NCBI GenBank assembly: GCA_035438985.1
Contig: DAORJK010000002.1
Location: 316,442-380,441 of the forward strand
Origin: Bacteroidia bacterium
GTDB taxonomy: Bacteria; Bacteroidota; Bacteroidia; UBA4408
DNA: 64,000 bases
Direction of reading: 5' to 3'
Shown: piece after piece, positions 1-64,000 of the stretch
Layout of the letters: each line of letters starts with the position of its first letter
How positions within the stretch are numbered: position 1 is the first letter of the stretch
Position numbers and translations under genes: made by a program
Notes under the pieces: generated by a model
Databases searched by the model: none
What the model was told of the DNA's origin: nothing
Seen by the model: the letters and a program-made list of their open reading frames with translations, nothing else

Positions 1-255
1 GGAAATTTGAAAGTATATCCGAATCCTGTGCATGACAATTTAACGGTTGAATACTTTATTGAAAATCCTTCACAAGTGCAGCTTTCGCTTATTTCTTTAG
101 CTGGAAATAAAATAGTGACCTTATTAAATGAAACTCAATTTGGAGGCAATTACATTCAAAATTTTAATATTGGTGACAAGGTTTCCAAAGGAGTTTATTT
201 GATATGCATTGAAGCAAATGGAAAGAGAGAAACAAAAAAAATTAGTGTGAATTAA
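1..255 (+). CDS. 3' end of a T9SS-secreted protein; only the C-terminal sorting domain lies in the window and the 5' end is truncated by the window edge
   Basis: The translation 'KVYPNPVHDNLTVEYF...GVYLICIEANGKRETKKISVN' has the typical type IX secretion C-terminal domain (Por_Secre_tail) signature (YPNPV...GxY). The ORF runs to position 1 with no upstream start. Confidence 0.8.
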   Translation, partial: GNLKVYPNPVHDNLTVEYFIENPSQVQLSLISLAGNKIVTLLNETQFGGNYIQNFNIGDKVSKGVYLICIEANGKRETKKISVN

Positions 256-284
256 TTGCATACATTTTTTTAAAACTAATACCC

Positions 285-701
285 ATGAGAACTATCAGCA
301 CCAAACGGCAATCTATCGACAGGTTAAAAAGAGTTACACTTGCAATTTTGATTCTGTATATTTTAGCATTACTAAGTTCCTGCGAATACAATACAGTAGA
401 AGTTGAACTTCCGGAAGGAAGCATTAATCCTTGCGATACTGCTACAGTTTCATTTTCAACAGATGTAACAGCAATATTAACTAGTAAATGTGCCACAACC
501 GGCTGTCATGATGGTACAGGTGATGATCCTAATTTGTCAAGTAATCTGTATACAAATTTGGAATCTTCTATTGGTGATGGAAAATTTAAAACGAAGGTAA
601 TCGACCAGCGAACTATGCCTCCGGCGGGTTCAACACCACTCAGCAATTCCGAATACATGATTTTGAAATGCTGGTTTGAGAATGGCCATTCAAACAACTA
701 A
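285..701 (+). CDS. Small lipoprotein with a PSCyt1/Haem_bd-like putative c-type heme-binding domain; the heme motif is the non-canonical C-x4-CH ('CATTGCH')
   Basis: N-terminal positive region, hydrophobic stretch and lipobox 'LLSSC'. 'SKCATTGCHDG' is followed by '...RTMPPAGSTPLSNSEYMILKCWFENG', the layout of planctomycete-type cytochrome c/Haem_bd domains (C..CH ... MPP ... W..G). Confidence 0.55.
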   Translation: MRTISTKRQSIDRLKRVTLAILILYILALLSSCEYNTVEVELPEGSINPCDTATVSFSTDVTAILTSKCATTGCHDGTGDDPNLSSNLYTNLESSIGDGKFKTKVIDQRTMPPAGSTPLSNSEYMILKCWFENGHSNN

Positions 702-760
702 AAAAAATAAATGACAATTCAATTTGATTTCGTAAAATTGCTGTGTAATACTTATTTCTT

Positions 761-1660
761 ATGATAAAAAAAATTGCAACTGCACTATTTCTTACTTTAA
801 TTTTAAGCAACATCCAAGCTGCCTTTGCACAGGATGATATGGAAGCATTGATGAATGCGACTGAAGCTCCCAAAAAGAAAGAATTCACAACTGCTACTTT
901 CAAAGGTACTCGCTTAATAAATTTACACACCATAGAAGTGGCCGGTAAAAGAAGCCTTGACTTTCGAATTTCTCATCGTTTTGGTGCCCTTAACGGAGGT
1001 TTGAATGAAGCTTTTGGATTAGATGGAGGTGCAAGTATACGATTGGGTCTTGAATACAGTTATGATGGTCGTTTGCAGTTTGGGGTTGGAAGAACCAACA
1101 TTGACAAAACCGGTGATTTATTTGCTAAATACCGACTATTGCGCCAAACTACTAATAATTCTATGCCTTTGAGCATGACGCTTTTTGCAGGAATGTATTA
1201 TACTATGGCAAAAGATCCTAACAAGGCAATCAGTGGAATTGATAAATATTCAAATCAAAATAATCGATTATCCTACGCCTATCAATTGATTATCGGTCGA
1301 AAATTTTCTGAACGTTTCTCTTTTCAGGTAGCACCCACCATGGTGCATTTTAATTTAGTTGAAAAGCTCAGCGATAGCAATGATATGTATGCAGTTTGTG
1401 CTGCAACACGATTTAAGTTTACACGTCGTTTTGCATTAACCGCTGAATATTGCTGGAGGGCAACTGAATGGAGTCGTGATACTTATTACGATTCATTTGC
1501 GGTTGGACTCGACATTGAAACAGGAGGACACGTATTTCAATTGCAATTTGTAAACTCATTGGGTGTTTTAGAAAATCAATTTATCCCTAAAACAACTACA
1601 AAATGGAGCAATGCAGGTGTACGCCTTGGATTCAATATTTCAAGAGTATTTAGTTTATAA
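761..1660 (+). CDS. Outer-membrane beta-barrel protein, DUF5777-like, with a signal peptide
   Basis: Signal peptide 'MIKKIATALFLTLILSNIQAAFAQ'. 'LDFRISHRFG' motif, alternating hydrophobic beta-strand pattern, and an aromatic residue near the C-terminus. Confidence 0.55.
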   Translation: MIKKIATALFLTLILSNIQAAFAQDDMEALMNATEAPKKKEFTTATFKGTRLINLHTIEVAGKRSLDFRISHRFGALNGGLNEAFGLDGGASIRLGLEYSYDGRLQFGVGRTNIDKTGDLFAKYRLLRQTTNNSMPLSMTLFAGMYYTMAKDPNKAISGIDKYSNQNNRLSYAYQLIIGRKFSERFSFQVAPTMVHFNLVEKLSDSNDMYAVCAATRFKFTRRFALTAEYCWRATEWSRDTYYDSFAVGLDIETGGHVFQLQFVNSLGVLENQFIPKTTTKWSNAGVRLGFNISRVFSL

Positions 1661-1681
1661 CCGGAATTGCGAGTTTTAAAA

Positions 1682-1710
1682 AACGCACAGCTTAACGTTG
1701 TGCGTTTTTT
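1682..1710. terminator. Bidirectional rho-independent terminator shared by the convergent genes at 761-1660 and xdhC
   Basis: Hairpin 'AACGCACA-N-TGTGCGTT' flanked by an A-run upstream and a T-run downstream. The last codons of xdhC (KNAQR*) lie inside the stem. Confidence 0.6.
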
Positions 1711-2657
1711 ATTTTAATTATTTCGGCAGCAATGCTAATTGCAATTTCTTCAGGTGTTTCGCTCTTAATATCCAATCCTATTGGAGCGTGTAATTGAGAA
1801 ATTAGTTCAGAAGAAATTCCGTCTTGTAACAATTCATCCTGCAGTTTTTTTATTTTTGATTTGCTTCCCAGTACTCCTAAATAACAAAATTTCTTGTCTA
1901 TTAATTTTCTCAAAACCGCAGCATCTGTGCGATATCCATGTGTCATAACCACCAAGTAAATCATGCTGCCGGATGGAATTAACTTATCCATCTCATCAAA
2001 ATTTTTTACTTCTTCCAATCGATTAGCAAAGGTATTTTGACGCATGGTATTTAAATTTTTGCGTTCATCAATTACATGAATAAAAAAATCCAAGCGACTC
2101 ATTACTTCGCTTAAAGCAAAACTGCAATGCCCTCCGCCAATGATGTACAAAAAATTTTTATAGCCTAACTTTTCTTCATACTCCCATATTATTTCCGATT
2201 TTTTTTCGAAGCGATAATTCTGCTCCGGAATTAATTTTTCGTAAAAACAAATACCATCAGAGTTAATTTCTAATAATCCATTTTTTGTTTGTTGCAACGT
2301 ATTCAGGATGCTATGAATGTGTTTGGTATCTTTTTCTTGAATCTTGTATATAAAAATTGTTTGCTCGCCACTGCAAATCATACCACTTTGATTTCCCGGA
2401 GCCGATTTTTGATGTATTTGTTTTTTAGTAAGTGCTTTGTCTGGGAATACCTTTAATTTTTCTTTAGCAAGTTCTACTAATTTATGTTCCATGATACCAC
2501 CACCAATTGAACCATAAATTTCGGTGTATGTAACAGCCATTTTAAAACCTTGTCTTCCAGGGCTGCTTCCTTCACTTTCAAGTACACACATAAATACAAC
2601 CGGATTTTTTTTCTCCAATTGATCAGCGATAAACTGCCATAATTTTAGTTCTTTCAT
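1692..2657 (-). CDS. xdhC: Xanthine dehydrogenase accessory factor XdhC (XdhC/CoxI family, Mo-cofactor insertion)
   Basis: Translation shows the XdhC N-terminal domain and Rossmann domain ('YIIGGGHCSFALSEV...VIDER'). The ORF track starts at a TTG (2669); I prefer the ATG at 2657 ('MKELKLWQF'). Confidence 0.85.
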   Translation of the reverse strand: MKELKLWQFIADQLEKKNPVVFMCVLESEGSSPGRQGFKMAVTYTEIYGSIGGGIMEHKLVELAKEKLKVFPDKALTKKQIHQKSAPGNQSGMICSGEQTIFIYKIQEKDTKHIHSILNTLQQTKNGLLEINSDGICFYEKLIPEQNYRFEKKSEIIWEYEEKLGYKNFLYIIGGGHCSFALSEVMSRLDFFIHVIDERKNLNTMRQNTFANRLEEVKNFDEMDKLIPSGSMIYLVVMTHGYRTDAAVLRKLIDKKFCYLGVLGSKSKIKKLQDELLQDGISSELISQLHAPIGLDIKSETPEEIAISIAAEIIKIKNAQR

Positions 2658-2729
2658 CTTTAACAGCAAATAGCGAATCTAAAATTAAGTTTTCTATTTT
2701 TGTTGACAACGCAACAAGTGATTATTCCG

Positions 2730-4079
2730 ATGAAGTCAACAATATTCGCCATAAAAGGAAACAATATTCTTTGTCCGGATGGATTTAAAAAAGGTATACT
2801 GCTAATTGATGGAGCAAAAATAGTTGACTTTGTAGAGCAACTACCGGTGAACTATCAAGGAAAAATAATTGATGCTGCTGAACGAATTGTAATGCCGGGT
2901 TTAATCGATTGCCATGTGCACATCAATGAACCCGGACGCAGCCATTGGGAAGGCTTCGATACAGCCACAAAAGCAGCCGCTGCTGGGGGTATCACAAGCA
3001 TGGTCGAAATGCCGCTAAATGCTACCCCTGTTACAACTAACCGCAAAAATTTTGAAATTAAATTAAAAGCTGCCGCTAATAAATTGCATGTAAATTGTGG
3101 ATTTTGGGGAGGTGTAGTACCCGACAATGAGCATGAATTAAACGATTTACTCGAAAGCGGTGTGTTTGGATTAAAAGCATTTTTAACTCATTCGGGTATC
3201 GATGACTTTCCAAATACAACAGCATCGCATCTTCGCAATGCTTTATTAATTCTTAAGAGGCACAACAAACCATTGCTTGTACATTGTGAATTAGATGAAC
3301 CGCATCAAGATTCTCATCTGCTGGAAAAGTCACCAAACAGTTATCAGGCTTATTTAAAATCGCGACCAAAAAGTTGGGAAAACAAGGCGGTTCAATTAAT
3401 GATTGACTTATGCAGAGAGACGCAGTCAGCCGTACATTTAGTACATATTTCTTCAGCCGAAGCCTTGCCTTTAATTCGTGCAGCTAAGCTTGAAGGACTT
3501 CCGATTACAGCCGAAACTTGTCCACAGTATTTGTGCCTTTTTGCTGAAATGATTCCGGATGGAGCTACACAATATAAATGCGCACCACCCATTCGTGAAA
3601 AGCAAAACAACGAACTTTTGTGGGAAGCACTCAAAGATGGAACGCTTGATTTTATTGTAACCGATCATTCTCCTGCGCCTCCGGATATAAAGGAAACCAG
3701 CTCGGGTAATTTTGCAAAAGCATGGGGAGGTATTGCCGGATTACAATTTCTGTTGCCACTAATTTTTACTGCTGCAAATGAACGTGGATTTACTGTTGAA
3801 CAGCTAGCTAAATTAACTTCCCTGCATGTGGCACAATTTATTGGTATGGCTGAAACTAAAGGAAAGTTGCAAAAAGGATACGATGCAGATATTGTGTGTT
3901 GGGATCCAACAAAAAGTTTTACGGTTAAACAAGACTTAATTCACCACCGTCATAAAATTTGCCCTTATGAAGGAATGAACTTGTTGGGAGTTGTTGAACA
4001 ATGCTGGGTTGCAGGTGAATTGGTTTTCGATAAAGGAAATTTTTTACATTTGGAACAAGGGAAAATACTGCTTAAATAG
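2730..4079 (+). CDS. allB: Allantoinase (cyclic amidohydrolase)
   Basis: 'GLIDCHVHINEPGRSHWEGF' metal-binding motif and overall amidohydrolase/allantoinase layout, set within a purine-catabolism cluster. The ORF track starts at TTG 2700; the ATG at 2730 is more likely. Confidence 0.85.
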   Translation: MKSTIFAIKGNNILCPDGFKKGILLIDGAKIVDFVEQLPVNYQGKIIDAAERIVMPGLIDCHVHINEPGRSHWEGFDTATKAAAAGGITSMVEMPLNATPVTTNRKNFEIKLKAAANKLHVNCGFWGGVVPDNEHELNDLLESGVFGLKAFLTHSGIDDFPNTTASHLRNALLILKRHNKPLLVHCELDEPHQDSHLLEKSPNSYQAYLKSRPKSWENKAVQLMIDLCRETQSAVHLVHISSAEALPLIRAAKLEGLPITAETCPQYLCLFAEMIPDGATQYKCAPPIREKQNNELLWEALKDGTLDFIVTDHSPAPPDIKETSSGNFAKAWGGIAGLQFLLPLIFTAANERGFTVEQLAKLTSLHVAQFIGMAETKGKLQKGYDADIVCWDPTKSFTVKQDLIHHRHKICPYEGMNLLGVVEQCWVAGELVFDKGNFLHLEQGKILLK

Positions 4080-4132
4080 TAATACAGTTATTTTACCGGA
4101 TTGTAATTTAAAAGGGTTTAATTTGAATAAAT

Positions 4133-5164
4133 ATGAAAAGTGTTGTAGAAATAATAAAAGAGCAACCCAAATTTTGTAGCTATACAAATCTCGCTTCGGG
4201 ACGACTTGGAGCTGAAGCGCTGCTTTGCAGCGACGATTTTTTTGCTGAAATGCAAAATTTGGTCTTACCTGGAAGAGGGATATTTATTGCCGATAAATAC
4301 ACTGACCGCGGAAAGTGGATGGATGGATGGGAAAGCCGAAGAAAGCGAACTGAAGGTCACGATTGGTGCATTGTTAAATTGGCAACACATGGAATTATTC
4401 ACGGATTGGATATTGACACTAATTATTTTTTAGGCAACCATCCACCATTTGCTTCTGTCGAAGCTTGTACAATCAACACTAAACTGGAGGCCACATCATT
4501 GAATGATGATTCAATACAGTGGAAAGAAATTTTGCCGAAAGTAGCATTAGACGCTGGTAGCCAAAACTTTTTTGAAATTGCAGATAAATCAATTTATACT
4601 CATTTGAAGTTACACATATATCCGGATGGTGGAGTTGCTAGATTAAAAGTGTATGGGGAGGTTGTGAAAGATTGGAAAAGCCTTCAGCCAGATGAAATTG
4701 TTGATTTAGCCTCAGCACTAAATGGAGCAAAATCGGTGCTTTGCAACGATATGTTTTTTTCGCACATGGATAATTTACTCCTACCCGGACGTGGCATTAA
4801 CATGGGCGATGGTTGGGAAACCAAGCGAAACCGCACTCCCAATAATCGGGATTGGGTTATTGTTCGACTAGCCCATGCAGGTACAATAAAGCAAGTATTA
4901 ATTGATACCTGTCATTTTAAAGGAAATTATCCTGATGCTTGTATGATTGAAGGTACTACTATCAAACCGGAGGATGAATCAAAATTGACATCAACAGAAA
5001 TTAACTGGACTACAGTTTTGCCAAAAGTAAAATTGAATGCCGATTTTGAACATTATTTTGAAAAGGAAGTGGAAAATCATGGCCCTTTTACTCATGTACG
5101 ATTGTCGATTTTTCCTGATGGAGGAATTAGCCGCATGCGGTTATTTGGAAATGCTAAATTGTAG
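4133..5164 (+). CDS. alc: Allantoicase (two tandem allantoicase repeats)
   Basis: Two internal repeats, each with 'LLPGRGI...DGWE(S/T)(R/K)R.R...DW.IV(K/R)LA..G.I..(L/V)(D/I)DT..F.GN(H/Y)P'. Confidence 0.85.
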   Translation: MKSVVEIIKEQPKFCSYTNLASGRLGAEALLCSDDFFAEMQNLVLPGRGIFIADKYTDRGKWMDGWESRRKRTEGHDWCIVKLATHGIIHGLDIDTNYFLGNHPPFASVEACTINTKLEATSLNDDSIQWKEILPKVALDAGSQNFFEIADKSIYTHLKLHIYPDGGVARLKVYGEVVKDWKSLQPDEIVDLASALNGAKSVLCNDMFFSHMDNLLLPGRGINMGDGWETKRNRTPNNRDWVIVRLAHAGTIKQVLIDTCHFKGNYPDACMIEGTTIKPEDESKLTSTEINWTTVLPKVKLNADFEHYFEKEVENHGPFTHVRLSIFPDGGISRMRLFGNAKL

Positions 5165-5166
5165 AA

Positions 5167-5670
5167 ATGAAGTTAGAAGAATTTAATCAGCTATCGAAGG
5201 CAGTTGCAAGTAAGGAATTAGAGAAATGTTGCGGTGCCTCTAAATGGGTGAATTTGCTGGTCGAAAAAAGACCTTTTTTATCGATTGAAGAATTGAAAAT
5301 GGCTTCCGATGAATGCTGGCAGCAATGTGATACAAAAGACTATTTAGAAGCATTTAGTCATCATCCCAAAATAGGAGACCGCTCCTCCCTGGAGCAGAAA
5401 TTTGCCTCTACGCATAAATGGGCATCTAGCGAGCAATCAAGTGTTTTGGATGCTAACACTAATATAATTGATCAACTGGCTAAAGGAAATGAAGCATATG
5501 AACATAAATTTGGATTTATATTTATTGTTTGTGCAACCGGCAAATCAGCAGAAGAAATGCTCGACTTATTGACACAAAGATTAACCAATGCGCCGGAAAA
5601 AGAAATACAGATTGCCGCCGCAGAACAACAAAAAATAACCCATATTCGAATTAATAAACTACTGGAATGA
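5167..5670 (+). CDS. uraD: OHCU decarboxylase (2-oxo-4-hydroxy-4-carboxy-5-ureidoimidazoline decarboxylase)
   Basis: 'CCGASKWV' and 'AFSHHPKIGD' motifs typical of OHCU decarboxylase. Starts 3 nt after the allantoicase stop. Confidence 0.8.
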   Translation: MKLEEFNQLSKAVASKELEKCCGASKWVNLLVEKRPFLSIEELKMASDECWQQCDTKDYLEAFSHHPKIGDRSSLEQKFASTHKWASSEQSSVLDANTNIIDQLAKGNEAYEHKFGFIFIVCATGKSAEEMLDLLTQRLTNAPEKEIQIAAAEQQKITHIRINKLLE

Positions 5671-6005
5671 GTCAACTTACTACCCATATTTTAGATACCT
5701 GTTTAGGAAAACCTGCTGAGGGAATTGAAGTTCATCTCGCACAAAAAAATTCTGGAGAATGGAACGTTATTTCCAAAGGAATTTCAAACAAAGATGGAAG
5801 AATCACTGACTTACTTTCGGACAAAGTAATTTTAGCTCCGGGAATATACCGTCTTCAATTCGAAACTGGCGCATATTTTAAAAGACTTCAAACCACTGCA
5901 TTTTATCCTTCTGTTAGCATTGAATTTGAAATAAGCGATGCATCGCATTACCATGTTCCCTTGTTGTTAAACCCATATGGATATAGCACCTACAGAGGAT
6001 CTTGA
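5667..6005 (+). CDS. uraH: 5-hydroxyisourate hydrolase (transthyretin-like)
   Basis: 'LTTHILDT..GKPAEGI' N-terminus and C-terminal 'YRGS' signature. Overlaps uraD by 4 nt (ATGA). Confidence 0.88.
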   Translation: MSQLTTHILDTCLGKPAEGIEVHLAQKNSGEWNVISKGISNKDGRITDLLSDKVILAPGIYRLQFETGAYFKRLQTTAFYPSVSIEFEISDASHYHVPLLLNPYGYSTYRGS

Positions 6006-6033
6006 TGATTAATAAAAACAAAAAAACAATACG

Positions 6034-7464
6034 ATGAAGTTAACTATTCCTGAAAAAGAAAAGCTTGAGATATTAAATGAATTAAAATTAGCCAACCTTG
6101 CATTTCAAGCTGTGTATCCCGGCGATCTGCCACATCGTCAACCGGTACATACTGTTTATGGTGGAGCTAATTTGTTTAAAAGCGATAGTACCGTTAAAAT
6201 GGGAAAAGCTGCTTTCAAAAGTTTTATCAACAATGCCCCCAATTTCGCCATATTAGCCAAGGTGCTTGAATTAAAGGGTCATGCAAGTTTACCGGATACA
6301 GAAGCAGAGGTAATGGTTTTGGAGGAACGTTTGAATAAATTAAGCGATGAGCAGCGTAAATTAGAGCTGGCATGGCTTCCTTACACGGTTTATAATAAGA
6401 TTAAAGCCAAATTGCAAACTGAAGCAGTGGAAGATTTTAGAATCGATTTTGAGGATGGATTTGGAAATCGTCCAGATGATGAAGAAGATGCTACGGCTGT
6501 TACAGCAGCCACCGAATTAGCAAAAGGAATGGCAGATAAAACGATACCTCCATTTATTGGCATCCGTATTAAGCCATTTACCGAAGATTTAAAGTACCGC
6601 GGCGTTCGAACGCTCGATCTTTTTGTGAGTACCTTATTGGAAAAAAGTGGAGGAATATTGCCTCCAAATTTTGTGGTAATGTTACCCAAAGTTACGATTC
6701 CGGAACAAGTTGAAACCATCGTTAAATTTTTTGAATTACTTGAAAAGGCTCATCAATTGCCCGATGGTTCTCTTAAAATGGAGATGATGGTGGAAGCAAC
6801 ACAAGCAGTTATGGATGCAGATGGGAAAAATCCGCTTCTTAAATTAATTAGAGCCGGAAAGGGACGTTGCATTGCAGCGCATTTTGGAACCTATGATTAT
6901 ACAGCCTCCTGCAATATAACTGCACGTTATCAAACCATGGATCATCCGGTATGCGATTTTGCACATCACATGACCCGTGTTGCTTTGGGAGGTACCGGCA
7001 TCATGCTTAGCGATGGAGCAACCAATGTAATGCCGGTTGGTCCACACCGAGGTGATTCACTCACACTGGAACAGGAAATTGAAAATAGAAGGGTTGTACA
7101 CAACGCTTGGAAACTAGGGTATGGACACACCATGCATTCCTTGATTAATGGATTTTATCAGGGATGGGATTTAAATCCGGCTCAGTTTCCTATGCGCTAT
7201 GCTGCCACTTATACTTTCTTTTTGGAGAGTTATGAAGACGCTGCAGTACGCTTGCGAAATTTTGTTGAAAAGGCTGCTCAGGCAACACTTTCAGGAGATG
7301 TATTTGACGATGCAGCAACCGGACAAGGTTTACTGAATTATTTTTTACGTGCGTTAAATTGTGGTGCCATTACTGAAAAAGAAGTTCTTGCAACAGGTTT
7401 AACCATTGAAGAAATCCGTAGTCGCTCGTTTTATAAAATTTTAGTTGGCAGACGAAAAAAATAA
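6034..7464 (+). CDS. 476-aa CitE/HpcH-HpaI/malate-synthase-superfamily TIM-barrel-like protein; role in the purine cluster unknown
   Basis: Motifs line up with citrate-lyase-beta / malyl-CoA-lyase active-site elements: 'DFRIDFEDGFG' (D-x-E-D metal site), 'IGIRIKP', 'VVMLPKVTIPEQV', 'MEMMVEATQAV', 'GTYDYTAS'. A C-terminal extension of about 150 aa has no recognisable domain. Confidence 0.5.
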   Translation: MKLTIPEKEKLEILNELKLANLAFQAVYPGDLPHRQPVHTVYGGANLFKSDSTVKMGKAAFKSFINNAPNFAILAKVLELKGHASLPDTEAEVMVLEERLNKLSDEQRKLELAWLPYTVYNKIKAKLQTEAVEDFRIDFEDGFGNRPDDEEDATAVTAATELAKGMADKTIPPFIGIRIKPFTEDLKYRGVRTLDLFVSTLLEKSGGILPPNFVVMLPKVTIPEQVETIVKFFELLEKAHQLPDGSLKMEMMVEATQAVMDADGKNPLLKLIRAGKGRCIAAHFGTYDYTASCNITARYQTMDHPVCDFAHHMTRVALGGTGIMLSDGATNVMPVGPHRGDSLTLEQEIENRRVVHNAWKLGYGHTMHSLINGFYQGWDLNPAQFPMRYAATYTFFLESYEDAAVRLRNFVEKAAQATLSGDVFDDAATGQGLLNYFLRALNCGAITEKEVLATGLTIEEIRSRSFYKILVGRRKK

Positions 7465-7475
7465 TTCGCTTCTGA

Positions 7476-9725
7476 CTAAGCGTATAAATTCATCAGTATT
7501 TTTTCGGGAGTTAGGGGTGCACTTAATTCCATTGTATGCGAAGGGTTAAATGCCAACACTGCATTGCGCAGCGCAAAGTAAGCGCCAATACCATACATTA
7601 AAGGTGGTTCACCAACTGCTTTCGATTTAAAAATCGCTAGATCACTTCCTTTGGTTTTTAAAGGGTGGATTGTAATTTCTTTTGGAACCGAATAAATGTC
7701 GGGAACTTTATAGGTACTTAAAGCATTCGAAAGTAATTTACCCTCTTTGTTGTAAACAACTTCTTCCATTGTCATCCATCCAATTCCCTGCACTAAACCA
7801 CCTTCAATTTGACCTTTATCAATAAAGGGATTCATGCTTTCGCCATAATCGTGCACTATTTTTACAGCATCCGTTTCGTAGGTGCCACGCAAACAATCAA
7901 CTGTTACTATAAATAAAGCTGTTCCGTAAACATGGTAAGCAAATGGATGACCTTTTTCCTTTCCGGAATCAAAGTTTATTTCAGGAGTTGCATAGTGTGC
8001 ACTTTCAGAAAGGCTTTCGCGATTGAGGTAACAGGACATAACCAATTTATTCCAAGTAATTTCGGTCGGAACATTTTTATGCAGTACGCATTCATCCTTT
8101 AATTCAAGATCTTTTTCAAGTGCGCTTAATTCTATTGCAGCACGCTTTAGAAGACGTTTTTTTATTGCTTCGCAGGCAAGTTGTGTTGCTTTTCCATTTA
8201 AGTCGGCAGTCGCGCTTGCTGCTGAAGGAGAGGTGTTTGCAACACGGGTAGTATTGGTTGTTTCGACTTTTATTTTTGAGCTAGATATGGAGAATATATT
8301 GGCTGCAACCTGCAACATTTTTGTATTAACACCTTGCCCCATTTCAACAGCTCCCGTGCTAATTCCCACGCTACCATCCGTATACACATGCACCAAGGCA
8401 CGCGCCTGATTCATGAGTGTTTTAGTAAAAGAAATTCCAAAGCAAATGGGCATAATTGCCATCCCTTTTTTTATCAGCAAATTACTTTTATTAAACTCTT
8501 TAACTGCAGTTCTTTCTTTCTCAAATTGAAATAAATTAGTTGCTGTATCCCAACAATTATGAGCTTCACAACCATTTACAATTTGTCCGTAATGAAATAC
8601 ATTTCCATCTTGTAATAAATTTTTTTGCTGAATAACACTGGCATCTATTCCTAGATTTTCAGCTGCTTTAGCAATAGCTGCCTCAATTACAAACATTCCT
8701 TGTGGTCCTCCAAATCCACGGAAAGCGGTATTAGGAGGTAAGTTGGTCTTGCAACTAAAAGCAGTTACCTTAGTATGCGGAATACTATAACTGTTGGTAG
8801 CATGAAATAACGTGCGCTCGAGCACAGCCGGCGATAAATCAGCAGCAGCTCCTGCATTCTGATAAAAAGTAGCTTCATATGCTATTATTTTTAAATCGCT
8901 CGACAATCCTAATTTAAAATCGCTTGAATAAGGATGACGTTTTCCGGTCATACGCAAATCGGCCATTCTATCGAGTATGCATTTTACAGGACGCTTTAAT
9001 TTTTTGCAGGCAAGTGCTGCCATAACAGCCCAAGTAGTTGCTTGGTCCTCTTTACCTCCAAAGCCTCCACCTAAGCGTGTTACATCAACTTCAATTTTAT
9101 GCATGGGTACACCCAGCACTTTTGCTGCTGTTCGTTGCACTGCAGTGGGACCTTGAGTAGAAGAGTAAATTTTTATACTTCCATTTTCAAGTGGTAAGGC
9201 ATAGGCACCTTGTGTTTCAATATACAAATGTTCTTGTCCTCCCGACTCAGCAATGCCCTCAATTATATGCGTGCAATGTGACCATTGAGATGCAGTATCA
9301 CCAATTTGAAAAGTACGTGGTGGTACTATCAATTTATTATTTTTTGCAGCTTCCCTGGCATCCGTGATGGGCTCAAGTATTTCAATGTCAACTTGTATTA
9401 GTTTTGCTGCAGCTTCAGCTATTTCCTGACTTTTCGCAACAACTAACGCTATGGGCATTCCACAAAAATGGACCTCATGTTCAGCAAGTAATTCTTCATC
9501 CGGAATAATGCCGCCAATTTGATTTTCTCCGGGAATATCAAGATAAGTCAGCACGGCTTCAACTCCAGGATAAGATTTAGCTGCATCAATTGACAAATGG
9601 CGTATTTTTCCGTGTGCAATTTTTGAATCGTAGGCAACAGCATACAATGTTCCTTGTTGCAATGCAATGTCATCTGCATAAATGGATTCTCCTCGGGTAT
9701 GTGAAAAAGAGTCAATATTTTTCAT
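7476..9725 (-). CDS. xdhB: Xanthine dehydrogenase / aldehyde oxidase family molybdopterin-binding subunit
   Basis: a/b-hammerhead N-terminus, 'GGGFGGK' and 'FRGFGGPQG', and a 'GQG..TK' Mo-site motif across 749 aa. Confidence 0.88.
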   Translation of the reverse strand: MKNIDSFSHTRGESIYADDIALQQGTLYAVAYDSKIAHGKIRHLSIDAAKSYPGVEAVLTYLDIPGENQIGGIIPDEELLAEHEVHFCGMPIALVVAKSQEIAEAAAKLIQVDIEILEPITDAREAAKNNKLIVPPRTFQIGDTASQWSHCTHIIEGIAESGGQEHLYIETQGAYALPLENGSIKIYSSTQGPTAVQRTAAKVLGVPMHKIEVDVTRLGGGFGGKEDQATTWAVMAALACKKLKRPVKCILDRMADLRMTGKRHPYSSDFKLGLSSDLKIIAYEATFYQNAGAAADLSPAVLERTLFHATNSYSIPHTKVTAFSCKTNLPPNTAFRGFGGPQGMFVIEAAIAKAAENLGIDASVIQQKNLLQDGNVFHYGQIVNGCEAHNCWDTATNLFQFEKERTAVKEFNKSNLLIKKGMAIMPICFGISFTKTLMNQARALVHVYTDGSVGISTGAVEMGQGVNTKMLQVAANIFSISSSKIKVETTNTTRVANTSPSAASATADLNGKATQLACEAIKKRLLKRAAIELSALEKDLELKDECVLHKNVPTEITWNKLVMSCYLNRESLSESAHYATPEINFDSGKEKGHPFAYHVYGTALFIVTVDCLRGTYETDAVKIVHDYGESMNPFIDKGQIEGGLVQGIGWMTMEEVVYNKEGKLLSNALSTYKVPDIYSVPKEITIHPLKTKGSDLAIFKSKAVGEPPLMYGIGAYFALRNAVLAFNPSHTMELSAPLTPEKILMNLYA

Positions 9726-9913
9726 ACTTACACAACTAGATCTGTTTTAAAATTTGGTTTAATGCCAAGGATCAGACTGAATTTTTTGGATGTAAAAAAA
9801 AGATCTTAAAATCTGAAAAGAAAAATGGCTTATAGCAATTTCTCAAATCTGATTAAAAGTAGAAAAATAAATTGCGAATAAAAAGAAATGAGGAATGGAG
9901 TCGTATAAAAATT

Positions 9914-10705
9914 TTATAAATCAGCAGCTTTTGCAATAAGTTCAGCAACATCCAATACCTCGGTAGCCTGATCCTGTTCTTTAAGTTTAACACCGTCACG
10001 TAACATGGTCATGCAAAATGGACAGCCTGTTGCAATAACTTGAGGCTGTAATTCAAGTGCTTCTTCTGTACGTTCGATATTTACTTCTTTATTACCTTTT
10101 TCGGCTTCTTTAAACATTTGCGCACCACCTGCACCACAACATAATCCGTTGGCACGAGAACGTTTCATTTCGACTAAGGCAGCATCCAGTTTACCCAACA
10201 AAGCGCGTGGAGCTTCGTATACATCATTTCCTCTACCTAAATAGCAGGGATCGTGAAAGGTTATTTTCTTACCTGAAAAATTTCCTCCTTCTACTTTGAT
10301 TCTTCCGGAGTCTAACAATTGCTGAATTAATTGAGTGTGATGGATTACTTCAAAGTTTCCTCCAAGTTCAGGGTATTCATTTTTTAAGGTATTAAAGCAA
10401 TGCGGACAACCGGTAACTATTTTTTTTACTTCATAACCATTTAATAGTTGAATGTTGGTCATTGCCTGCATTTGAAATAAAAATTCGTTTCCTGCTCTTT
10501 TTGCTGGATCCCCGGTACAGGATTCTTCGGTTCCTAATACCGCAAATTTTACCTCGGCTTTTGTTAAAATGCGAACAATTGCTTTGGTAATTTTTTTTGC
10601 TCTGTCGTCAAAACTACCTGCGCAACCTACCCAAAATAAAATTTCAGGAACTTCTCCTTTAGCAAGGCATTCAGCCATAGTTGGTACTACTAGTTCTTTC
10701 TCCAT
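9914..10705 (-). CDS. HdrD/GlpC/LutA-like (Fe-S)-binding protein with two CCG cysteine-rich domains
   Basis: Two CCG domains: 'VGCAGSFDD...ESCTGDP...GCPHC' and 'HDPCY...LCCGAGG...GCPFC'. Confidence 0.8.
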   Translation of the reverse strand: MEKELVVPTMAECLAKGEVPEILFWVGCAGSFDDRAKKITKAIVRILTKAEVKFAVLGTEESCTGDPAKRAGNEFLFQMQAMTNIQLLNGYEVKKIVTGCPHCFNTLKNEYPELGGNFEVIHHTQLIQQLLDSGRIKVEGGNFSGKKITFHDPCYLGRGNDVYEAPRALLGKLDAALVEMKRSRANGLCCGAGGAQMFKEAEKGNKEVNIERTEEALELQPQVIATGCPFCMTMLRDGVKLKEQDQATEVLDVAELIAKAADL

Positions 10706-10706
10706 G

Positions 10707-11453
10707 TTAGTTTATTTCAAAATCACAGTTTAGCGTAATTGATGCTGTTTTTCGTTTTGAAGAGGTATTAAAAGTACCTCCCCAGGAATAATCTTCTCCT
10801 GCATTTTGTCCTACTATTTGAAAGACTCCCATGCTTGCATTTTTTAAATTGCCCAGTTTATTTCCAGCGTTTTCGGCAATGCTTTGTGCTCTGCTGCGAG
10901 CATCCTTTGTAGCTTCCGAAATCATTTCCACTTTTAAGGCAGCTAATTTAGTGTAATAGTAACGCGGATTTTCGGAGTAGAATTCAATTCCCTGATTAAT
11001 TAATTCGGTTACTTCTCGCGAAAGATTTTCTATTTTTTCTACTTCCTTTGATTCAATGGTGATGCTTTGATTTAATGTATACCCAATGAATTTTCGTCCG
11101 GTTAACCGACCTTCATTGTCAAATAATTCATCAAAATTTTTAGAAATTGTAACTGAAGAAAAAATAACTTCCTTTTCACTTACACCTTTGGATGTGAAGT
11201 ATTTTTGAATTAATTCGCGATCGTTGTTAAGCAACTGATATGCTTGTTTTAATTCAAAAGAGGAGCGGCTAAAACTACCTGTCCAAACGACCAGATCGGA
11301 AACAAAATCGCGAGAACCCAAACCGGTTACTGAAATTTTTTGTGTGTAATTATTCCTGTTTTTAAAGGCACTTCCTAAAATTGCTGCTGCACACACAACT
11401 GCTAATGCAATAAGAAAAGTAGAGATGTACTTTTTATTTTCCATGTTATTCAT
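10707..11453 (-). CDS. SIMPL (DUF541, BP26/YggE-like) domain protein, membrane-anchored and periplasm-facing
   Basis: N-terminal TM 'ISTFLIALAVVCAAAILG' followed by SIMPL-like domain architecture. Overlaps the upstream gene by 8 nt and sits 1 nt from the downstream gene. Confidence 0.6.
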   Translation of the reverse strand: MNNMENKKYISTFLIALAVVCAAAILGSAFKNRNNYTQKISVTGLGSRDFVSDLVVWTGSFSRSSFELKQAYQLLNNDRELIQKYFTSKGVSEKEVIFSSVTISKNFDELFDNEGRLTGRKFIGYTLNQSITIESKEVEKIENLSREVTELINQGIEFYSENPRYYYTKLAALKVEMISEATKDARSRAQSIAENAGNKLGNLKNASMGVFQIVGQNAGEDYSWGGTFNTSSKRKTASITLNCDFEIN

Positions 11454-12813
11454 TTTTCCAATTTAATCGATCGGCCGGTGAAAATTGCCAAGGTGCTCCA
11501 TTGTTTTCAATATTGGTAAACATAGCATTTAATGCAGCGGGAGCATCCGATTGCTCCATAACGAGGTATCTCCGTAAATCGATAATGATTGAAAGAGGAT
11601 CAATATTAATCGGACAAGATTCAGTACACGCATTACACGTGGTGCATGCCCAAAGTTCTTCAGCAGTGATATAGTCTCCAACTAAAGCTTTTGAATCGGA
11701 ATAATTTACTCCATTTTTATCTATTCCTTTTCCAAGTTCTTCCATACGGTCGCGTGTATCCATCATAATTTTACGTGGCGACAAAAGTTTACCGGTTTGA
11801 TTAGCCGGACAATTACTCGTGCAACGCCCGCATTCTGTGCAACTGTAAGCGTCCATTAATTGTTTCCAACTTAAATCAGGAACATCTTTTGCTCCGAATT
11901 TAGCAGGTGGCGCATCGCTAACAGGAGGCACTGCGCTGGGATCAAGCATTAATTTTACTTCATTGGTAACTGATTCAAGATTGGAGAATTTTCCTTTAGG
12001 TTTTAAATTAGAATAAAATACAGTTGGGAATGCAAGTAAAATATGGAAGTGTTTGGAATAGGGGATGTAATTTAAAAAGGCAATAATTCCAAGTATATGA
12101 AACCACCAACAAACGCGTTCAATGTAATGCAATGCTAAAGGATTGCTCGGTAAAAATCCAGTTAAATAGGCGCTTACAGGAAAATACAGTCCTTTTCCAG
12201 CTTGACTTTGTTCACCAAATATTTTAGTCGCAGCTTCGGCAAATTCGGGCAATAGAATGTCCCCGCTTAATTTACCATAGCTCATCATAACTCCATCGGC
12301 AGCATTCATAATTAAAAATGCCGACATCAATACAATTTCGGTAGTCAATATTATTGCAGCATCATTTCTGGGCCAACCTTCTAACTCTTTATTCATAAAG
12401 CGTTTTAGTTTCAGCACATACCTGCGAATGAGGAATATAGCACAACCTAAAATTACAAGTAATGCAAGGAATTCGAACGAGGCAATTAACAAGTAATAAA
12501 AGTACCCCATAAATGCAAAAATGCGATGCGTACCAAAAATGCCATCAATAATTATTTCGAGTACTTCAATGTTAATTATGATAAATCCTAGATACACAAA
12601 TATGTGCAAGATACCGGCAACCGGTCGTACTACCATTTTACTCTGACCTATGGCAACTTTTGCCATCAATTTCCATCGTTCATTCAAATTGTCGGAAATA
12701 TCTAAAGCTCTGCCTAGCAGAATATTTCTTCTTATTTTCTGAGCATTTCGGGCAAACCAATAAATACCACCTGCCAGAAGCACACAAAATATCAGGTTAT
12801 CTATCCAATTCAT
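11446..12813 (-). CDS. Membrane-bound Fe-S oxidoreductase: an N-terminal polytopic (NarI/HdrE/DsrM-like, His-rich) domain fused to a 2x[4Fe-4S] ferredoxin domain
   Basis: About 5 predicted TM helices with conserved His, then 'CTECGRCTSNCP' and 'CTTCNACTESCP' cluster motifs. Confidence 0.8.
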   Translation of the reverse strand: MNWIDNLIFCVLLAGGIYWFARNAQKIRRNILLGRALDISDNLNERWKLMAKVAIGQSKMVVRPVAGILHIFVYLGFIIINIEVLEIIIDGIFGTHRIFAFMGYFYYLLIASFEFLALLVILGCAIFLIRRYVLKLKRFMNKELEGWPRNDAAIILTTEIVLMSAFLIMNAADGVMMSYGKLSGDILLPEFAEAATKIFGEQSQAGKGLYFPVSAYLTGFLPSNPLALHYIERVCWWFHILGIIAFLNYIPYSKHFHILLAFPTVFYSNLKPKGKFSNLESVTNEVKLMLDPSAVPPVSDAPPAKFGAKDVPDLSWKQLMDAYSCTECGRCTSNCPANQTGKLLSPRKIMMDTRDRMEELGKGIDKNGVNYSDSKALVGDYITAEELWACTTCNACTESCPINIDPLSIIIDLRRYLVMEQSDAPAALNAMFTNIENNGAPWQFSPADRLNWKNE

Positions 12814-12920
12814 TTTTTACTTTTTATCGATAAAACATTGATGCAAGGAGCAAGTATAAAGCTACTTCCGCTGATTGTTAAAATACATTGTAAAGCTAAG
12901 GGCTAAGTTAACAAGTTGCA

Positions 12921-13874
12921 TTACTTCGAATCTTTTTTGCCAAACACACTCAGGTGAACATAACGACCGGGGTGTTGATTTAAATCAATAAGTAGTTTAT
13001 CTAAATTTTTTGAAGCAGAAGTTAGGTTGTTGTAGAGTGAATCATTATTAACCAGTAAGCCTATGGAGCCTTTACCTGAATTTATTTTTGCTGCAATAAT
13101 ATCAATATTTTTTATTGCAGAGTTTGCATTGTTTATGGTAGTTGCAATGTTTGCTTTTGCTAATGAGTCGCTGATAGTGTTAAAGTTTTTGAGAATAGCC
13201 GCTAAGTCTTTATTTCCGGTTTTTAAATTTCCTGTGATGGATTCAACATTCTGTAAAATATTATCGAGTCTAACTTTTTCAGAGGCCAGCAATCCATCTG
13301 CTTGAGCGGTCATGGAATTTAAATTTTTCAAAGTGTTTTTTAAATTATTGCCACCACCTTGATTAATAATTCCATTCACGCTAGCAACTAAAGAATCAAT
13401 TGTAACAATTAATTTTTCAGCTTTGTTTTTAATAGGTAAAACCTGATCACCGATATCATCTAGCATTTTTGACTTAACATCACCTGCGAGTGTATCACCG
13501 CTTTCGGCAAATGCTTTTGAATCGCCTAGTACCAAATTAATTGCCTGAGTGCCCAATAAACCATTTGCAAATACTCGTGCAACCGTATTTTTTGGAATGG
13601 TCAAATCATTTTCTTTCAAACTAATTTCAACAATCATTTTTCCTGAATTGTCGGGATGAAAAAAAATATGATTTACCTGGCCAACAATAAATCCGTTTAT
13701 AAACACCGGATTTGCTTCCGTTAAACCGTCAACATTTTCATAAATGGCAAAAAAGTGAGTTCTATTTGTAAAAATGTTTTTTCCTTTTAAAAAGTTTAAT
13801 CCATATACCAGCAAAAAGATAGCGCCGGCTACTATCAATCCAATTTTTGCTTCTCTTGATAAGTTGAGTTTCAT
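12921..13874 (-). CDS. mlaD: MlaD/MCE-family protein (phospholipid transport substrate-binding component)
   Basis: N-terminal TM anchor and an MCE domain ('IYENVDGLTEANPVFINGFIVGQV'), followed by a long coiled/low-complexity tail. Confidence 0.75.
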   Translation of the reverse strand: MKLNLSREAKIGLIVAGAIFLLVYGLNFLKGKNIFTNRTHFFAIYENVDGLTEANPVFINGFIVGQVNHIFFHPDNSGKMIVEISLKENDLTIPKNTVARVFANGLLGTQAINLVLGDSKAFAESGDTLAGDVKSKMLDDIGDQVLPIKNKAEKLIVTIDSLVASVNGIINQGGGNNLKNTLKNLNSMTAQADGLLASEKVRLDNILQNVESITGNLKTGNKDLAAILKNFNTISDSLAKANIATTINNANSAIKNIDIIAAKINSGKGSIGLLVNNDSLYNNLTSASKNLDKLLIDLNQHPGRYVHLSVFGKKDSK

Positions 13875-13913
13875 AATTAATTCTACTTTTTTTACGGAAA
13901 AACTGAGATGAAA

Positions 13914-15170
13914 TTATTTTTTTTGCAACAACAATGCGTCTTTCATGTTAATTCGCTTACCATCTTTAAACGCCACCACAAATGCTTCTTTAAACCCACT
14001 AGCGCGCACGTCCTTTTGTAAATTCATGGCATCATTTAAATCATCGAAGTTGCCAACAGTATATTTATACATTCCATTTTCAACGTATTCTGATACTTCT
14101 TTGAGCTGTTTAAACTGATTCGAAGTTAGTGGAATTTTTTTATCTGAACTGCTAAATTGCACTTTGTAGGAAACGGCACCTTGTGCTGAATTTTCTACTA
14201 CACTACGATCTGTTTTTTTGCTCTGCACCGAATCGGCAATCTTTGTTGAATCTTCGGCAATTTTTACATCTGCAGGAACCGGTTTATTAGGCACAGGTTT
14301 CTTGTATAAATTTTCTTTGGGTTTTTCTTCTGATTTAATTTCTTGTTTTAATTCATTTCGAACGCCTTCATTTTTTTTACCATCATCAAGATCGCCTTTG
14401 TATTTGCGAAAAGCACGATAAATACTTTCAGCAATTTTTTGCTGCCCTTTATCAGTAACCATCAAGCGTTCATCTTCAGGATTTGTTAAAAAGCCTGTTT
14501 CAATTAATATACTGGGCATTGCAGTATACACCAAAACTAAAAAACCGGCTTGTTTAACTCCCCGGTCAAATCGCTTATCTACATCTCTGAATTCATCTTG
14601 AACTAAGGAAGCTATGGTTAAACTTTGCTCAAGAAATGCATTTTGATACAATGTAAAAATAATACTTGCTTCGGGCGAATTGGGATCAAACCCATCGTAT
14701 TTGGTTTTGTAATCTTTCTCTAATAATACGGATTCATTTTCTCGTTTTGCCACATCTAAATTGTCGGCGCTGCGATGTAATCCCATACTAAATGTTTCAA
14801 CTCCATAAGCATTGCTTTTGCCTGAATTGCAATGAATTGAAATAAATAAATCAGCATGATTACGATTGGCAATATTGGCGCGCTCATGCAATTCTATAAA
14901 CTCATCTTTTTCACGCGTATACACCACTTTTACATCCGGATGGTTTTCTGAAATCAACTTTCCTAATTTTAAGGCAACCGATAAAGTAACTTCCTTTTCT
15001 TTGCCCTTTCTTCCGTGACAACCGGGGTCGTGACCACCATGTCCGGCATCAATGACAATTGTTTTTAAAGCCGGATTTTTTTTCATTAGATTTCCTGCAT
15101 AGCAGTTAATTACTTGCATACAGCAAATACCTAAACATAAAATGATGGAAGTTGATGGGAGTATTTTCAA
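13914..15170 (-). CDS. N-acetylmuramoyl-L-alanine amidase (Amidase_3) with a C-terminal SPOR peptidoglycan-binding domain
   Basis: 'VIDAGHGGHDPG' Amidase_3 motif. The C-terminus 'YKVQFSSS...YKYTVGNFDDLNDAMNLQKDVRASGFKEAFVVAFKDGKRI' is SPOR-like. Confidence 0.85.
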   Translation of the reverse strand: MKILPSTSIILCLGICCMQVINCYAGNLMKKNPALKTIVIDAGHGGHDPGCHGRKGKEKEVTLSVALKLGKLISENHPDVKVVYTREKDEFIELHERANIANRNHADLFISIHCNSGKSNAYGVETFSMGLHRSADNLDVAKRENESVLLEKDYKTKYDGFDPNSPEASIIFTLYQNAFLEQSLTIASLVQDEFRDVDKRFDRGVKQAGFLVLVYTAMPSILIETGFLTNPEDERLMVTDKGQQKIAESIYRAFRKYKGDLDDGKKNEGVRNELKQEIKSEEKPKENLYKKPVPNKPVPADVKIAEDSTKIADSVQSKKTDRSVVENSAQGAVSYKVQFSSSDKKIPLTSNQFKQLKEVSEYVENGMYKYTVGNFDDLNDAMNLQKDVRASGFKEAFVVAFKDGKRINMKDALLLQKK

Positions 15171-15277
15171 TTTTTACAAGGCTACTTTAACACTAATTAC
15201 AATACTGTCAATTAACAATTTTCGTTAGCTTTGACGCTTTATTTTATCTGTAGTTTTTACAAAAATAGGATTAAAAG

Positions 15278-17824
15278 TTGGGGCATAAACGCGTACTGAA
15301 ACATTTTATTATCTGTGCATTGTTGATTACTCGAACAATGGTTTTTGCCGCAGTTCCTGCTGATGTCTTTTTAAATTCAGACTTGGATTCGCTGAGTGCC
15401 TTGGCGCAACCTGTTTCAAAGTCTGATTCAGCTGTCGTTTCAAAAAGTGCGTTAAATTCTAAAGTCACTTATTCAGCCCGCGATTCAATTCGTTTTGAAG
15501 TGGAAAATCAAAAAGTGTACCTCTATGGTGATGCCCACGTTACTTATGAAGATACCAAATTAGATGCGGAACAAATTATATTGGATACGAAAAACAATTT
15601 TGTTACCGCCACCGGAATAATTGATTCAACCGGTAAACGTATTGGAGATCCGAAATTTGCAGATGGAGGACAGGAGTTTTCGTCGCGTGGAATGAGCTAT
15701 AATTTTGAAACCAAGAAGGGTAAAATCAAAGATGTTATTACTAAAGAAGGTGATGGAATTTTGCACGGTGAGCAAGTAAAACGCGACAGCAGCAATAATT
15801 TTTTTGTTAGACACGGTAAATACACCACCTGCGATTTGGAACATCCGCATTACTATATTTCCGCTTCTAAGGTGCGCGTTATTCCGGATGATAAAATTAT
15901 TACCGGTCCGGCTTATTTAGTTATTGCCGATGTACCCACCCCTTTGATGTTGCCTTTTGGTTTTTTCCCAAATAAAAAAGGTCAAAAGTCGGGCATACTA
16001 ATTCCCACTTATGGTGAGTCTATAAATCAGGGTTTCTTTTTAACAGATGGAGGATATTATTTTGGAATAAGTGATAAAGTGGATTTGGCTGTAAGAGGAG
16101 ATATTTACAGTAAAGGAAGTTGGGGGGCTAAAGCAATTAGTAATTATGCTAAGCGCTATAAATACAATGGCAATATTAGTGTAAGTTATGCCAATCAAAA
16201 ATTTGGTGAAAAGTACCTGGACGATTATAACGAATTGCAAAATTTTAGAGTCAACTGGACACATAACCAAGATGCTAAAGCAAGGCCCGATCGGAGATTT
16301 TCGGCAAGTGTGAATGCCGGATCAAGCGGATTTGGCAGGTATCAGAATACAACTTCCAGACAATACTTACAAAACGAGTTAAGTTCTTCTATTACCTTTA
16401 ATAAAAGTTGGATAGGAAAGCCGTATAATTTTTCGGCTGCTATTAATCACAATCAAAACACACTTTTAAAAACCATAAGTATTAAATTACCTGAACTTAC
16501 TTTTAATGTGGCACGAATACTTCCGTTTCAAAAAGTAGAAACAAAAAATGGATTTCGATGGCTAAAAACATTAGGCTTCAGTTATACAACAAATTTGCGC
16601 AATCAAATAGATAGCTACGATAGTTTGTTATTCACGAAAAAATTAAGCTCACAAATGAAAAACGGAATGAATCATAGTATTCCGATAAGTACTTCTATAA
16701 AATTGTTTAAGTACTTTAATCTTAATCCATCGTTTACTTACAACGAAAATTGGTATTTGCAAACGATACGTAAGCGTTATTCCTATGATGAAGAAGGTAT
16801 AGGAGTTCTAAAAATAGATACGGTTTCAAAGTTTCAAGCTTCACGTGATTATGCTTTTAATACAAATCTTACTACTAATTTATACGGTTTGTATCAACTC
16901 AAACGAGGAAAATTAAAAGCGGTTAGACATGTATTAACTCCAACAATTGGATATTCCTATACACCCGGCTTAGGAAAATATATTTATGGACCATGGGGAA
17001 GTAATGGAACTAAATCAAGGTACTCTATTTATGATGGAACCTTATTCGGCGGTCCCAACCCAAATAAATCCAGTGCGATTGTTTTTGGACTCACCAACAA
17101 CCTCGAAATGAAAGTGAAATCTAAAAAAGATACGATTTCGGGCTTTAAGAAAATCAGCATTTTCGATTATCTGGGAGTGAATTCATCTTACAACATGATT
17201 GCCGATTCATTTAAACTAGCACCTTTTAATTTAGGCATGCGCACTAAATTGCTCCAAAATGTTGACTTAAATGTGAATGCCGTGATGGATCCATATCGCC
17301 TCGACTCGGCAGGAATTCGTAGAAAGGAGTATATATGGACAGAAAAAAATTCACTTGGAAGATTGATTAGTAGCTCCGCCTCCATTAGTTTTGGTTTGAA
17401 AAGTAAAGAGAAAATTGCCACAACTACTAGTAATGAAAACACAAACAATCCCGGTGTAATTCCCGGCACTCTCGAAGATGATTATGTTGATTTTAGTGTT
17501 CCCTGGAGTTTAAATGTGAGCTATAATTTATTGTATTCCAAACCGGCACTCGAAAAAACAATCACTCAAACACTCAGTTTTTACGGAGATATTAGCATCA
17601 CACAAAACTGGAAAGTATCACTTAATTCAGGATTTGATTTTGAGACAAAAAAGATCTCTTATACCTCTGTAAATATTCACCGTGATTTACATTGCTGGGA
17701 AATGCATTTAAATTTAGTACCGCTTGGGCCTCGAAGAAGTTACAGTTTTGAATTACGTGTAAAATCAAGTGTACTTTCGGATCTCAAAATTCCGCGAAAG
17801 CAGGATTGGTATGATTTAAAGTAG
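15278..17824 (+). CDS. lptD: Putative LPS-assembly outer-membrane protein LptD (OstA-like N-domain plus a large beta-barrel)
   Basis: The N-terminal OstA/LptA-like fold region ('VTYSARDSIRFEVENQKVYLYGDAHVTYED') is followed by roughly 650 aa with beta-barrel character. Exact start is uncertain. Confidence 0.7.
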   Translation: MGHKRVLKHFIICALLITRTMVFAAVPADVFLNSDLDSLSALAQPVSKSDSAVVSKSALNSKVTYSARDSIRFEVENQKVYLYGDAHVTYEDTKLDAEQIILDTKNNFVTATGIIDSTGKRIGDPKFADGGQEFSSRGMSYNFETKKGKIKDVITKEGDGILHGEQVKRDSSNNFFVRHGKYTTCDLEHPHYYISASKVRVIPDDKIITGPAYLVIADVPTPLMLPFGFFPNKKGQKSGILIPTYGESINQGFFLTDGGYYFGISDKVDLAVRGDIYSKGSWGAKAISNYAKRYKYNGNISVSYANQKFGEKYLDDYNELQNFRVNWTHNQDAKARPDRRFSASVNAGSSGFGRYQNTTSRQYLQNELSSSITFNKSWIGKPYNFSAAINHNQNTLLKTISIKLPELTFNVARILPFQKVETKNGFRWLKTLGFSYTTNLRNQIDSYDSLLFTKKLSSQMKNGMNHSIPISTSIKLFKYFNLNPSFTYNENWYLQTIRKRYSYDEEGIGVLKIDTVSKFQASRDYAFNTNLTTNLYGLYQLKRGKLKAVRHVLTPTIGYSYTPGLGKYIYGPWGSNGTKSRYSIYDGTLFGGPNPNKSSAIVFGLTNNLEMKVKSKKDTISGFKKISIFDYLGVNSSYNMIADSFKLAPFNLGMRTKLLQNVDLNVNAVMDPYRLDSAGIRRKEYIWTEKNSLGRLISSSASISFGLKSKEKIATTTSNENTNNPGVIPGTLEDDYVDFSVPWSLNVSYNLLYSKPALEKTITQTLSFYGDISITQNWKVSLNSGFDFETKKISYTSVNIHRDLHCWEMHLNLVPLGPRRSYSFELRVKSSVLSDLKIPRKQDWYDLK

Positions 17825-17899
17825 TGAGTAAGGCTTGCTTTGCTTGTGCTGCTGTACCATTCATTCACTAAATTTTCTAACAAAAACTATCTGAACATG

Positions 17900-18889
17900 T
17901 TATTTGGTAAGCTCAGCCCAAAGCATATCTTTTAGTTTTTGCAAGCCCATTTGGTTATGTGCCGATATAAAAACATGTGGAATGGGAGGTAAGTCTTTTT
18001 TTAATTCGGCAATTAACTCATCGTCGAGTAAATCACATTTTGAAATAGCTAACATTCTGCTCTTATCCAGTAACTCTGGATTGTAGAGCTTTAATTCATT
18101 GAGCAAAATCCCGTATTCTTTAGTAATATCATTGCTGTCGGCAGGAACTATAAATAATAAAATTGAATTACGCTCAATGTGTCGTAAAAATCGAATTCCC
18201 AATCCTTTTCCTTCATGGGCACCTTCAATAATTCCAGGAATATCGGCCATTACAAATGATTTGTAATCGCGGTAGGGAACAATCCCCAGATTCGGTACTA
18301 GTGTAGTAAAAGGATAGTTTGCAATTTCAGGCTTCGCCGCCGAAACCTTGCTAAGCAAAGTTGATTTTCCTGCATTCGGAAACCCAACCAAACCCACATC
18401 CGCCAACACTTTTAATTCAAGAATTTTCCATTCTTCTTTTCCGTCTTCACCCGGTTGCGCGTAGCGAGGCGTTTGATGGGTTGGAGATTTAAAGTGATCA
18501 TTACCCAATCCGCCTCTTCCACCTTCAAGTAAAACTCTGGTTTCGCCATCCGTAGTAATCTCAAAAAGAACTTCACCTGTTTCAACATCTTTGGCTATAG
18601 TACCAATGGGAACTTCCAGTATTTCATCTTTCCCATTCGCACCGGTTTTATTCGCACTTCCACCATCTCCACCGGGAGCAGCAATAACATGTTTACGGTA
18701 TTTTAAGTGAATGAGCGTCCATAATTGCTTATTTCCTTTCAATATAATATGCCCACCGCGTCCTCCATCGCCACCATCAGGTCCTCCCTTGGGATTTGAC
18801 TTGTCGCGGTGCAAATGGGTCGAACCTTTTCCTCCCTTGCCCGAGCGACAACAAATTTTTACATAATCAACAAAATTCGAATCAGCCAT
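17900..18889 (-). CDS. obg: GTPase Obg/CgtA
   Basis: Glycine-rich Obg fold ('GGDGGRGG'), G1 motif 'GFPNAGKST', and 'DIPGIIEGA'. Confidence 0.92.
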
Positions 18890-19177
18890 ATAAAGTGCTT
18901 ATGCTTATTTAAAGCGCTGCAAAGGTATTTAAAATATCAATCAAAGCTAATTCTTATACAGCTTGCATAGATACTGTTTAGCGATTTTAGCTGGCTTTGA
19001 TATTAAGTTGTATCGTTTTCCAAATAAAACTGAGAGGTGGCAATTTGAAGCGAGGCCTCACACTTAATTATTTCGAATGATTTCCAAAAGTTGAAACTGA
19101 ATAACGCAAAGTTGTATTACGAATACAGGATTTAGTAAAATCGAAAAAGGTATTTTGGATAAAATTAAGCGAAGTGT

Positions 19178-19747
19178 TTAGCGTGCAATTTTGGCACACA
19201 ACAGTTCAAATATTTCATCTACAGAGCCAGTTCCGGGAATAGAAATAAATTTATTTTGTGCCGAATAATAGTCTTTAAGTGGAGCTGTTTTTGAATTGTA
19301 TTCAGTAATACGTTTACGAATAACCTCTTCATTTTGATCGTCTGCTCTTCCTGAATCTAAGCCTCTTTTTAAGAGACGACGGGTTAATTCTTCATCTTCT
19401 ACCTCAAGTGCAAGCATCCTTGATATGGAAGTATTTTTTTCAGCTAACAAAATATCTAGTGCTTGTGCTTGCGCAGTAGTTCTAGGAAAACCATCGAAAA
19501 TAAAACCCTTTGCATTTCTGTTAGCATCGAGCTTTGATGAAATCATTCCGATTACCACTGCATCCGGAACAAGCAGTCCCTGATCCATTAATTTTTTAGC
19601 CTCCAAACCCAGTGGAGTTGAATTGGCAATTTCGGCGCGAAGAATATCACCGGTTGAAAGGTGTATTAATGCATATTTTTCAATTAACTTAACCGATTGT
19701 GTGCCTTTGCCTGCACCTGGAGGACCAAATAATACTAGATTCAACAT
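19178..19747 (-). CDS. adk: Adenylate kinase
   Basis: 'LVLFGPPGAGKGTQS' P-loop, no lid-domain insertion, and an Adk family layout. Confidence 0.92.
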   Translation of the reverse strand: MLNLVLFGPPGAGKGTQSVKLIEKYALIHLSTGDILRAEIANSTPLGLEAKKLMDQGLLVPDAVVIGMISSKLDANRNAKGFIFDGFPRTTAQAQALDILLAEKNTSISRMLALEVEDEELTRRLLKRGLDSGRADDQNEEVIRKRITEYNSKTAPLKDYYSAQNKFISIPGTGSVDEIFELLCAKIAR

Positions 19748-19756
19748 GAAAAAAAA

Positions 19757-20293
19757 TTATTCAATAATTTTATAAATATCCGTGAGGTTTCGACCTAATC
19801 CATCGAAATCTAATCCATAGCCAAGCAAAAAAACTTTTGGTACTTCAAATCCTATGTAATCTAAATGTACCCTTTTAATATAGGCGGCAGGTTTAAATAA
19901 CAAGGTGGCAATTTTTATTTCGGCAGGTTCAAATTCCATAAGTTGAGCCATCATTTCGTTAATGGTAATCCCGGTGTCAACAATATCCTCAAGAATTACG
20001 ATTGTTCTACCTTTAATTTCTTCATTCAGACCAATGAGTTTTTTTACTTTTTCGGTTGAATGAGTACCTTCATAAGAAGCTAGTTTCACAAAAGATATTT
20101 CACATTCAATCGTTAGTTTTTTAAACAAATCAGCCGCAAAAATAAAAGAGCCATTCAACACTGCTAAAAACAAAGGCTTTTTGCCTTTAAAATCAACGTT
20201 CATTTTAGCCGCCATAGTTGAAATTGCTTCATCAATTGCAGTATGGGCAATATAAACTTCAAAGTTTTTGTTGTGTACAGTTACCTGGCTCAT
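19757..20293 (-). CDS. hpt: Hypoxanthine phosphoribosyltransferase
   Basis: 'VILEDIVDTGITI' PRPP-binding motif and type I PRTase layout. Confidence 0.9.
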   Translation of the reverse strand: MSQVTVHNKNFEVYIAHTAIDEAISTMAAKMNVDFKGKKPLFLAVLNGSFIFAADLFKKLTIECEISFVKLASYEGTHSTEKVKKLIGLNEEIKGRTIVILEDIVDTGITINEMMAQLMEFEPAEIKIATLLFKPAAYIKRVHLDYIGFEVPKVFLLGYGLDFDGLGRNLTDIYKIIE

Positions 20294-20349
20294 GCTTTTG
20301 TTGAATAAGGCGCAAAAGTAAAAAAATTAAAACACGCTATTACCCTTTA

Positions 20350-20724
20350 TTAAAGTTGTTGCTGAAAGCTTCCCTTAAATTTAAAAAAAGTAGTACTTCC
20401 CGAATAAAAACTAAGTTCTGCTTGAATATGAGTGTTATCAAGCTGTTTAATAGAAAAATTAGCGCTTAAAATAGCGTCAATTTGTGGGTTAATAATGGCT
20501 GTAAATTTTAATGAATCGGCTTTTTTTAAGTGTAGTTTTTTAGCTACAACTTCTTCTACAATTTCTTTCACCATTTGGGTTAAACATACCCCCGGAACAA
20601 TTGGATTACCAGGAAAATGTCCGGCAAAAATTTTATGATTCGCAAATAATTCTACTGCTGCAATATAATTGCCTTCAGTTTGCTGATTGCAACTAAGTAG
20701 TTTATAAAAAGTGCCGGCTAACAT
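20350..20724 (-). CDS. Small hotdog-fold FabZ/FabA-like (3-hydroxyacyl-ACP) dehydratase family protein
   Basis: 'FAGHFPGNPIVPGVCLTQM' matches the FabZ catalytic-His motif. At 124 aa it is shorter than canonical FabZ. Confidence 0.65.
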   Translation of the reverse strand: MLAGTFYKLLSCNQQTEGNYIAAVELFANHKIFAGHFPGNPIVPGVCLTQMVKEIVEEVVAKKLHLKKADSLKFTAIINPQIDAILSANFSIKQLDNTHIQAELSFYSGSTTFFKFKGSFQQQL

Positions 20725-21335
20725 TATCGTTGTACTAAGGTAAGTATTATTTTTAAGCGTATGTTCTTATGCTGAATGCGAATACCCGAAGGAATTTCAT
20801 GTACATAATTTTGCAAATCTAGAACAACTTTCTTCTTTTTACCAAAGCCTTGTTCTATTTTTTTTGGCAGATTGCTTTGTGGTTCTAACAAATACTGTAT
20901 GATGGTGTCAGCTTGATTTAGTTGAAGAAGTCTGTTCCCATTTTGATCAGCAAGCAGTGCTGATTGAGTTTGTTTATATTCAGTTAATAAAAGCTGTATA
21001 TCGGAGGCAATGGTCGAAACAACCGCCGGGCGGTTTAATTTTTCAATGCAATAAATTAGCTGGTATCCCGATTTTTTTAACTCTATATCCATCAGTTTAA
21101 TTCCTGTTTCGGTGGTAAACACTATTCGATAGCTGCTGTCGGGCATATTTTTAACGAGTAACAAGCCTCCAAATTTTTTTCCATACAAGCTTATTTCTGC
21201 CTTATACAATGGCGATGGAGTGCTATTTTTGAAGAGTGGCAAGAGTAAGTCCGAATTGATCGTAACCGCTTTTTCCTCCTTTAGTTTCGAAAAACGATTG
21301 CTTGCACAGGCACTTATGAGCAAGCAAACTAGCAT
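20724..21335 (-). CDS. Hypothetical lipoprotein, possibly LolA-like
   Basis: 'MLVCLLISACASN' signal/lipobox. The ORF track extends it upstream to 21458, probably from a non-genuine start. The stop overlaps the downstream hotdog gene by 1 nt. Confidence 0.45.
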   Translation of the reverse strand: MLVCLLISACASNRFSKLKEEKAVTINSDLLLPLFKNSTPSPLYKAEISLYGKKFGGLLLVKNMPDSSYRIVFTTETGIKLMDIELKKSGYQLIYCIEKLNRPAVVSTIASDIQLLLTEYKQTQSALLADQNGNRLLQLNQADTIIQYLLEPQSNLPKKIEQGFGKKKKVVLDLQNYVHEIPSGIRIQHKNIRLKIILTLVQR

Positions 21336-21521
21336 AAAAGCAATTCTGTTACTACCCAATGATAGTATAGTATGTATCGCTTGAGCCTGATCTATTTTTA
21401 AGGGTCGAAAGATGCTTTTCACCCTGCAAAAGAAACAAATATTTGTATAGCAGACCAATTGAAATATCTTTGCACTTGTTAAGTGATTTTACTGAGTTGA
21501 CTTAAGCCTATTACACAATTA

Positions 21522-22589
21522 ATGAAGCGCGAACAATTTATAAACTACCTGTTACACCCCGAGCAATTAAGCAGTGAAAATGCTTTGGAGCTTGCAGGTT
21601 TGCTCAAAGAGTTCCCCTATTTTCAGAGTGCTCAGCTGTTGTATTTAAAAACCTTACACAACGAAAATAGCATACATTATCAAAGTCAACTGAAAATTGC
21701 TGCAGCTTATTCCGCAAATCGAAAATCCTTGTATTTCTTGATAAATGGTACACCCACAAAAGTCGAGAATAAACAAACTCAAACCACTTCTAGTTCGATT
21801 GAAACAGCAGCATCAAAAGCTACCATTGAAGCTGTTAAACCGGATGAAAAAACGAACATTTCAATTCCTGACGAGGTAATTTATGAAGAAATACTCCTAA
21901 GTGAATCTTCTACCGGTAGTGAAAAAATTGAAATTGTTGCCAAGGAAACAGTTGCTGGTTCCAAAAGCGAGACTAATGAAAGCGATAAAAATAAAGCGGC
22001 AAATAGCGAAGCTGTGCTGGCAACAACTAGTCCTCATGAATCGTTCAGTGATAGCGAGTTAGCTTCATTGAATACTACATTATTAGCAGAAGCAATATCT
22101 TCGGGTGTATGGGCTGAAAAGGAGCAACAAGTTGAACAGCAAATAATTAAAAATGCGCCGGTTGAAGTAACCAAGGAAGAGCCATTGCCGGTGAGCGCTA
22201 TCGGTGAAATTGATTTAAATGCGAATTTGAGTTTTGTTGATTGGCTGAAACGAGTAAGCGAGATAAACGGTAAATCTATTCCTGCTCCAGCTAATCCTAA
22301 GAAAGTGGTAGAAAAAAAGGAAATTATTGAGCAATTTATAAAAACCGAACCCCGCATTGTACCTAAGAAGCAAGAGTTTTTTAATCCGGTAAATAAAGCC
22401 CGTCAAAGCGTGATGGAAAACGATGCCATTGTATCTGAAACACTTGCCAAAATTTATATCAAGCAGGGTAACTTCCAACGGGCAATAAAATCTTTTGAAA
22501 TTTTAAGTTTGAAATTTCCGGAAAAAAGCAGTTACTTTGCAGCCCAAATTTTAAAAATCAAGGCAATACAACAAGACAAGAATAAATAA
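21522..22589 (+). CDS. Hypothetical protein with a low-complexity S/E/T-rich central region and a TPR-like C-terminal helix pair
   Basis: Long ORF with a conserved-looking N-terminus ('LLKEFPYFQSAQLLYLK') and C-terminal 'YIKQGNFQRAIKSFEILSLKFPEKSSYFAAQILKIK'. Confidence 0.55.
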   Translation: MKREQFINYLLHPEQLSSENALELAGLLKEFPYFQSAQLLYLKTLHNENSIHYQSQLKIAAAYSANRKSLYFLINGTPTKVENKQTQTTSSSIETAASKATIEAVKPDEKTNISIPDEVIYEEILLSESSTGSEKIEIVAKETVAGSKSETNESDKNKAANSEAVLATTSPHESFSDSELASLNTTLLAEAISSGVWAEKEQQVEQQIIKNAPVEVTKEEPLPVSAIGEIDLNANLSFVDWLKRVSEINGKSIPAPANPKKVVEKKEIIEQFIKTEPRIVPKKQEFFNPVNKARQSVMENDAIVSETLAKIYIKQGNFQRAIKSFEILSLKFPEKSSYFAAQILKIKAIQQDKNK

Positions 22590-22650
22590 GTCATTGTTGC
22601 GGCTTTTTTTAATTTGAAACAATTAATGTAAATAATATATACGAAAAAAA

Positions 22651-22989
22651 ATGGGAACATTTGTAACAGTTTTAATCATGATTATTTGTGTAGTGTTGGT
22701 ATTGGTGGTGTTGGTTCAGAATTCTAAAGGGGGAGGGCTATCCTCACAGTTTAGCAGCAGCAATCAAGTAATGGGTGTGAAAAAAACCAGTGAACTAATT
22801 GAGAAAATTACTTGGGGTTTAGCCATTGCACTTTTAGTGTTGAGTATTACTTCATCGTTTCTTCTAAACTCCACTACAACCGTAGCTAAGGATACGGAAT
22901 TGCGCGAGAAAATTGAAAATTCTGCTGCTCCAAAACCATTACAAAACTTACCTGCTGCCGCTACTCAAGCTGCCGACAGCGCAAAATAA
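22651..22989 (+). CDS. secG: Preprotein translocase subunit SecG
   Basis: Two TM helices and the 'NSKGGGLSSQFSS' SecG motif. Confidence 0.85.
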   Translation: MGTFVTVLIMIICVVLVLVVLVQNSKGGGLSSQFSSSNQVMGVKKTSELIEKITWGLAIALLVLSITSSFLLNSTTTVAKDTELREKIENSAAPKPLQNLPAAATQAADSAK

Positions 22990-23037
22990 TAAATTACAAA
23001 ACTCCTTAAAGCCGGAGTTGTAATTCACACATCTTTT

Positions 23038-23073
23038 AAAATGTCAGAGTGTCCGCATTTCTGACATTTTTTG
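23038..23073 (+). terminator. Rho-independent terminator after secG
   Basis: 'AAATGTCAGA-gtgtccgcatt-TCTGACATTT' hairpin followed by a T-run. Confidence 0.65.
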
Positions 23074-23199
23074 TTTCATGCATAGCGAATCCTGCAAAAT
23101 TGTCCCCTTTAATTTGAAAATCAGCTAATGGCATAAAGTGTGACAAGTGCAAGCGGTCAAAAAAAATCAATCTAACATTCAAACTAAATAATTTCAAAA

Positions 23200-23478
23200 A
23201 TGGCTAAAGTAAAAATTACCCCAATTGGTGACAGAGTTATTGTTGAAGCTGCTGCTGCTGAAACAAAAACCGCAGGAGGACTTATTATTCCGGATACTGC
23301 GAAGGAGAAACCTCAGAAAGGAAAAGTGATTGCAGTTGGTAACGGTAAAAAGGATGAACCAATGACCGTAAAAGTTGGTGATGAAGTATTGTATGGAAAG
23401 TATGCCGGAACAGAAGTAACAGTTGATGGCAAAGATTACCTTATTATGCGCGAATCCGACATTTTCGCAATCGTTTAA
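23200..23478 (+). CDS. groES: Co-chaperonin GroES
   Basis: 'KIKPLGDRVIVE...[21 protein letters not shown]'. Confidence 0.95.
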
Positions 23479-23522
23479 TTAGCTCAAAATTAACCAAGAT
23501 TATTAATTGAATACTAACGTAA

Positions 23523-25184
<1,662 letters not shown>

Positions 25185-25209
25185 TTATTAAATAAGATTA
25201 ATACAAGTA

Positions 25210-25246
25210 AAAACGTCTCGGAAGCATTTTTCGGGACGTTTTTTTA
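25210..25246 (+). terminator. Rho-independent terminator after groEL
   Basis: 'AAAACGTCTCGG-aagcattttt-CGGGACGTTTTTTT'. Confidence 0.7.
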
Positions 25247-25421
25247 TGATACCAATCCTTTTTTTTAGTTCACTTCCAACCCTATAGGATGATTTGACAT
25301 TTTTTCAGTTCAGCTATTTACACGCTTGTAACCTGATTTTTCCTGTTGAGCTTTTTTCTCAAACTATCGACCTGTATGCATCGTAGTTTTACACATAAAC
25401 GCAATTTAAAATCAGCGGGTT

Positions 25422-25835
25422 ATGAGAAAAATTATACTAATTGGTCCTTTTATTCTGCTTATCATAGGAGGTGTTTTTATCTTTTTTAAAATCAACCATA
25501 AAAATGTAAACATGGCTTCACAAAAACCTGATTATGTAGTGTCTGCTTCGCGATTGTTCAACGAATTTGAGCTGGTTGAAGCTACTGCCAATGCAAAATA
25601 TGAAGACAAAATTATTGAAGTGGTTGGCAGTGTAAGAGAAGTAAAAAGAACAATCGACAATGATATTATTGTGCTATTAGCCAGTGGTAATACAATGTTT
25701 TCGGTTCGCTGCAAGTTGGCCTCAAGTGAGCGACCATTTGCTATGGACATTCAAGAAAATGAAGAGATAGCCGTTCGAGGTATTTGCAAGGGAATGTTGT
25801 TGGATGTGCTGCTTGAAGAATGTATCATTGATTAA
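25422..25835 (+). CDS. Small membrane-anchored OB-fold-like protein (tRNA_anti-like/DUF family)
   Basis: N-terminal TM 'IILIGPFILLIIGGVFIFF', then a soluble domain of about 110 aa; the 'YEDKIIEVVGSV' pattern fits OB-fold DUFs. Confidence 0.45.
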   Translation: MRKIILIGPFILLIIGGVFIFFKINHKNVNMASQKPDYVVSASRLFNEFELVEATANAKYEDKIIEVVGSVREVKRTIDNDIIVLLASGNTMFSVRCKLASSERPFAMDIQENEEIAVRGICKGMLLDVLLEECIID

Positions 25836-25929
25836 TATAAATGGTTTTTTCTTTCTAGAGTATAAAACGAAAAGCGCTGTCGAATTAGTATCGACAACGC
25901 TTTTTACTAAACTAAACTAAACTAAACAA

Positions 25930-27489
25930 CTATTCTATGGTTAACTTGCCTTGCAGCATTTTATCTGCCGATTGTAGCATTACGAAATATAAGCCGGAAG
26001 CCAAATTTTGCTTATCAAGCATTACCTGATTGCCTCGAATATTATTTTGTTCAAAAACTACACTGCCTTGAGCGTCGATCAGTTTTAAAGTATAAACTTG
26101 ATTTAGAGTATTCGAAAAAGCAATTCTTACCTGCTCTTTCATTGGATTGGGAGAGATATGTAGTTTTTCAGGTGCCGATTGGGCGATTGAATTTATGCCG
26201 AGTAATCCTAAGTCATAAAGTGACTTAACCTGGGATGCAGTAGACTTTAAACCAGCAATGCTGTTGGTGTTATCTTGATGAAAAACATAAGCTACCTCTA
26301 AATCAATTACAGCTCCTGCATTAAAAGTGAAGGGTCCATGTGTACCCAATGAGCGCCAATCGGTACCATTTGAAGCATTTTGGGCCCAATAGAGTCCAGC
26401 AAATGCCGAATCGGAAGATCCCGGGAAAATATAATTTGCAGCTAAAGAACTAGTATCATATTGTAAATGATTCCCATTTTTATCGATAGCGCGCATGTAG
26501 TTATAATAGTTTAAACTGCTGGTAGGATTTCCAAATACACTAAAATCATTTCTATAACCATAGGTATAGTTCAGCGATTTATTTAAAAAAACCAATCCCA
26601 TGGCCGGTGGATTCGGGCCATATCCCATTTGCCCTTCATCCAAGCTGTCAGAATTGTAAGCATACAGCATGTTCTTCAATACGTCAGTTCCAATAAAATC
26701 GTCTATGCTATTTCCAATATCAAAATCATTCCAAAGACTTATGTAAGTTGAATCGTAAGTAATCGCTGAATTATTTTTTATTCGCTGTTCAACAAAAATG
26801 GTATTGTTTAATTCAGGGAAATTAGGTGAGTTAAAAGCATAGGCCATTCCGTGAACTTCAATATCCATAGGCAAACCATTACTTTCAGTATGACTGGTAT
26901 TGTCATTAAATACAAAATAAATGGCTTGGTCTCCTTTGATTGATGGATAATCTCCGGAGTTCGGTTCGTATATACCGTTATTATTCAAATCATAAAAAGG
27001 AGCAAATACTGCACTCCCGTAATTTCCCGGCCAATCCAAAATCTCCTGAGGAATTGTAAATCCAACAGTAGTATTGTTTGCAACAAAATTGTCAATGACA
27101 CTTTGGTTAATTTTCCATACTTTATTCATGTTTGCAGAAACAGCCATGTTCACCTTGGGGCCTGCAACAAAATCATTCCCAGTTTGTTTGTAGGTTTGAC
27201 AAGCAGTATGCAGACTTCCTCCCGGGTCAATTCCTCCAATCCAAAGCCCACTTGCAAATACTGAATTTTTACCGCTTCCTGCCGGCACTTCAAAACCAGG
27301 CTCCGATATATATACCACATTTCCAAGTTGAGTATGCTTATCAAATAAGGCTCCATCAGAGTTTACCGTAGCGCTAACATTGTTGATGTCTAAAACAGCA
27401 CTGGCGGGTAATAGTTGTGCATGAGTAGAAAGCGATTGAAAAATTATAGAAACAAAAGCTATTGAAATTGATAGGTAGTGTGTTTTCAT
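25930..27489 (-). CDS. T9SS-secreted hypothetical protein (signal peptide plus C-terminal T9SS sorting domain)
   Basis: Signal peptide 'MKTHYLSISIAFVSIIFQSLSTHAQ' and a C-terminal 'ISPNPMKEQVRIAF...GLYFVMLQSADKMLQGKLTIE' sorting domain. N/S/T-rich, with many N-x-S/T sites. Confidence 0.75.
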   Translation of the reverse strand: MKTHYLSISIAFVSIIFQSLSTHAQLLPASAVLDINNVSATVNSDGALFDKHTQLGNVVYISEPGFEVPAGSGKNSVFASGLWIGGIDPGGSLHTACQTYKQTGNDFVAGPKVNMAVSANMNKVWKINQSVIDNFVANNTTVGFTIPQEILDWPGNYGSAVFAPFYDLNNNGIYEPNSGDYPSIKGDQAIYFVFNDNTSHTESNGLPMDIEVHGMAYAFNSPNFPELNNTIFVEQRIKNNSAITYDSTYISLWNDFDIGNSIDDFIGTDVLKNMLYAYNSDSLDEGQMGYGPNPPAMGLVFLNKSLNYTYGYRNDFSVFGNPTSSLNYYNYMRAIDKNGNHLQYDTSSLAANYIFPGSSDSAFAGLYWAQNASNGTDWRSLGTHGPFTFNAGAVIDLEVAYVFHQDNTNSIAGLKSTASQVKSLYDLGLLGINSIAQSAPEKLHISPNPMKEQVRIAFSNTLNQVYTLKLIDAQGSVVFEQNNIRGNQVMLDKQNLASGLYFVMLQSADKMLQGKLTIE

Positions 27490-27572
27490 GTTGTAGTTTT
27501 AAATGAATACTGAATTAATTTTTCGACGTCGTATATACATGACATATAACACACACAATACGTTGCCTGAAC

Positions 27573-29072
27573 TTATTTTTTTGAATGAATATAATACGCT
27601 ATTCCTGCATGTATTCCGCACTTTGTCCAATTTTGTTTTAGCGCATAGTTGCTTGAAAATACAGAACTTGGATTGGTTTGGTAATAGGGTGAAATAGTTA
27701 ATGCAAAGCTTTTAGTTATTTCATAGGATGCATTTATCCCTATCATGTATCCGATGCCGGTTAGGTTTTTGTAATTATCTCGACTTAATTTAGTATCCAG
27801 CTCAGTATAATTTTGAGGATTAATTTCTGTTCCTTTTTTAGTAAACAAACAATTAATACGCAATCCAGCATACACTCCTAAGCGAATTTTTGTCAATAAA
27901 AAGTCATATCCGGCAAGTAACGGAATATCTATAAGCGTATACTGCATGTTGCTGGTAACTTGATTCTTAGTGTTACTTATTATAACTAAGGTGTCGTAAT
28001 TTTTAATTACTAAGGGTGCATTAAATGGGTCTTGCAATGAATAAAAAGAAGAAACCGAATCAATGTATAGTTCTTTAATTTCTTGTTCATGTTGTAAACT
28101 ATATTTTCGGCTAAGCGATGTACCGCTAAATCCTACTTTTAAATAAGCCCTTTTCGTAAAATAGTAACTCAACAATACTTCTCCACTAAAGGCTCTTTGA
28201 TACATCGTGCTACTATCAATACGTGCTGAAAAACCCGGAATACCAACATCCCTATTTTTAATGAAATAATAATCCGGACCCAACAAGGCTTCAATTCGAA
28301 ATTTTGTTGATTTAGCTATTTCTATGGGCGACGCTACAATTGCCGTTGGAAGCATGTTTTCAGTGATCTTGTGTCGGTTGGTATCCAATACTGAAATGGA
28401 CCTAATACTGCTATCTTCGGGTGATTTATCAATTGGAGACTGTTTCGTATCCACTTTCATTTGAGGAGTGTCAACAGGAGTAGTTACCGGTGAAAAAGGC
28501 TGGCTCGTTACTTCTACAGTAGGACTTGATTTCTCAGGATCTTTGAGGTTATCAGAGTGAAGTGTAACTGTTGATGATAGAAGTATTTCCGGCAATCCTT
28601 CTAATGTTTTACTATTGTTTGAAGGTTCAACTGAACTGGAAGGTAAATCAGACGACTGGCCATCGGCTGAATTTTTTGTTGAATTTGCGAATGCGAGGCT
28701 TACATTTTTAGCAGTTCCATGAATAGTCTTGCTTTGCACTTTGCCGAAATTTTTGTGTGAATCAGAATGTTTTTTAAAGGTGGGTTTTTCGCTTATCGCT
28801 GAGTTATTGTTATTGATCGGTTGGGAGGTACTTAGAGCAGAAGTTACGGGTGAAGTATGTGATGTATTACAAAAGGGCAATGCCAAAAGCAACATCACCA
28901 GTAAATCGGCAAACGCAAACCAGGCTAGTTTAGAACGATCCAAATTAGTACCCAACTCGGGCTTTTGCAATTTAGTTTCAATTTTATTCCATAAATCAGC
29001 AGGTACTTCCTCAGAGTAGGAGTACAATTTATTTCTGATTTTATTTTCCAAATTATCCCTTTCTTCTTTCAT
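27573..29072 (-). CDS. Membrane protein with a short cytoplasmic N-terminus, one TM, an S/T/P-rich linker and a C-terminal outer-membrane beta-barrel-like domain; candidate anti-sigma partner of the upstream ECF sigma
   Basis: Its start overlaps the ECF sigma gene stop by 4 nt. TM 'LAWFAFADLLVMLLLALPF', a low-complexity linker of about 180 aa, and a C-terminal ~240 aa with alternating beta-strand pattern and aromatic-rich ends (OMP_b-brl_2/PorT-like). Confidence 0.6.
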   Translation of the reverse strand: MKEERDNLENKIRNKLYSYSEEVPADLWNKIETKLQKPELGTNLDRSKLAWFAFADLLVMLLLALPFCNTSHTSPVTSALSTSQPINNNNSAISEKPTFKKHSDSHKNFGKVQSKTIHGTAKNVSLAFANSTKNSADGQSSDLPSSSVEPSNNSKTLEGLPEILLSSTVTLHSDNLKDPEKSSPTVEVTSQPFSPVTTPVDTPQMKVDTKQSPIDKSPEDSSIRSISVLDTNRHKITENMLPTAIVASPIEIAKSTKFRIEALLGPDYYFIKNRDVGIPGFSARIDSSTMYQRAFSGEVLLSYYFTKRAYLKVGFSGTSLSRKYSLQHEQEIKELYIDSVSSFYSLQDPFNAPLVIKNYDTLVIISNTKNQVTSNMQYTLIDIPLLAGYDFLLTKIRLGVYAGLRINCLFTKKGTEINPQNYTELDTKLSRDNYKNLTGIGYMIGINASYEITKSFALTISPYYQTNPSSVFSSNYALKQNWTKCGIHAGIAYYIHSKK

Positions 29073-29659
29073 GCGAATGTAATTTCACTTTGTTTTAACT
29101 TCTCTTGAAGTGCAGTTTTGGCCTTCGAAAATTGCGAACGAGAAGTTCCTTCATTAATTTTTAACAAATCGGCAATTTCTTTATGACTGTAACCTTCAAT
29201 AACATATAGATTAAAAACAGTTTTGTATCCATCGGGTAAACTGTCAATTAGCTGCAGTAAGTCTTTTTCACTGAGGCGATCAATGGCTGAGGCATCTGAG
29301 TTGTTTAATTTAACCTCACTTAATTCAACCTGATTATACTGAGCAGGTGGCATTCTGTAACTTGATAATGCGGTGTTCACCATAATTCTTCGTATCCAAC
29401 CTTCAAATGCCCCTTGGTGGCGAAAAGTAGAAATAGATTTAAAAATTTTGATGAATCCTTCTTGAAGCAAATCTTCTGCAGGAGCATGATTGCTCTCATA
29501 ACGTCGACAAACTGAGAGCATTTTACCGGCATACTTTTCAAAAAGTGCCCGCTGACAATGCCTGTCATTTGCTATACAACCTCTAATTAGCTCTTCGTCG
29601 GTATACACTATACGATAGGATATGCATGAATTAAGAAGTAAGATAGTTTTTTTTAGCAA
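29069..29659 (-). CDS. ECF-type RNA polymerase sigma-70 family factor
   Basis: Region 2 ('LLQEGFIKIFKSISTFRHQGAFEGWIRRIMVNTAL') and region 4 HTH ('YKTVFNLYVIEGYSHKEIADLLKINEGTSRSQFSKAKTALQ'). Confidence 0.85.
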   Translation of the reverse strand: MLKKTILLLNSCISYRIVYTDEELIRGCIANDRHCQRALFEKYAGKMLSVCRRYESNHAPAEDLLQEGFIKIFKSISTFRHQGAFEGWIRRIMVNTALSSYRMPPAQYNQVELSEVKLNNSDASAIDRLSEKDLLQLIDSLPDGYKTVFNLYVIEGYSHKEIADLLKINEGTSRSQFSKAKTALQEKLKQSEITFA

Positions 29660-29769
29660 AACGTTGCCTGCCGTAAAAACATTTTTTTCAACTTGTGAAA
29701 AACTACTTTAGAGATTAAATTTTTACTTCTTTAATTAACTTACTTTTGGAACAAAATTTAGTGCTTTAC

Positions 29770-31047
29770 ATGAATGTATTAATACTTGGATCAGGAGGGC
29801 GCGAACATGCTTTTGCATGGAAGATTGCCCAATCTAAAAAGCTCAAACAATTGTATTGTCTGCCCGGGAATGCAGGAACAGCACAGCTTGCGATAAATGT
29901 ACACTTGTCAGAAACTGATTTTGAGGGCATTAAAAAATTGGTCCTTGAAAAGCACATTACACTAGTTTTGGTAGGTCCGGAAGTACCTCTTGTAAAAGGA
30001 GTACATGATTTTTTTCTTGCTGACGAAGAATTGAAAAAGGTGAAAGTTATTGGACCAACACGGCAAGCAGCACAGCTAGAGGGAAGCAAAGATTTTTCCA
30101 AAAAGTTTATGTTACGTCATAGCATTCCAACGGCCAAATACCGCACAATTATATCTCAAAATATCAAAGAGGGTTACGAATTTTTAGAAAGTTTGGAAGC
30201 TCCGTATGTGCTAAAAGCCGATGGGCTGGCAGCCGGGAAAGGGGTCGTAATTTTGAACGAGTTAGGACTGGCTAAGAAAGAATTAAATAGCATGCTCCAC
30301 AACAATAAATTTGGCGATGCCGGCAATGTGGTGGTTATTGAAGAATTTTTAAAAGGCATCGAACTTTCTGTATTTGTTTTAACCGATGGTGTATCTTATA
30401 AAATTTTGCCATCGGCTAAAGATTACAAACGAATAGGAGAGGGCGACACAGGACCCAATACCGGAGGAATGGGTGCTGTGAGTCCGGTTACATTTGCCGA
30501 CCATGAGTTTATGCAAAAGGTTGAACAGCAAATTATTATTCCAACAATTAAAGGCTTGAAAAAGGAAAAAATAAAGTACTCGGGCTTTATTTTTATTGGC
30601 TTAATGAACGTCAAAGGAAATCCTTATGTAATCGAATACAATTGCCGCATGGGTGATCCGGAAACGGAAGTTGTAATTCCACGAATTGAATCCGACTTTT
30701 TAACCTTGATGCAGAGTGTGGGAAACAAAACGTTGCGTAAACAAGAGTTAGTGGTTTCAAGTAAAACTGCCGCAACAGTGATGTTAGTTTCAGGAGGCTA
30801 TCCAGATGAATATAAAAAGGGAATACCGATAAATGGAATTGATAAAGTTATTGGCAGCACCGTGTTTCATGCCGGAACCTTACTCGATGAAAATAAATTG
30901 AAAACTAACGGAGGTAGAGTTATTGCAGTTACTTCGTTGGCGAATAACTTACACGATGCTGTTTCAGCATCGCTTGAAAATGCAGCAAAAATTGATTTTG
31001 ACGGAAAATACTATCGAAAAGATATTGGTAAGGATTTACTTCTGTAA
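29770..31047 (+). CDS. purD: Phosphoribosylamine--glycine ligase
   Basis: 'MNVLILGSGGREHAFAWKIAQS' PurD N-terminus and an ATP-grasp core. The ORF track starts 24 nt upstream. Confidence 0.92.
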   Translation: MNVLILGSGGREHAFAWKIAQSKKLKQLYCLPGNAGTAQLAINVHLSETDFEGIKKLVLEKHITLVLVGPEVPLVKGVHDFFLADEELKKVKVIGPTRQAAQLEGSKDFSKKFMLRHSIPTAKYRTIISQNIKEGYEFLESLEAPYVLKADGLAAGKGVVILNELGLAKKELNSMLHNNKFGDAGNVVVIEEFLKGIELSVFVLTDGVSYKILPSAKDYKRIGEGDTGPNTGGMGAVSPVTFADHEFMQKVEQQIIIPTIKGLKKEKIKYSGFIFIGLMNVKGNPYVIEYNCRMGDPETEVVIPRIESDFLTLMQSVGNKTLRKQELVVSSKTAATVMLVSGGYPDEYKKGIPINGIDKVIGSTVFHAGTLLDENKLKTNGGRVIAVTSLANNLHDAVSASLENAAKIDFDGKYYRKDIGKDLLL

Positions 31048-31221
31048 ATCCATGCTGTTTGAATTGAAACGGTCTTTATTTTTAACCAAATACCACATCC
31101 AAATAAAATTAGCAATTGTCATAATGATGCTAAAAAGTATATTTGAAGAAGCACCTATTGTTTGTAATGCTGGGAAAATTGACTCAAAAAAATCACCAAT
31201 TCCATGAAATACAGCTGTCAT
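31036..31221 (-). CDS. Possible small (61-aa) membrane protein; low confidence
   Basis: The ORF sits in the purD-downstream gap, on the opposite strand to both neighbours. It has one strongly hydrophobic helix ('ILFSIIMTIANFIWMWYLV'). No other support. Confidence 0.2.
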   Translation of the reverse strand: MTAVFHGIGDFFESIFPALQTIGASSNILFSIIMTIANFIWMWYLVKNKDRFNSNSMDLQK

Positions 31222-31273
31222 AATTTTTTGATTTTAGATTTGTGCAACAAATGTAAAAATAATTTTAAAACTC

Positions 31274-32260
31274 ATGTTGGTAGGTTTTTTTAAGCGTAAT
31301 TCTACTTCTTCAGTCTTAGTAGTTCCCGGGGTAGCGCTTTCATTATGGGCTATAGTTTTTGCGCATCCAATAGCGGCCTTGAATAAAAATACAATGCCGC
31401 TATTCGACTGGTTGTGTAGGGCAACGCAAAGTTATCCGCTTTTACAAGTGGTGCTTGCATGCTTCATAGTAATAGCCGAAGCGTTCTTGGTGAATCACAT
31501 TTGTGATAAATACAACATACTTTCCAAGAAAACAAATTTACCGGCCTTGCTGTATGTAGTATTCATGAGTTGTAGCAAATTATTTTTAGGCATGCATCCT
31601 TTGCTTTTAGCAAATTTATTTATTCTGTTAAGCATCGACCGCATATTTAGTTCTTATCATAAAGAAGAAGCTTTTGCTCATGTGTTTGATGCAGGTTTTT
31701 ACATCGGAATAGCCTCACTATTTTATTTTCCGGCTGCAATTTTATTCCCCATGGTATGGGTTGGGTTAATCGTAATCCGAACTTTTGTTTGGCGCGAATG
31801 GATTATCTCATTTCTTGGATTATTGTTACCCTATTTGTTTATAACGACCTATTATTTTTGGTACGACAAATTAGATTTATTTTTAGTAGACAAAATATTT
31901 TACCCATCATCAGATGCGAAATACAGCATTGAAACAGAGCCTTTTTCGTTTATCGCATTGGCTGTGTTTTTAGTAGCATTTTTACTTTTATCCTTTTTTA
32001 AGCTCACACGTGGATTGCCTGTAAATACAATTCTTTCGCGGAATATATTGGTGTTATTTAGTTGGATGATGGCCTTGTCATTTTTAGCCTTTTTAATGGC
32101 ACCTGTTTTAAACTTGCGCTATTTTTCGTTCATGGCAATTCCCTATTCAATTTACGCTTCACATTATTTACTAAGCGCTAAAAGAGCATGGTGGAGTGAA
32201 TTAGTGTTTAGCGCCTTTGTACTCCTGATTATTCTTAATTATATTTTTTACAACAGTTAA
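31274..32260 (+). CDS. Polytopic inner-membrane protein of unknown function (about 8 TM)
   Basis: Long ORF with repeated hydrophobic segments and no recognisable catalytic motifs. Confidence 0.6.
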   Translation: MLVGFFKRNSTSSVLVVPGVALSLWAIVFAHPIAALNKNTMPLFDWLCRATQSYPLLQVVLACFIVIAEAFLVNHICDKYNILSKKTNLPALLYVVFMSCSKLFLGMHPLLLANLFILLSIDRIFSSYHKEEAFAHVFDAGFYIGIASLFYFPAAILFPMVWVGLIVIRTFVWREWIISFLGLLLPYLFITTYYFWYDKLDLFLVDKIFYPSSDAKYSIETEPFSFIALAVFLVAFLLLSFFKLTRGLPVNTILSRNILVLFSWMMALSFLAFLMAPVLNLRYFSFMAIPYSIYASHYLLSAKRAWWSELVFSAFVLLIILNYIFYNS

Positions 32261-32308
32261 AACTAGCGAATATATTATCCTTATTTTTGTCGAACTAATA
32301 AAAATGAA

Positions 32309-33004
32309 ATGAAATTTGGTGTAGTGGTTTTTCCGGGGTCCAATTGCGATCAGGATATGGTATATGTGTTACAAAGTATAATGAAACAAAGAGTTGTTCA
32401 ACTTTGGCACAAAGACAGCGATTTACAAGGATGCGATTTTATTGTATTGCCGGGGGGATTTTCATTTGGTGATTACTTGCGATCAGGCGCTATTGCACGT
32501 TTTTCGCCAATTATGGAAAAAGTTATTGAGTTTGCCAATGCCGGCGGAAATGTATTGGGAATATGCAACGGGTTTCAAATATTATGTGAAGCAGGGTTAT
32601 TGCCTGGAGCTCTCTTGCACAATAACTCTCAAAAATTTATTTCTAAAAATACCTTTATCAAATCACAAACATCTAATTCGCGAATAACTGCTGCCATCAA
32701 TAAAAATAAGGCACTTTGCATTCCCATTGCTCATGGTGAAGGGCGCTATTTTACAGATGCAGAAACACTCAAAAAACTAAACAATCAAGATCAGATTTTA
32801 TTTCGCTATTGCAACGAACAAGGTGCTATAAATGATGCAGCTAATCCTAATGGATCGCTTGAAAACATAGCCGGTATTTGTAATCATCAACGCAACGTAT
32901 TTGGCATGATGCCGCATCCTGAAAGAGCAGCCGATAAAGAGTTACGTAATGTTGATGGGAAATTGATTTTTGATTCAATTCTTAGTTTGGTTAAGTCTTA
33001 TTAA
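32309..33004 (+). CDS. purQ: Phosphoribosylformylglycinamidine synthase subunit PurQ (glutaminase)
   Basis: 'MKFGVVVFPGSNCDQD' N-terminus, a 'GICNGFQIL' Cys nucleophile elbow, and 'HGEGR'/'MMPHPER'. Confidence 0.9.
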   Translation: MKFGVVVFPGSNCDQDMVYVLQSIMKQRVVQLWHKDSDLQGCDFIVLPGGFSFGDYLRSGAIARFSPIMEKVIEFANAGGNVLGICNGFQILCEAGLLPGALLHNNSQKFISKNTFIKSQTSNSRITAAINKNKALCIPIAHGEGRYFTDAETLKKLNNQDQILFRYCNEQGAINDAANPNGSLENIAGICNHQRNVFGMMPHPERAADKELRNVDGKLIFDSILSLVKSY

Positions 33005-33173
33005 TACATCCAAGCAAGTCTTTTTAAAGTAGTAGGGCGTTTAATTGACTATTTAAATAGACCTTATTACCAGTTTAATTGAATAGCTGTTTATAAATTC
33101 ATCTTGAACAACTGTATTCTAATTTCTAATTTCATTAGTTTTGCCTGTAATCCAATAAATAGTTTGTTTCAAC

Positions 33174-33608
33174 ATGCAGGTTAAAATTATTAATCAATCT
33201 TCACATGCGCTTCCCGAATATGCTACATTGGCATCTGCCGGAATGGATATTCGAGCTTTTATTACGCAAAATATAGTGCTTCATCCCGGTGAACGTGTGC
33301 TAATACCTACCGGTTTATTTATTGAATTACCGGTTGGTACAGAAGCTCAAATTCGACCACGCAGTGGATTGGCATTTAAAAATGGAGTTACTGTACTTAA
33401 CTCACCTGGCACAATTGATGCTGATTATCGTGGTGAAATTAAGGTACTTTTAATAAATTTGTCGACGGTGGATTTTACAATACAAAATGGCGAACGCATT
33501 GCTCAATTAGTAGTTGCAAAACACGAACGAGTACAATGGGAAACTGTTGATAATATTGAAGAAACAGCAAGAGGAGCCGGAGGTTTTGGTCATACCGGAA
33601 AAGTGTAA
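33174..33608 (+). CDS. dut: dUTP diphosphatase
   Basis: dUTPase motifs 'RSGLAFKNG', '[11 protein letters not shown]' and a C-terminal '[10 protein letters not shown]'. Confidence 0.93.
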
Positions 33609-33676
33609 TTTCTGAAAAGTTAACAGAAAAGCAAAATTGACTTAAATTGAAATAACTAACATAGAAAGAAATATTT

Positions 33677-34681
33677 ATGAAAATAATTGTACCAATGGCA
33701 GGAATGGGAAAACGCATGCGACCGCATACGCTTACTGTTCCAAAACCTTTATTACCCATTGCCGGAAAGCCAACAGTTCAACGTTTAGTGGAAGACATCG
33801 CTAAAGTTTGCAACGAAAAAATTGAAGAGGTAAATTTTATTATCGGTCGATTTGGTGCTGAAGCTGAAGCAAATCTTATAAAAGTTGCAGAAAGTATTGG
33901 AGCTAAAGGAAAAATATCTTATCAAGACCAAGCTTTGGGCACCGCTCATGCAATTTTGTGTGCAAAAGAGTCGCTTAAAGGAAAGGTGATTGTTGCTTTT
34001 GCCGATACTTTATTTAAAGCTGATTTTAAATTAGATGAAGGAAACGATGGTACCATTTGGGTTCAAAAAATTGAGGATCCTCGCATGTTTGGTGTGGTAA
34101 AAGTTAACGCCAATAATATTATTACCGATTTTGTTGAGAAGCCGGAGGAGTTTGTAAGCGATTTAGCCATTATCGGTATTTATTATTTCAGAGACGGAGA
34201 ATACTTGAACCGTGAATTGCAGTACCTGCTGGATAATAATATTATGGAAAAGGGGGAATACCAGTTGACAAATGCCCTTGAAAACATGAAGCAACAAGGA
34301 GCTAAATTTATTCCAGGTCGAATTAGCGAATGGCTTGATTGCGGAAATAAAGATTCGTCAGTTTTTACAAATCAACGTTATTTGGAGTATATAAAAACCG
34401 AAAAACTAGTAGCCGATTCAGCAAAAATAATCGACTCGGTAATTATTCCGCCATGCTATATTGGAGAGCGGGTTGAACTTAAAAATGCCGTTGTGGGGCC
34501 GCATGTTTCAATTGGAAACAATAGTTCAGTGCACAATTCCGTTGTACGAAACAGTATTATTCAAACAAATGCAAAATTAAACCATGCATTAATTGAAAAT
34601 TCAATGCTGGGTAATTATTCTGTTTATCAAGGAAAAGCTGCCGATTTGAGTGTTGGCGACTATACTGTTATAAAAGGTTAA
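33677..34681 (+). CDS. Sugar-phosphate nucleotidyltransferase with a C-terminal left-handed beta-helix (hexapeptide) domain
   Basis: 'MKIIVPMAGMGKRMRP...PKPLLPIAGKP' NTP-transferase motif. The C-terminal half has hexapeptide-repeat character. Confidence 0.75.
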   Translation: MKIIVPMAGMGKRMRPHTLTVPKPLLPIAGKPTVQRLVEDIAKVCNEKIEEVNFIIGRFGAEAEANLIKVAESIGAKGKISYQDQALGTAHAILCAKESLKGKVIVAFADTLFKADFKLDEGNDGTIWVQKIEDPRMFGVVKVNANNIITDFVEKPEEFVSDLAIIGIYYFRDGEYLNRELQYLLDNNIMEKGEYQLTNALENMKQQGAKFIPGRISEWLDCGNKDSSVFTNQRYLEYIKTEKLVADSAKIIDSVIIPPCYIGERVELKNAVVGPHVSIGNNSSVHNSVVRNSIIQTNAKLNHALIENSMLGNYSVYQGKAADLSVGDYTVIKG

Positions 34682-34720
34682 TTCGTGTATAGATTGCCAT
34701 TGTTTACATAATTTTGAAGG

Positions 34721-36475
34721 ATGAACAAAAATTCTCGTATACTTTTATTACTCGCACTTAGCCTAAGCTGGCTTCTTGCTTGTTCTCCGGCTAAAAAATC
34801 CGGCAGCACTGCTGCTAAGTCAAACAAATCTTCTGCATCAAAGTTATCTGATCAGCAACGCATGTTATTTGACCGCATTTTTTATGATGCGAACAAAGAA
34901 AAAATGTTGAACAATTTCCCGGAAGCAGCAAATCTTTTCAGAAAATGTTTACAAATTGATCCTTCCAGCGCAGCTAGTATGTACGAATTAGCCAATTTGT
35001 TATATGTTAAAGGCGATTATGTAAATGCTGAATTGTATTGTCGTTCGGCACTCACACTTCAACCGCAAAATGAATGGTATCAGTCCTTATATGCCGATGC
35101 GCTCACACGCAATAAAAAGTTTGCCGAAGCAATTAAGATGCGTGAAAAAATGTGCAGTCAATTTCCCGATAGGTTAGATTTAAAATATGATTTAGCAACT
35201 GCATATTGGTATGCATCACGATTTGATGAAGCTATTGATACCTATAATGAAATCGAAAAAATTAGTGGAATTAATCGTGAATTGATTGAGCGTAAAAAAT
35301 TAATTTTTATTCAACAAAATAAATTAGATAAAGCCATCATTGAAGTAAAGAAACTGATTGACAGCGATCCAAGCCAGGTGATGTATTACGGAATGTTAGC
35401 CGAACTTTATGCGGCCAACAAAATGAACGAAAAGGCTATGGAAATGTATCAGATGATTTTAAAAATTGAGCCAGACAATGCCATGGTTCATTTGATGCTA
35501 AGCGATTATTACGGTCACCAGAAACAAACCGAAAAGGCATTTGATGAAATGAAACTCGCTTTTAGCAATGCCGGTCTCGAATTGGAGGTAAAAATAAAGC
35601 AATTGCTTCCTTACTATTCTAACGCTGAGTATAATGATACGATTAAGTCGCAAGCTTTTGAATTGCTGGATATTCTAGAAAAAATTCATCCAAAGGAAGC
35701 TATGGCGTATTCAATTTATGGAGATTTTTTATACCGAGATAAAAAGTTCGCCGAAGCAAAAGATAAATATAAAAAAGCGGTTGAGCTTGATAAAGACAAG
35801 CAATCTATTTGGATACAATTGCTTTTTGTTGAATCACAAGTGAACGATTATAAATCAATGCTTTCAGATAGCAAGGAGGCGATGGAATTGTTCCCCAATG
35901 AGCCAACTACTTTCTTTTTCAACGGAGTAGCAAATTTGCAATTGGGAGATAACAAAGCTGCGATTAAATCGCTTGAAAAAGGAGTGGATCTGGTAGTTGA
36001 TAATAAAACCTTTGAAGGGCAATTTTATGCTAATTTAGGCGATGCCTATTACCGAGATAAACAAATGGGTAAATCAGATTCGGCTTATGAAAAGGCACTT
36101 GAGATTAACCCTAAGGATACCTATGTATTAAATAACTACAGTTACTATCTTTCATTGCGCAATGTCGATTTAGACAAAGCCGAAACTATGTCGCGAAAGG
36201 CAAACGAACTAGAACCGGAAAATGGAAATTCGCAAGACACTTATGCCTGGATATTGTATGCTCAAAAAAAATACGTGGATGCAAAGCTGTGGATTGAAAA
36301 GGCTATTGTAAATGGTGGTGATAAAAATCCGGTGATACTTGAACATTACGGGGATATTTTGTTTAAATTAAATGAGAAAAACAAGGCTCTTGAATATTGG
36401 ATAAAGGCAAAAGAAGCCGGAAAAGGATCTGATTTTTTAGAGAAAAAAATTAATGAAAAAACTCTTTTTGAATAA
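34721..36475 (+). CDS. Tetratricopeptide-repeat lipoprotein
   Basis: Signal/lipobox 'LLLLALSLSWLLACSP' and multiple TPR-like 34-residue repeats (W-LG-Y / A-F / P patterns). Confidence 0.8.
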   Translation: MNKNSRILLLLALSLSWLLACSPAKKSGSTAAKSNKSSASKLSDQQRMLFDRIFYDANKEKMLNNFPEAANLFRKCLQIDPSSAASMYELANLLYVKGDYVNAELYCRSALTLQPQNEWYQSLYADALTRNKKFAEAIKMREKMCSQFPDRLDLKYDLATAYWYASRFDEAIDTYNEIEKISGINRELIERKKLIFIQQNKLDKAIIEVKKLIDSDPSQVMYYGMLAELYAANKMNEKAMEMYQMILKIEPDNAMVHLMLSDYYGHQKQTEKAFDEMKLAFSNAGLELEVKIKQLLPYYSNAEYNDTIKSQAFELLDILEKIHPKEAMAYSIYGDFLYRDKKFAEAKDKYKKAVELDKDKQSIWIQLLFVESQVNDYKSMLSDSKEAMELFPNEPTTFFFNGVANLQLGDNKAAIKSLEKGVDLVVDNKTFEGQFYANLGDAYYRDKQMGKSDSAYEKALEINPKDTYVLNNYSYYLSLRNVDLDKAETMSRKANELEPENGNSQDTYAWILYAQKKYVDAKLWIEKAIVNGGDKNPVILEHYGDILFKLNEKNKALEYWIKAKEAGKGSDFLEKKINEKTLFE

Positions 36476-36481
36476 GGCCTG

Positions 36482-37342
36482 ATGAAGCAAATTTTGCCTA
36501 GCCATTTTCGGCCGTTTTTATTTTTCACCCTTTCTTTGTTTTTATTTTCTTGTCGAGGTACAAAACACGCAATAAACACCACTCCTGTTGTACCTTCTGA
36601 AGTACGAACCGATTTTAAAAGCGCTAAGGTTTTGTCTGAATTGTTAGTAGAAAACGAGTTTAAGTATGCATGGCTGACATCTAAATTTGATGCGGAAGCG
36701 GTGGTGGATGATAAAACTACCAACTTTAGTGTAACAGTTCGTGCTCGAAAAGACAGTGCTTTGTGGATGAGCATATCGCCAAGTATTGGAATTGAAGTAG
36801 CTCGCTTGCTTGCGACAGAAGACTCTGTTAAATTTATTGATCGCCTCCATGGAAAGTATTTTAGTGGAGATTATGCTTACATCAGCAACCTTTTGCACAC
36901 TGAGTTGGACTTTGATATGTTGCAAAATTTATTGATAGGAAATAGTGTTTCATTTGACCATGAAGAGAGTAAACTTAAATCTATGATTGATAATAAACGT
37001 TATTTACTAAGTACCATTCGAAAAAGAAAATTAAGAAAAGTATTAAATGAAAATTCTGATCTGAAAGGTAAGAAGGAATTAATTCAAAGCTTGTGGTTAG
37101 AACCCGAAACATATAAAATTTCGAGAATTTATATTGAGGATTTTAATACCAATCGCACATTTTCAGCAGTATACAACGACTTTAAGACAGTTGATTCTTT
37201 GAGTGTTCCTTTTCAACTTCTGTTTGATATTTCGGCTGAAAAGAAAATGAAAATAAAAATTGACTACTCAAAAATAAGCAGACTTGCCGCGCCTCAAACA
37301 TTTCCTTTTACCATTCCAGCAAAATATGAAAAGTTGCGTTAG
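36482..37342 (+). CDS. DUF4292-like (LolA-fold) lipoprotein
   Basis: Lipobox 'LSLFLFSCRG'. It occupies the position of the DUF4292 gene in the Bacteroidota gene order (TPR protein, DUF4292, M23/EnvC-like). Confidence 0.6.
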   Translation: MKQILPSHFRPFLFFTLSLFLFSCRGTKHAINTTPVVPSEVRTDFKSAKVLSELLVENEFKYAWLTSKFDAEAVVDDKTTNFSVTVRARKDSALWMSISPSIGIEVARLLATEDSVKFIDRLHGKYFSGDYAYISNLLHTELDFDMLQNLLIGNSVSFDHEESKLKSMIDNKRYLLSTIRKRKLRKVLNENSDLKGKKELIQSLWLEPETYKISRIYIEDFNTNRTFSAVYNDFKTVDSLSVPFQLLFDISAEKKMKIKIDYSKISRLAAPQTFPFTIPAKYEKLR

Positions 37343-38639
37343 TTTACTTTTTTTAATGGTGTTTTGTATCACAAGTCCTGCACAAACAAAAAAGGATTTG
37401 GAGAAAAAGAAATCTCAAATTCAAAAAGAAATAAGTGTAACCAATAAACTTCTGGATGAAACGAAGAAGAATAAAAAGCTTTCTTTAAACCAACTTGTAA
37501 CACTTAATCAAAAGATTAGTATGCGAGAAGAGTTGATTACTACCATCAATTCTGAAATCAGCTATACCAATGTTTTGATTGGTTCAACATCGAATTCAAT
37601 TTTAAAATTGCAAGAAGAAATAAAGAAACTCAAAGCTGAGTACGCCAAAATGATTTATTATGCCAGTAAAAATCAAAATAGTTACGACCGTTTGATGTTT
37701 ATTTTCTCTTCCTCAGATTTTAATCAGGCTTTTCGTAGGATGAAATATTTTCAGCAATACAGCGATTATCGAAAAAAGCAAGCAATAATGATACAGTTGA
37801 AACAAGGGGAGTTGAAGGATAAATTAACCGACCTGGCTGTGAAACGTTCTGAACAGCAAAATTTATTGCAAAACAAAGAAAAAGAAAAGCAACATCTGAC
37901 CACCGAAAAGTCAGAAAAGGAAGTTGTTTTAGCCGGTTTGCAAAGCAAGGAAAAACAATTGAAAGAAGATTTGCGTAAGAAGCAAGACGATGCAAACAAA
38001 CTTCAAGCGGCCATTCAACGCATCATTGAAGAAGAAATTAGAAAGGCTAGGGAAGCTGCAATAGCTGCTGAAAAAGCAAGAGAAAAAGCGCGAAAGGAAA
38101 AGGAAAAGAAAAATGCTTCCAATACTAAAAATTCAACTGCATCTAAAGAAGTAACCGCCCCTGTAAAAGAAAATCGCATTACCGAAAATGGCTATTCTCT
38201 TACTCCTGAAGCACAAAAGTTATCCGAAAATTTTGAAGCTAATCGTTCACGCTTACCTTGGCCGGTTGCTGAAGGAGTAATTACCAGCTCATTTGGTGAA
38301 CATGAGCATCCAATTTTGAAAGGTGTTAAAGTTAAAAACAACGGAATTGATATTGCCACCAAACAAGGTGCACAGGTAAGATGTGTTTTTGAAGGAGAAG
38401 TTTCAGGCGTTGTTTCCATTCCAGGGGCCGGAAAAGCTGTAATTATTCGACATGGTGAATACTTATCGGTGTATTCCAATATGTCTGATACTTTTGTTCA
38501 AAAGGGAGATAAAATAAAAACCAAGCAATTTATTGGTGCTGCTTTAACGGATGATGAAAATAAAACTGAAGTTCATTTTGAAATCTGGAAAGGCTCTTTA
38601 ACGCAAAATCCTGCTTCCTGGATTTATCGATCGAATTAG
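37326..38639 (+). CDS. Murein hydrolase activator EnvC-like / peptidase M23 family protein with a long coiled-coil N-domain
   Basis: Signal peptide 'MKSCVSLLFLMVFCITSPAQ' and a K/E/Q-rich coiled coil of about 250 aa. The C-terminal M23/LytM domain reads 'GIDIATKQGAQVRCVFEGEVSGV...GKAVIIRHGEYLSVYSNM'. The ORF track starts at 37284, which would overlap the DUF4292 gene. Confidence 0.8.
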   Translation: MKSCVSLLFLMVFCITSPAQTKKDLEKKKSQIQKEISVTNKLLDETKKNKKLSLNQLVTLNQKISMREELITTINSEISYTNVLIGSTSNSILKLQEEIKKLKAEYAKMIYYASKNQNSYDRLMFIFSSSDFNQAFRRMKYFQQYSDYRKKQAIMIQLKQGELKDKLTDLAVKRSEQQNLLQNKEKEKQHLTTEKSEKEVVLAGLQSKEKQLKEDLRKKQDDANKLQAAIQRIIEEEIRKAREAAIAAEKAREKARKEKEKKNASNTKNSTASKEVTAPVKENRITENGYSLTPEAQKLSENFEANRSRLPWPVAEGVITSSFGEHEHPILKGVKVKNNGIDIATKQGAQVRCVFEGEVSGVVSIPGAGKAVIIRHGEYLSVYSNMSDTFVQKGDKIKTKQFIGAALTDDENKTEVHFEIWKGSLTQNPASWIYRSN

Positions 38640-38680
38640 GAATTGTAACACGAAATGATAGCAGTGTAATTTCGAACCAA

Positions 38681-39193
38681 TCACCAATTAACTACCGCTT
38701 TGTTAAAAATATCTTGCACCAACTGATCGTTTATTTCTTTGATCAAACGTGTTTCCTCTGTTGCTAAACTTTTAGTAGATTCAAAATCTGAGAAACGTGA
38801 AAAGCTGGCTTCAAAATTTTGCTTTTCGTTTTTTTGATTGGTGAATTTCACACTCACAGTTATAGTGAGTCGAGTTTGGGCAGCAACATCGGTTCCCGAC
38901 TGAATAGATATAGGGCTAATTGAGTAACCGGTGATGGAACCTTCAAACGTTAAATCACCACCTCGTGAAATTAATTGTAAATTGGTTTGAGATTGGAATT
39001 TATCTTTTAAGGCTTCTGTAAAGGCTTGGCTCAAAGTAGGTTGTATCAGTGGAGCATAGTTGGGAAAAGTTTGTATCGAAATTGTTTTTACATCGGGAGC
39101 AATCGCTGCCCCGGTAAATGAATAATTTACTTTACAGGCAGCAAAAGCAAGTGTACAGCATATCAATAAAACTACTTTGAGCTTTAGTATCAC
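38681..39193 (-). CDS. LptE-family-like outer-membrane lipoprotein
   Basis: Lipobox 'LAFAAC' in a small beta-rich protein. Its start shares 1 nt with the stop of the sigma-54 activator gene. Confidence 0.55.
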   Translation of the reverse strand: MILKLKVVLLICCTLAFAACKVNYSFTGAAIAPDVKTISIQTFPNYAPLIQPTLSQAFTEALKDKFQSQTNLQLISRGGDLTFEGSITGYSISPISIQSGTDVAAQTRLTITVSVKFTNQKNEKQNFEASFSRFSDFESTKSLATEETRLIKEINDQLVQDIFNKAVVNW

Positions 39194-40410
39194 TATCCAG
39201 GAATTTTGTATTCGTTAATTTTTCGGTAAAGTGTGCGTTCCGAAATTCCCAGTTCCTTCGCAGCATTTTTTCGCTTTCCTTTGTGACGCTCCAAAGCCTT
39301 TTTAATAAAATCTTTTTCTTTCTCTTCTAAACTTAAGGATTCCTCAATTTCGTGAATTGGTTGTTGGTTGTTTATTATCGGATGGTGCACTTGCATTACC
39401 GAATTACTCATGCCATGTTCAGCATAAATTCCGGGTTCGGCATTCATGGCTAAATCGGTTTCGGTAATTTTCTTTCCCTGAATAATATCGGCTACTAGCT
39501 TTTTTACCCCATCCAATTCTTTTTTCATGTCAAACAGCACCTTGTATAAAATATCGCGTTCATTAAAATCGTTCTCCGATTTTTCACCTTTTACCAATAT
39601 GGGCAAAGTATTGTTGCTTTCAACAGGAAGGTAGCGAACAAGTATTTCGGGCGTAATGTCGCGCTTCTTTTCAATGACCGAAATTTGCTCTGCAATATTT
39701 TTAAGCTGACGAACATTACCCGGCCAACTGTAATTTTCGAGATAGGATTCAGCACCTGTAATTTTAATTGAAGGCATACGGTATTTACTTGCAAAATCTG
39801 ATGCAAATTTTCTAAACAGTAAATGGATGTCTTCCTTCCGTTCACGTAAAGCAGGTACCTTAATAGGAACTGTATTTAATCGGTAGTACAAATCTTCGCG
39901 AAAACGACCTTTGTGAATAGCTTCAGGAATATTCACATTGGTAGCAGCAATTATACGAACGTCGGTTTTCAAAACTTTTGACGAACCCACTTTAATAAAT
40001 TCACCGGTTTCTAAGACTCTTAATAATCGAGCCTGTGTGCTTAAGGGGAGCTCGGCAACTTCATCCAAAAAAATAGTACCACCGCTGACCATTTCAAAAT
40101 ATCCTTTTCGTGCTTCATGCGCCCCTGTAAACGACCCTTTTTCATGCCCAAAAAGTTCTGAATCAATGGTTCCTTCAGGTATTGCACCACAGTTTACCGC
40201 AATGTATTGACCATGCTTACGGGTACTTAGTTGGTGAATTATTTGCGGAAATACCTCCTTACCCGAACCACTTTCTCCGGTTACAAGCACTGTTAAATCT
40301 GTTGGTGCTACTTGTTTAGCAATATCTATTGCGCGGTCGAGCAGGGGTGAACTCCCTATAATTCCAAAACGCAATTTTATATCTTGAATTGTCATGTACT
40401 TAATTTTCAA
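39193..40410 (-). CDS. Sigma-54-dependent transcriptional activator (AAA+ bEBP plus a Fis-type HTH) with no N-terminal receiver or sensor domain
   Basis: Walker A 'GESGSGKE' and 'GSFTGA' (a GAFTGA variant that contacts sigma-54), and a C-terminal HTH 'NAAKELGISERTLYRKI'. The AAA+ domain begins at about residue 15. Confidence 0.88.
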   Translation of the reverse strand: MKIKYMTIQDIKLRFGIIGSSPLLDRAIDIAKQVAPTDLTVLVTGESGSGKEVFPQIIHQLSTRKHGQYIAVNCGAIPEGTIDSELFGHEKGSFTGAHEARKGYFEMVSGGTIFLDEVAELPLSTQARLLRVLETGEFIKVGSSKVLKTDVRIIAATNVNIPEAIHKGRFREDLYYRLNTVPIKVPALRERKEDIHLLFRKFASDFASKYRMPSIKITGAESYLENYSWPGNVRQLKNIAEQISVIEKKRDITPEILVRYLPVESNNTLPILVKGEKSENDFNERDILYKVLFDMKKELDGVKKLVADIIQGKKITETDLAMNAEPGIYAEHGMSNSVMQVHHPIINNQQPIHEIEESLSLEEKEKDFIKKALERHKGKRKNAAKELGISERTLYRKINEYKIPG

Positions 40411-40491
40411 TTAATGGTGGAGCAATATAACCTACTTGTTCATGTTTCGTTGTTACTTCACTTTACTTGAGCATGGCATTCATACAATTTA

Positions 40492-41925
40492 TTATACCAC
40501 GTGACCAATTAAAGTTGCCGAAGTACAATCTGTTGCCAAAACATTTACATAATCACCTATCGAATAATTTTCTTTTGGAAAAACTACCGTTGTGTTTTGC
40601 TGATTTCTTCCTGAAAAATGAACTTTCGATTTTTTTGAAAGTGATTCAATTAAAACCTTGTGAATTTTTCCAACACCGGCTTTCGTTTTAATTTCAGAAA
40701 GACGCTGTTGAAGTGCTACTATTTCGGCTAAACGCTGTTGTTTTACCTCTTCCGAAACATCGTCTTTCATTTTCCTCGCTGCTAATGTTCCGGGACGTTC
40801 AGAATACTTAAACATATAAGCGAAATCAAAAACTACCCATTCCATCAAGCTAATAGTATCGGCATGTTGTTCGTCGGTTTCTCCGCAAAATCCGGAAATA
40901 GTATCGGTTGAAATCCCACAATCAGGAATTAACTCCCTGATTCTGGTAATCCGTTCCTTGTACCATTCACGAGTATAACCGCGATTCATTTGATGCAACA
41001 TTGCCGAATTACCTGATTGTACCGGCAAGTGTATATAATTGCAAATGTTTTCATATTTCGCAATCATAAACAACACCTCATCCGTCATGTCTTTGGGATG
41101 TGAGGTACTAAAACGCACCCGCAACAAAGGATTTATCAAAGCTACTTTTTCAAGCAGTTGAGCAAAACTTGTTGAATTAACAAGTTCTTCCTTGGTTGGA
41201 TTATCCTTTTTTAATCCGCCTCCGGTCCATAAATAAGAGTCTACATTTTGGCCTAACAAGGTTACTTCTCGGTATCCTTTTTCGAATAAATCTGTAGCTT
41301 CCTGAATAATCGACTCAGGGTCGCGGCTGCGTTCGCGCCCACGAGTAAACGGTACAACACAAAATGCACACATGTTATCGCATCCGCGGGTAATCGAAAC
41401 AAACGCGGTTACACCGTTGCTCGACAGTCGTACCGGACTAATATCAGCATAAGTTTCTTCACGAGAAAGTAAAACATTTACCGCACGTTGACCTGAATCA
41501 ACTTGCTCTATTAAATTTGGTAAATCGCGGTAAGCATCCGGGCCCACCACAATGTCTACCAATTTTTCTTCTTCCAGTAATTTCGATTTCAAGCGTTCGG
41601 CCATGCAGCCTAAGACACCAATGACTAAACTCGGATTTTGTTTTTTTAATTTTTTAAGATCCTGAAGTCGAGTACGCACACGTGTTTCAGCGTTGTCACG
41701 TATCGCACAGGTATTCATAAAAATAACATCTGCTTCAGCTAGGTTATTCGTAGTTGCAAATCCATCTTTCACCAGAATTGAAGCTACTACCTCGCTGTCT
41801 GCAAAATTCATCGCACAGCCATAACTTTCGAGGTATAACTTTCGCTTCACATCTGCGTGATTGGTTTCGAGCAAAACAGTTTGTCCTTGTTTCGATTCGT
41901 CAATAATTTTTTCTTCCGTTAACAT
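40492..41925 (-). CDS. miaB: tRNA-i6A37 methylthiotransferase MiaB (radical SAM with a TRAM domain)
   Basis: MTTase N-domain ('[13 protein letters not shown]'), radical-SAM '[11 protein letters not shown]', and a C-terminal TRAM domain. Confidence 0.92.
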
Positions 41926-42025
41926 CCAGTAGTGTACTATTTAAGGCTGCAAAGTAAGACTTTTTTAATGACTTTGCCAAAGTGTCAGTTTTAGAAAATG
42001 TGTTAAAGCTAAGAAGTAAAAAAAT

Positions 42026-42048
42026 TATATATATGTAATATATATGTA
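42026..42048. repeat. Two tandem copies of the 11-mer ATATATATGTA in the divergent miaB/topA intergenic region
   Basis: Direct reading gives 'tATATATATGTA ATATATATGTA cg'. Confidence 0.5.
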
Positions 42049-42146
42049 CGTGAATTTGAATTTTGAAAATTAAAATATTTGGAAATCAACTTTGTATTTG
42101 TTTTTCTTTGTGAAAATTTTGTGCGTTATAATCTTTTCAAAATACT

Positions 42147-44621
42147 ATGTCGAAAAATCTGGTAATTGTTGAGTCACCTGCCAAAGCCAAAACCATTGAA
42201 GGATTTCTTGGTTCAGATTACATTGTAAAATCCAGCTTTGGACATGTGCGTGATTTGGCTAAGAAGGATTTTGGAGTGGACATCGCCAATAATTTTACAC
42301 CGAATTATGAAGTGTCGGAAGACAAACTAAAAGTAGTAAATGAACTAAAAAAACTTTCGAAAGCAGCAAATACAGTTTGGTTAGCAAGTGATGAGGACCG
42401 CGAAGGGGAGGCAATATCCTGGCACTTGTTTGAAACTTTGAATTTGGATGAAAAGAAAACCAAGCGAATTGTTTTTCATGAAATAACCAAGTCGGCCATT
42501 CTTGCTGCCATTGAAAATCCTCGAAAAATTGATAAACATTTGGTTGATGCCCAACAAGCTCGGCGCATTTTAGATCGACTTGTGGGATTTGAATTATCGC
42601 CTGTTTTATGGAAAAAAATTAAGCCATCTCTTTCAGCCGGGCGCGTTCAATCGGTTGCGGTTAGGCTAATTGTTGAACGTGAACGGGAAATCACTACTCA
42701 TATAAGTACTTCGGCATTTCGAGTAACAGCAAATTTTGAGGTTAAAAGTGGAGCACTTTTAAAGGCTGAATTGCCCAAACGATTTGCTACCGAAAATGAA
42801 GCAAATGCTTTTTTGCAAGAATGCATTGGTTCAAATTTCAAAGTTGAAAACTTAGAAGTTAAGCCGGGTAAAAAATCACCTTCTGCACCATTTACTACCT
42901 CCACACTGCAACAAGAAGCCAGTAGAAAATTGGGTTTTTCAGTGGCACAAACCATGACCTTGGCTCAACGACTTTACGAATCCGGTAAAATTACCTACAT
43001 GCGAACCGATTCAGTAAACTTGTCGGAGCTTGCAATGTCAACAATAAAGTCGGAAATAAATTCAGCTTACGGTGCAAAATATCACCAACCACGTCAGTAT
43101 AAAACTAAAAGTAAAGGAGCACAAGAAGCACACGAAGCAATTCGACCCACTTACATCAATCACAAGAACATTGACGGTGAAAACAATGAAAAACGACTGT
43201 ATGATTTAATTTGGAAACGAACAATCGCCTCGCAAATGAGCGATGCTGTGCTTGAAAAAACGATCGCAACTATTGACATTTCAAAAAGCAAAGAAAAATT
43301 TATTGCACAAGGCGAAGTGTTGAAGTTTGATGGTTTTTTAAAAGTGTACATGGAAGGTACCGATGATGAAAATACCGAAGAACAGGAAGGAATGCTGCCT
43401 TCAATAGAAGTAGGTGAAATGTTGAAAATGCTTGAGACAAATGCTGTACAACGTTTCTCAAACCATCCACCACGCTATACAGAAGCAAGTCTTGTAAAAA
43501 AACTGGAAGAGTTGGGAATTGGGCGACCATCTACGTATGCGCCAACAATTTCGACCGTTCAAAAAAGAGGATATGTTGTAAAAGAGGATAGAGAAGGCGT
43601 ACAGCGCGTGTATCAAGTGCTTAACCTAAAGGATAACCGTATTTCAAAGGAAGTCAAAACGGAAAATACGGGTGCAGAAAAATCAAAGTTATTTCCATCC
43701 GATATCGGCATGGTGGTAACGGATTTTTTATTAAAAAACTTTGACGAGATCATGGACTATAACTTTACAGCTTATGTAGAGGAAGAGTTTGATATTATTG
43801 CAGAAGGGAAATTAAATTGGACAAAAATGTTGGCCGATTTTTACAAACCTTTTCACGCACACGTTGAAAGTACACTTGAAAATACGGAACGAGCAAGTGG
43901 CGAGCGATTGTTGGGAATTGACCCGGTGAGTAAAAAGAATATTTACGCACGTATTGGGCGATTTGGAGCATTGATACAGCTTGGAGAATCCGGTGATGAT
44001 GCTGATAAGCCCAAATTTGCAAGTTTGCGAGGAAACCAGCGCCTCGAGAGTATTTCGCTAGAAGAAGCACTAGAATTATTTAAATTACCCCGGATTACCG
44101 GTACCTACGAAGGCAAGGAAATGCAAGTAAATATTGGTCGTTTTGGACCTTATATTCGCCATAATTCGGCATTTTATTCCTTGAAAAAGGAAGACGATCC
44201 TATGACGATAACCGAAGCCAGAAGTATTGAATTGATTGAGGCAAAAAGAAAGGCGGATCGAGAAAAATTAATCCTATCTTTTAAAGAAAACCCAAGTGTT
44301 CAGGTCCTGAATGGACGCTGGGGACCGTATATTGCAATTGATAAGAACAATTATAAAATTCCTAAGGGAACTGAGCCTACTACGCTTACTTTGGAAGAAT
44401 GCCTTGCCATTGCCGCTGCAGCTCCTCCTCCCAAGTACAAGGCGGCTGCGGCTAAGAAAGCAGCCCCTGTAGCAACTGAAAAAGGGAAAAAAGTTAGCGC
44501 AAAAAAAACGGTTGCTAAAAAACCTATCGCTAAAAAAGGAACTGCAAAAAAAGCTACCTCCGCAAAAGGTAGTGTAAAAAGTAAAGCAGCCTCAAAAAGC
44601 AAGTCTGGAAAAAAGAAATAG
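42147..44621 (+). CDS. topA: DNA topoisomerase I with a C-terminal Lys/Ala/Pro-rich (histone H1-like) tail
   Basis: TOPRIM N-terminus 'LVIVESPAKAKTIEGFLG' and type IA core motifs. The last ~75 aa read 'AAAAPPPKYKAAAAKKAAPVATEKGKKVSAKK...KSKSGKKK'. Confidence 0.95.
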   Translation: MSKNLVIVESPAKAKTIEGFLGSDYIVKSSFGHVRDLAKKDFGVDIANNFTPNYEVSEDKLKVVNELKKLSKAANTVWLASDEDREGEAISWHLFETLNLDEKKTKRIVFHEITKSAILAAIENPRKIDKHLVDAQQARRILDRLVGFELSPVLWKKIKPSLSAGRVQSVAVRLIVEREREITTHISTSAFRVTANFEVKSGALLKAELPKRFATENEANAFLQECIGSNFKVENLEVKPGKKSPSAPFTTSTLQQEASRKLGFSVAQTMTLAQRLYESGKITYMRTDSVNLSELAMSTIKSEINSAYGAKYHQPRQYKTKSKGAQEAHEAIRPTYINHKNIDGENNEKRLYDLIWKRTIASQMSDAVLEKTIATIDISKSKEKFIAQGEVLKFDGFLKVYMEGTDDENTEEQEGMLPSIEVGEMLKMLETNAVQRFSNHPPRYTEASLVKKLEELGIGRPSTYAPTISTVQKRGYVVKEDREGVQRVYQVLNLKDNRISKEVKTENTGAEKSKLFPSDIGMVVTDFLLKNFDEIMDYNFTAYVEEEFDIIAEGKLNWTKMLADFYKPFHAHVESTLENTERASGERLLGIDPVSKKNIYARIGRFGALIQLGESGDDADKPKFASLRGNQRLESISLEEALELFKLPRITGTYEGKEMQVNIGRFGPYIRHNSAFYSLKKEDDPMTITEARSIELIEAKRKADREKLILSFKENPSVQVLNGRWGPYIAIDKNNYKIPKGTEPTTLTLEECLAIAAAAPPPKYKAAAAKKAAPVATEKGKKVSAKKTVAKKPIAKKGTAKKATSAKGSVKSKAASKSKSGKKK

Positions 44622-44637
44622 TCTTTAGCCTGTAAAC

Positions 44638-45810
44638 ATGGATATTTCTATTTATTTCGAGCCGTTGCAGCAGAGTGGAATTCTACACCCGGATGCCTAT
44701 CAGCCTGCGCAATTGGGAAAAGTGATTCGCCAACATTCTTCAGTTGGATTTCCGGATATGGAAGGTGTTCAGCTTGCAATTATCGGCGTTAAAGAGGACC
44801 GGAAATCACTCTTTAATTCGGGATGTGCAAAAGCTCCGGATGTGGTTCGAAATTATTTATATAAGCTATATCAACCCCATCTACCGGTTGTTATTGCAGA
44901 TTTAGGGAATATTAATCCCGGATTTACCATAGAAGACACCTATTTTGCACTAGCTAACACTGTAAAAGAGCTGGTAAAAAAGAACATTGTACCCATTATT
45001 TTAGGTGGGGGTCAAGATCTTACCTATGCTAATTACCAGGCATACGAAGCCCTCGAACAGATTGTAAATATTGTTTCAGTAGATTCAAAATTTGATTTAG
45101 GGGAGATGAATCAGGAGTTGGATTCCCAATCGTATCTCAGCAAGATCATTTTACACCAGCCAAATTATTTATTCAATTTCAGTAACATTGGATATCAAAC
45201 TTATTTTGTAGATAAGCATTCGATTGAGCTCATGTCTAAATTATTTTTTGACGCACATCGCTTGGGTTATGTACGTTCAAATATAGAAGAAGTGGAGCCC
45301 ATCGTACGTAACGCTGATATTGTAAGTTTTGATATGTCGTGCATTCGCTTTTCAGATGCACCCGGAAATCGGAACGCAACTCCCAATGGGTTTTACGGTG
45401 AGGAGGCTTGTAAAATTGCTCGTTATGCCGGGATGAGTGATAAATTATCGTCCATTGGGTTTTATGAATTAAATCCTGAAGTTGATCAAGCAGAGCAAAG
45501 CGCACATTTACTGGCTCAAATGATTTGGTATTTTATGGAAGGATTTTGTAACCGTAAAAAGGATTTCCCAATTGGTAGCCGCGGCGATTTTATTAAGTAC
45601 CGCGTGTTTATTCAAAACAACAAATACGAAATTGTTTTTTACAAGAGTCCCAAAAGCGATCGTTGGTGGATGGATGTTCCTTATCCACCCAATAAAAAAA
45701 TTAAGTACGAACGACACCATTTAGTACCTTGCAGTTATCAAGATTATCAGACCGCCTGTAATGAGGATATGCCGGATAAGTGGTGGTTAACTTTTCAAAA
45801 GCTGTGTTAA
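44638..45810 (+). CDS. Arginase/formimidoylglutamase-fold protein with degenerate metal-binding motifs; probably not a canonical ureohydrolase
   Basis: Arginase-like layout, but 'GGGQD' replaces GGDHS, 'DSKFD' replaces DAHxD, and 'SFDMSCIRFSDAPG' replaces SxDxDxxDP. A C-terminal extension of about 90 aa is extra. Confidence 0.6.
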   Translation: MDISIYFEPLQQSGILHPDAYQPAQLGKVIRQHSSVGFPDMEGVQLAIIGVKEDRKSLFNSGCAKAPDVVRNYLYKLYQPHLPVVIADLGNINPGFTIEDTYFALANTVKELVKKNIVPIILGGGQDLTYANYQAYEALEQIVNIVSVDSKFDLGEMNQELDSQSYLSKIILHQPNYLFNFSNIGYQTYFVDKHSIELMSKLFFDAHRLGYVRSNIEEVEPIVRNADIVSFDMSCIRFSDAPGNRNATPNGFYGEEACKIARYAGMSDKLSSIGFYELNPEVDQAEQSAHLLAQMIWYFMEGFCNRKKDFPIGSRGDFIKYRVFIQNNKYEIVFYKSPKSDRWWMDVPYPPNKKIKYERHHLVPCSYQDYQTACNEDMPDKWWLTFQKLC

Positions 45811-45976
45811 CTCGAAATTAAAGATGTAACCAATATTCGACAAGCTGAAATATAATTTGTGTCAAAATTTGGTAATTAAAAATATGTTTGCTTACTTTAC
45901 CCACCAATTTTTAAGGAATCATTAATTGGTGAGCGAAAATATTAACAGAATTTAACTGAACAACAACGTTTCATTT

Positions 45977-46906
45977 ATGAAAAAAACACTTACTGCCTGC
46001 CTTATTCTAATCGCTTCTTTCACTTACGCACAACAGGATCCACAAGTTAGTCACTACATGTATAATCGGTTAGGTTATAACCCGGGATATGCAGGAGCTA
46101 ATGGTTCTATTTGCGCTACCTTAATCGGAAGACAACAATGGGTTGGATTTGATGGTGCACCTAAAACAAATGTTTTATCGATTGATGCTCCGGTTAAATT
46201 ACTTCACGGAGGTTTAGGTTTGACAGTTGCTACCGATAAACTAGGTTTTGAAAATAACTTTTTTGGTAAATTGTCATATGCATTCAGAATGCCGCTTGGA
46301 AACGATGGTAATTTAGGTATCGGAGTTGAAGCAGGTATGTACAATAAATCCATCAACGGAAATTGGGTTGCAACAGATGATGTTACCAGTGATAAATCAA
46401 TTCCGGTTGGTAAAGCTGCCGATAATACCTTCGATATTGGATTTGGATTACACTACCACACACCAAAATTGTATGTTGGTTTATCTTCAACACACTTAAA
46501 TCAAGGAAAAATTGAAAAAGGTAATTTAAGTTTTGAAATCGCACGTCACTATTATGTAACTGCAGGTTATAATTACGATATCAACGAAACTTTTACTTTA
46601 CGTCCATCGTTATTGGTTAAGTCAGTTGGTTCGGCTACAACTTTAGATGTTAATGTGAATGTTTTATACAATAATTTATTATGGCTTGGCGTTAGTTACC
46701 GAACTTCAGATGCAGTTGTGCCAATGGTAGGTTTCCAAAAGGCGTTTAATGCAAAGAGTGCTTTCAAAGTTGGGTATGCATATGATGTAACAACATCTAA
46801 ACTTAAAACACAAAGCAATGGGAGTCATGAGTTGATGTTAGGTTTCTGCTACACCATCATACCTAAAACAACTACCACAAAATACAAGAACGTTCGTTTC
46901 CTATAA
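45977..46906 (+). CDS. porP: Type IX secretion system membrane protein PorP/SprF
   Basis: Signal peptide then 'AQQDPQVSHYMYNRLGYNPGYAG', the PorP/SprF family signature, with a beta-barrel character. Confidence 0.88.
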   Translation: MKKTLTACLILIASFTYAQQDPQVSHYMYNRLGYNPGYAGANGSICATLIGRQQWVGFDGAPKTNVLSIDAPVKLLHGGLGLTVATDKLGFENNFFGKLSYAFRMPLGNDGNLGIGVEAGMYNKSINGNWVATDDVTSDKSIPVGKAADNTFDIGFGLHYHTPKLYVGLSSTHLNQGKIEKGNLSFEIARHYYVTAGYNYDINETFTLRPSLLVKSVGSATTLDVNVNVLYNNLLWLGVSYRTSDAVVPMVGFQKAFNAKSAFKVGYAYDVTTSKLKTQSNGSHELMLGFCYTIIPKTTTTKYKNVRFL

Positions 46907-47026
46907 TTATATAGTTAGTAACCAAAAGTTTTTAGTCTCGTAAGAGTCAATTAATAGGTAATTATAAATTAAAAATTACAAAGGCAGATTTTCGAAGGGA
47001 AGAATGTTAAACCAAAAAAAACAAAA

Positions 47027-48334
47027 ATGAATCATCTTTTAGAAAACATCAAAAAGGTAATCTATTTTATTCTTTTAGCAGTTGTTCTTCAAAGTTGTGC
47101 CAGTGGCGACGACGGACAGTTGATTGGAGCTCAAAACAGAGAGACCTGGTATGATTTCAATCCTTATGGAATGTTGAGTATTCCTTTGGGAAGTTTTCAA
47201 ATGGGTCCAAGTGATCAGGATGTACCCTATTCTCAAACAACGCAAGCCAAAACGGTTTCAATTCAATCCTTTTACATGGATGAAACTGAAATCACTAACA
47301 ATGAGTACCGTCAGTTCGTGAACTGGGTGCGCGATTCAATTGCACGTCGTAAAATTGCTGAAGCAGGAAATGAGGATTTTTTGCAGGCTGAAAACGAAGA
47401 AGAACCTGATTTTAGACAATTAAACTGGGATGAGCGCTTGAGATGGGATGATGAGGATGCAAAGGAAGCTTTGATGGATATGTTTTTACCGGTGAACGAG
47501 CGTTATTACCATAGAAAGGAAATTGATGCCCGTAAGTTGGATTTTGAATATTATTGGATTGACTTAAAAGAAGCTGCACGCAAAAGTAATCGTGAGCAAG
47601 GAATGACCGATCGTTCGGTCTTTATTAAGAAGGATGTAATAAATGTATATCCCGATACTTTGGCCTGGATTCATGATTTCACCTATTCCTTTAATGAACC
47701 GATGACCAATATGTATTTTTGGCATCCGGCTTATGACGAGTATCCGGTTGTTGGTGTTACTTGGAAGCAGGCTCGTGCATTTTGCATCTGGAGAACTCAA
47801 TTGTTAAATGGTGCTCGAATGGCACAAGAATTAACACTTCTACAAGATTTTCGCTTACCTACTGAAACAGAGTGGGAATACGCATCACGTGGAGGCTTGG
47901 CATTATCGCCATATCCATGGGGAGGTCCTTACATCCGTAATATTCGTGGATGTTTCTTAGCCAATTTTAAACCATTGCGTGGAAATTACACCGATGACGG
48001 AGGTTTAAATACATTAAAAGTAGCTACTTACAACCCGAATGATTATGGATTGTATGACATGGCAGGAAATGTATCTGAGTGGACCAGCAACGCGTTTGAT
48101 GAATCAGCTTACAATTTTTCACACGATATGAATCCGGATTATGTGTACGAAGCAACTGAAAATGATCCGGTAGCTTTAAAACGAAAAGTTATTCGAGGTG
48201 GTTCCTGGAAGGATGTTTCTTATTACCTTCAAAATGGTTCACGCACCTATGAATATCAGGATACAGCTAAATGTTACTTAGGATTTAGATGTGTAATGAC
48301 TTATTTGGGAAGAGTTCCCGGAGACGAACAATAA
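47027..48334 (+). CDS. gldK: Gliding motility / T9SS lipoprotein GldK (PorK; FGE-sulfatase-like fold)
   Basis: Lipobox 'VVLQSCASG' and a formylglycine-generating-enzyme-like domain ('VIRGGSWKD'). It is first in the gldKLMN order. Confidence 0.88.
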   Translation: MNHLLENIKKVIYFILLAVVLQSCASGDDGQLIGAQNRETWYDFNPYGMLSIPLGSFQMGPSDQDVPYSQTTQAKTVSIQSFYMDETEITNNEYRQFVNWVRDSIARRKIAEAGNEDFLQAENEEEPDFRQLNWDERLRWDDEDAKEALMDMFLPVNERYYHRKEIDARKLDFEYYWIDLKEAARKSNREQGMTDRSVFIKKDVINVYPDTLAWIHDFTYSFNEPMTNMYFWHPAYDEYPVVGVTWKQARAFCIWRTQLLNGARMAQELTLLQDFRLPTETEWEYASRGGLALSPYPWGGPYIRNIRGCFLANFKPLRGNYTDDGGLNTLKVATYNPNDYGLYDMAGNVSEWTSNAFDESAYNFSHDMNPDYVYEATENDPVALKRKVIRGGSWKDVSYYLQNGSRTYEYQDTAKCYLGFRCVMTYLGRVPGDEQ

Positions 48335-48390
48335 TTATTTTTGATTTTAAAACAATTCTAAACAAACAACCCTTTAATCTTTAACTAACT

Positions 48391-49200
48391 ATGGGAATCA
48401 TTCAAAAACTTCAGTCAAAAAAAGGAAAAACATTCATGGGTTATCTTTATGGATGGGGAGCTTCTATCGTAATTGTGGGAGCGATGTTTAAGATTCAGCA
48501 CTGGCCGGGTGCGGGACCCATGTTGGTTGCCGGTCTGTCCATTGAAGCAGTAATTTTCTTTTTCTCGGCTTTTGAACCAATTCACGAAGAAGATGATTGG
48601 AGTTTAGTATATCCTGAGTTAAGAGGTGCTGATGAACACGGAGCAAGTCGTCACAAAGATTCAAAAAGTAAGAAAGATCCAATTGCAGCGGAACTTGATA
48701 AAATGTTGAGCGAAGCGAAGATTGGACCAGAGCTAATAGAGAGCTTAGGTTCAGGAATGCGCAGCTTAAGTGAGCAAGCAGGAAAATTAACCAACATTAC
48801 CGATGCAACGGTTGCAACTCAAGGATATGTTGATAATATTAAAGGAGCTACCAGTTCAGTAGGACAATTAGCTCAGAGTTATATAAAAGCTTCAGAAGCA
48901 TTAACCGGTTTAACTAGTACCAACTTGGATGGACAAGTATATGGTGAGCAATTGGTTGCGGTTTCTAAAAATCTATCTGCATTAAATGCTGTATACGAAT
49001 TACAGTTACAAGGTGCGAACGATCATTTGAAAGTGACTAATAAAATGTACGAGGGCATGAATCAGTTAATTGATAATTTATCTGGTTCTGTTGACGATAC
49101 TAGAAAGTACAAGGATGAAGTTGGAAAGCTTGCAACCAACTTGAGTTCATTGAATACCATTTATGGTAACATGCTAACCGCAATGAATTACAATAGATAA
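48391..49200 (+). CDS. gldL: Gliding motility / T9SS protein GldL (PorL)
   Basis: Two N-terminal TM helices ('GASIVIVGAMFKIQHWPGAG...') and a cytoplasmic coiled tail. Confidence 0.88.
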   Translation: MGIIQKLQSKKGKTFMGYLYGWGASIVIVGAMFKIQHWPGAGPMLVAGLSIEAVIFFFSAFEPIHEEDDWSLVYPELRGADEHGASRHKDSKSKKDPIAAELDKMLSEAKIGPELIESLGSGMRSLSEQAGKLTNITDATVATQGYVDNIKGATSSVGQLAQSYIKASEALTGLTSTNLDGQVYGEQLVAVSKNLSALNAVYELQLQGANDHLKVTNKMYEGMNQLIDNLSGSVDDTRKYKDEVGKLATNLSSLNTIYGNMLTAMNYNR

Positions 49201-49264
49201 TTAAATATCTAACCTAGGAAATTTTAGTTAAACACTCCGAAATCGGACACAAAAAATATAGCGT

Positions 49265-50908
49265 ATGTCAGCAAAAGGGACCCCGAGGCAGAAGATGATT
49301 GGTATGATGTATTTGGTGTTAACAGCGTTGTTAGCATTGAACGTATCAAAAGAAATTCTGGATTCATTCATTATCGTAAATGATGGATTGGAAAAGACCA
49401 ATGAGAACTTCTCAAAGAAAAACGAAAAGGTGTATTCGGATTTTGAAGCCGCAAATACCAAGGATCCTAAAAAGACAGGTCCTTATTATGAGCGTGCTAA
49501 GAAAGCTCAAAAAATTTCAGCCGACTTAATTAAGTATGTTAAATCAATTAAGACCAAGCTACTTTCAGAAACTGATAAAATTACCATGGAAACTGCAGAT
49601 TCTATGCATTTAGAATATTTGCAGTCTAAGGATAATTACACTATTCCATCTGAAATTATGATTGGTAGTAACCCTGAAACTCCTAAAACAGGGGAGTATA
49701 CTGCTGCTGATTTAAAAGCAAAAATTAATGCTGCTCGCGCAGAGTTTATTAAATTGTTTGATAATCCTCCAGGGCAAGAATTGTTTTTACCGGTTGTAAA
49801 ACAACAAATGGAGAATAAATTAGGAATGAAAACTCCTGATCCAAAGCCAAAAGAAGGTGAAGTTAGAACTTGGGAAACTACCAATTTCGAGCATATTCCT
49901 TTAGCTGCAATCATCACCATCTTATCAGGTATTCAAGCAGATGTTAAAAACGCGGAAGCCGATGTTGTGAATCAGTTGTTTCAATCAGTAAAAGGACAAG
50001 ATTTTACTTTTGATAAATTATCTGCAAAGGTTATTGCCAAGTCAAGTTATATTATTGCCGGTGATGAGTATAGTGCCGATGTATTATTGGTTGCATCCAA
50101 TTCTACAACCAATCCTAAGATTATTGTTGGGGATACTTCTAAATTGAAATCCGGTGGCGAAGGAAAAGAATTACCTGTTGAAGGTGGATTGGGAAAATAC
50201 ACCATTCGTACTAGTGCCGAAGGTTTGCAAAAGTGGAGTGGAGTTATTAAAGTTGAAAAGCCAGGACGTCCGGGTGAGTTTGATTCTTATCCTTTTTCAT
50301 CAGAGTATCAAGTTGCTAAACCTGCAGCTGCTGTTTCAGCAACTAAAATGAACGTATTTTACATTGGGGTAGATAACCCTGTTGATATTAGTGCAGCCGG
50401 TGTTGCTCCTGAGAATATCGTTGCAAGTCTTGCTGGAAATGGTGGTACTTTAACCAAATTAAGCAGTGGGAAATACAATGTTCGCGTTGTTTCAGGTTCT
50501 AATAAATGTACCATAAGTGTTGGCGCTAAGATGGGAACAACTACACGTCCAATGGGTACACCTTTTGAATTCCGAGTAAAACAATTGCCTACACCAACAG
50601 CGTTTGTTGCAGGTGCTAATTCAGGAACTTTAAAGAAGGGATTAATTGTAGCCTCCGGAAACGTGATACCTAAAATGGAAAATTTTGACTTTGATTTGAA
50701 AATTCAAATTGTAAGTTTTAAAATGAGTACTATCGTTAAAGGTTTGTTAAAGGAAGAGGTTTCTAACTCCGGTGCGTTTACTGCTGCACAAACAGCCATG
50801 ATACAAGGTATTCCAACAAATGGTAAATTGTTTTTTGAAGAAATTAAGGCGAAAATGCCGGATGGAACAACACGTACTTTGAACTCAATTATTTTTAAAG
50901 TTCTATAA
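49265..50908 (+). CDS. gldM: Gliding motility / T9SS protein GldM (PorM)
   Basis: 'PRQKMIGMMYLVLTALLALNVSKEILD' is the GldM N-terminal signature. Confidence 0.9.
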   Translation: MSAKGTPRQKMIGMMYLVLTALLALNVSKEILDSFIIVNDGLEKTNENFSKKNEKVYSDFEAANTKDPKKTGPYYERAKKAQKISADLIKYVKSIKTKLLSETDKITMETADSMHLEYLQSKDNYTIPSEIMIGSNPETPKTGEYTAADLKAKINAARAEFIKLFDNPPGQELFLPVVKQQMENKLGMKTPDPKPKEGEVRTWETTNFEHIPLAAIITILSGIQADVKNAEADVVNQLFQSVKGQDFTFDKLSAKVIAKSSYIIAGDEYSADVLLVASNSTTNPKIIVGDTSKLKSGGEGKELPVEGGLGKYTIRTSAEGLQKWSGVIKVEKPGRPGEFDSYPFSSEYQVAKPAAAVSATKMNVFYIGVDNPVDISAAGVAPENIVASLAGNGGTLTKLSSGKYNVRVVSGSNKCTISVGAKMGTTTRPMGTPFEFRVKQLPTPTAFVAGANSGTLKKGLIVASGNVIPKMENFDFDLKIQIVSFKMSTIVKGLLKEEVSNSGAFTAAQTAMIQGIPTNGKLFFEEIKAKMPDGTTRTLNSIIFKVL

Positions 50909-50931
50909 AAGTTAAACATAAATCAACATAA

Positions 50932-51777
50932 ATGAAAAAGCTAAAATTAATTGCTGTATTCTTTTTTGTAGTGATGTTTTCACTTGTTTCGAAAGCACAA
51001 ACTAACGTTTTGGATGGAGTATATGTAAAAGAACATACTCCTGAACGAAAAGTTATTCCTTACACTTATTTACGTGAAGCTGATGTGCAGTGGGCAAAGC
51101 GGATTTGGAGAACGATTGACTTAAGAGAAAAGAAAAATCATCCACTTTATTTTCCTACTGAGCCGATTAATAACCGTAAGAGTTTAAGTCAAGTTATTTT
51201 GGATGCAATTTTAAACGATGGTACTATTACAGCATACGATGGTTTTGACGATGAGTTTAAAAAGCCTTTGTCTAAAGCAGAAATATCAGCTAAGATTGCA
51301 CCTAAATCAGATACAACTTATGTTGATGATCCTGAAAATCCGGGAAACTTAATTCCTAAGGTTGTATTAACCGAGTTTAAACCTTCCAGCATCAAGAAGT
51401 ACCGAATTAAAGAAGATTGGTTTTTTGATAAACAACGTTCTGTGATGGATGTGCGAATTATTGGCCTTTGTGCTTTGGAAGACAAATTAAATGATGATGG
51501 TAGCTTTAAAGCATTAAGTCCAATGTTCTGGATTTACTATCCTGAAGCGCGCTATGTTTTTGCTAACGCAGAAGTTTTCAATCGTAACAACGACAGCGAA
51601 AGAAGAACTTTGGAAGACATTATTTGGAAACGCGATTTCTCAAGTTTTGTTTACAAAGAAGCGAACGTTTATGACCGTGATATCAGTGAATATAAAAGCG
51701 GAATGGATGCTTTGCTTGAAGCAGAAAAAATTAAAGAAAATATTTTCAATTACGAACACGACATGTGGGAGTACTAA
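50932..51777 (+). CDS. gldN: Gliding motility / T9SS protein GldN (PorN)
   Basis: Signal peptide plus the GldN family layout, in the last position of the gldKLMN operon. Confidence 0.85.
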   Translation: MKKLKLIAVFFFVVMFSLVSKAQTNVLDGVYVKEHTPERKVIPYTYLREADVQWAKRIWRTIDLREKKNHPLYFPTEPINNRKSLSQVILDAILNDGTITAYDGFDDEFKKPLSKAEISAKIAPKSDTTYVDDPENPGNLIPKVVLTEFKPSSIKKYRIKEDWFFDKQRSVMDVRIIGLCALEDKLNDDGSFKALSPMFWIYYPEARYVFANAEVFNRNNDSERRTLEDIIWKRDFSSFVYKEANVYDRDISEYKSGMDALLEAEKIKENIFNYEHDMWEY

Positions 51778-51795
51778 AATTATTTTACCTACAGA

Positions 51796-51828
51796 AAAAG
51801 GCACCGAACTACTTCGGTGTTTTTTTTT
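51796..51828 (+). terminator. Rho-independent terminator after gldN
   Basis: 'AAAAAGGCACCGAA-ctac-TTCGGTGTTTTTTTTT'. Confidence 0.75.
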
Positions 51829-51896
51829 GGAATAATAATTCTGCTTTGTAGCAAGCTTGCTTTTTAAATCCTAACTTTAATGCCTAATTTTTTTAT

Positions 51897-54743
51897 ATGC
51901 CCCAAGACCCTTTTGAGCAGCTATCTGCCAAAGAATATATTATCATAAAAGGAGCACGCATTCATAATTTAAAAAATATTGATGTTGCTATTCCAAGAAA
52001 TAAGTTTGTAGTAATCACCGGACTTTCCGGTTCAGGTAAATCTTCCTTAGCCTTTGATACCCTGTATGCCGAAGGTCAACGACGCTATGTAGAAAGTTTA
52101 TCCTCCTATGCGCGGCAATTTTTAGGTCGTATTAATAAACCGGATGTTGATTATATTAAAGGCATTTCTCCGGCAATTGCTATTGAGCAAAAAGTTAATT
52201 CTCGAAATCCTCGTTCAACTGTAGGTACCACTACTGAAATTTATGATTACCTAAAGTTATTGTTTGCACGAATAGGTAAAACCTATTCTCCAATTTCTGG
52301 AGAGGAAGTTAAAAAGCATACAGTAAGAGATGTCATTAACAAAGTAAATTCATTTCCCAAAGGAACAAAGGTAATGCTCATTGCTCCTTTATTAGTAAAG
52401 CCACAATACACCCTTGAAAAGCAATTACAATTGTTACTCCAACAAGGTTTTACTCGGGTGAAACACAAAGATGAGATTTTAAAAATTGAGGATTCTTTGC
52501 ACTTGATTAGCGAGAAGAAACTAAGCAATGCAACTTCAGATTTTGCAATTTTTATTGATCGTTTTATCTCTGATAAAGACGACGAAGAGAATGAAAACCG
52601 AATTGCCGATAGCGTACAAACTGCATTTTTTGAAGGAAATGGAGAATGTTTTCTTGAAGTCTTGAATGAATCGAAAACCGGAAAAACTGAACGCTATTCT
52701 TTTTCAAACAAATTTGAAATGGACGGTATTACCTTTACTGAACCATCTTCTCATTTTTTTAGTTTTAATAATCCTCTTGGCGCTTGTAAAACTTGTGAAG
52801 GTTTTGGAAGTGTAATTGGAATTGATGAAGACCTGGTAATTCCGGATAAGAGCCTTTCGATTTATGAAGGTGCGATTGCTTGTTGGAAAGGCGATACCAT
52901 GAAAGAGTGGAAGGAAAAGCTTATCATGAATGCCGATAAATTTAACTTCCCAATACATCGCCCATATTACGAACTCTCAATTTCCGAGAAAAAGGTTGTT
53001 TGGACGGGCAATAAGCATTTTCAGGGTTTGAATGATTTTTTTAAGTTTCTTGAACAACAAATTTACAAAATACAATACCGTGTGATGCTCTCACGATATC
53101 GAGGTAAAACGAGTTGTCCCGATTGCAATGGCACTCGTTTGCGCAAGGATGCCGGCTACGTGAAAATTAACGGTATGTCGATTAGTGAAATAGTTTTAAT
53201 GCCCGTAAAAAAAACGGTTGAATTGTTTCGTTCGATGAAATTAACAAAGTACGAAACTGAAATTGCCAAAAGATTGCTCATTGAAATTACGAACCGGCTA
53301 CAGTTTTTGGTTGATGTTGGGTTGGGATATCTTACGCTGAATCGACTTTCCAATACCTTATCAGGAGGTGAATCACAACGGATTAATTTAGCGACTTCGT
53401 TAGGCAGCAGTTTGGTTGGAAGTATGTATGTGTTGGATGAACCTAGTATTGGTTTACACCCTCGTGATACCCAACAATTAATCAAGGTACTTTTTTCATT
53501 GCGAAATTTGGGAAATACACTCATTGTTGTTGAGCACGATGAAGAAATTATGAAAGCTGCCGATGAAATTATTGATATTGGTCCTATGGCCGGATCGCAT
53601 GGAGGAGAGTTAATGTTTCAAGGTGATTGGAAAAAAATTGAGAAGGAAAGTTCCAGTTTAACAGCCAATTATTTGATGGGAATTTCAAAAATAGAACTTC
53701 CTGAAAGACGTAGAAAATGGAACGATTTCATTTTAATAAAAGGCGCAAGAGAAAATAACTTAAAAAATATTGATGTTAAATTTCCTTTACATACCATTAC
53801 TGTTGTAACTGGAGTAAGCGGAAGTGGAAAAACTTCCTTGGTAAAACGTGTATTGTATCCAACTCTTAAAAAGATGTTCGGTGGTTACAACGAACAAAGC
53901 GGTTTATACGATCGCATTGAAGGTAGCTATGCAAAATTAAGCGGAGTAGAAATGATTGATCAAAATCCAATTGGTAAATCGTCGCGCTCAAATCCCGTTA
54001 CTTACGTTAAGGCATATGATGAAATTCGTGCATTGTTTGCCGAACAGCCATTAGCGAAGGCACGAGGATACAAGCCTTCCCAGTTTTCATTTAATGTTGA
54101 TGGAGGACGATGTGAAGTTTGTGAAGGAGAAGGTGAAGTTAAGATTGAGATGCAATTTATGGCCGATCTTCATTTGCAATGTGAAAGTTGTGGTGGAAAA
54201 CGTTTCAAACAAGAAACATTGGAGATATTGTACCATGAAAAGTCGATTGCCGATATTTTAGAAATGACAGTGGATGATGCAATTGCTTTTTTTGAAAGTG
54301 AATCGCGCCCTAGTTTAATTGAGAAGAAAATTATTCAACGCATGCTGCCTTTGGCTGACGTTGGTTTGGGTTACGTGCAATTAGGACAATCGAGCAATAC
54401 ATTAAGTGGTGGAGAAGCACAACGAATAAAGCTTGCATCTTTTTTGACTAAGGGAAATTCAGAAGAAAATTTGTTGTTTATTTTTGATGAGCCTACAACA
54501 GGCTTGCATTTTCACGACATTAAAAAGCTGCTATATGCCTTTAATGAATTGGTAAAGCATGGGCATTCATTGCTCATTATTGAGCACAACTCAGAGGTAA
54601 TTAAGTGCGCCGATTGGGTAATTGATTTAGGACCAGAAGGTGGGGAAGAAGGTGGTAACCTTGTTTTTGAAGGTGTTCCGGAAGATTTGGTTAACTGCAA
54701 ATCATCCTATACCGGAAAATACTTAAAAGATAAATTGGTATAA
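51897..54743 (+). CDS. uvrA: Excinuclease ABC subunit UvrA
   Basis: Two ABC ATPase modules ('[14 protein letters not shown]', '[11 protein letters not shown]'), zinc-finger Cys pairs, and a length of 948 aa. Confidence 0.97.
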
Positions 54744-54759
54744 ACCCAAAATTTACTAG

Positions 54760-55485
54760 TTACTTTCTCAATTCAAAATTCTGACCAAGGTACACCCTTC
54801 GCACAGTTTCATCGGCGGCAAGTTCTTCAGCGGTTCCGGCTTTCAAAATTTTTCCTTCAAAAAGGAGATAAGCACGATCGGTAATATTTAGGGTTTCGTG
54901 CACATTATGGTCGGTTATTAGGATACCAATATTTTTTTCTTTTAGTTTTGAAACAATACTCTGTATATCTTCAACAGCAATAGGGTCGACACCTGCAAAA
55001 GGTTCATCGAGTAAAATAAAAGCAGGATTCACAGCAAGGCATCGAGCTATTTCGGTACGTCGGCGTTCACCACCACTGAGTAAATCGCCTCGATTTTTGC
55101 GAATGTGTTGCAAGCTAAATTCATCGAGTAAAGATTCAAGTTTTTCTTTTTGTTCTTGTTTACTAAGTTTGGTCATTTCGAGTATACAGGAAATATTATC
55201 TTCTACACTTAGTTTCCGAAAAACACTTGCTTCTTGCGCTAGGTAACCAATTCCTAATTGAGCTCGACGATACATTGGTTCGTTCGTAATATCCCGATTA
55301 TCCAAATATATTTTTCCTTCGTTGGGTTTTATTAGTCCAACTGTCATGTAAAAAGTGGTTGTTTTGCCGGCACCATTTGGACCAAGCAAACCAACGATTT
55401 CTCCTTGATTTACATTTACCGAAACAGAATTAACAACTGTTCGGCTCTTGTATTTTTTAATTAAATTTTCGGTTCTTAAAATCAT
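54760..55485 (-). CDS. lptB: LPS export ABC transporter ATP-binding protein LptB
   Basis: '[14 protein letters not shown]' Walker A, 'LSGGERRR' signature, and a length of 241 aa typical of LptB. Confidence 0.88.
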
Positions 55486-55490
55486 GTTGC

Positions 55491-58010
55491 TTATAAAATA
55501 ACCTGCACGGTTGCACGAATTCCAAATTTAGCAATATTCGGATGGTTTAGGTAAGATAAACGCCACACGGCATCAACTCTGAAAAATTTTAGAATATTTT
55601 CAATTCCGGCTGCTACTTCAACATATGGTTTGTTGTGACTAAATAAATTTGAAGTATATCCAGCCTGATTAAAGGTGTAGAGCTTATCCGGAAAGATCAG
55701 CGCTTGTCTATTGGTGTCGCTTACCTTTCCAATTACAGCTCTGCCGGTTGCAACTTCGCGTAATTTAAGTTTGCGTAAAAGTGGAATACGGTTAAAGAAA
55801 AATCCATCAAAGTGATGACTTACAAAAGCACTTGCATATTCATCGCTCACAAATTCAAAATAGTTCATCAGGTTAAATGAATAAAAATCGTATGCAAAGG
55901 TTTCATTTCCCGGATGAAGCTCCAACAAAGGGTAAGGTATTTTACCGAATATTTTTCCGTATTGCAGCACATAGTTGGTGTACCCAATAGGATTAATTCG
56001 CAAACGATCTTCAATATTTACCACAATTTTTTTGTAATCGAAATCACTGTTAAGCACACCTTTCAAGCCTTCGGTAAATTGGATTTGGAAAACAGGAGAT
56101 TTAGTTCCCAAGCTAACTCGATCAAATTCGCCATCCAAAAAACGTTCTCCGTAAGCAAAGCGTATATTGATTCCTATTTCAGAAGATTTAATATTGGGAA
56201 TTGTAAACGTATCGTTTTCTTGAACAAACCGGTATCGGGTGCTTCCAAGTGGAGTCATCACCCGATGTGTTAGGATTAATTTTGTATTAAATCCATTGAA
56301 CCATTCTTTATCATAGAAACCTTTGTATTGTTCAACTTGAGTTAAATTTGATAATGGATTTCTTCTGAAAAGCGAAACAAATAAGTTATCTTGACGAAAC
56401 GCATTGGCATTTTGTCCCAATATCTCATAATCGTTTTTGTAGTTAAAAGCAAGCATTTGGCGAGTTGGTTTTTTTTGCAACATCCATCTAAATCCTCCGC
56501 CAACTTTGTATTTTTCATCTTTAAATCCGTAAGCCACATAACCATTCAGTTCAAACCACTTACTAAATGCATTGCTGGTGCGTCCACCAATACGAACTCT
56601 ACTTCCTTCAATCGTATTGGTGCTGTAAGTAGAGAATAGCGGACCTAATTCAATTAACTTATACACATAGTATCCGCCATAAAGCGTTTTAACTAAATCG
56701 GAATAACGTTTAAAAGCAGGTAATGTGCGAATAGTATCAACCAAGTGGTAAATAGATTCTTCATTTTTGGAGAGGGTATCGTGTCGTGCTCCTTCCCAAA
56801 ATTTCGTATCCTTATCACTGGCACCCTCCATTACAATTAGGTTATCGGTTTTTGAATAGAATTTTTCGTCTTTGGGGGCATTAATTATAATGTCTTTATA
56901 AGAAGTTGTTTTTCTGCCATATACTCCCATCATTTTTTTATCGAGTAAGGCAAAGTCAATCACCAATTTATCTTTACTCAACATCCAATTTTTACCTACC
57001 AAGTTATATTCCTGAACAACATTTAATGCAACGATATAATTGATATTTGCATCGTCCGGAATACTCATTTCCAAACGTTTTACAGCAAAGGTTGTATCGG
57101 CAATCCACATATTTCCGATAAAAGCCAATTCTTGCTTACGGCGCGGTTTAAATTGCAAATGATAGCACCAGTGATTATCAATAAAAAGTGAATCGATTAA
57201 ATAATAACGGTAAAATAACAAGCCGTTATCGGAAAGCGGACTTGTAAAATTTTTATCGATTACTAAAATCGCATTGTCATAAATATTCACTTGCTGGTAC
57301 ATATTACCTAAAACTTGAGATACGCTTTCATTTTTTATACCTGCAACTTTACTGGCTTTAATAATTTCTTTTTTAAATTTTGGATTCTTTTTAAAATAGA
57401 AGTCACTCAATGTTTCAGTAATAAACATGGGCAAGCTGGGTTTTTCATCGGCATGTGAACTGTCAATATTATCAAAAACAAAATCGAACGGTTTCAATAG
57501 TTTTCTCTTTTTCATTTTTTGAGAAATGTTGTTGATGTCGATTTCAATTTTATTGTAAGTTTCGTATTGATAAGCTTCCAGTTTTTTTACGTCATTTTCG
57601 TCCTTGTGCTTTACTACTTTTCTGAAAAGAATATTGGCAGGATTTTCACCCGGCTTAATAACTACCTCCTTTAAAGCAACTGAATTTACACTTAATTCAA
57701 TCCTTAATTCCTGAGAAATACCAGGTTTAACAGCGCGTGTTTTAGAAATATAACCGATGTAAGAAAATACGATACTGTCGACTTTATCACTTGTGCTAAT
57801 CAAATAATTTCCATCAAAATCGGTCGTAGTACCAATTCGGGTGCCTTTAAAAATGATATTTACAAATGGCAAAGGTTCTTTTGTTTCGCTATCGAATACT
57901 TTTCCGCTAATTCGCGTGGTTTGTGCAAAAACAGTAAGTGTACAAGCATTAATGATCAGAAATGCAAGAACAAAAGATTTAAAAAGGTAGCGAGAAAATG
58001 GATACTTCAC
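55491..58010 (-). CDS. Large outer-membrane protein with an N-terminal carboxypeptidase-regulatory-like (CarbopepD_reg) domain plus DUF5686
   Basis: Signal peptide, then '[38 protein letters not shown]' as the CarbopepD_reg beta-sandwich, then a long beta-rich region. Confidence 0.75.
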
Positions 58011-58060
58011 AGACGGGTAAGAAAAAGAAACATTAGGTTATTTCAAAATACTAAACAAAT

Positions 58061-58402
58061 TTATTCATTAAGCGCTTCCCAAAATTCAAGGGCTCGGCGT
58101 GTATGAGGAATTACAATACTACCACCCACCATATTGGCAATTGCAAATACTTCAAAAACCTCGGTGGTGGTTAGTTCGCATTCTTTACACTTTTGCAAAT
58201 GATATTTTATGCAATCATCGCAACGCAAAACCATGGATGCTACTAATCCTAGCATTTCTTTAGTTTTAACTGACAAAGCGCCTTCAGCATAAGTGTTCGT
58301 GTCTAAATTAAACAGGCGTTTCATAATTAAATTATCCGCATCTAAAATTTTTTCATTCATTTTACTGCGGTACTCATTAAATTCAGTTACCAGTTTATTC
58401 AT
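58061..58402 (-). CDS. Carboxymuconolactone decarboxylase / AhpD-like family protein
   Basis: 'RCDDCIKYH' is the C-x2-C-x3-H AhpD-core motif, and the size (113 aa) fits. Confidence 0.75.
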   Translation of the reverse strand: MNKLVTEFNEYRSKMNEKILDADNLIMKRLFNLDTNTYAEGALSVKTKEMLGLVASMVLRCDDCIKYHLQKCKECELTTTEVFEVFAIANMVGGSIVIPHTRRALEFWEALNE

Positions 58403-58543
58403 TGTATTTTGGGTAGTATTTAAACAAAATTAAATTCAAAAATTAAATTTTTCCAGAGTAACACATTAAAAGTATATAAAGTTCTACTTGTGGAAAATGA
58501 CAGTTCCTTGAACTTTATTCCAGTGATAAATAAGTTTATTTTA

Positions 58544-60016
58544 CTATTTTGAATTAAGCAACATCTTTTTAGTAATGTTACCCTCATTTGTTGTTAAGCT
58601 ATAAAAATAAATCCCGGATGGCAACTGTTCAGCATCGAAAAGCAATTGAAATTCACCTGCAGGTTTTGATTCATTAAGCAAGGTTTTTACCAACTCACCA
58701 TAGGCATTATAAATGGAAAGTGTTACATCGCTTTTGGAAGCCAATGAAATTGTAAAAGTAGTTTGTTGTGTAAATGGATTGGGAATATTTTGAGAAATTG
58801 ACGAGTGACCAATAGTTGCGTTTTCATCAATGCTGGTAGTATTGGGCACGATTTTGTAAATTTTACCTTCACCGTAAGAAATAACATAAATGTTGTTTTG
58901 ACGATCGACCCCAAAAGCAGAAATAGATTTTTGCTGCGCTGTTGCCGTAGGTCTGTCAATAATTAGTGCATTGGTAGTTGGAGTTACTCCGGTATAATTT
59001 AACGCCCAAATTCTTCCCGAAACATAATCTCCATAAATGTATTTACCATATAAGGCCGGCATTAATGAACCTCTATACACATATCCTCCGGTAACCGAAT
59101 AGTTAGAATTTCCTTGTGCATATTCCCATATTGGTTTACGTTTTTGTGTGGTATCGCAAATGGTAGCATTGTAACAATGTAATCCTTCCATAACATTCCA
59201 ACCGTAATTATAGCCACTTTCGAGTATATCAATTTCTTCATAGGCATTTTGACCAACATCTCCTGCCCACATTTTTTGACTTACCGAATCTAAACTAAAT
59301 CGCCAGGTATTACGCATACCATAAGTGAAAATTTCTTCTCGAAATCCCTGGGCATTTCCATAAAAAGGATTGTCGGTAGGAATGGAATAATTTAACGGAG
59401 TTGCAGCAGAATCAATATCGATACGTAAAATTTTTCCAAGTAAAACTGATTTATTTTGGCCATTTCCTAATGGATCCCCACCTGAACCTCCGTCACCGAA
59501 TGCACAATATAAATATCCATCTAAGCCAAAATTTAGGCAACCACCGTTGTGATTCCCGTAAGGCTGACTGATGTTTAAAATCTCAAATTTGCTGCTAAAT
59601 AGTGCTGAGTCGGGATTGGTGGCACTTACCTGAAATCGGGAAATGTATGATTTTAAGGATCCACTAAGACTGTTCGTATAATTCACATAAAAGTATCCAT
59701 TGTTTGCATAGTCAGGGTGAAATGCCAAGCCTAAAAGACCTGTTTCGCCGGATACTCCAGATTGACTAACGATGCTTGAAAGGTCAATAAATAATTTAGC
59801 GGTCGTAGTAGCACCACTGGTGGATATTGCATAAATTTTACCGTGTTTTTCAACAACAAACATTCGGTTACTTGTATCGGGCACGCTCTTTAGTTCAATC
59901 GGATAAAGAAAAACCGTTGATAATGTTGGATATGCCGGTTGAAGCAAATAGGTTTGGGCTGAGAGATGATTAACGAGTAGTAAATAAACGAGGCAGCAAG
60001 TAAGGATTTTCTTCAT
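58544..60016 (-). CDS. T9SS-secreted soluble quinoprotein glucose/sorbosone dehydrogenase-like (PQQ-dependent aldose sugar dehydrogenase family) beta-propeller protein
   Basis: Signal peptide 'MKKILTCCLVYLLLVNHLSAQ' and GSDH motifs ('GNHNGGCLNFGLDGYLY', 'GDGGSGGDP', 'GKILRIDID'). A C-terminal T9SS sorting domain reads 'NIPNPF...GIYFYSLTTNEGNITKKMLL'. The ORF track's extra 18 N-terminal residues are probably not translated. Confidence 0.8.
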   Translation of the reverse strand: MKKILTCCLVYLLLVNHLSAQTYLLQPAYPTLSTVFLYPIELKSVPDTSNRMFVVEKHGKIYAISTSGATTTAKLFIDLSSIVSQSGVSGETGLLGLAFHPDYANNGYFYVNYTNSLSGSLKSYISRFQVSATNPDSALFSSKFEILNISQPYGNHNGGCLNFGLDGYLYCAFGDGGSGGDPLGNGQNKSVLLGKILRIDIDSAATPLNYSIPTDNPFYGNAQGFREEIFTYGMRNTWRFSLDSVSQKMWAGDVGQNAYEEIDILESGYNYGWNVMEGLHCYNATICDTTQKRKPIWEYAQGNSNYSVTGGYVYRGSLMPALYGKYIYGDYVSGRIWALNYTGVTPTTNALIIDRPTATAQQKSISAFGVDRQNNIYVISYGEGKIYKIVPNTTSIDENATIGHSSISQNIPNPFTQQTTFTISLASKSDVTLSIYNAYGELVKTLLNESKPAGEFQLLFDAEQLPSGIYFYSLTTNEGNITKKMLLNSK

Positions 60017-60210
60017 AATATATGGTTGAGTTAGAAAGCCAAATATAAGGTCTATATTAAGAAGGTACAAATTGAAATCTTACTTTTTAACTGACGGTTA
60101 ATTTTATACTATTGTAGCTTGTAATTATTGAACTCGTTAATTGTACTCTTTTGAATTTTAAATGCATTAATATGGCTTATCCAAATAATAAAAAAGTGAA
60201 CCTCAGTTTT

Positions 60211-62700
60211 ATGAAAAAATCCTGCATAGTTATTATAATGCTTCACTTGCAAATGCTGCAATATGCTTTTGCTCAGGTGCAGACAAACTCAGCTGAAATT
60301 TACCTTGGTCTAAAAAAGTTAAACACCCTTGGTTCGGTATTGTATATTGCAGCTCATCCCGATGATGAAAACACAAGGTTACTTTCCTATCTAGCAAAAG
60401 AAAGAAATGTAAGAACCGGTTACTTATCTATTACGCGCGGCGATGGTGGTCAAAATTTAATTGGCAAGGAGCAAGGTGAAGCATTGGGTTTAATTCGTAC
60501 GCAAGAATTGTTAGCTGCACGCAAGGTTGATGGTGCTGAGCAATTTTTTACCCGTGCCAACGATTTTGGGTATAGTAAAAATCCGGAAGAAACATTTCAG
60601 TTTTGGAACAAGGATAGTATTTTGGAAGACGTGGTTTGGGTGATTAGAAATTTTAAACCGGATGTAATTATTTGTCGTTTTCCAACTACCGGTGAGGGTG
60701 GGCATGGTCACCATACTGCTTCAGCAATTTTAGCCGAAGAAGCTTTTACCGCTGCTGCCGATGCTTCTAAATTTCCGCATCAATTAAAGTATACACAAGT
60801 TTGGCAAGCAAAGCGAATATTTTGGAACACCTTTAATTTTGGTGGAACCAATACTACCGATTCGAGTCAGTTAAAAGTAAATGTTGGTGTGTTCAATGTG
60901 TTAACCGGTAAAAGTTATGGAGAGGTTGCAGCCGAAAGTCGTTCAAACCATAAAAGCCAAGGATTTGGATCTGCCAAAACTCGTGGCAACACACTTGAGT
61001 TTTTCAAACAAATAAAAGGTGATATTGCCAACAATGACCTATTTGAAGGAATCAATCAAAGTTGGGACAGACTAAATTCTTGTGCAACCATTAAAGAGAA
61101 AATTTCAAATTGCATCGACTCCTATTCGATCGCTCATCCGGAAAAATCAGTAGATGCGCTTATAGAAATACATACACTTTTACAAAATAAGGAAGAAAAG
61201 AACACGGAGTTTTTATATTGGAAGAAGTTAAAGTTGAAAGAAATTGAGCAGCTTATTATTTCTTGTTCGGGCTTGTGGTGTGAGGCTTCAGCCGCTGATT
61301 ATATAGGTATACCCGGAACTGATCTAGAACTTAACTTACAATTTGTTAACCGAAACCAAGTAAAACTAGCATGCAAAAGCATTTCATTTTTTAATCAGAA
61401 CGACACACTTTTAAATTTAACTCCAAAATTGAATGAATTAATAACAATAAAACATCGTGAAAAGCTTAATCCAAGTTTACCCTTTTCATCACCTTATTGG
61501 TTAAATCATTCACACGGAGTAGGGCAATATTACGTAGACAACAAGTTATGGATTGGAAAAGCAGAAAATGATAGTCCGTTGAATGTGTTTTTTGATTTTG
61601 AAATTAACGGTAAAAATTTTCGCATTGAACGACCTGTTGTTTTTAAATCAACTGATCCTGTGAAAGGCGAGGTGTATCGCCCGGTTGAAATAGTACCACC
61701 TGTAACTGTAAATTTATCAGAGCGGGTTTATGTATTTGCTGATAACAATCCCAAAAAAATTCAATTGATTTTGCGTTCAAATAAATCAGCGCTTGAAGGT
61801 AAAATTGTTGCTACAGTTGCAAAAGGGTGGAACTTAGTTTTGGATACAAACGAATTTAAAATTGCAAACAAAGGAACAGAGTTAGTAATAAATGGAATGC
61901 TAACTCCTCCGCAAAACGGAAAAGAAGCCAAACTTGAAATAGGTATACAATTAGGTACAGCTACTTATACTTCCTCTATAAAGAGAGTTGAATACGATCA
62001 CATACCTTATCAATTTATTCTTGCAAAGTCGGAGGCGAAATTGGTTTGTATTGATGTAAAAAAAGCTGGATTAAATATTGGGTTTATTCCAGGGGCAGGT
62101 GATGAAATAGTTGATTGCCTCAAACAAATTGGTTACCATGTGACTTTACTCACAGATGAATTGTTGGCGAAAGAAAACTTGTTGGAGTACAATACCATTA
62201 TTACAGGTGTGCGCGCATACAACACAAATGAAAGACTTCAACAATTTTATCCTCGTTTGATGGACTATGTTAAGATGGGAGGAAATTTAATTGTTCAATA
62301 TAATACCAATAATCGAATAGGACCTTTGTTGGCAAAAATTGGTCCTTACCCATTTACAATTTCACGTGATCGCGTAACGGATGAAAATGCGCAAATGCAA
62401 TTTTTGAAAGCTGATCATTCAGTATTAAATTATCCAAATAAAATTGTTTCGTCCGATTTTGATAATTGGGTGCAGGAACGAGGAATTTATTTTGCTACTG
62501 AAGTAGATAAAAACTATGAAAGTATTTTTTCGGTAAGTGATAAAAACGAATCAGCCAAGGAAGGAAGTTTGATTATTGGAAAATATGGAAAGGGAAATTT
62601 TGCTTACACTGGATTAGCATTCTTTCGTCAACTGCCTGCAGGAAATTCAGGAGCCTATCGCTTATTCGTGAATTTGTTGAGCTTACCAAAACAACCCTGA
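60211..62700 (+). CDS. Large PIG-L/LmbE-family (N-acetylglucosaminyl) deacetylase-domain protein with a signal peptide and C-terminal ThuA/GATase1-like region
   Basis: 'LYIAAHPDDENTRLLSYL' is the PIG-L zinc-site motif, with 'HGHHTASA' further on. The ORF track begins at a TTG (60151); the ATG at 60211 gives the signal peptide 'MKKSCIVIIMLHLQMLQYAFAQ'. Confidence 0.75.
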   Translation: MKKSCIVIIMLHLQMLQYAFAQVQTNSAEIYLGLKKLNTLGSVLYIAAHPDDENTRLLSYLAKERNVRTGYLSITRGDGGQNLIGKEQGEALGLIRTQELLAARKVDGAEQFFTRANDFGYSKNPEETFQFWNKDSILEDVVWVIRNFKPDVIICRFPTTGEGGHGHHTASAILAEEAFTAAADASKFPHQLKYTQVWQAKRIFWNTFNFGGTNTTDSSQLKVNVGVFNVLTGKSYGEVAAESRSNHKSQGFGSAKTRGNTLEFFKQIKGDIANNDLFEGINQSWDRLNSCATIKEKISNCIDSYSIAHPEKSVDALIEIHTLLQNKEEKNTEFLYWKKLKLKEIEQLIISCSGLWCEASAADYIGIPGTDLELNLQFVNRNQVKLACKSISFFNQNDTLLNLTPKLNELITIKHREKLNPSLPFSSPYWLNHSHGVGQYYVDNKLWIGKAENDSPLNVFFDFEINGKNFRIERPVVFKSTDPVKGEVYRPVEIVPPVTVNLSERVYVFADNNPKKIQLILRSNKSALEGKIVATVAKGWNLVLDTNEFKIANKGTELVINGMLTPPQNGKEAKLEIGIQLGTATYTSSIKRVEYDHIPYQFILAKSEAKLVCIDVKKAGLNIGFIPGAGDEIVDCLKQIGYHVTLLTDELLAKENLLEYNTIITGVRAYNTNERLQQFYPRLMDYVKMGGNLIVQYNTNNRIGPLLAKIGPYPFTISRDRVTDENAQMQFLKADHSVLNYPNKIVSSDFDNWVQERGIYFATEVDKNYESIFSVSDKNESAKEGSLIIGKYGKGNFAYTGLAFFRQLPAGNSGAYRLFVNLLSLPKQP

Positions 62701-63480
62701 TTAAGAGTCACCTTTTTTTGGGCAACTTATTTTAAGGTACTTCATTTTATTTTCCTTTTTTTTGAAAATATCAATTGGTACTCAATTCAACTTTTACAAT
62801 ATCCATTGTTGAATTTCATAATCTCTACTTGTGATTTTTAAATTGTCTAGAAGCTTAAAGTGCTTGATTGTTGCTAATGAAATTTATTTTAGTGTTTATT
62901 ATAGACTTCAGTTAAGCTGAATATTGAAGCTGATTTTTGAGGTGGTGTGAATTATTACCAATGGTGTTTCATTTTTTTCATTGAGTAAAGAAACAAGTTG
63001 ATTTCAAAATGAGATTTCAGGAAAGAAATTTTACTAATGCAGGTTGGAGTAAAATATTATTGCATGAAACTGCTTAAAACAAAGGCTTTCAGAGAAATCA
63101 AAACAAGGAGGAAATAATTTTTAGAGGTATATTTTTATCGGACGATGGACATTTTTGAAAAATAAATTTCCGAACACAAAAAAAAATTGAAAATATTTTG
63201 AAGAAAAAAAATCGACAATTTTGATTGATTTGAAAATTTGGAATGGAGTTTAATTTTGAATTAAATGTTGTGAATGTATAGCAAAATCAATAGTTATAGA
63301 ATGCTTGATTTAAAATTTAATACGGAGTGTAATACCGAAAAAAAGTAAGAAGCGAAAAAATAATTTCAGTAACTAACATTTTTATGTTGATAATTAGTGC
63401 ATTAAAAATATTTTATTTCCAAAACATTTATTTCCTTTGTATCGACTATTAATTAATAGATTAACTAAAAACAAAAAACA

Positions 63481-63678
63481 ATGGCAACAAAAAAAGCACC
63501 AGCGAAAAAAGCAGCTCCAAAAAAAGCTGCCGCTAAAAAAGCAGCACCAGCAAAAAAAGCAGCTCCTAAAAAAGCAGCTCCAGCTAAGAAAGCAGCTCCT
63601 AAAAAAGCAGCTCCTGCTAAAAAAGCGGCTCCTGCTAAAAAAGCAGCAGCTAAAAAAGCTCCAGCTAAAAAGAAGTAA
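63481..63678 (+). CDS. Small (65-aa) histone-H1-like Lys/Ala/Pro-rich repeat protein, a putative nucleoid-associated DNA-binding protein
   Basis: 'MATKKAPAKKAAPKKAAAKKAAPAKK...' is built from AAPKK/AAPAKK units, with a strong terminator immediately downstream. Two overlapping ORFs in other frames (63437-63841 + and 63465-63716 -) are frame artefacts of the same repeat. Confidence 0.7.
   Translation: MATKKAPAKKAAPKKAAAKKAAPAKKAAPKKAAPAKKAAPKKAAPAKKAAPAKKAAAKKAPAKKK
63497..63672. repeat. Imperfect 15/18-nt tandem repeat array (GCAGCTCCT[GCT]AAAAAA), coding, inside the KA-rich gene
   Basis: About 10 successive units are visible in the nucleotide sequence. Confidence 0.8.
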
Positions 63679-63696
63679 TCAATTACTTCCTGAAAA

Positions 63697-63734
63697 GAAA
63701 ATCTCTCTGACTCCATCAGAGAGATTTTTTTTTG
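63697..63734 (+). terminator. Rho-independent terminator after the KA-rich gene
   Basis: 'ATCTCTCTG-actccat-CAGAGAGAT' is a 9-bp perfect stem followed by T9. Confidence 0.8.
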
Positions 63735-63773
63735 TACTAACTTCGAAGTATAAAATTCATCCTTCTTTAAAAA

Positions 63774-64000
63774 TTGATTCTACTCTTATTGCTTCTTATT
63801 ACACTTACAAGCTTTTCGCAAACTCCAATTTGTTCAACTAAAAATACTGTTGTTAAGTCGGGTGAAAAGTTACAGTATGAAATTTCCTACAATTGGGGAT
63901 TGATTTGGGTGAATGCCGGTGAAGCAAGTTTTGAGACAACCTTAATTCAACAAAATAATAAACCTTATTATAAGTTTACCGGACTCGGAGCTACTTACAC
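63774..64000 (+). CDS. 5' part of a secreted DUF3108-like protein; truncated by the window end and its start codon is uncertain
   Basis: Open frame from 63771 to the window end: 'LILLLLLLITLTSFSQ' (signal-peptide-like), then 'GEKLQYEISYNWGLIWVNAGEASFE', which resembles the DUF3108 N-terminal motif. There is no in-frame ATG; the candidates are TTG 63774 or ATT. Confidence 0.4.
   Translation, partial: MILLLLLLITLTSFSQTPICSTKNTVVKSGEKLQYEISYNWGLIWVNAGEASFETTLIQQNNKPYYKFTGLGATY

Follow-up and report, generated by a model that had tools for sequence, protein, structure and literature searches.

A ureide operon flanked by xdhC and an orphan xdhB

Purine-catabolism genes occupy positions 1692-9725 of the 64-kb window, the whole stretch of DNA analyzed here, and an AT-rich spacer follows.

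1692-2669, minus strand: xdhC, molybdenum-cofactor insertion chaperone for xanthine dehydrogenase (XDH; Pfam XdhC_C 7e-36, XdhC_CoxI 7e-11)
2700-4079, plus strand: allB, allantoinase, allantoin to allantoate (TIGR03178, 532 bits versus a cutoff of 358)
4133-5164, plus strand: alc, allantoicase, allantoate to ureidoglycolate and urea (TIGR02961, 435 bits versus a cutoff of 278)
5167-5670, plus strand: uraD, OHCU decarboxylase (TIGR03180, 187 bits versus a cutoff of 139)
5667-6005, plus strand: hiuH, 5-hydroxyisourate hydrolase (TIGR02962, 143 bits versus a cutoff of 87)
6034-7464, plus strand: DUF6986 protein of 476 residues, final gene of the ureide operon (Pfam PF22484, 628.2 bits)
7476-9725, minus strand: orphan xdhB, molybdopterin subunit of XDH (Ald_Xan_dh_C, MoCoBD_1 and MoCoBD_2 domains)
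9726-9913, no strand: 188-bp AT-rich spacer at the position of xdhA in other genomes; reading of the sequence revealed no xdhA remnant

The gene cluster is real and is best read as a working ureide operon, allB-alc-uraD-hiuH-DUF6986, with xdhC diverging from it and xdhB converging on it. AllB, Alc, UraD and HiuH each score above their own NCBIfam equivalog cutoff and, together with the strong family matches of XdhC and the XdhB-like Mo subunit, bear out the gene assignments of the initial annotation. The hiuH gene overlaps uraD by 4 bases and encodes a protein with a YRGS C-terminus. The dN/dS ratio is 0.06 for alc and 0.05 for xdhC relative to locus L091, and xdhC occupies the equivalent position in L001, L002, L091 and L095. 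Database gene calls place the start codons of allB and xdhC slightly downstream, affording proteins of 449 and 321 residues, respectively. Contigs from NCBI, JGI and Logan, each assembled separately, show the identical arrangement. Overall, the locus is best explained as part of a purine-catabolic gene set scattered across the genome of an uncultured member of the Bacteroidota. The genes adjoining xdhC, for a 138-residue lipoprotein with a C-x4-CH motif and a DUF5777 barrel, came into consideration as an alternative uricase; this pair is missing in L001 and at nearly every other locus.

Among all open reading frames of at least 100 residues in the 64-kb window, no Pfam match was obtained to the XdhA domains Fer2, Fer2_2, FAD_binding_5 and CO_deh_flav_C, to the uricase families Uricase (Uox/PucL, PF01014), Urate_ox_N (PuuD, PF06181) and FAD_binding_3 (HpxO-type), or to Ureidogly_lyase (AllA, PF04115). 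Searching the window by tblastn with related XdhA and PuuD sequences likewise returned nothing (best E = 0.86; PuuD E > 5). These scans confirm the absences reported by the initial annotation, which proposed that the missing functions are either encoded elsewhere or performed by the protein at 6034-7464, then left unassigned. That protein in fact belongs to DUF6986, and the outcome differs by function, as set out below.

A probable split of the xanthine dehydrogenase genes

The window XdhB scores 786 bits against TIGR02965, slightly under the cutoff of 849.5, and aligns with bovine XDH at E = 6e-168. It keeps Gln767, Glu802, Arg880, Phe914, Phe1009, Thr1010 and Glu1261 (bovine numbering), with E226, R304, F338 and E706 of the window protein falling at the aligned catalytic positions. 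These intact catalytic residues and a dN/dS of 0.059, indicating purifying selection, led us to reject a decaying pseudogene.

No xdhA lies upstream of xdhB. Both genes were detected at 21 comparison loci and adjoin each other at every one of them, and the window is the sole untruncated exception. The orphan xdhB is old and conserved in the window's clade. Its arrangement is kept in L091, L092, L095 and L128, and xdhB stands beside the same CCG-domain gene at 93% and 80% XdhB identity, with the canonical xdhA-xdhB pair appearing at 76%; in L001, the nearest relative, xdhB is gone from the locus. Misassembly was rejected because the junction recurs in the relatives at 93% and 80% XdhB identity and in separately made assemblies from NCBI, JGI and Logan.

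A separately encoded XdhA was found in the relative GCA_963853145.1: on contig CAWKVP010000001.1, 179 kb separate the orphan xdhB (~252 kb) from an xdhA (433 kb) that is likewise an orphan and is intact. This XdhA has the Fer2/Fer2_2/FAD_binding_5/CO_deh_flav_C architecture, and the flank of its gene matches that of an intact xdhA-xdhB pair in L093. A second orphan-xdhA lineage was also found, with Fe-S motifs intact and no xdhB fragment. The initial annotation had anticipated that canonical uricase and xdhA genes elsewhere in the genome would reduce the locus to a split cluster, and for XdhA the relative shows just that. The XDH gap is thus supported as an ordinary split operon with XdhA encoded elsewhere. 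An ancestral xdhA-xdhB pair would have split in the window's clade, with xdhA staying at its old MOSC/NTPase_1/permease-flanked locus ~180 kb off and xdhB now beside the ureide genes, and XDH would be assembled from separately encoded subunits. Canonical xdhABC XDH (Rhodobacter capsulatus type; PDB 1jro) shares the XdhB domains, the catalytic residues, XdhC and the standard XdhA architecture of the relative. In contrast to that system, xdhA and xdhB here lie apart (~180 kb in the relative) and the ureide operon separates xdhC from xdhB.

In a search for the XdhA of the window's own MAG, none of the best 120 homologues of L093 XdhA exceeded 70% identity to the orphan XdhA of the relative, and a metagenome scan gave no match from the window's metagenomes, both searches being insensitive. 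MAG incompleteness or true loss may account for XdhA and uricase not being located in this MAG. That neither was found there, and that xdhB is lacking at the locus of L001 as well, would fit a decaying upstream half of the pathway, with xdhA and uricase lost, xdhB, xdhC, hiuH and uraD persisting as remnants, and only imported allantoin degraded. Such decay is improbable, since the four supposed remnants are intact with dN/dS of 0.05-0.15 at a dS of ~0.6, the orphan arrangement is undisrupted down to 80% XdhB identity, and the relative with the identical arrangement retains an intact xdhA elsewhere. Still harder to credit is that XdhB takes the Fer4-dicluster (11446-12813) and CCG-domain (9914-10705) proteins as electron-transfer partners in place of XdhA: their genes share its strand and the Fer4-SIMPL-CCG-xdhB synteny recurs in L091, L092, L095 and L128, with a CCG-xdhB gap of just 61 bp in L092, but among 83 loci they are associated with xdhB in the window alone, they are part of a housekeeping block (ADK-Obg-LptD-amidase-MlaD), the SIMPL gene lies between the two, and a genome sharing the arrangement holds an intact orphan xdhA.

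Uricase

The uricase of the window's clade is presumably encoded elsewhere in the genome, because the dN/dS values of hiuH (0.15) and uraD (0.13) show purifying selection, which makes sense only if 5-hydroxyisourate is produced. A PuuD-type enzyme, located in or beside the operon in related genomes, would here lie elsewhere. Among the 83 DUF6986 loci, PuuD is adjacent in 42-43 and Uox in 6, and the close relative L002 is one of those with an adjacent uricase. Since DUF6986 thus adjoins a real PuuD or Uox in ~49 of the 83 loci, and co-occurs with XdhA in many, we rejected it as a new uricase, a role the initial annotation had left available to it, and equally as an XdhA substitute.

DUF6986 is a large family linked to ureide genes

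The protein at 6034-7464 covers positions 3-408 of the 408-position DUF6986 model (gathering cutoff 27 bits), and its gene is the most constrained of the operon (dN/dS 0.03). The family spans at least 595 species-representative genomes and 582 clusters at 50% identity (E < 1e-30), and its linkage to ureide genes is tight over many phyla. Ureide genes are present in about 67 of the 83 loci, with hiuH in 67, uraD in 65, allB in 52, alc in 46, and AllC and AllE in 9-10. No AllA was found at any of the 83 by tblastn with the E. coli protein, nor by phmmer even at E ≤ 10. Canonical malate synthase was found in none of these loci, and neither was a convincing Gcl or AllD; apparent matches to the latter two are merely 25% and 21% identical, respectively, and were not counted as orthologues. 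In the literature, no paper was found that mentions the family or ties it to ureide catabolism.

Four members of the family, which share 54-56% identity with the window protein, instead head operons encoding mesaconyl-CoA hydratase, acyl-CoA dehydrogenase, B12 mutase and MeaB. They form a monophyletic, long-branched clade in which 10 of the 159 columns conserved in the other sequences carry fixed replacements, several of these next to active-site motifs (H283I, N331T, D422N, F135N and M302H). The context of this clade would call for a (beta-methyl)malyl-CoA lyase, and its occurrence in ethylmalonyl-CoA-type operons indicates that the family can probably use acyl-CoA. The fixed replacements suggest, in turn, a co-substrate different from that of the ureide-linked majority.

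Predicted fold and active site of DUF6986

DUF6986 is confidently predicted to adopt the TIM-barrel fold of CitE, malyl-CoA lyase (MCL) and malate synthase (MS), and superposes on solved members. Scores fall below the gathering thresholds of both HpcH_HpaI (PF03328; 24.3 versus 25 bits) and MS_TIM-barrel (PF01274; 19.8 versus 26.4 bits), and profile comparison matches MCL (6.6e-6) and also MS. Judged by sequence, the protein is a superfamily relative of PF03328 and PF01274 and a member of neither.

Alignment with hhalign places E254 and D288 at E250 and D278 of AceB, its Mg2+ ligands; the same two residues align with the EVIIES and GAADF motifs of MCL. Both predicted Mg ligands are invariant, the candidate catalytic Asp (D425/D426) is conserved, and R178, the predicted Arg of the glyoxylate site, is near-invariant (at least 90% in alignment A1) and kept in all four ethylmalonyl-context sequences. 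At the position of AceB Arg276 DUF6986 has T286, and Trp365 is kept as W378. T286 was considered as a lyase signature and rejected, being common to CitE-type lyases and the four-member clade.

A candidate ureidoglycolate lyase

In Metazoa, the ureidoglycolate lyase is a malate-synthase-like protein (zebrafish DrMSL/UGL; Dembech et al., PNAS 2023, PMC10120013) that came to light because its gene is associated with those of allantoicase and uricase, and it belongs to a group reported to be eukaryote-only. This published precedent, together with genomic context, predicted fold and the conserved glyoxylate-Mg site, makes ureidoglycolate lyase the best-supported reading of DUF6986, although an unproven one; of the functions that the initial annotation offered this protein, it is the one still favored. 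We regard the chances as evenly balanced that DUF6986 is a non-orthologous ureidoglycolate lyase (EC 4.3.2.3), converting (S)-ureidoglycolate to glyoxylate and urea and replacing AllA at the last step. Mg2+ on E254 and D288 would chelate the carboxylate and C2-hydroxyl of (S)-ureidoglycolate, R178 would polarize the substrate, and an invariant acid/base, either D425/D426 or D379, would deprotonate the hydroxyl, with cleavage of the C-N bond affording glyoxylate and urea. The step would correspond, for a C-N bond, to the retro-Claisen reaction that cleaves malyl-CoA, the leaving groups -NH-CO-NH2 (ureidoglycolate) and -CH2-CO-SCoA (malyl-CoA) being isosteric. To our knowledge, every characterized superfamily member except the animal enzyme uses an acyl-CoA, which counts against lyase activity, as does the metal independence of the animal lyase, given the invariant predicted Mg ligands of DUF6986. 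Ureidoglycolate also decays spontaneously, and a dedicated lyase is not strictly needed.

Glyoxylate consumption is the main alternative, in which DUF6986, as a divergent form of malate synthase or malyl-CoA lyase, would condense glyoxylate with acetyl-CoA for detoxification and assimilation; cleavage of ureidoglycolate would then be spontaneous or fall to allantoicase or to the product of a gene elsewhere. A glyoxylate-consuming role is played by aceB in some ureide clusters, and ureide-linked DUF6986 members might carry out this condensation: their close structural relatives are all enzymes of acyl-CoA and glyoxylate or an oxo-acid, the Mg-glyoxylate site and D425/D426 are conserved, the four-member clade implies acyl-CoA chemistry, and the 83 loci contain no other glyoxylate-consuming enzyme. 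However, such an assignment leaves all of the ureidoglycolate-producing loci, at least 55, with no enzyme for the next step, the clade from ethylmalonyl-type operons is derived and carries its own replacements at the 10 of 159 conserved columns, and malate synthase and ureidoglycolate lyase activities are mutually exclusive in the published pair (PMC10120013). On this evidence we consider glyoxylate consumption rather unlikely.

Generalizing the lyase assignment, we tentatively propose that DUF6986 is a new, widespread bacterial ureidoglycolate lyase family, with at least ~600 species representatives in many phyla, that was recruited from the CitE/malyl-CoA lyase scaffold independently of the animal lyase and displaced AllA, and whose derived sister clade cleaves (beta-methyl)malyl-CoA in ethylmalonyl-CoA-type operons via the same glyoxylate-Mg site. 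The XDH and uricase gaps probably reflect ordinary genome scatter and are of minor importance, whereas the lyase proposal gives a large domain-of-unknown-function family a concrete, cheaply testable function. If true, it would fill the last gap in purine-nitrogen recycling for abundant bacteria of soil, freshwater and wastewater, among them the Bacteroidota and Acidobacteriota, correct misleading annotations such as 'phosphoenolpyruvate kinase' or 'citrate lyase beta subunit', and make metabolic reconstructions of purine-derived urea and glyoxylate more accurate. The family would also represent a second, independent conversion of the malate-synthase/CitE barrel into a ureidoglycolate lyase and, through its majority and the four-member clade, a natural case of a single scaffold switching between C-N and C-C lyase activity.

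Comparison with characterized lyases

DrMSL, like DUF6986, retains the glyoxylate-binding core (PMC10120013). It falls in the malate synthase A orthogroup, whereas DUF6986 lies outside PF01274 and has closer structural relatives in CitE, MCL and CLYBL, so that any common function implies independent recruitment. The metazoan lyase is substituted at both Arg276 and Trp365, is metal-independent and has Trp365Met; in contrast, DUF6986 differs at the Arg276 position only (Thr286) and keeps Trp (W378) and both Mg ligands.

The Mg ligands and W-x-x-H-P-x-Q motif of Mcl and CitE-like proteins (PDB 4l9y, 5ugr and 4l7z) and of human CLYBL (5vxc) align with those of DUF6986, and L-malyl-CoA/beta-methylmalyl-CoA lyase cleaves a 2-hydroxy acid with release of glyoxylate, as proposed for DUF6986. 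Identity to Mcl and CLYBL is nonetheless 15-16%, and DUF6986 is longer (476 versus about 320 residues) and has an additional helical N-terminal region of ~130 residues. Unlike Mcl, DUF6986 resides mostly in ureide operons with no acyl-CoA enzymes near, the exception being the derived four-member clade. AllA (cupin fold, PF04115; E. coli b0505) is unrelated to DUF6986 in fold and sequence, but the proposed reaction is identical (EC 4.3.2.3) and the two fill the same operon niche, accompanying allantoicase or AllC and AllE.

The ureide cluster and its gaps

The window is Bacteroidota DNA low in GC (~0.36), has genes for type IX secretion and gliding along with LptD_2 and Por_Secre_tail proteins, and is matched in sequence by contig DAORJD010000004.1 (MAG GCA_035438825.1) and by a 225 kb JGI contig. 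Domain and family scores confirmed all six genes named in the initial annotation, and the protein left unassigned there belongs to the Pfam family DUF6986.

Genes of the ureide/xanthine dehydrogenase cluster in the window
1692-2669, reverse strand: xdhC, with XdhC_C and XdhC_CoxI domains
2700-4079, forward strand: allB (532 bits, cutoff 358)
4133-5164, forward strand: alc (435 bits, cutoff 278)
5167-5670, forward strand: uraD (187 bits, cutoff 139)
5667-6005, forward strand: hiuH (143 bits, cutoff 87; C-terminus YRGS)
6034-7464, forward strand: DUF6986 gene (Pfam DUF6986, 628 bits)
7476-9725, reverse strand: xdhB-type Mo subunit (786 bits, below the cutoff of 849.5)

A Pfam scan of all window ORFs of 100 aa or longer returned no XdhA-type, uricase-type (Uox, PuuD or FAD monooxygenase) or AllA-type domain, and tblastn of the window with related XdhA and PuuD queries gave no match. 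The absence of uricase, XdhA and AllA, first described for the cluster and its flanks, therefore extends to the entire 64 kb; both the cluster and its absences are real. Next to xdhC lies a DUF5777 membrane beta-barrel gene (761-1660), preceded by a 138-aa lipoprotein-like ORF (285-701; LSSC lipobox, C-x4-CH motif CATTGCH, no Pfam match). This pair is kept in three relatives with an orphan xdhB (L091, L092 and L095) and is missing from L001 and nearly all other DUF6986 loci.

DUF6986 genes in ureide operons

Gene-by-gene survey of 83 loci (80 fetched DUF6986-encoding genome loci plus the window, L001 and L002) revealed that the neighbors of DUF6986 are almost entirely ureide-pathway genes, including hiuH (67 loci), uraD (65), allB (52) and alc (46), with an AllC and AllE route nearby in 9-10 loci. 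Many of the loci without ureide neighbors are short contigs. At least 55 of the 83 encode a route to (S)-ureidoglycolate. AllA was detected in none of the 83 (tblastn; phmmer at E ≤ 10), nor was a canonical malate synthase, while Gcl and AllD each gave one weak match (25% and 21% identity). Several Bacteroidota loci share a common layout, in which a reverse-strand xdhC is followed by forward-strand allB, alc, sometimes puuD, uraD, hiuH and DUF6986, and then by reverse-strand xdhB, xdhA and gda; the window has this layout minus xdhA, gda and puuD.

Near the ureide/XDH cluster of Flavobacterium loci (L042-L049 and L059), 5-8 kb upstream of DUF6986, genes of molybdenum-cofactor biosynthesis (MoaA, MoaC, MoaE, MoeA, MoeB-like) and a TauE-family gene are found repeatedly, and UreF urease accessory genes lie directly 5′ of it in four loci. 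In Acidobacteriota (L061, L062, L065, L070, L074, L075 and L078), a ~555 aa protein that matches Peptidase_M49 weakly (e.g., L075:11456-13141) is always encoded directly downstream on the same strand, and this gene pair occurs both beside a ureide operon and without one.

The survey also bears on the missing uricase, for which the initial annotation had considered the DUF6986 protein a possible replacement. A PuuD-type uricase (Urate_ox_N), which in L002 carries a CxxCH motif, is encoded within the operon or next to it in 42-43 of the 83 loci, and a classical Uricase in 6. Because DUF6986 co-occurs with these enzymes it cannot be their substitute. At this locus, puuD is missing from the clade that comprises the window and L001, and lies directly 3′ of DUF6986 in the sister genomes L002, L010 and L011. 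Both hiuH and uraD are under constraint (dN/dS of 0.15 and 0.13, respectively), and to our knowledge the only substrates of HiuH and UraD derive from urate oxidation, from which the economical inference is that a uricase, predicted to be a PuuD, is encoded elsewhere in the genome. The uricase gap most likely represents the same scatter as the xdhA gap described below.

Family, fold and active site of DUF6986

DUF6986 is a large family, with more than 8000 word-index matches, 582 clusters at 50% identity (E < 1e-30) and members in at least 595 GTDB species representatives from many groups, among them Bacteroidota, Acidobacteriota, Melainabacteria, Myxococcota, SAR324 and Marinimicrobia. Database names disagree (‘phosphoenolpyruvate kinase’, ‘citrate lyase beta subunit’, ‘aldolase/citrate lyase family’), and we found no paper mentioning the family. 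The Pfam scan gave sub-threshold similarity to HpcH/HpaI and the malate synthase barrel, and a DUF6986 profile searched against PDB sequences matched malyl-CoA lyase (6.6e-6), a CitE-like protein (1.2e-5) and malate synthases (~2e-3). An AlphaFold2 model was built from a 67-sequence alignment (pLDDT 96.6, pTM 0.94), and Foldseek agreed on the structural relatives at 12-18% identity.

Alignment to E. coli AceB with hhalign (probability 91%) paired E254 with E250, D288 with D278, W378 with Trp365 and T286 with Arg276, where E250 and D278 are the Mg ligands of AceB. Residues R178, E254, D288, W378, D379, D425 and D426 vary little or not at all, and the DUF6986 gene is the most constrained in the operon, with a dN/dS of 0.03. 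Residue 381 is the His of a W-x-x-H-P motif in ~90% of the family, as in CitE, malyl-CoA lyase and malate synthase; it is Asn in the window protein, in other Bacteroidota members and in a clade from ethylmalonyl-type operons.

A candidate ureidoglycolate lyase

The sole step without an assigned enzyme in DUF6986 ureide operons is cleavage of ureidoglycolate to glyoxylate and urea. Ureidoglycolate, HOOC-CH(OH)-NH-CO-NH2, is isosteric with malyl-CoA, HOOC-CH(OH)-CH2-CO-SCoA. A Mg-dependent enzyme would chelate the carboxylate and 2-hydroxyl, deprotonate the hydroxyl and expel urea, and this loss would be the counterpart of acetyl-CoA enolate expulsion by malyl-CoA lyase. A precedent exists in Metazoa, where the ureidoglycolate lyase is a malate-synthase-like protein, characterized from zebrafish, that retains the glyoxylate site and has lost the acetyl-CoA site; the two activities were mutually exclusive, and the authors describe the animal lyase group as restricted to eukaryotes (PMC10120013). 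DUF6986 falls outside that orthogroup, and a shared function would therefore be convergent. The earlier suggestion that the unnamed protein stands in for AllA survives as a prediction; we give DUF6986 an even chance of being the ureidoglycolate lyase. For a large DUF family, this assignment is specific and testable.

In the chief competing reading, which we consider less likely, DUF6986 would be a malate synthase or malyl-CoA lyase that consumes glyoxylate; other functions account for the remainder. This alternative is strengthened by four loci in which DUF6986 heads an ethylmalonyl-CoA-type operon, followed at gaps of 33-61 bp by a 558 aa acyl-CoA dehydrogenase, mesaconyl-CoA hydratase, B12 acyl-CoA mutase and MeaB.

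DUF6986 operons of ethylmalonyl-CoA type
L067:8147-14458
L076:3294-11043
L086:9986-16414
L088:3567-8629

These operons, from Accumulibacter and two other proteobacterial-type MAGs, encode no CitE-type (beta-methyl)malyl-CoA lyase, and this is the unassigned step of the gene set. Their DUF6986 proteins form a single long-branched clade among ureide-linked lineages. Of the 159 columns with at least 95% conservation in ureide-linked members, 10 carry fixed replacements specific to this clade, several of them adjacent to active-site motifs (F135N, H283I, M302H, N331T, H365N and D422N), and the Mg-glyoxylate core is unaltered. We read this pattern as a probable exchange of one leaving group for another on a shared scaffold that releases glyoxylate; it supports family-wide glyoxylate chemistry and favors a different co-substrate for the ureide-linked majority. 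Lineage drift is a possible explanation for these differences, which come from one monophyletic group of four.

A probable old split of xdhAB

Where both genes were detected, xdhA adjoins xdhB (21 of 21 surveyed loci). Only L023, where xdhB is cut at the locus edge, and the window have xdhB without xdhA, leaving the window as the one untruncated case among the 83. The orphan arrangement, Fer4-SIMPL-CCG-xdhB, is neither an assembly error nor recent, because it recurs in independent assemblies and is kept in relatives at 93% (L091, L128) and 80% (L092, L095) XdhB identity. A canonical xdhA-xdhB pair appears at 76% identity (L093), in a flank made up of AA_permease, NTPase_1, an uncharacterized gene of 346 aa and MOSC. 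In the relative GCA_963853145.1, a single 1.04 Mb contig bears the ureide cluster with orphan xdhB at ~252 kb and an intact orphan xdhA at 433 kb, the latter with the MOSC/NTPase_1/permease flank seen in L093 and no xdhB fragment 3′ of it. A second lineage shows the same orphan-xdhA locus.

Every applicable test points to a functional window xdhB. Its dN/dS against L091 is 0.059 at an unsaturated dS of 0.59, and alignment to bovine XDH (E = 6e-168) showed conservation of Gln767, Glu802, Arg880, Phe914, Phe1009, Thr1010 and Glu1261, of which Glu802 and Arg880 tell xanthine dehydrogenases from aldehyde oxidases. The initial proposal that XdhA is encoded elsewhere is borne out in the relative, but the window species' own xdhA was not found among the top 120 homologues of the L093 XdhA or in a metagenome scan; synteny would place it off the 222 kb contig, and we predict that it adjoins MOSC, NTPase_1 and AA_permease. 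We take the XdhA gap to be an ordinary split of xdhAB, if an old and tidy one.

Directly 5′ of the orphan xdhB, a conserved same-strand block (9914-12813) encodes a 4Fe-4S dicluster protein of 455 aa, a SIMPL protein and a CCG-domain protein; the SIMPL gene shares its first 8 bases with the gene 5′ of it. Between the CCG gene and xdhB lie 188 bp in the window and 61 bp in L092. This block is probably housekeeping, and co-transcription with xdhB is possible. In MAG GCA_016721305.1, the xdhB 3′ of xdhA (L002:15324-17577) is split between an ORF of 347 aa and one of 414 aa that overlap, so that it is either a pseudogene or carries a frameshift error. Conserved beside xdhA, both with and without xdhB, are genes for MOSC and NTPase_1 proteins and for a 334-346 aa protein that has no Pfam family; they may have additional accessory roles in XDH or purine salvage.

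MOSC/NTPase_1/334-346 aa block beside xdhA
L093:6648-8506
L094:8080-9926
L125:8083-9926
L002:19133-20725

Follow-up and report, generated by a model that had tools for sequence, protein, structure and literature searches.

Two iron-sulfur proteins encoded close together in the genome of a Bacteroidia bacterium most probably constitute a gene-split form of EtfD/EMO, the ETF:menaquinone oxidoreductase, with the SIMPL gene that separates them being a passenger. In mycobacteria this enzyme delivers electrons released by fatty-acid oxidation to the menaquinone pool. We favor this assignment because both proteins match one solved chain and because the cofactor residues named for that chain are conserved in them. 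The genes lie in the window analyzed here, a 64-kb stretch of DNA. The three open reading frames described by a previous reading of the sequence alone are all present on one strand, and the domains and close spacing given for them are likewise confirmed (Table 1).

Table 1. Genes of the putative split EtfD locus and its neighbors, with positions in the window
Gene product	Position	Strand	Length	Domains and remarks
Putative EtfD N-terminal half ("memFd")	11446..12813	-	455 aa	cytochrome b membrane domain + 2x[4Fe-4S] ferredoxin
SIMPL/DUF541 protein	10707..11453	-	248 aa	PF04402; N-terminal hydrophobic segment
Putative EtfD C-terminal half, double-CCG (HdrB-like)	9914..10705	-	263 aa	PF02754 x2
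XdhB-type xanthine dehydrogenase molybdopterin subunit	7476..9725	-		TIGR02965
MlaD/MCE-family protein	12921..13874	-		PF02470; upstream neighbor, context only

The junction sequence leaves 1 nt between the stop of SIMPL and the start of CCG, as had been reported. The 8-nt overlap reported between memFd and SIMPL depends on which SIMPL start codon is taken, and becomes a 1-nt gap if SIMPL begins at its second ATG (M4, start at 11444), which gives the 245-aa form annotated by NCBI. The memFd/SIMPL junction measures 46-48 nt in the relatives L081 and L089, while the SIMPL/CCG junction stays at 1 nt, as it does in the window and four further contigs of the clade (L081, L089, L090 and the P0144 contig). 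SIMPL is probably co-transcribed with both EtfD halves.

Both iron-sulfur proteins match a single solved chain

The domains recognized by the sequence-only reading, a NarI/HdrE-like cytochrome b anchor, a 2x[4Fe-4S] ferredoxin and an HdrD/HdrB-like double CCG, were borne out by Pfam, an AlphaFold2 model and a ligand map. In memFd, the 4Fe-4S dicluster domain spans residues 316-405 (Pfam Fer4_8, E=7e-11), and no variation in its motifs C325xxC328xxC331xxxC335P and C390xxC393xxC396xxxC400P was seen across 73 homologs. The N-terminal 300 aa gave no match in the Pfam search. The AlphaFold2 model of memFd (pLDDT 81) contains five long membrane helices and two short connecting ones, and Foldseek returned M. 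smegmatis EtfD (PDB 9OJN) as its sole significant match (E=1e-12, TM 0.71), with NarI at an E-value of about 1.4. The same chain was recovered from sequence: phmmer aligned memFd residues 41-357 to 49-333 and 379-455 to 401-477 of 9ojn_A (E=1e-41), a profile search improved this to E=1e-54, and identity to the N half of M. smegmatis EtfD (MsEtfD) is 35%.

The correspondence extends to individual ligands. Five histidines of memFd (H70, H96, H239, H255 and H257) are invariant; among them, the heme b ligands H70 and H257, unchanged in 73 homologs, align to the axial pair His78/His241 of MsEtfD, and H239 aligns to the distal-heme histidine of EMO. Mapping ligands from EtfD places F77 and F246 at the menaquinone site, and assigns C325, C328, C331 and C400 to cubane D4 and C335, C390, C393 and C396 to cubane D3. 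All eight of these cysteines align to those of MsEtfD D3/D4 and are invariant among homologs.

The CCG protein, which contains two CCG stretches (PF02754 x2, E=1e-31), continues along the same chain, with its residues 7-262 aligned by phmmer to residues 482-746 of 9ojn_A (E=2e-78, 53% identity), so that the two proteins together match EtfD colinearly. The ligands of cluster D1 (C28, C63, C100 and C103) correspond to MsEtfD Cys503, 538, 581 and 584, and T64, which corresponds to MsEtfD Thr539, replaces the second Cys of the first CCG motif to give C-T-G. These ligands point to a linear [3Fe-4S] cluster at D1, the positions of which are kept in 68-70 of 73 Bacteroidota CCG orthologs, with about 5/73 lacking them. 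The ligands of the noncubane [4Fe-4S] cluster D2 (C154, C189, C190, C228, C231 and H102) align to MsEtfD Cys637, 672, 673, 709 and 712 and His583, and are invariant in all Bacteroidota CCG sequences compared (73/73). Of 24 residues singled out in the EtfD structure paper, the window pair shares 23 across its two proteins (residue list: PMC13083937), the exception being MsEtfD Arg150, a heme-propionate contact that differs in memFd. The next-best sequence matches were much weaker, namely HdrC for memFd (E=9e-6) and HdrB for the CCG protein (E=0.005).

The sequence-only reading also rightly combined the two Fe-S genes into a membrane module linked to quinone, and EtfD is described as superimposing on HdrDE (PMC13083937). 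The same reading had held the module to be uncharacterized, with an unknown donor, and would have counted itself refuted if the Fe-S proteins proved to be subunits of a known complex. Neither claim survives the comparison, and that refutation applies: both proteins match a known enzyme, EtfD/EMO, of which the module appears to be a split homolog, and by homology the donor would be ETF (PMC8593149, PMC13083937). Other complexes with related subunits fit poorly. For LutABC, GlpABC and GlcDEF, the partner subunits (LutB and LutC, GlpA and GlpB, GlcD and GlcE) are absent from the operon, from the window ORFs scanned and from the recurrent neighbors in 80 loci, and the GlpC, GlcF and LutB models scored far under their cut-offs.

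The split is conserved across Bacteroidota

The two proteins part between the positions of EtfD residues 477 and 482, exactly in the linker that joins the ferredoxin to the first CCG domain. The single-polypeptide architecture of the two solved members is absent here and the domains are spread over two genes; since architecture does not define the catalytic family, we read the two-gene layout as a split variant of EtfD/EMO. This layout, with the CCG gene after memFd, was found in 77 of 80 Bacteroidota loci. Fused forms dominate among the nearest relatives of the CCG protein drawn from a 50%-clustered library, where 32 of the top 43 are proteins of 650-750 aa that end in the CCG part.

SIMPL is a lineage-specific insertion

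The middle gene is a clear member of the SIMPL/DUF541 family, which includes Brucella BP26 and E. coli YggE (PF04402, 93.2 bits against a gathering cut-off of 25.2, E=3e-26). Its match to the YggE "oxidative stress defense protein" model is weak (E=0.003, far under the cut-off), and we know of no biochemical function for the family. A functional link between SIMPL and the Fe-S proteins had been suggested from their proximity, but this is not reflected in gene neighborhoods, and so fails a refutation test that the sequence-only reading had set itself. SIMPL was found in 0/80 orthologous Bacteroidota loci outside the immediate clade. The slot between memFd and CCG is empty in 51 of these loci (gap <200 nt), and in about 20 of the 80, of Flavobacteriales type, it is filled by an unrelated HAD-like gene. 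The SIMPL insertion is restricted to close relatives with memFd at least about 80% identical (L081, L089, L090 and the P0144 contig), while SIMPL orthologs with 58-66% identity occur in four unrelated neighborhoods, elsewhere in the genome in 4/4 contexts examined. Judged by gene order, SIMPL is a lineage-specific insertion into a short intergenic slot with no conserved part in the enzyme, and it presumably has no role in the EtfD module.

The alternative is that SIMPL joins the Fe-S module as a periplasm-facing partner or substrate-binding subunit, the whole forming a new redox relay across the membrane that is devoted to disulfide or quinone-coupled repair. The preserved 1-nt junction with the CCG gene in the window and the four further clade contigs speaks for such a relay, and would also be expected if SIMPL had gained a clade-specific role; the N-terminal hydrophobic segment of SIMPL fits an extracytoplasmic location, and possible redox-sensing roles have been noted for EtfD (PMC8593149). 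However, orthologs of about 60% identity across the phylum would have been detectable in the 80 loci, had they been there, and those that exist sit in unrelated contexts while the slot is empty or holds the HAD-like gene. In addition, homology places every Fe-S cluster of the enzyme in the cytoplasm, with the membrane between them and SIMPL. The neighborhood data thus largely refute the relay, which we consider very unlikely, and SIMPL gains no functional clue from this locus.

The CCG motifs resemble those of EtfD rather than those of disulfide reductases

Like the window pair, HdrDE, HdrABC (HdrB/HdrC) and DsrMK combine cytochrome b, ferredoxin and CCG centers, and they share ancestry with it. 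This raises the possibility that the pair is a true menaquinol:disulfide oxidoreductase of the HdrDE/DsrMK type, with thiol/disulfide chemistry at the CCG clusters, and not an acceptor for ETF. In its favor, the domain set matches HdrE, HdrC and HdrB, homologs carry the JGI label "heterodisulfide reductase subunit C", and there are NCBIfam matches to HdrC, TfrB, DsrK and HmcF, all far under cut-offs. HdrBC likewise places its ferredoxin and CCG parts on separate polypeptides. In the window, however, it is the membrane subunit and not the CCG subunit that carries the ferredoxin domain, unlike in methanogen Hdr and DsrMK, and similarity to EtfD is overwhelmingly greater than the marginal similarity to HdrB (2e-78 versus 0.005).

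The motifs lead in the same direction. The first CCG motif of the window protein is degenerate (C-T-G), as in EtfD, and is accompanied by the EtfD-type four-Cys ligation of the linear [3Fe-4S] cluster, while His102 supplies the remaining ligand to the noncubane cluster, again as in EtfD. The corresponding EtfD clusters are fully coordinated, shielded and non-catalytic according to the authors of the structure (PMC13083937). The thiol/disulfide chemistry that had been envisaged for the module is therefore disfavored, and by homology the window clusters would act as an electron wire rather than as a disulfide-reducing site. Neither the window ORFs scanned nor the recurrent neighbors in 80 loci include a DsrC-like or other thiol-carrier gene, and the DsrK, HmcF and TmcB models fell far below their cut-offs. 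Membership in HdrDE/DsrMK was rejected on the CTG motif and on these scores, and we regard the disulfide reductase as very improbable.

Predicted electron path of the split EtfD

For the split EtfD, we infer that ETF is the electron donor, and homology likewise suggests that menaquinone is the acceptor and in which direction electrons flow. The path would begin with reduced ETF (EtfAB), which would receive its electrons from acyl-CoA dehydrogenases and dock on the cytoplasmic CCG subunit; electrons would cross that subunit via the linear [3Fe-4S] and/or the noncubane [4Fe-4S] cluster. They would then pass through the two cubane [4Fe-4S] clusters in the ferredoxin domain of memFd to a b heme of the five-helix membrane domain, and from there to menaquinone. 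The EtfAB genes are assumed to lie elsewhere in the genome: no EtfAB or acyl-CoA dehydrogenase genes were found among the window ORFs scanned or the genes called in the 10 kb leftward, and no ETF gene linked to the pair was found among the recurrent neighbors in 80 loci. Mycobacterial EtfD is also unlinked from the ETF genes, with etfBA at rv3029c/rv3028c and etfD at rv0338c (PMC8593149).

This path draws on work with the fused enzyme. In M. tuberculosis, etfD is needed for beta-oxidation, and the EtfD protein co-immunoprecipitates EtfB (PMC8593149). A structure and an activity assay have been published for fused EtfD (PMC13083937). A structure of the EMO-ETF complex exists as well, and EMO is stated to occur in all menaquinone-containing users of fatty acids (bioRxiv 10.64898/2026.08.18.745454). 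Tests of EtfD/EMO function cover Actinobacteria (mycobacteria) and Syntrophus only (PMC13083937, PMC8593149). Members of the family also serve other ETF-linked pathways, as does DgcB in dimethylglycine catabolism (PMC13083937).

Comparison with characterized EtfD/EMO enzymes

Mycobacterial EtfD (Rv0338c / MSMEG_0690; PDB 9OJN; also called EMO or IspQ) has the same domain order as the window pair, with a five-helix cytochrome b followed by 2x[4Fe-4S] and two CCG domains. Shared between them are the heme b histidines, the cubanes, the linear [3Fe-4S] ligands including the Cys-to-Thr exchange, the noncubane ligands including the histidine, and the menaquinone-site phenylalanines. Unlike the single-chain mycobacterial protein, the window enzyme consists of two polypeptides, with the SIMPL gene inserted between the halves. 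It also lacks the disordered C-terminal tail of M. smegmatis EtfD (roughly 265 residues) and differs at Arg150, and in the window clade there is an extra loop between membrane helices 4 and 5.

Syntrophus aciditrophicus EMO (SaEMO, SYN_02638), an ETF:methylmenaquinone oxidoreductase, belongs to the same family as the window pair and follows the same three-domain plan. The three heme-ligand histidines reported as conserved in EMO membrane domains are present in memFd, as the proximal H70 and H257 and as H239, which is aligned to the distal one. SaEMO, which works in a reverse redox loop, is one polypeptide that carries three hemes, two of them in a twin-heme unit, and a [4Fe-5S] distal cluster; the window protein, unlike SaEMO, carries the EtfD-type linear-cluster motif. 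Bacillus subtilis FadF and Pseudomonas aeruginosa DgcB have been cited as EtfD homologs tied to ETF-dependent pathways, beta-oxidation and dimethylglycine catabolism, respectively (PMC13083937). Both lack the D1 cysteines that the window protein retains, and both (BSU37180, PA5399) have been aligned as single full-length sequences (bioRxiv 10.64898/2026.08.18.745454), whereas the window enzyme is split.

Significance of the split form

What is new here is mild: a split form of EtfD that is kept across Bacteroidota and still annotated as a mere "(Fe-S)-binding protein". The pair, which has more than 8000 database homologs and still carries the label "(Fe-S)-binding protein", or else "heterodisulfide reductase subunit C", becomes readable as the likely two halves of EtfD/EMO. 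In menaquinone-using Bacteroidota, the split enzyme is a candidate link from acyl-CoA dehydrogenases and ETF to the respiratory chain. In a published survey of co-occurrence, which required coverage of >75%, 98% of EtfD homologs fell in Actinobacteria (PMC8593149), and we attribute that figure to the coverage rule, because it would drop split forms. The split shows that a break in the ferredoxin/CCG linker of EtfD can leave every cofactor ligand in place, and separate expression of the halves might help those who study the structure of the mycobacterial enzyme or pursue it as a drug target.

A neighboring XdhB gene

An XdhB gene (TIGR02965, 786 bits against a cut-off of 849.5) begins 188 nt past the CCG gene in the same orientation; it may be co-transcribed with that gene and is at most a candidate member of the system. 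The sequence-only reading had stated that neither a flavoprotein nor a dehydrogenase partner is encoded nearby; the former holds for the window ORFs scanned, and XdhB contradicts the latter. The canonical XdhA-XdhB order was found in L091 and L092.

Conceivably, the split EtfD-like module could take electrons from another or an additional donor, and with XdhB in this clade would form a quinone-linked xanthine dehydrogenase. The gap before XdhB has no terminator-like site, the CCG-XdhB order is kept in L081, L089 and L090, and XdhB orthologs of 70-76% identity have XdhA directly upstream, while no XdhA was detectable in the 64-kb window or the clade loci. Several EtfD interactors are also suggested by immunoprecipitation in M. 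tuberculosis (PMC8593149). Yet in the xanthine oxidase family electrons leave the Mo subunit through the [2Fe-2S] clusters of a small subunit bound tightly to it, and XdhA may be encoded elsewhere in the genome; the adjacency is limited to one clade, and the AT-rich 188-nt gap could contain a promoter. We give XdhB as donor very little weight beside ETF. Least probable of all is that in this clade the split EtfD operon recruited both SIMPL and XdhB, the latter without an adjacent XdhA Fe-S/FAD partner, as working partners, in which case xanthine oxidation would deliver electrons straight to the iron-sulfur wire of EtfD and to the menaquinone pool, as a quinone-linked xanthine dehydrogenase of new composition with SIMPL as an accessory envelope-side component.

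On the other side of the locus, the MlaD/MCE-family gene (cluster 3) occupies the same relative position in 43 of the 80 loci, and is also present in L081 and L089.

A split-gene EtfD candidate

Three adjoining minus-strand ORFs lie where the sequence-only reading placed them, and their domains, which that reading assigned correctly, were confirmed (see the table of features). The source is an uncultured Bacteroidia MAG, and the same genes are also found on contig DAORJD010000004.1 (GCA_035438825.1). The first ORF encodes a membrane/ferredoxin protein, here called memFd, with two CxxCxxCxxxCP motifs and five histidines, all invariant among 73 homologs. [quoted passage not shown] The CCG gene begins one base after the SIMPL stop, which is the 1-nt gap previously claimed on one side of SIMPL. 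The 8-nt overlap claimed on the other side stands if the first ATG is used; it is lost with the 245-aa form annotated by NCBI, which begins at the second ATG and leaves a 1-nt gap.

Features of the locus, in window positions
Feature	Position	Strand	Description
memFd gene	11446-12813	-	455 aa; 4Fe-4S dicluster domain, residues 316-405
SIMPL/DUF541 gene	10707-11453	-	248 aa; PF04402, E=3e-26
CCG gene	9914-10705	-	263 aa; two CCG stretches, PF02754, E=1e-31
XdhB-type xanthine dehydrogenase Mo (molybdopterin) subunit gene	7476-9725	-	188 nt downstream of CCG gene
DUF6986 gene	6034-7464	+	476 aa; E=7e-189
Purine-catabolism cluster	1692-7464		XdhC, amidohydrolase, allantoicase, OHCU decarboxylase, HIU hydrolase, DUF6986
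Envelope genes preceding memFd	12921-17824		LptD (opposite strand), amidase, MlaD/MCE, in this order

Comparing both Fe-S proteins by sequence with solved structures, we found that they match a single chain, 9ojn_A, a 1042-aa 'iron-sulfur-binding reductase'. This chain is Mycobacterium smegmatis EtfD, an electron-transfer-flavoprotein:menaquinone oxidoreductase (EMO) whose structure was solved by cryo-EM (Courbon et al., EMBO J 2026, PMC13083937). Residues 41-357 and 379-455 of memFd align to residues 49-333 and 401-477 of this chain (E=1e-41, or 1e-54 with a profile of the 73 memFd homologs), and residues 7-262 of the CCG protein align to residues 482-746 (E=2e-78). The two genes thus match one chain colinearly and are split at its linker, between residues 477 and 482. 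Over the aligned columns, memFd (the N-terminal half) is 35% identical to EtfD and the CCG protein (the C-terminal half) 53%. In a Foldseek search, 9ojn was the sole significant match of the memFd model (E=1e-12, query-normalised TM 0.71), and NarI chains gave no significant match (E ~1.4); the NarI-like nature of memFd was reached solely via the EtfD structure and the literature.

The ligands named in PMC13083937 were transferred to the window proteins by script through HMMER alignments, and 23 of the 24 EtfD residues are conserved. Ligands of the noncubane cluster D2 are invariant in 73/73 Bacteroidota CCG sequences, and the positions of the linear cluster D1 are kept in 68-70 of the 73, in keeping with the variable distal cluster described in the literature (PMC13083937; EMO preprint, bioRxiv 10.64898/2026.08.18.745454). 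In about five of 80 orthologous Bacteroidota loci, the CCG ortholog has Ser, Asp or Ala at D1 cysteines with every D2 ligand kept; loss of D1 cysteines has likewise been reported for FadF and DgcB.

EtfD cofactor residues and their equivalents in the window proteins
Role	M. smegmatis EtfD	Window protein
Heme b axial ligands	His78, His241	memFd H70, H257
Heme propionate contacts	Arg137, Arg306	memFd R131, R330
Heme propionate contact	Arg150	memFd E145, not conserved
Menaquinone-site residues	Phe85, Phe230	memFd F77, F246
Cluster D4	Cys301, 304, 307, 422	memFd C325, C328, C331, C400
Cluster D3	Cys311, 412, 415, 418	memFd C335, C390, C393, C396
Linear [3Fe-4S] D1	Cys503, 538, 581, 584	CCG protein C28, C63, C100, C103
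Thr in place of Hdr cysteine	Thr539	CCG protein T64
Noncubane [4Fe-4S] D2	Cys637, 672, 673, 709, 712, His583	CCG protein C154, C189, C190, C228, C231, H102

Homology and conserved ligands place the locus in a known, recently solved enzyme family (EtfD/EMO), as a split-gene variant with a predicted activity to match, and the 'unknown substrate' given to the Fe-S module in the sequence-only reading is not supported. The same sequences disfavor a genuine heterodisulfide or DsrC-type reductase, as the CCG protein has the EtfD-type C-T-G motif, its noncubane cluster would be completed by a histidine, and EtfD is favored by a similarity gap exceeding 70 orders of magnitude. LutABC, GlpABC and GlcDEF were excluded by NCBIfam scores far under the cut-offs and by the absence of partner genes from the window ORFs scanned and from the recurrent neighbors in 80 orthologous loci, as were TfrB, DsrMK, HmcEF and TmcBC.

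The number of hemes in memFd may exceed one, the sequence being compatible with either one or three. Invariant in the 73 homologs, H239 aligns to M. smegmatis H223, the equivalent of the distal-heme ligand H233 of Syntrophus EMO; according to the EMO preprint, family members that lack the distal heme keep this histidine as well. H96 and H255 are, with H239, the invariant histidines besides the two heme ligands; H255 aligns to M. smegmatis EtfD His239, and H96 has no histidine counterpart in that protein. Compared with most Bacteroidota homologs, memFd has a ~14-residue insertion at ~183-215, in the loop joining membrane helices 4 and 5. A few relatives (P0010, P0016 and P0026) share the insertion, which shows no correspondence with whether SIMPL is present.

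The respiratory quinones of Bacteroidota are menaquinones. The EtfD structure describes an electron wire running from D1 through D2, D3, D4 and heme b to menaquinone (PMC13083937). In Mycobacterium tuberculosis, an acyl-CoA oxidase rescues the etfD mutant, whose block lies at the acyl-CoA dehydrogenase step, and EtfB is recovered with EtfD in co-immunoprecipitation (Beites et al. 2021, PMC8593149). The structure of the Syntrophus EMO-ETF complex has been determined, and a passage of the same preprint, citing Agne et al. 2021, places EMO in all menaquinone- or methylmenaquinone-containing organisms able to grow on fatty acids (bioRxiv 10.64898/2026.08.18.745454). The lack of a flavoprotein partner close by, noted from the sequence, was borne out among the window ORFs scanned, and no dehydrogenase, ETF or flavoprotein neighbor recurs in the 80 loci. 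This is the normal situation for the enzyme, since the M. tuberculosis ETF genes (rv3029c/rv3028c) are numbered far from etfD (rv0338c) (PMC8593149).

The two-gene form across Bacteroidota

EtfD family members that have been solved or aligned are single chains (PMC13083937; EMO preprint). Fused proteins are also prominent among relatives of the stand-alone CCG protein: in a 50%-clustered library, 32 of its 43 top matches are 650-750 aa long with the CCG region starting at about residue 430, and identity to fused relatives reaches 61%. The 80 loci come from different GTDB species of Bacteroidota, and in 77 of them the CCG gene follows memFd on the same strand, so that the two-gene form, going by gene order, looks like a gene fission conserved across the phylum. 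Some relatives, namely L082, L083 (P0016, 71% identity) and L072, have memFd with no CCG gene within the flanks, indicating that the halves can be unlinked in the genome; in L082 a convergent pyrophosphatase gene comes next after memFd. A BLAST survey by Beites et al. required >75% coverage, a filter that split halves would fail, and placed 98% of homologs in Actinobacteria (PMC8593149). Bacteroidota go unmentioned in both EtfD papers and the EMO preprint; the split form may nevertheless have been described elsewhere. The chief use of the assignment is to improve the annotation of a protein pair that occurs across Bacteroidota.

Recurrent upstream neighbors in the 80 loci are LptD, an N-acetylmuramoyl-L-alanine amidase and an MlaD/MCE protein, ahead of the EtfD N-terminal half in the order seen in the window (clusters 3-5, in 37-43 of the 80). 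These are cell-envelope genes, and no functional reason for their place beside a respiratory enzyme is obvious. Directly downstream of the CCG gene, 59 of the 80 loci have a same-strand ORF of ~160 aa (e.g. L073:8213-8695 (+)) with no Pfam or NCBIfam match. This ORF is absent from the window (tblastn, no match below E=3), and among possible conserved accessories of the split EtfD it ranks ahead of SIMPL.

SIMPL as a probable passenger between the halves

Placing SIMPL inside the operon suggested a functional partnership with the Fe-S module, for which a neighborhood test had been named beforehand: SIMPL should regularly be sandwiched between the two genes in Bacteroidota. A tblastn search with the window protein (E up to 1e-3) found SIMPL in none of the 80 loci. 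The search would have picked it up, as window SIMPL orthologs in Flavobacterium, Sporocytophaga, Chitinophagales and Bacteroidales are ~60% identical. Such orthologs (58-66% identity) adjoin kynureninase/DAHP synthase, DinB/metallo-beta-lactamase, Dus, and a His operon/YkuD, and no Fe-S gene is present in these four neighborhoods. The order memFd-SIMPL-CCG is limited to close relatives (L081, L089, L090 and one short contig), in which identity is at least ~80% for the membrane protein and at least 76% for SIMPL; beside the membrane gene of a relative at 71% identity, both SIMPL and the CCG gene are missing. Neither the partnership nor the regular sandwich is supported by these contexts. With its absence from the 80 loci, its orthologs elsewhere and its restricted order, SIMPL is a recent lineage-specific insertion, probably a passenger in a slot open to unrelated genes.

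Of 77 loci, 51 have less than 200 nt between memFd and the CCG gene. A conserved HAD-superfamily ORF (~145 aa, DIDGT motif, PF24694 and PF03767) fills this space in about 20 Flavobacteriales-type loci, and one locus has two large unrelated genes there. Loci with the HAD ORF include L003, L004, L010, L011, L023, L032, L034, L036, L039 and L040. SIMPL is likely co-transcribed with the Fe-S genes, to judge from the tight junctions, which are silent on function. By homology, the redox clusters would all be cytoplasmic, and SIMPL, with its N-terminal hydrophobic segment, is probably on the opposite side of the membrane. DUF541 is also mentioned in a preprint on Bacteroides LolB, as an incidental entry in a pull-down table.

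XdhB downstream of the CCG gene

In the window and its close relatives (L081, L089 and L090), the gene downstream of CCG is XdhB instead of the ~160-aa ORF. The gap between CCG and XdhB contains no terminator-like site, and a sigma-70 scan, a poor model for Bacteroidota promoters, gave fewer matches than shuffled controls and is uninformative here. XdhB adjoins the purine-catabolism cluster; no urate oxidase was recognized among the ORFs scanned. In loci L091 and L092, XdhB orthologs (70% and 76% identity) have a canonical XdhA 7 nt upstream, with Fer2, Fer2_2, FAD_binding_5 and CO_deh_flav_C domains. Searches with two orthologous XdhA queries found no match in the 64-kb window (tblastn, E up to 1), in the adjoining 10 kb on its left side or in the relatives' loci, which speaks against a disguised XdhA in the window. 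Most likely, XdhA is encoded elsewhere in the genome and the placement of XdhB is an unexplained rearrangement. An XdhB with no XdhA nearby is the basis of a low-probability reading, recruitment of XdhB and SIMPL by the split EtfD; SIMPL or XdhB may have been functionally recruited in this clade, adjacency being the sole positive support. The DUF6986 protein, which has a faint malyl-CoA-lyase/HpcH-like signal, is encoded beside XdhB in the window and in the relatives' loci alike.

Follow-up and report, generated by a model that had tools for sequence, protein, structure and literature searches.

[quoted passage not shown] The predicted ECF21 promoter has GCAACC at -35 and CGTCT at -10 (Casas-Pastor et al. 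2021, supplement to 10.1101/2019.12.11.873521). Das1 of Bacteroides thetaiotaomicron (Bt) has been assigned to ECF21, and the first 40 residues of its anti-sigma factor Dma1 are enough to bind it (PMC10927553, PMC13114119). Some of the Dma1 protein occurs as C-terminal fragments, and its location in both membranes was determined by fractionation and dual-tag western blots (PMC10927553, PMC13114119). Those Dma relatives that have been characterised react to outer-membrane stress in general, with no cargo-type partner involved, and the Dma1 and Reo regulons take in the adjacent nigD gene (PMC10927553, PMC13114119). When Dma2, which is reported only from the genus Bacteroides, is lost, the strongest induction is that of das2 and of the genes that directly follow dma2 (PMC13088901). 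The Dma regulons known so far come from three gut species and consist of nigD lipoprotein genes and a small number of DUF genes.

[quoted passage not shown] The architecture of the pair is not new and is that of the Dma family, including Dma1/Das1 of B. thetaiotaomicron and Reo/EcfO (PMC10927553, PMC13088901, PMC13114119). The link to a T9SS cargo is apparently undescribed so far, and the conserved neighbourhoods listed for the ECF21 subgroups are without a T9SS-CTD protein (10.1101/2019.12.11.873521). The host is an uncultured environmental member of the Bacteroidia, whereas Dma1/Das1 comes from gut Bacteroidales.

Gene layout and the sigma factor

The three genes share one orientation on the minus strand, at the positions given in an earlier reading of the letters (the sequence-only reading) and recovered by an ORF check of the 64-kb window. 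The sigma ORF (29069-29659) opens mechanically at TTG 29659, an alternative start that falls within a promoter-like element. The start is most likely the in-frame GTG at 29608, giving a predicted product of 179 aa (29069..29608), and gene callers chose the 179-aa product in four related contigs. The gene for the 499-aa Dma-like partner (27573-29072; ORF list, Pfam PF13568) has a start codon that overlaps the sigma stop codon, and the ATGA overlap described earlier is present in the sequence. The corresponding junction in Bt Dma1/Das1 is an 8-nt gap. After a gap of 83 nt comes the gene for the 519-aa cargo (25930..27489), which is identified by its signal peptide and type-A C-terminal domain (CTD). 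No terminator-like site was found in the window between the Dma-like stop and the cargo start, and a terminator-like intrinsic hairpin with a 14 bp stem and a T-run (25870..25904, minus strand) ends the module.

The sigma factor is a two-domain ECF protein with matches to Sigma70_r2 and r4_2 (Pfam) and TIGR02937 (NCBIfam). The Bt Dma1/Das1 reference locus was fetched with a primer-derived 41-mer. Das1 is 42% identical to the window sigma factor (E=5e-47), compared with 21% (E=2e-5) for an unrelated Bt ECF sigma factor used as a control. We therefore class the Das1/EcfO-like window protein as ECF21-type, a placement made by Das1 identity and promoter match. Every sampled relative with upstream sequence has an ECF21-type sigma gene overlapping the Dma-like gene. 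The order of sigma then anti-sigma factor is also that of Dma1/Das1 (BT_4721/BT_4720) and of Reo/EcfO in B. fragilis and Phocaeicola vulgatus.

Architecture of the Dma-like partner

Hydropathy and an AlphaFold2 model, run with a 111-sequence alignment, agree on the layout proposed earlier for the 499-aa protein: a cytoplasmic N-terminus, one transmembrane (TM) helix, an S/T/P-rich linker and a barrel-like C-terminus. Residues 1-44 (28941..29072, minus strand, as are all segments) are a predicted cytoplasmic two-helix anti-sigma segment, with model helices at residues 2-18 and 27-34 and homology to the Dma1 N-terminus. A single predicted inner-membrane helix follows at residues 45-68 (28869..28940). 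Hydropathy finds one TM segment at about residues 47-68, peaking at 2.23 over residues 49-67, and the K/R count of five before the helix and none after it predicts an N-in orientation by the positive-inside rule. Residues 69-257 (28302..28868) form a disordered tether, predicted to span the periplasm, with 38% S/T/P and a pLDDT below 50 from residue 69 to about 250. No part of the locus evolves faster than this linker, which shows 70% and 57% nucleotide identity where its flanks keep 80-89%. Residues 258-495 (27588..28301) fold in the model as an all-beta domain with pLDDT above 90, a predicted 8-stranded outer-membrane barrel with a long beta3-beta4 hairpin at residues ~309-393. The domain has many aromatic residues and alternating hydrophobicity, and ends in ...AYYIHSKK without a terminal aromatic residue.

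The sole Pfam match of the partner is PF13568 (OMP_b-brl_2; residues 258-464, 33.8 bits, cutoff 27), and Bt Dma1 matches the same family at 34.8 bits. Pfam and NCBIfam searches at E<=1 returned no FecR, RskA or zf-HC2/zinc-binding (ZAS) anti-sigma domain, in agreement with the sequence-only reading for FecR and zinc fingers, and we rejected these classes for lack of any such match. Fec-type systems also carry an outer-membrane signal to an ECF sigma factor via an inner-membrane anti-sigma factor. In FecA/FecR/FecI, however, the outer-membrane receptor (a TonB-dependent transducer) and the FecR-domain anti-sigma factor are separate proteins, whereas in the window both roles would fall to one polypeptide.

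The partner N-terminus is 39% identical over 36 aa to residues 2-37 of Bt Dma1 (E=1e-5). That stretch falls inside the 40-aa region known to bind Das1, and we put the N-terminus forward as a candidate sigma-binding segment. Its motif, Phi-D-x-x-Phi-K/R-x-K-L-x-x-Y/H-x-x-x-V-P-x-x-Phi-W-x-x-I, is the best-conserved short motif of the Dma-like family, and W28 is kept at 90% or more among 111 relatives. The barrel matches that of Bt Dma1 in profile comparison (97%, E=6e-11), and pairwise similarity does not extend beyond 36 aa at the N-terminus and a portion of the barrel. The window protein may be a Dma1 orthologue or a member of a separate Dma subfamily. It resembles Dma1 in its ~40-aa N-terminal segment, one TM helix, long disordered linker and PF13568 8-stranded barrel, and differs in length (499 vs 419 aa). 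Its barrel is larger (~238 vs ~165 aa) because of the long beta3-beta4 hairpin, a segment that measures 59-79 aa in the window subfamily and 30 aa in Bt Dma1, a protein without a cargo partner. Dma2/Das2 (BT_1558/BT_1559, PMC13088901) has the same overall architecture, although the family assigned to the Dma2 barrel is PF13505. Together, the homology of the sigma factor, N-terminus and barrel to Dma1/Das1 supports the earlier suggestion of a cross-envelope signalling device. The dual-membrane topology that the same reading called unusual is likewise predicted here, but it is that of the published Dma family and had also been noted for ECF21 anti-sigma factors.

The cargo, the conserved triad and its putative promoters

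The identification of the downstream gene as a T9SS cargo holds: residues 445-518 match Por_Secre_tail (PF18962, E=1.2e-11) and TIGR04183, a type-A CTD placed at residues 444-519, and the modelled domain superposes on the CTDs of mirolase, NucA and RemA with TMt of 0.73-0.83. The hydrophobic N-terminus contains a signal peptide at residues 1-24, with a nearly invariant Q25 at +1. With a Sec signal peptide and a type-A sorting domain, the protein is predicted to be secreted through the T9SS. Between them (residues ~25-432) lies a beta-supersandwich domain, so that the cargo is a galactose-mutarotase-like beta-supersandwich joined to a type-A CTD. The beta-supersandwich is likely a glycan-binding or glycan-active module.

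The triad of sigma, Dma-like and cargo genes occurs in six of seven sampled distant relatives. One sampled Dma relative, L092, lacks the cargo. Gene order is unchanged at 71%, 62% and 30% Dma identity, and the triad is kept where the Dma-like protein is down to ~20% identical. A Dma-like gene flanked directly 5' by an ECF sigma gene and directly 3' by a cargo homologue (30-45% identity) is present in L091, L093, L094, L095 and L097, as well as in L010 and L013. The Dma-to-cargo gap is 0 nt in L093, 2 nt in L094 and 24 nt in L010. Viewed from the cargo, 7 of 59 evaluable loci of its family have an adjacent Dma-like gene, and the sigma gene is also seen in six of those seven. At none of the loci examined does the conserved module include a T9SS component gene. 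From these comparisons, the sigma factor, Dma-like protein and cargo appear to make up a module of three genes that is conserved among many Bacteroidota from the environment. Dma1/Das1 likewise has an adjacent surface or secreted-protein gene in its known or predicted regulon, but the Bt neighbour is a divergently transcribed NigD lipoprotein gene, whereas the window neighbour is a same-strand, T9SS-sorted beta-supersandwich. Dma2/Das2 is similar in having its own sigma factor and downstream operon genes as output, although those genes encode DUF4943, DUF4858 and reductase-like proteins rather than a T9SS cargo.

Two minus-strand elements in the window resemble ECF21 promoters. A putative autoregulated promoter of the sigma operon, CAGGCAACG (29640..29670), has GGCAAC at -35 (29668-29663), an N18 spacer and a -10-like ATCTT (29644-29640). 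The putative cargo promoter, CAGGCAACG (27539..27569), has GGCAAC at -35 (27567-27562), N18 and a -10-like GTCAT (27543-27539). GGCAAC-N18-ATCTT and GGCAAC-N18-GTCAT both match the published GCAACC/CGTCT motif of autoregulated ECF21 target promoters. The exact 10-mer CAGGCAACGT is present upstream of sigma and of cargo and has no other copy in the 64 kb. The pattern GGCAAC-N18-RTC is found three times in the window against 0.57 expected, while the loosened pattern GCAAC-N17-19-[ACG]TC[AT] is not enriched there (6 found vs 7.25 expected). The argument for these promoters thus comes from the long stretch of identical sequence, from where and in which direction it lies, and from its conservation across lineages. 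The sigma-side element is invariant in L001 and L002 and has equivalents upstream of sigma in L010/L048, L013, L025, L086, L091, L093 and L094. The cargo-side element is conserved in L001, L002 and L005. Dedicated cargo-upstream equivalents exist in L013 and L091, where a lineage-specific -35 variant, GCAGC, appears at both the sigma and cargo promoters. A conserved palindrome, CGACGTCG (27524..27531, minus strand), lies close to the predicted start site, in the leader of the cargo gene; it is invariant in L001 and L002, and GACGTCG is kept in L005 at an equal distance from the -10-like box. The earlier proposal of a sigma-controlled secreted-cargo module thus gains comparative support from conserved synteny, operon-like spacing in some relatives and a shared promoter element.

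Proposed circuit and alternative readings

The circuit proposed for the window locus draws on homology with Dma1/Das1 and Reo/EcfO for how the sigma factor would be bound, how the protein would span both membranes and how it would be cleaved, and on sequence comparison for how the promoters would be used. In the resting state, the ~44-aa two-helix N-terminus would hold the 179-aa sigma factor at the inner membrane, where the TM helix would fix the 499-aa protein. The ~185-aa disordered S/T/P-rich tether would span the periplasm, and the 8-stranded barrel would sit in the outer membrane with its long beta-hairpin pointing outward. An outer-membrane perturbation or surface cue could then lead to proteolysis of the tether and the anti-sigma segment, freeing the sigma factor. 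Sigma-RNAP would act at GGCAAC-N18-(A/G)TC promoters ahead of the sigma operon, making it positively autoregulated, and ahead of the adjacent cargo gene, whose product would travel by Sec and T9SS export to the cell surface or medium.

Two other readings dispute the identity of the pair. The 499-aa protein could be an ordinary outer-membrane protein whose hydrophobic segment is a removed export signal or anchor, with an incidental gene overlap and no role in regulating the sigma factor. This would fit the sole Pfam match to an OMP barrel, the database name 'outer membrane beta-barrel protein' and the C-terminal fragments of Dma1, yet it is highly improbable: the hydrophobic segment begins only at about residue 45, behind a conserved, structured and charged N-terminus that carries the family's best motif and is homologous to the Das1-binding segment, and the sigma gene overlap recurs throughout the sampled relatives with upstream sequence. 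SigP is an orphan ECF sigma factor, switched on by way of PorXY, whose targets are genes of the T9SS machinery. A SigP-like regulator, as in Porphyromonas gingivalis and as the sequence-only reading had suggested by analogy, would account for the adjoining T9SS substrate gene, and both systems tie an ECF sigma factor to type IX secretion in Bacteroidota. The analogy is nevertheless scarcely credible here. PorXY-SigP combines an orphan sigma factor, two-component activation and machinery genes, whereas the window sigma factor is specifically Das1-like, with a dedicated, co-encoded trans-envelope anti-sigma factor in an overlapping gene and a single cargo gene as its apparent target, in a module free of T9SS component genes at all loci examined. 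A PorXY-dependent regulator was rejected on these grounds, with SigP set apart by its description.

The remaining readings accept a genuine Dma/ECF21 pair and concern the cargo. It is quite unlikely that the cargo is a mere neighbour, outside the sigma regulon and served by its own housekeeping promoter. The 83-nt gap, the chance frequency of the loose promoter pattern in the window and the many cargo-family loci without an adjacent Dma-like gene would suit such a neighbour; persistence of the triad at ~20% Dma identity, the 0-2 nt spacing in L093 and L094, the 10-mer common to the sigma and cargo sites, the paired -35 variant in L013 and L091 and the terminator-free interval all argue against it. 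Alternatively, a surface-held cargo might be part of the sensor, contacting the long barrel hairpin or reporting T9SS traffic and so controlling sigma release in a feedback loop. The co-occurrence of the triad over long evolutionary distance, the longer beta3-beta4 segment relative to cargo-less Bt Dma1 and the precedent that conserved neighbours can be regulators and not targets alone (ECF re-classification, 10.1101/2019.12.11.873521) favour this idea. We consider it unlikely, since the barrel-cargo contact is purely hypothetical, L092 has a long hairpin but no cargo, and the characterised relatives sense general outer-membrane stress without such a partner. There is an outside chance that the triad is a closed surface-sensing circuit, with the exported cargo as both output and ligand or co-sensor of the hairpin. 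Were the cargo a co-sensor, the question of what Dma-type anti-sigma factors sense would have a concrete answer, and transcription would respond directly to T9SS traffic or to the state of surface glycans without a TonB-dependent transducer. If the cargo is merely an output, the locus is an incremental extension of the known Dma family.

On the preferred reading of a Dma/ECF21 pair with the cargo as main output, the triad offers a one-gene regulon that is simple and testable. It also suggests a role, as a glycan-related protein at the surface or in secreted form, for a T9SS cargo family that is as yet wholly uncharacterised, and a natural hypothesis tying trans-envelope signalling to type IX secretion. 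Dma1 and Reo have phenotypes in vesiculation, toxin or oxygen tolerance, whereas the window locus is described here from its sequence. The locus belongs to a large subfamily, found in Bacteroidota that are uncultured or known from metagenomes, whose sigma/Dma pair appears tightly and anciently linked to one T9SS beta-supersandwich family. The Dma-like family has 791 representatives at E<=1e-3, and 114 of the 152 top matches have the layout of N-terminus, one TM helix and at least 380 aa. A protein entry of a 'Bacteroidia bacterium' MAG is identical to the partner, and the neighbouring gene encodes a T9SS CTD, both in line with the restriction of the Dma family to Bacteroidota.

Architecture of the three genes and of the 499-aa protein

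The 25930-29659 interval contains three ORFs, all in the same orientation on the minus strand. The first encodes an ECF sigma factor with Sigma70_r2 and r4_2 domains, and also matches the general ECF model TIGR02937 (Pfam, NCBIfam). Its longest ORF starts at TTG 29659, whereas starting at the in-frame GTG of 29608 yields a 179-aa protein beginning MYTDEELI, the length picked by gene callers in four related contigs. The sigma stop codon and the start of the 499-aa ORF (27573-29072) share an ATGA, as had been noted in the sequence-only reading, which took this for sigma/anti-sigma coupling. The third gene (25930-27489) was correctly recognised there as T9SS cargo: its 519-aa product ends in a type-A sorting domain (PF18962, TIGR04183). 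In the window, no terminator-like site is present between the 499-aa gene and the cargo gene, and a strong terminator-like hairpin is located 3' of the cargo gene (25904-25870, minus strand). A pentanucleotide run, (GTTTA)x4 in tagttGTTTAGTTTAGTTTAGTTTAgtaaaaagcg (25905-25929, minus strand), separates the cargo stop codon from this hairpin.

The 499-aa protein has a single Pfam match above cutoff, to PF13568 (OMP_b-brl_2) at aa 258-464 (33.8 bits against a cutoff of 27). Searches with Pfam and NCBIfam gave no FecR, RskA or zinc-finger match, in keeping with the earlier description of a partner that lacks a classical anti-sigma domain. Hydropathy identifies one transmembrane segment at about aa 47-68, with five Lys/Arg residues before the helix and none after, which favours an N-in orientation. 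The linker (aa 69-257) is 38% Ser/Thr/Pro, and the last 250 residues contain many aromatics and show alternating hydrophobicity. An AlphaFold2 model built on a 111-sequence alignment has helices at residues 2-18 and 27-34 (pLDDT ~80), a transmembrane helix at 45-68, no confident structure from 69 to ~250 (pLDDT <50) and an all-beta domain at 258-495 (pLDDT >90). The C-terminal domain is therefore modelled as barrel-like rather than as a soluble periplasmic domain.

Eight long strands are assigned by DSSP in the all-beta domain (258-275, 289-304, 309-337, 361-393, 396-417, 440-451, 456-470 and 478-495), along with two short strands at the tip of the beta3-beta4 hairpin, and from the model we infer an eight-stranded barrel. 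The porins and outer-membrane proteins listed for this domain are Legionella porin III (17.6), TtoA (17.0), NspA (16.9), OmpA (16.7), and OmpW and PagL (both 16.1). The Bacteroidota O-glycosylation motif, D-(S/T)-(A/I/L/V/M/T), occurs only twice in the 499-aa protein, as DSV (338-340) and DTL (360-362), one on each side of the tip of the long beta3-beta4 hairpin; in the cargo it occurs three times.

Relationship to the Dma family

The topology that the sequence-only reading had called unusual is real. It is not new, having been published computationally in 2019-21 and by experiment in 2024-26. In Bacteroides thetaiotaomicron, the OMP_b-brl_2 protein Dma1 (BT_4721) combines an N-terminal transmembrane region with an extended disordered stretch and an 8-stranded barrel. 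The ECF21 sigma factor Das1 is pulled down by residues 1-40 of Dma1; full-length Dma1 is found in membranes, and outer-membrane vesicles hold C-terminal fragments only. The Reo/EcfO proteins of B. fragilis and P. vulgatus are Dma1/Das1 orthologues (PMC10927553, PMC13114119).

The B. thetaiotaomicron locus (L008) was retrieved with a 41-nt genomic stretch joined from overlapping cloning primers in a preprint supplement. It encodes NigD2 (3636-4358, minus strand), Das1 (4538-5086) and the 419-aa Dma1 (5095-6354), whose C-terminus agrees with the primer. Over 172 aa the window sigma factor and Das1 share 42% identity (E=5e-47), compared with only 21% (E=2e-5) for another ECF sigma of the same locus. 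Identity between residues 3-38 of the 499-aa protein and residues 2-37 of Dma1 is 39% (E=1e-5), and a profile built from 111 relatives finds the Dma1 barrel at 97% probability (E=6e-11). Dma1 itself scores 34.8 bits against PF13568.

An exhaustive HMMER search of 50% clusters gave 791 family representatives at E<=1e-3 and 97 at E<=1e-10. An N-terminus of 25-130 aa, one transmembrane segment and at least 380 further residues are present in 114 of the 152 proteins examined. The family shares the N-terminal consensus Phi-D-x-x-Phi-(K/R)-x-K-L-x-x-(Y/H)-x-x-x-V-P-x-x-Phi-W-x-x-I, followed by a Lys/Arg-rich stretch and the transmembrane helix; the 499-aa protein carries this consensus, and its N-terminus and barrel are near-invariant among close relatives. 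Its barrel is larger than that of Dma1 (~238 aa versus ~165 aa). By direct count, 30 aa separate the conserved Gly and Pro of beta3-beta4 in Dma1, whereas 59-79 aa do so throughout the window subfamily; the long hairpin spans that whole subfamily in a hairpin-versus-cargo comparison, where MAFFT misaligned Dma1. Pairwise similarity to Dma1 is patchy, so the protein may be either a Dma1 orthologue or a representative of a separate Dma subfamily. Judged by its sequence, the window locus is a new, divergent member of the Dma family from an uncultured Bacteroidia bacterium.

The linker-coding segment (28302-28868, minus strand) is by far the fastest-evolving DNA of a 12-kb syntenic block, at 70% and 57% identity, and at all the evolutionary distances sampled the anti-sigma factor is much less conserved than either the sigma factor or the cargo. 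Rfam finds no RNA family anywhere in the window, including the intergenic region at 31048-31273, between purD and the gene for a 328-aa multi-pass membrane protein. This region is 94-96.5% identical to its counterparts in two related loci, L001 and L002, and exceeds the flanking coding DNA (85-90%) in conservation.

Cargo linkage and a shared promoter element

The sigma-Dma-cargo order is retained in relatives whose Dma-like proteins share 71% and 62% identity with the window protein, and also in L005, with just 30% identity for the Dma-like protein (sigma fragment 74%, cargo 64%). We also sampled distant Dma-family members at ~20% identity (L091-L097, with L096 too short to judge). A cargo homologue lies directly downstream of the Dma-like gene in L091, L093, L094, L095 and L097 (30-45% identity to the window cargo, E 8e-36 to 3e-120), and L092 has none by its Dma-like gene. 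With L005 counted and L096 left out, the cargo gene is downstream in six of seven evaluable Dma-family loci. Searching from the cargo side with a 9-sequence alignment yielded 80 metagenomic loci, 59 of them with enough upstream sequence; a Dma-like gene is upstream in 7 of the 59, accompanied by a sigma gene in 6 of the 7 (L052 is truncated by the end of its contig). From the two samples, the linkage is typical of the window's Dma subfamily and not of the cargo family as a whole. The Dma stop codon and the cargo start are 0 nt (L093), 2 nt (L094) and 24 nt (L010) apart, which implies co-transcription in these loci.

More than one T9SS substrate gene flanks the sigma/Dma pair in several related loci. 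A protein of ~600 aa with a type-B CTD (CHU_C, PF13585) is encoded between the Dma and cargo genes in L025 (2228-4060) and L086 (2255-4057), and a 1043-aa protein occupies the same position in L052 (959-4090). L010, which has the full triad, also carries another cargo paralogue (1248-2795) immediately 5' of its sigma gene.

The 10-mer CAGGCAACGT occurs exactly twice in the 64 kb. One copy is 54 nt 5' of the sigma GTG (element at 29670-29640, minus strand); the other is 72 nt 5' of the cargo ATG, inside the 83-nt Dma-cargo gap (27569-27539, minus strand). ATCTT (sigma) or GTCAT (cargo) follows 18 nt past the AAC of each copy. Pattern searches and alignment across species established the shared motif, which was missed when the two upstream regions were simply aligned with MAFFT. 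The pattern GGCAAC-N18-RTC is found 3 times in the window against 0.57 expected, a number reached in 1 of 100 shuffles, and the third match (4433-4459, plus strand) was dismissed as it lies inside an ORF. A loosened pattern occurs at chance level in the window (6 found, 7.25 expected) and is thus unusable for predicting further regulon members. Reading TATCTT as the Bacteroidota housekeeping -7 box (TAnnTTTG) was rejected, since the TTTG-to-box spacing is wrong (~11 nt) and other lineages have GTC or CTC at the same position.

Both elements are invariant in L001 and L002, where identity is 88-96% in the two intergenic regions, compared with 85-87% over the whole locus and 57-70% in the linker. 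L005 keeps AGGCAACG-N17-GTCTT upstream of its cargo gene. Pattern matching locates the element 40-58 nt 5' of the sigma gene in L010/L048, L013, L025, L086, L091 and L094, and we identified it by eye in L093 with a CTCTT -10 variant. The Dma gene of L013 is followed by two terminator hairpins and then by a cargo gene with its own element, AGCAGCGTTT...GCATCTT; the sigma promoter there reads AGCAGCGTTTT...GCATCTA. L091 has GGCAGCG at the sigma promoter and AGCAGCG at the cargo promoter. A GCAGC -35 variant is therefore present at both promoters in two lineages (L013, L091), as expected if a single sigma factor reads both. The leader of the cargo gene contains an 8-bp palindrome, CGACGTCG (27524-27531, minus strand), 7-8 nt beyond the -10-like box, which the sigma promoter lacks. 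The palindrome is unchanged in L001 and L002, and L005 retains GACGTCG at an equal distance; it might serve a second regulator or belong to the start region.

The predicted ECF21 promoter is GCAACC (-35) / CGTCT (-10) (10.1101/2019.12.11.873521). When Dma2 is lost, das2 and the three genes that follow dma2 show the strongest induction (PMC13088901), and an adjacent nigD gene belongs to the Dma1/Reo regulons (PMC10927553, PMC13114119). In the 187-nt das1-nigD2 intergenic region of B. thetaiotaomicron (L008 4359-4545), the strand leading into nigD2, a known Das1 regulon gene, has one TTTTGCAAC-N17-ATCCA, which resembles the window element. As a counterpart of the window promoter, this GCAAC-N17-ATC element is only suggestive (roughly p~0.07 by our own estimate). 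Towards das1, a TATCTTTG box agrees with the housekeeping -7 consensus of Bacteroides.

Taken at the level of sequence, the evidence supports a sigma-controlled secreted-cargo module. The partnership with the cargo family and its dedicated, putative ECF21-type promoter are unmentioned in the Dma papers, the ECF21 context list and a literature search on T9SS with anti-sigma barrels. The T9SS partnership and the ECF21-type promoter before the cargo gene are thus the apparently undescribed part, and a useful lead. A regulon difference such as the cargo link is of the kind expected between ECF subgroups.

Proposed mechanism and the cargo protein

The domain architecture, the homology to Das1/Dma1, the conserved triad and the shared ECF21-type promoter element are computational observations. 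By analogy with characterised relatives, residues 1-44 of the 499-aa protein would sequester the sigma factor, the barrel would be inserted in the outer membrane, and the helix would remain in the inner one. A signal at the outer membrane or cell surface would lead to proteolysis and release of the sigma factor, which would positively autoregulate. At the window locus the cargo gene would also be induced, and its product exported via Sec and T9SS. That the cargo doubles as a ligand or co-sensor of the barrel seems improbable.

The cargo is modelled confidently by AlphaFold2 (pLDDT 91.5, pTM 0.80), and its C-terminal domain resembles the solved T9SS CTDs of mirolase, NucA and RemA (TMt 0.73-0.83). 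Nearly all of the 140 family matches are on record with a T9SS CTD. No Pfam model covers the ~420-aa N-domain in any of the 140, and additional Ig-like or PKD modules are present in some members. A reasonable guess is that the cargo binds glycans or acts on them. Residue 25, the first after the predicted signal peptide, is a glutamine conserved at 90% or above in 75 family members, in line with the tendency of exported Bacteroidota proteins to have an N-terminal glutamine.
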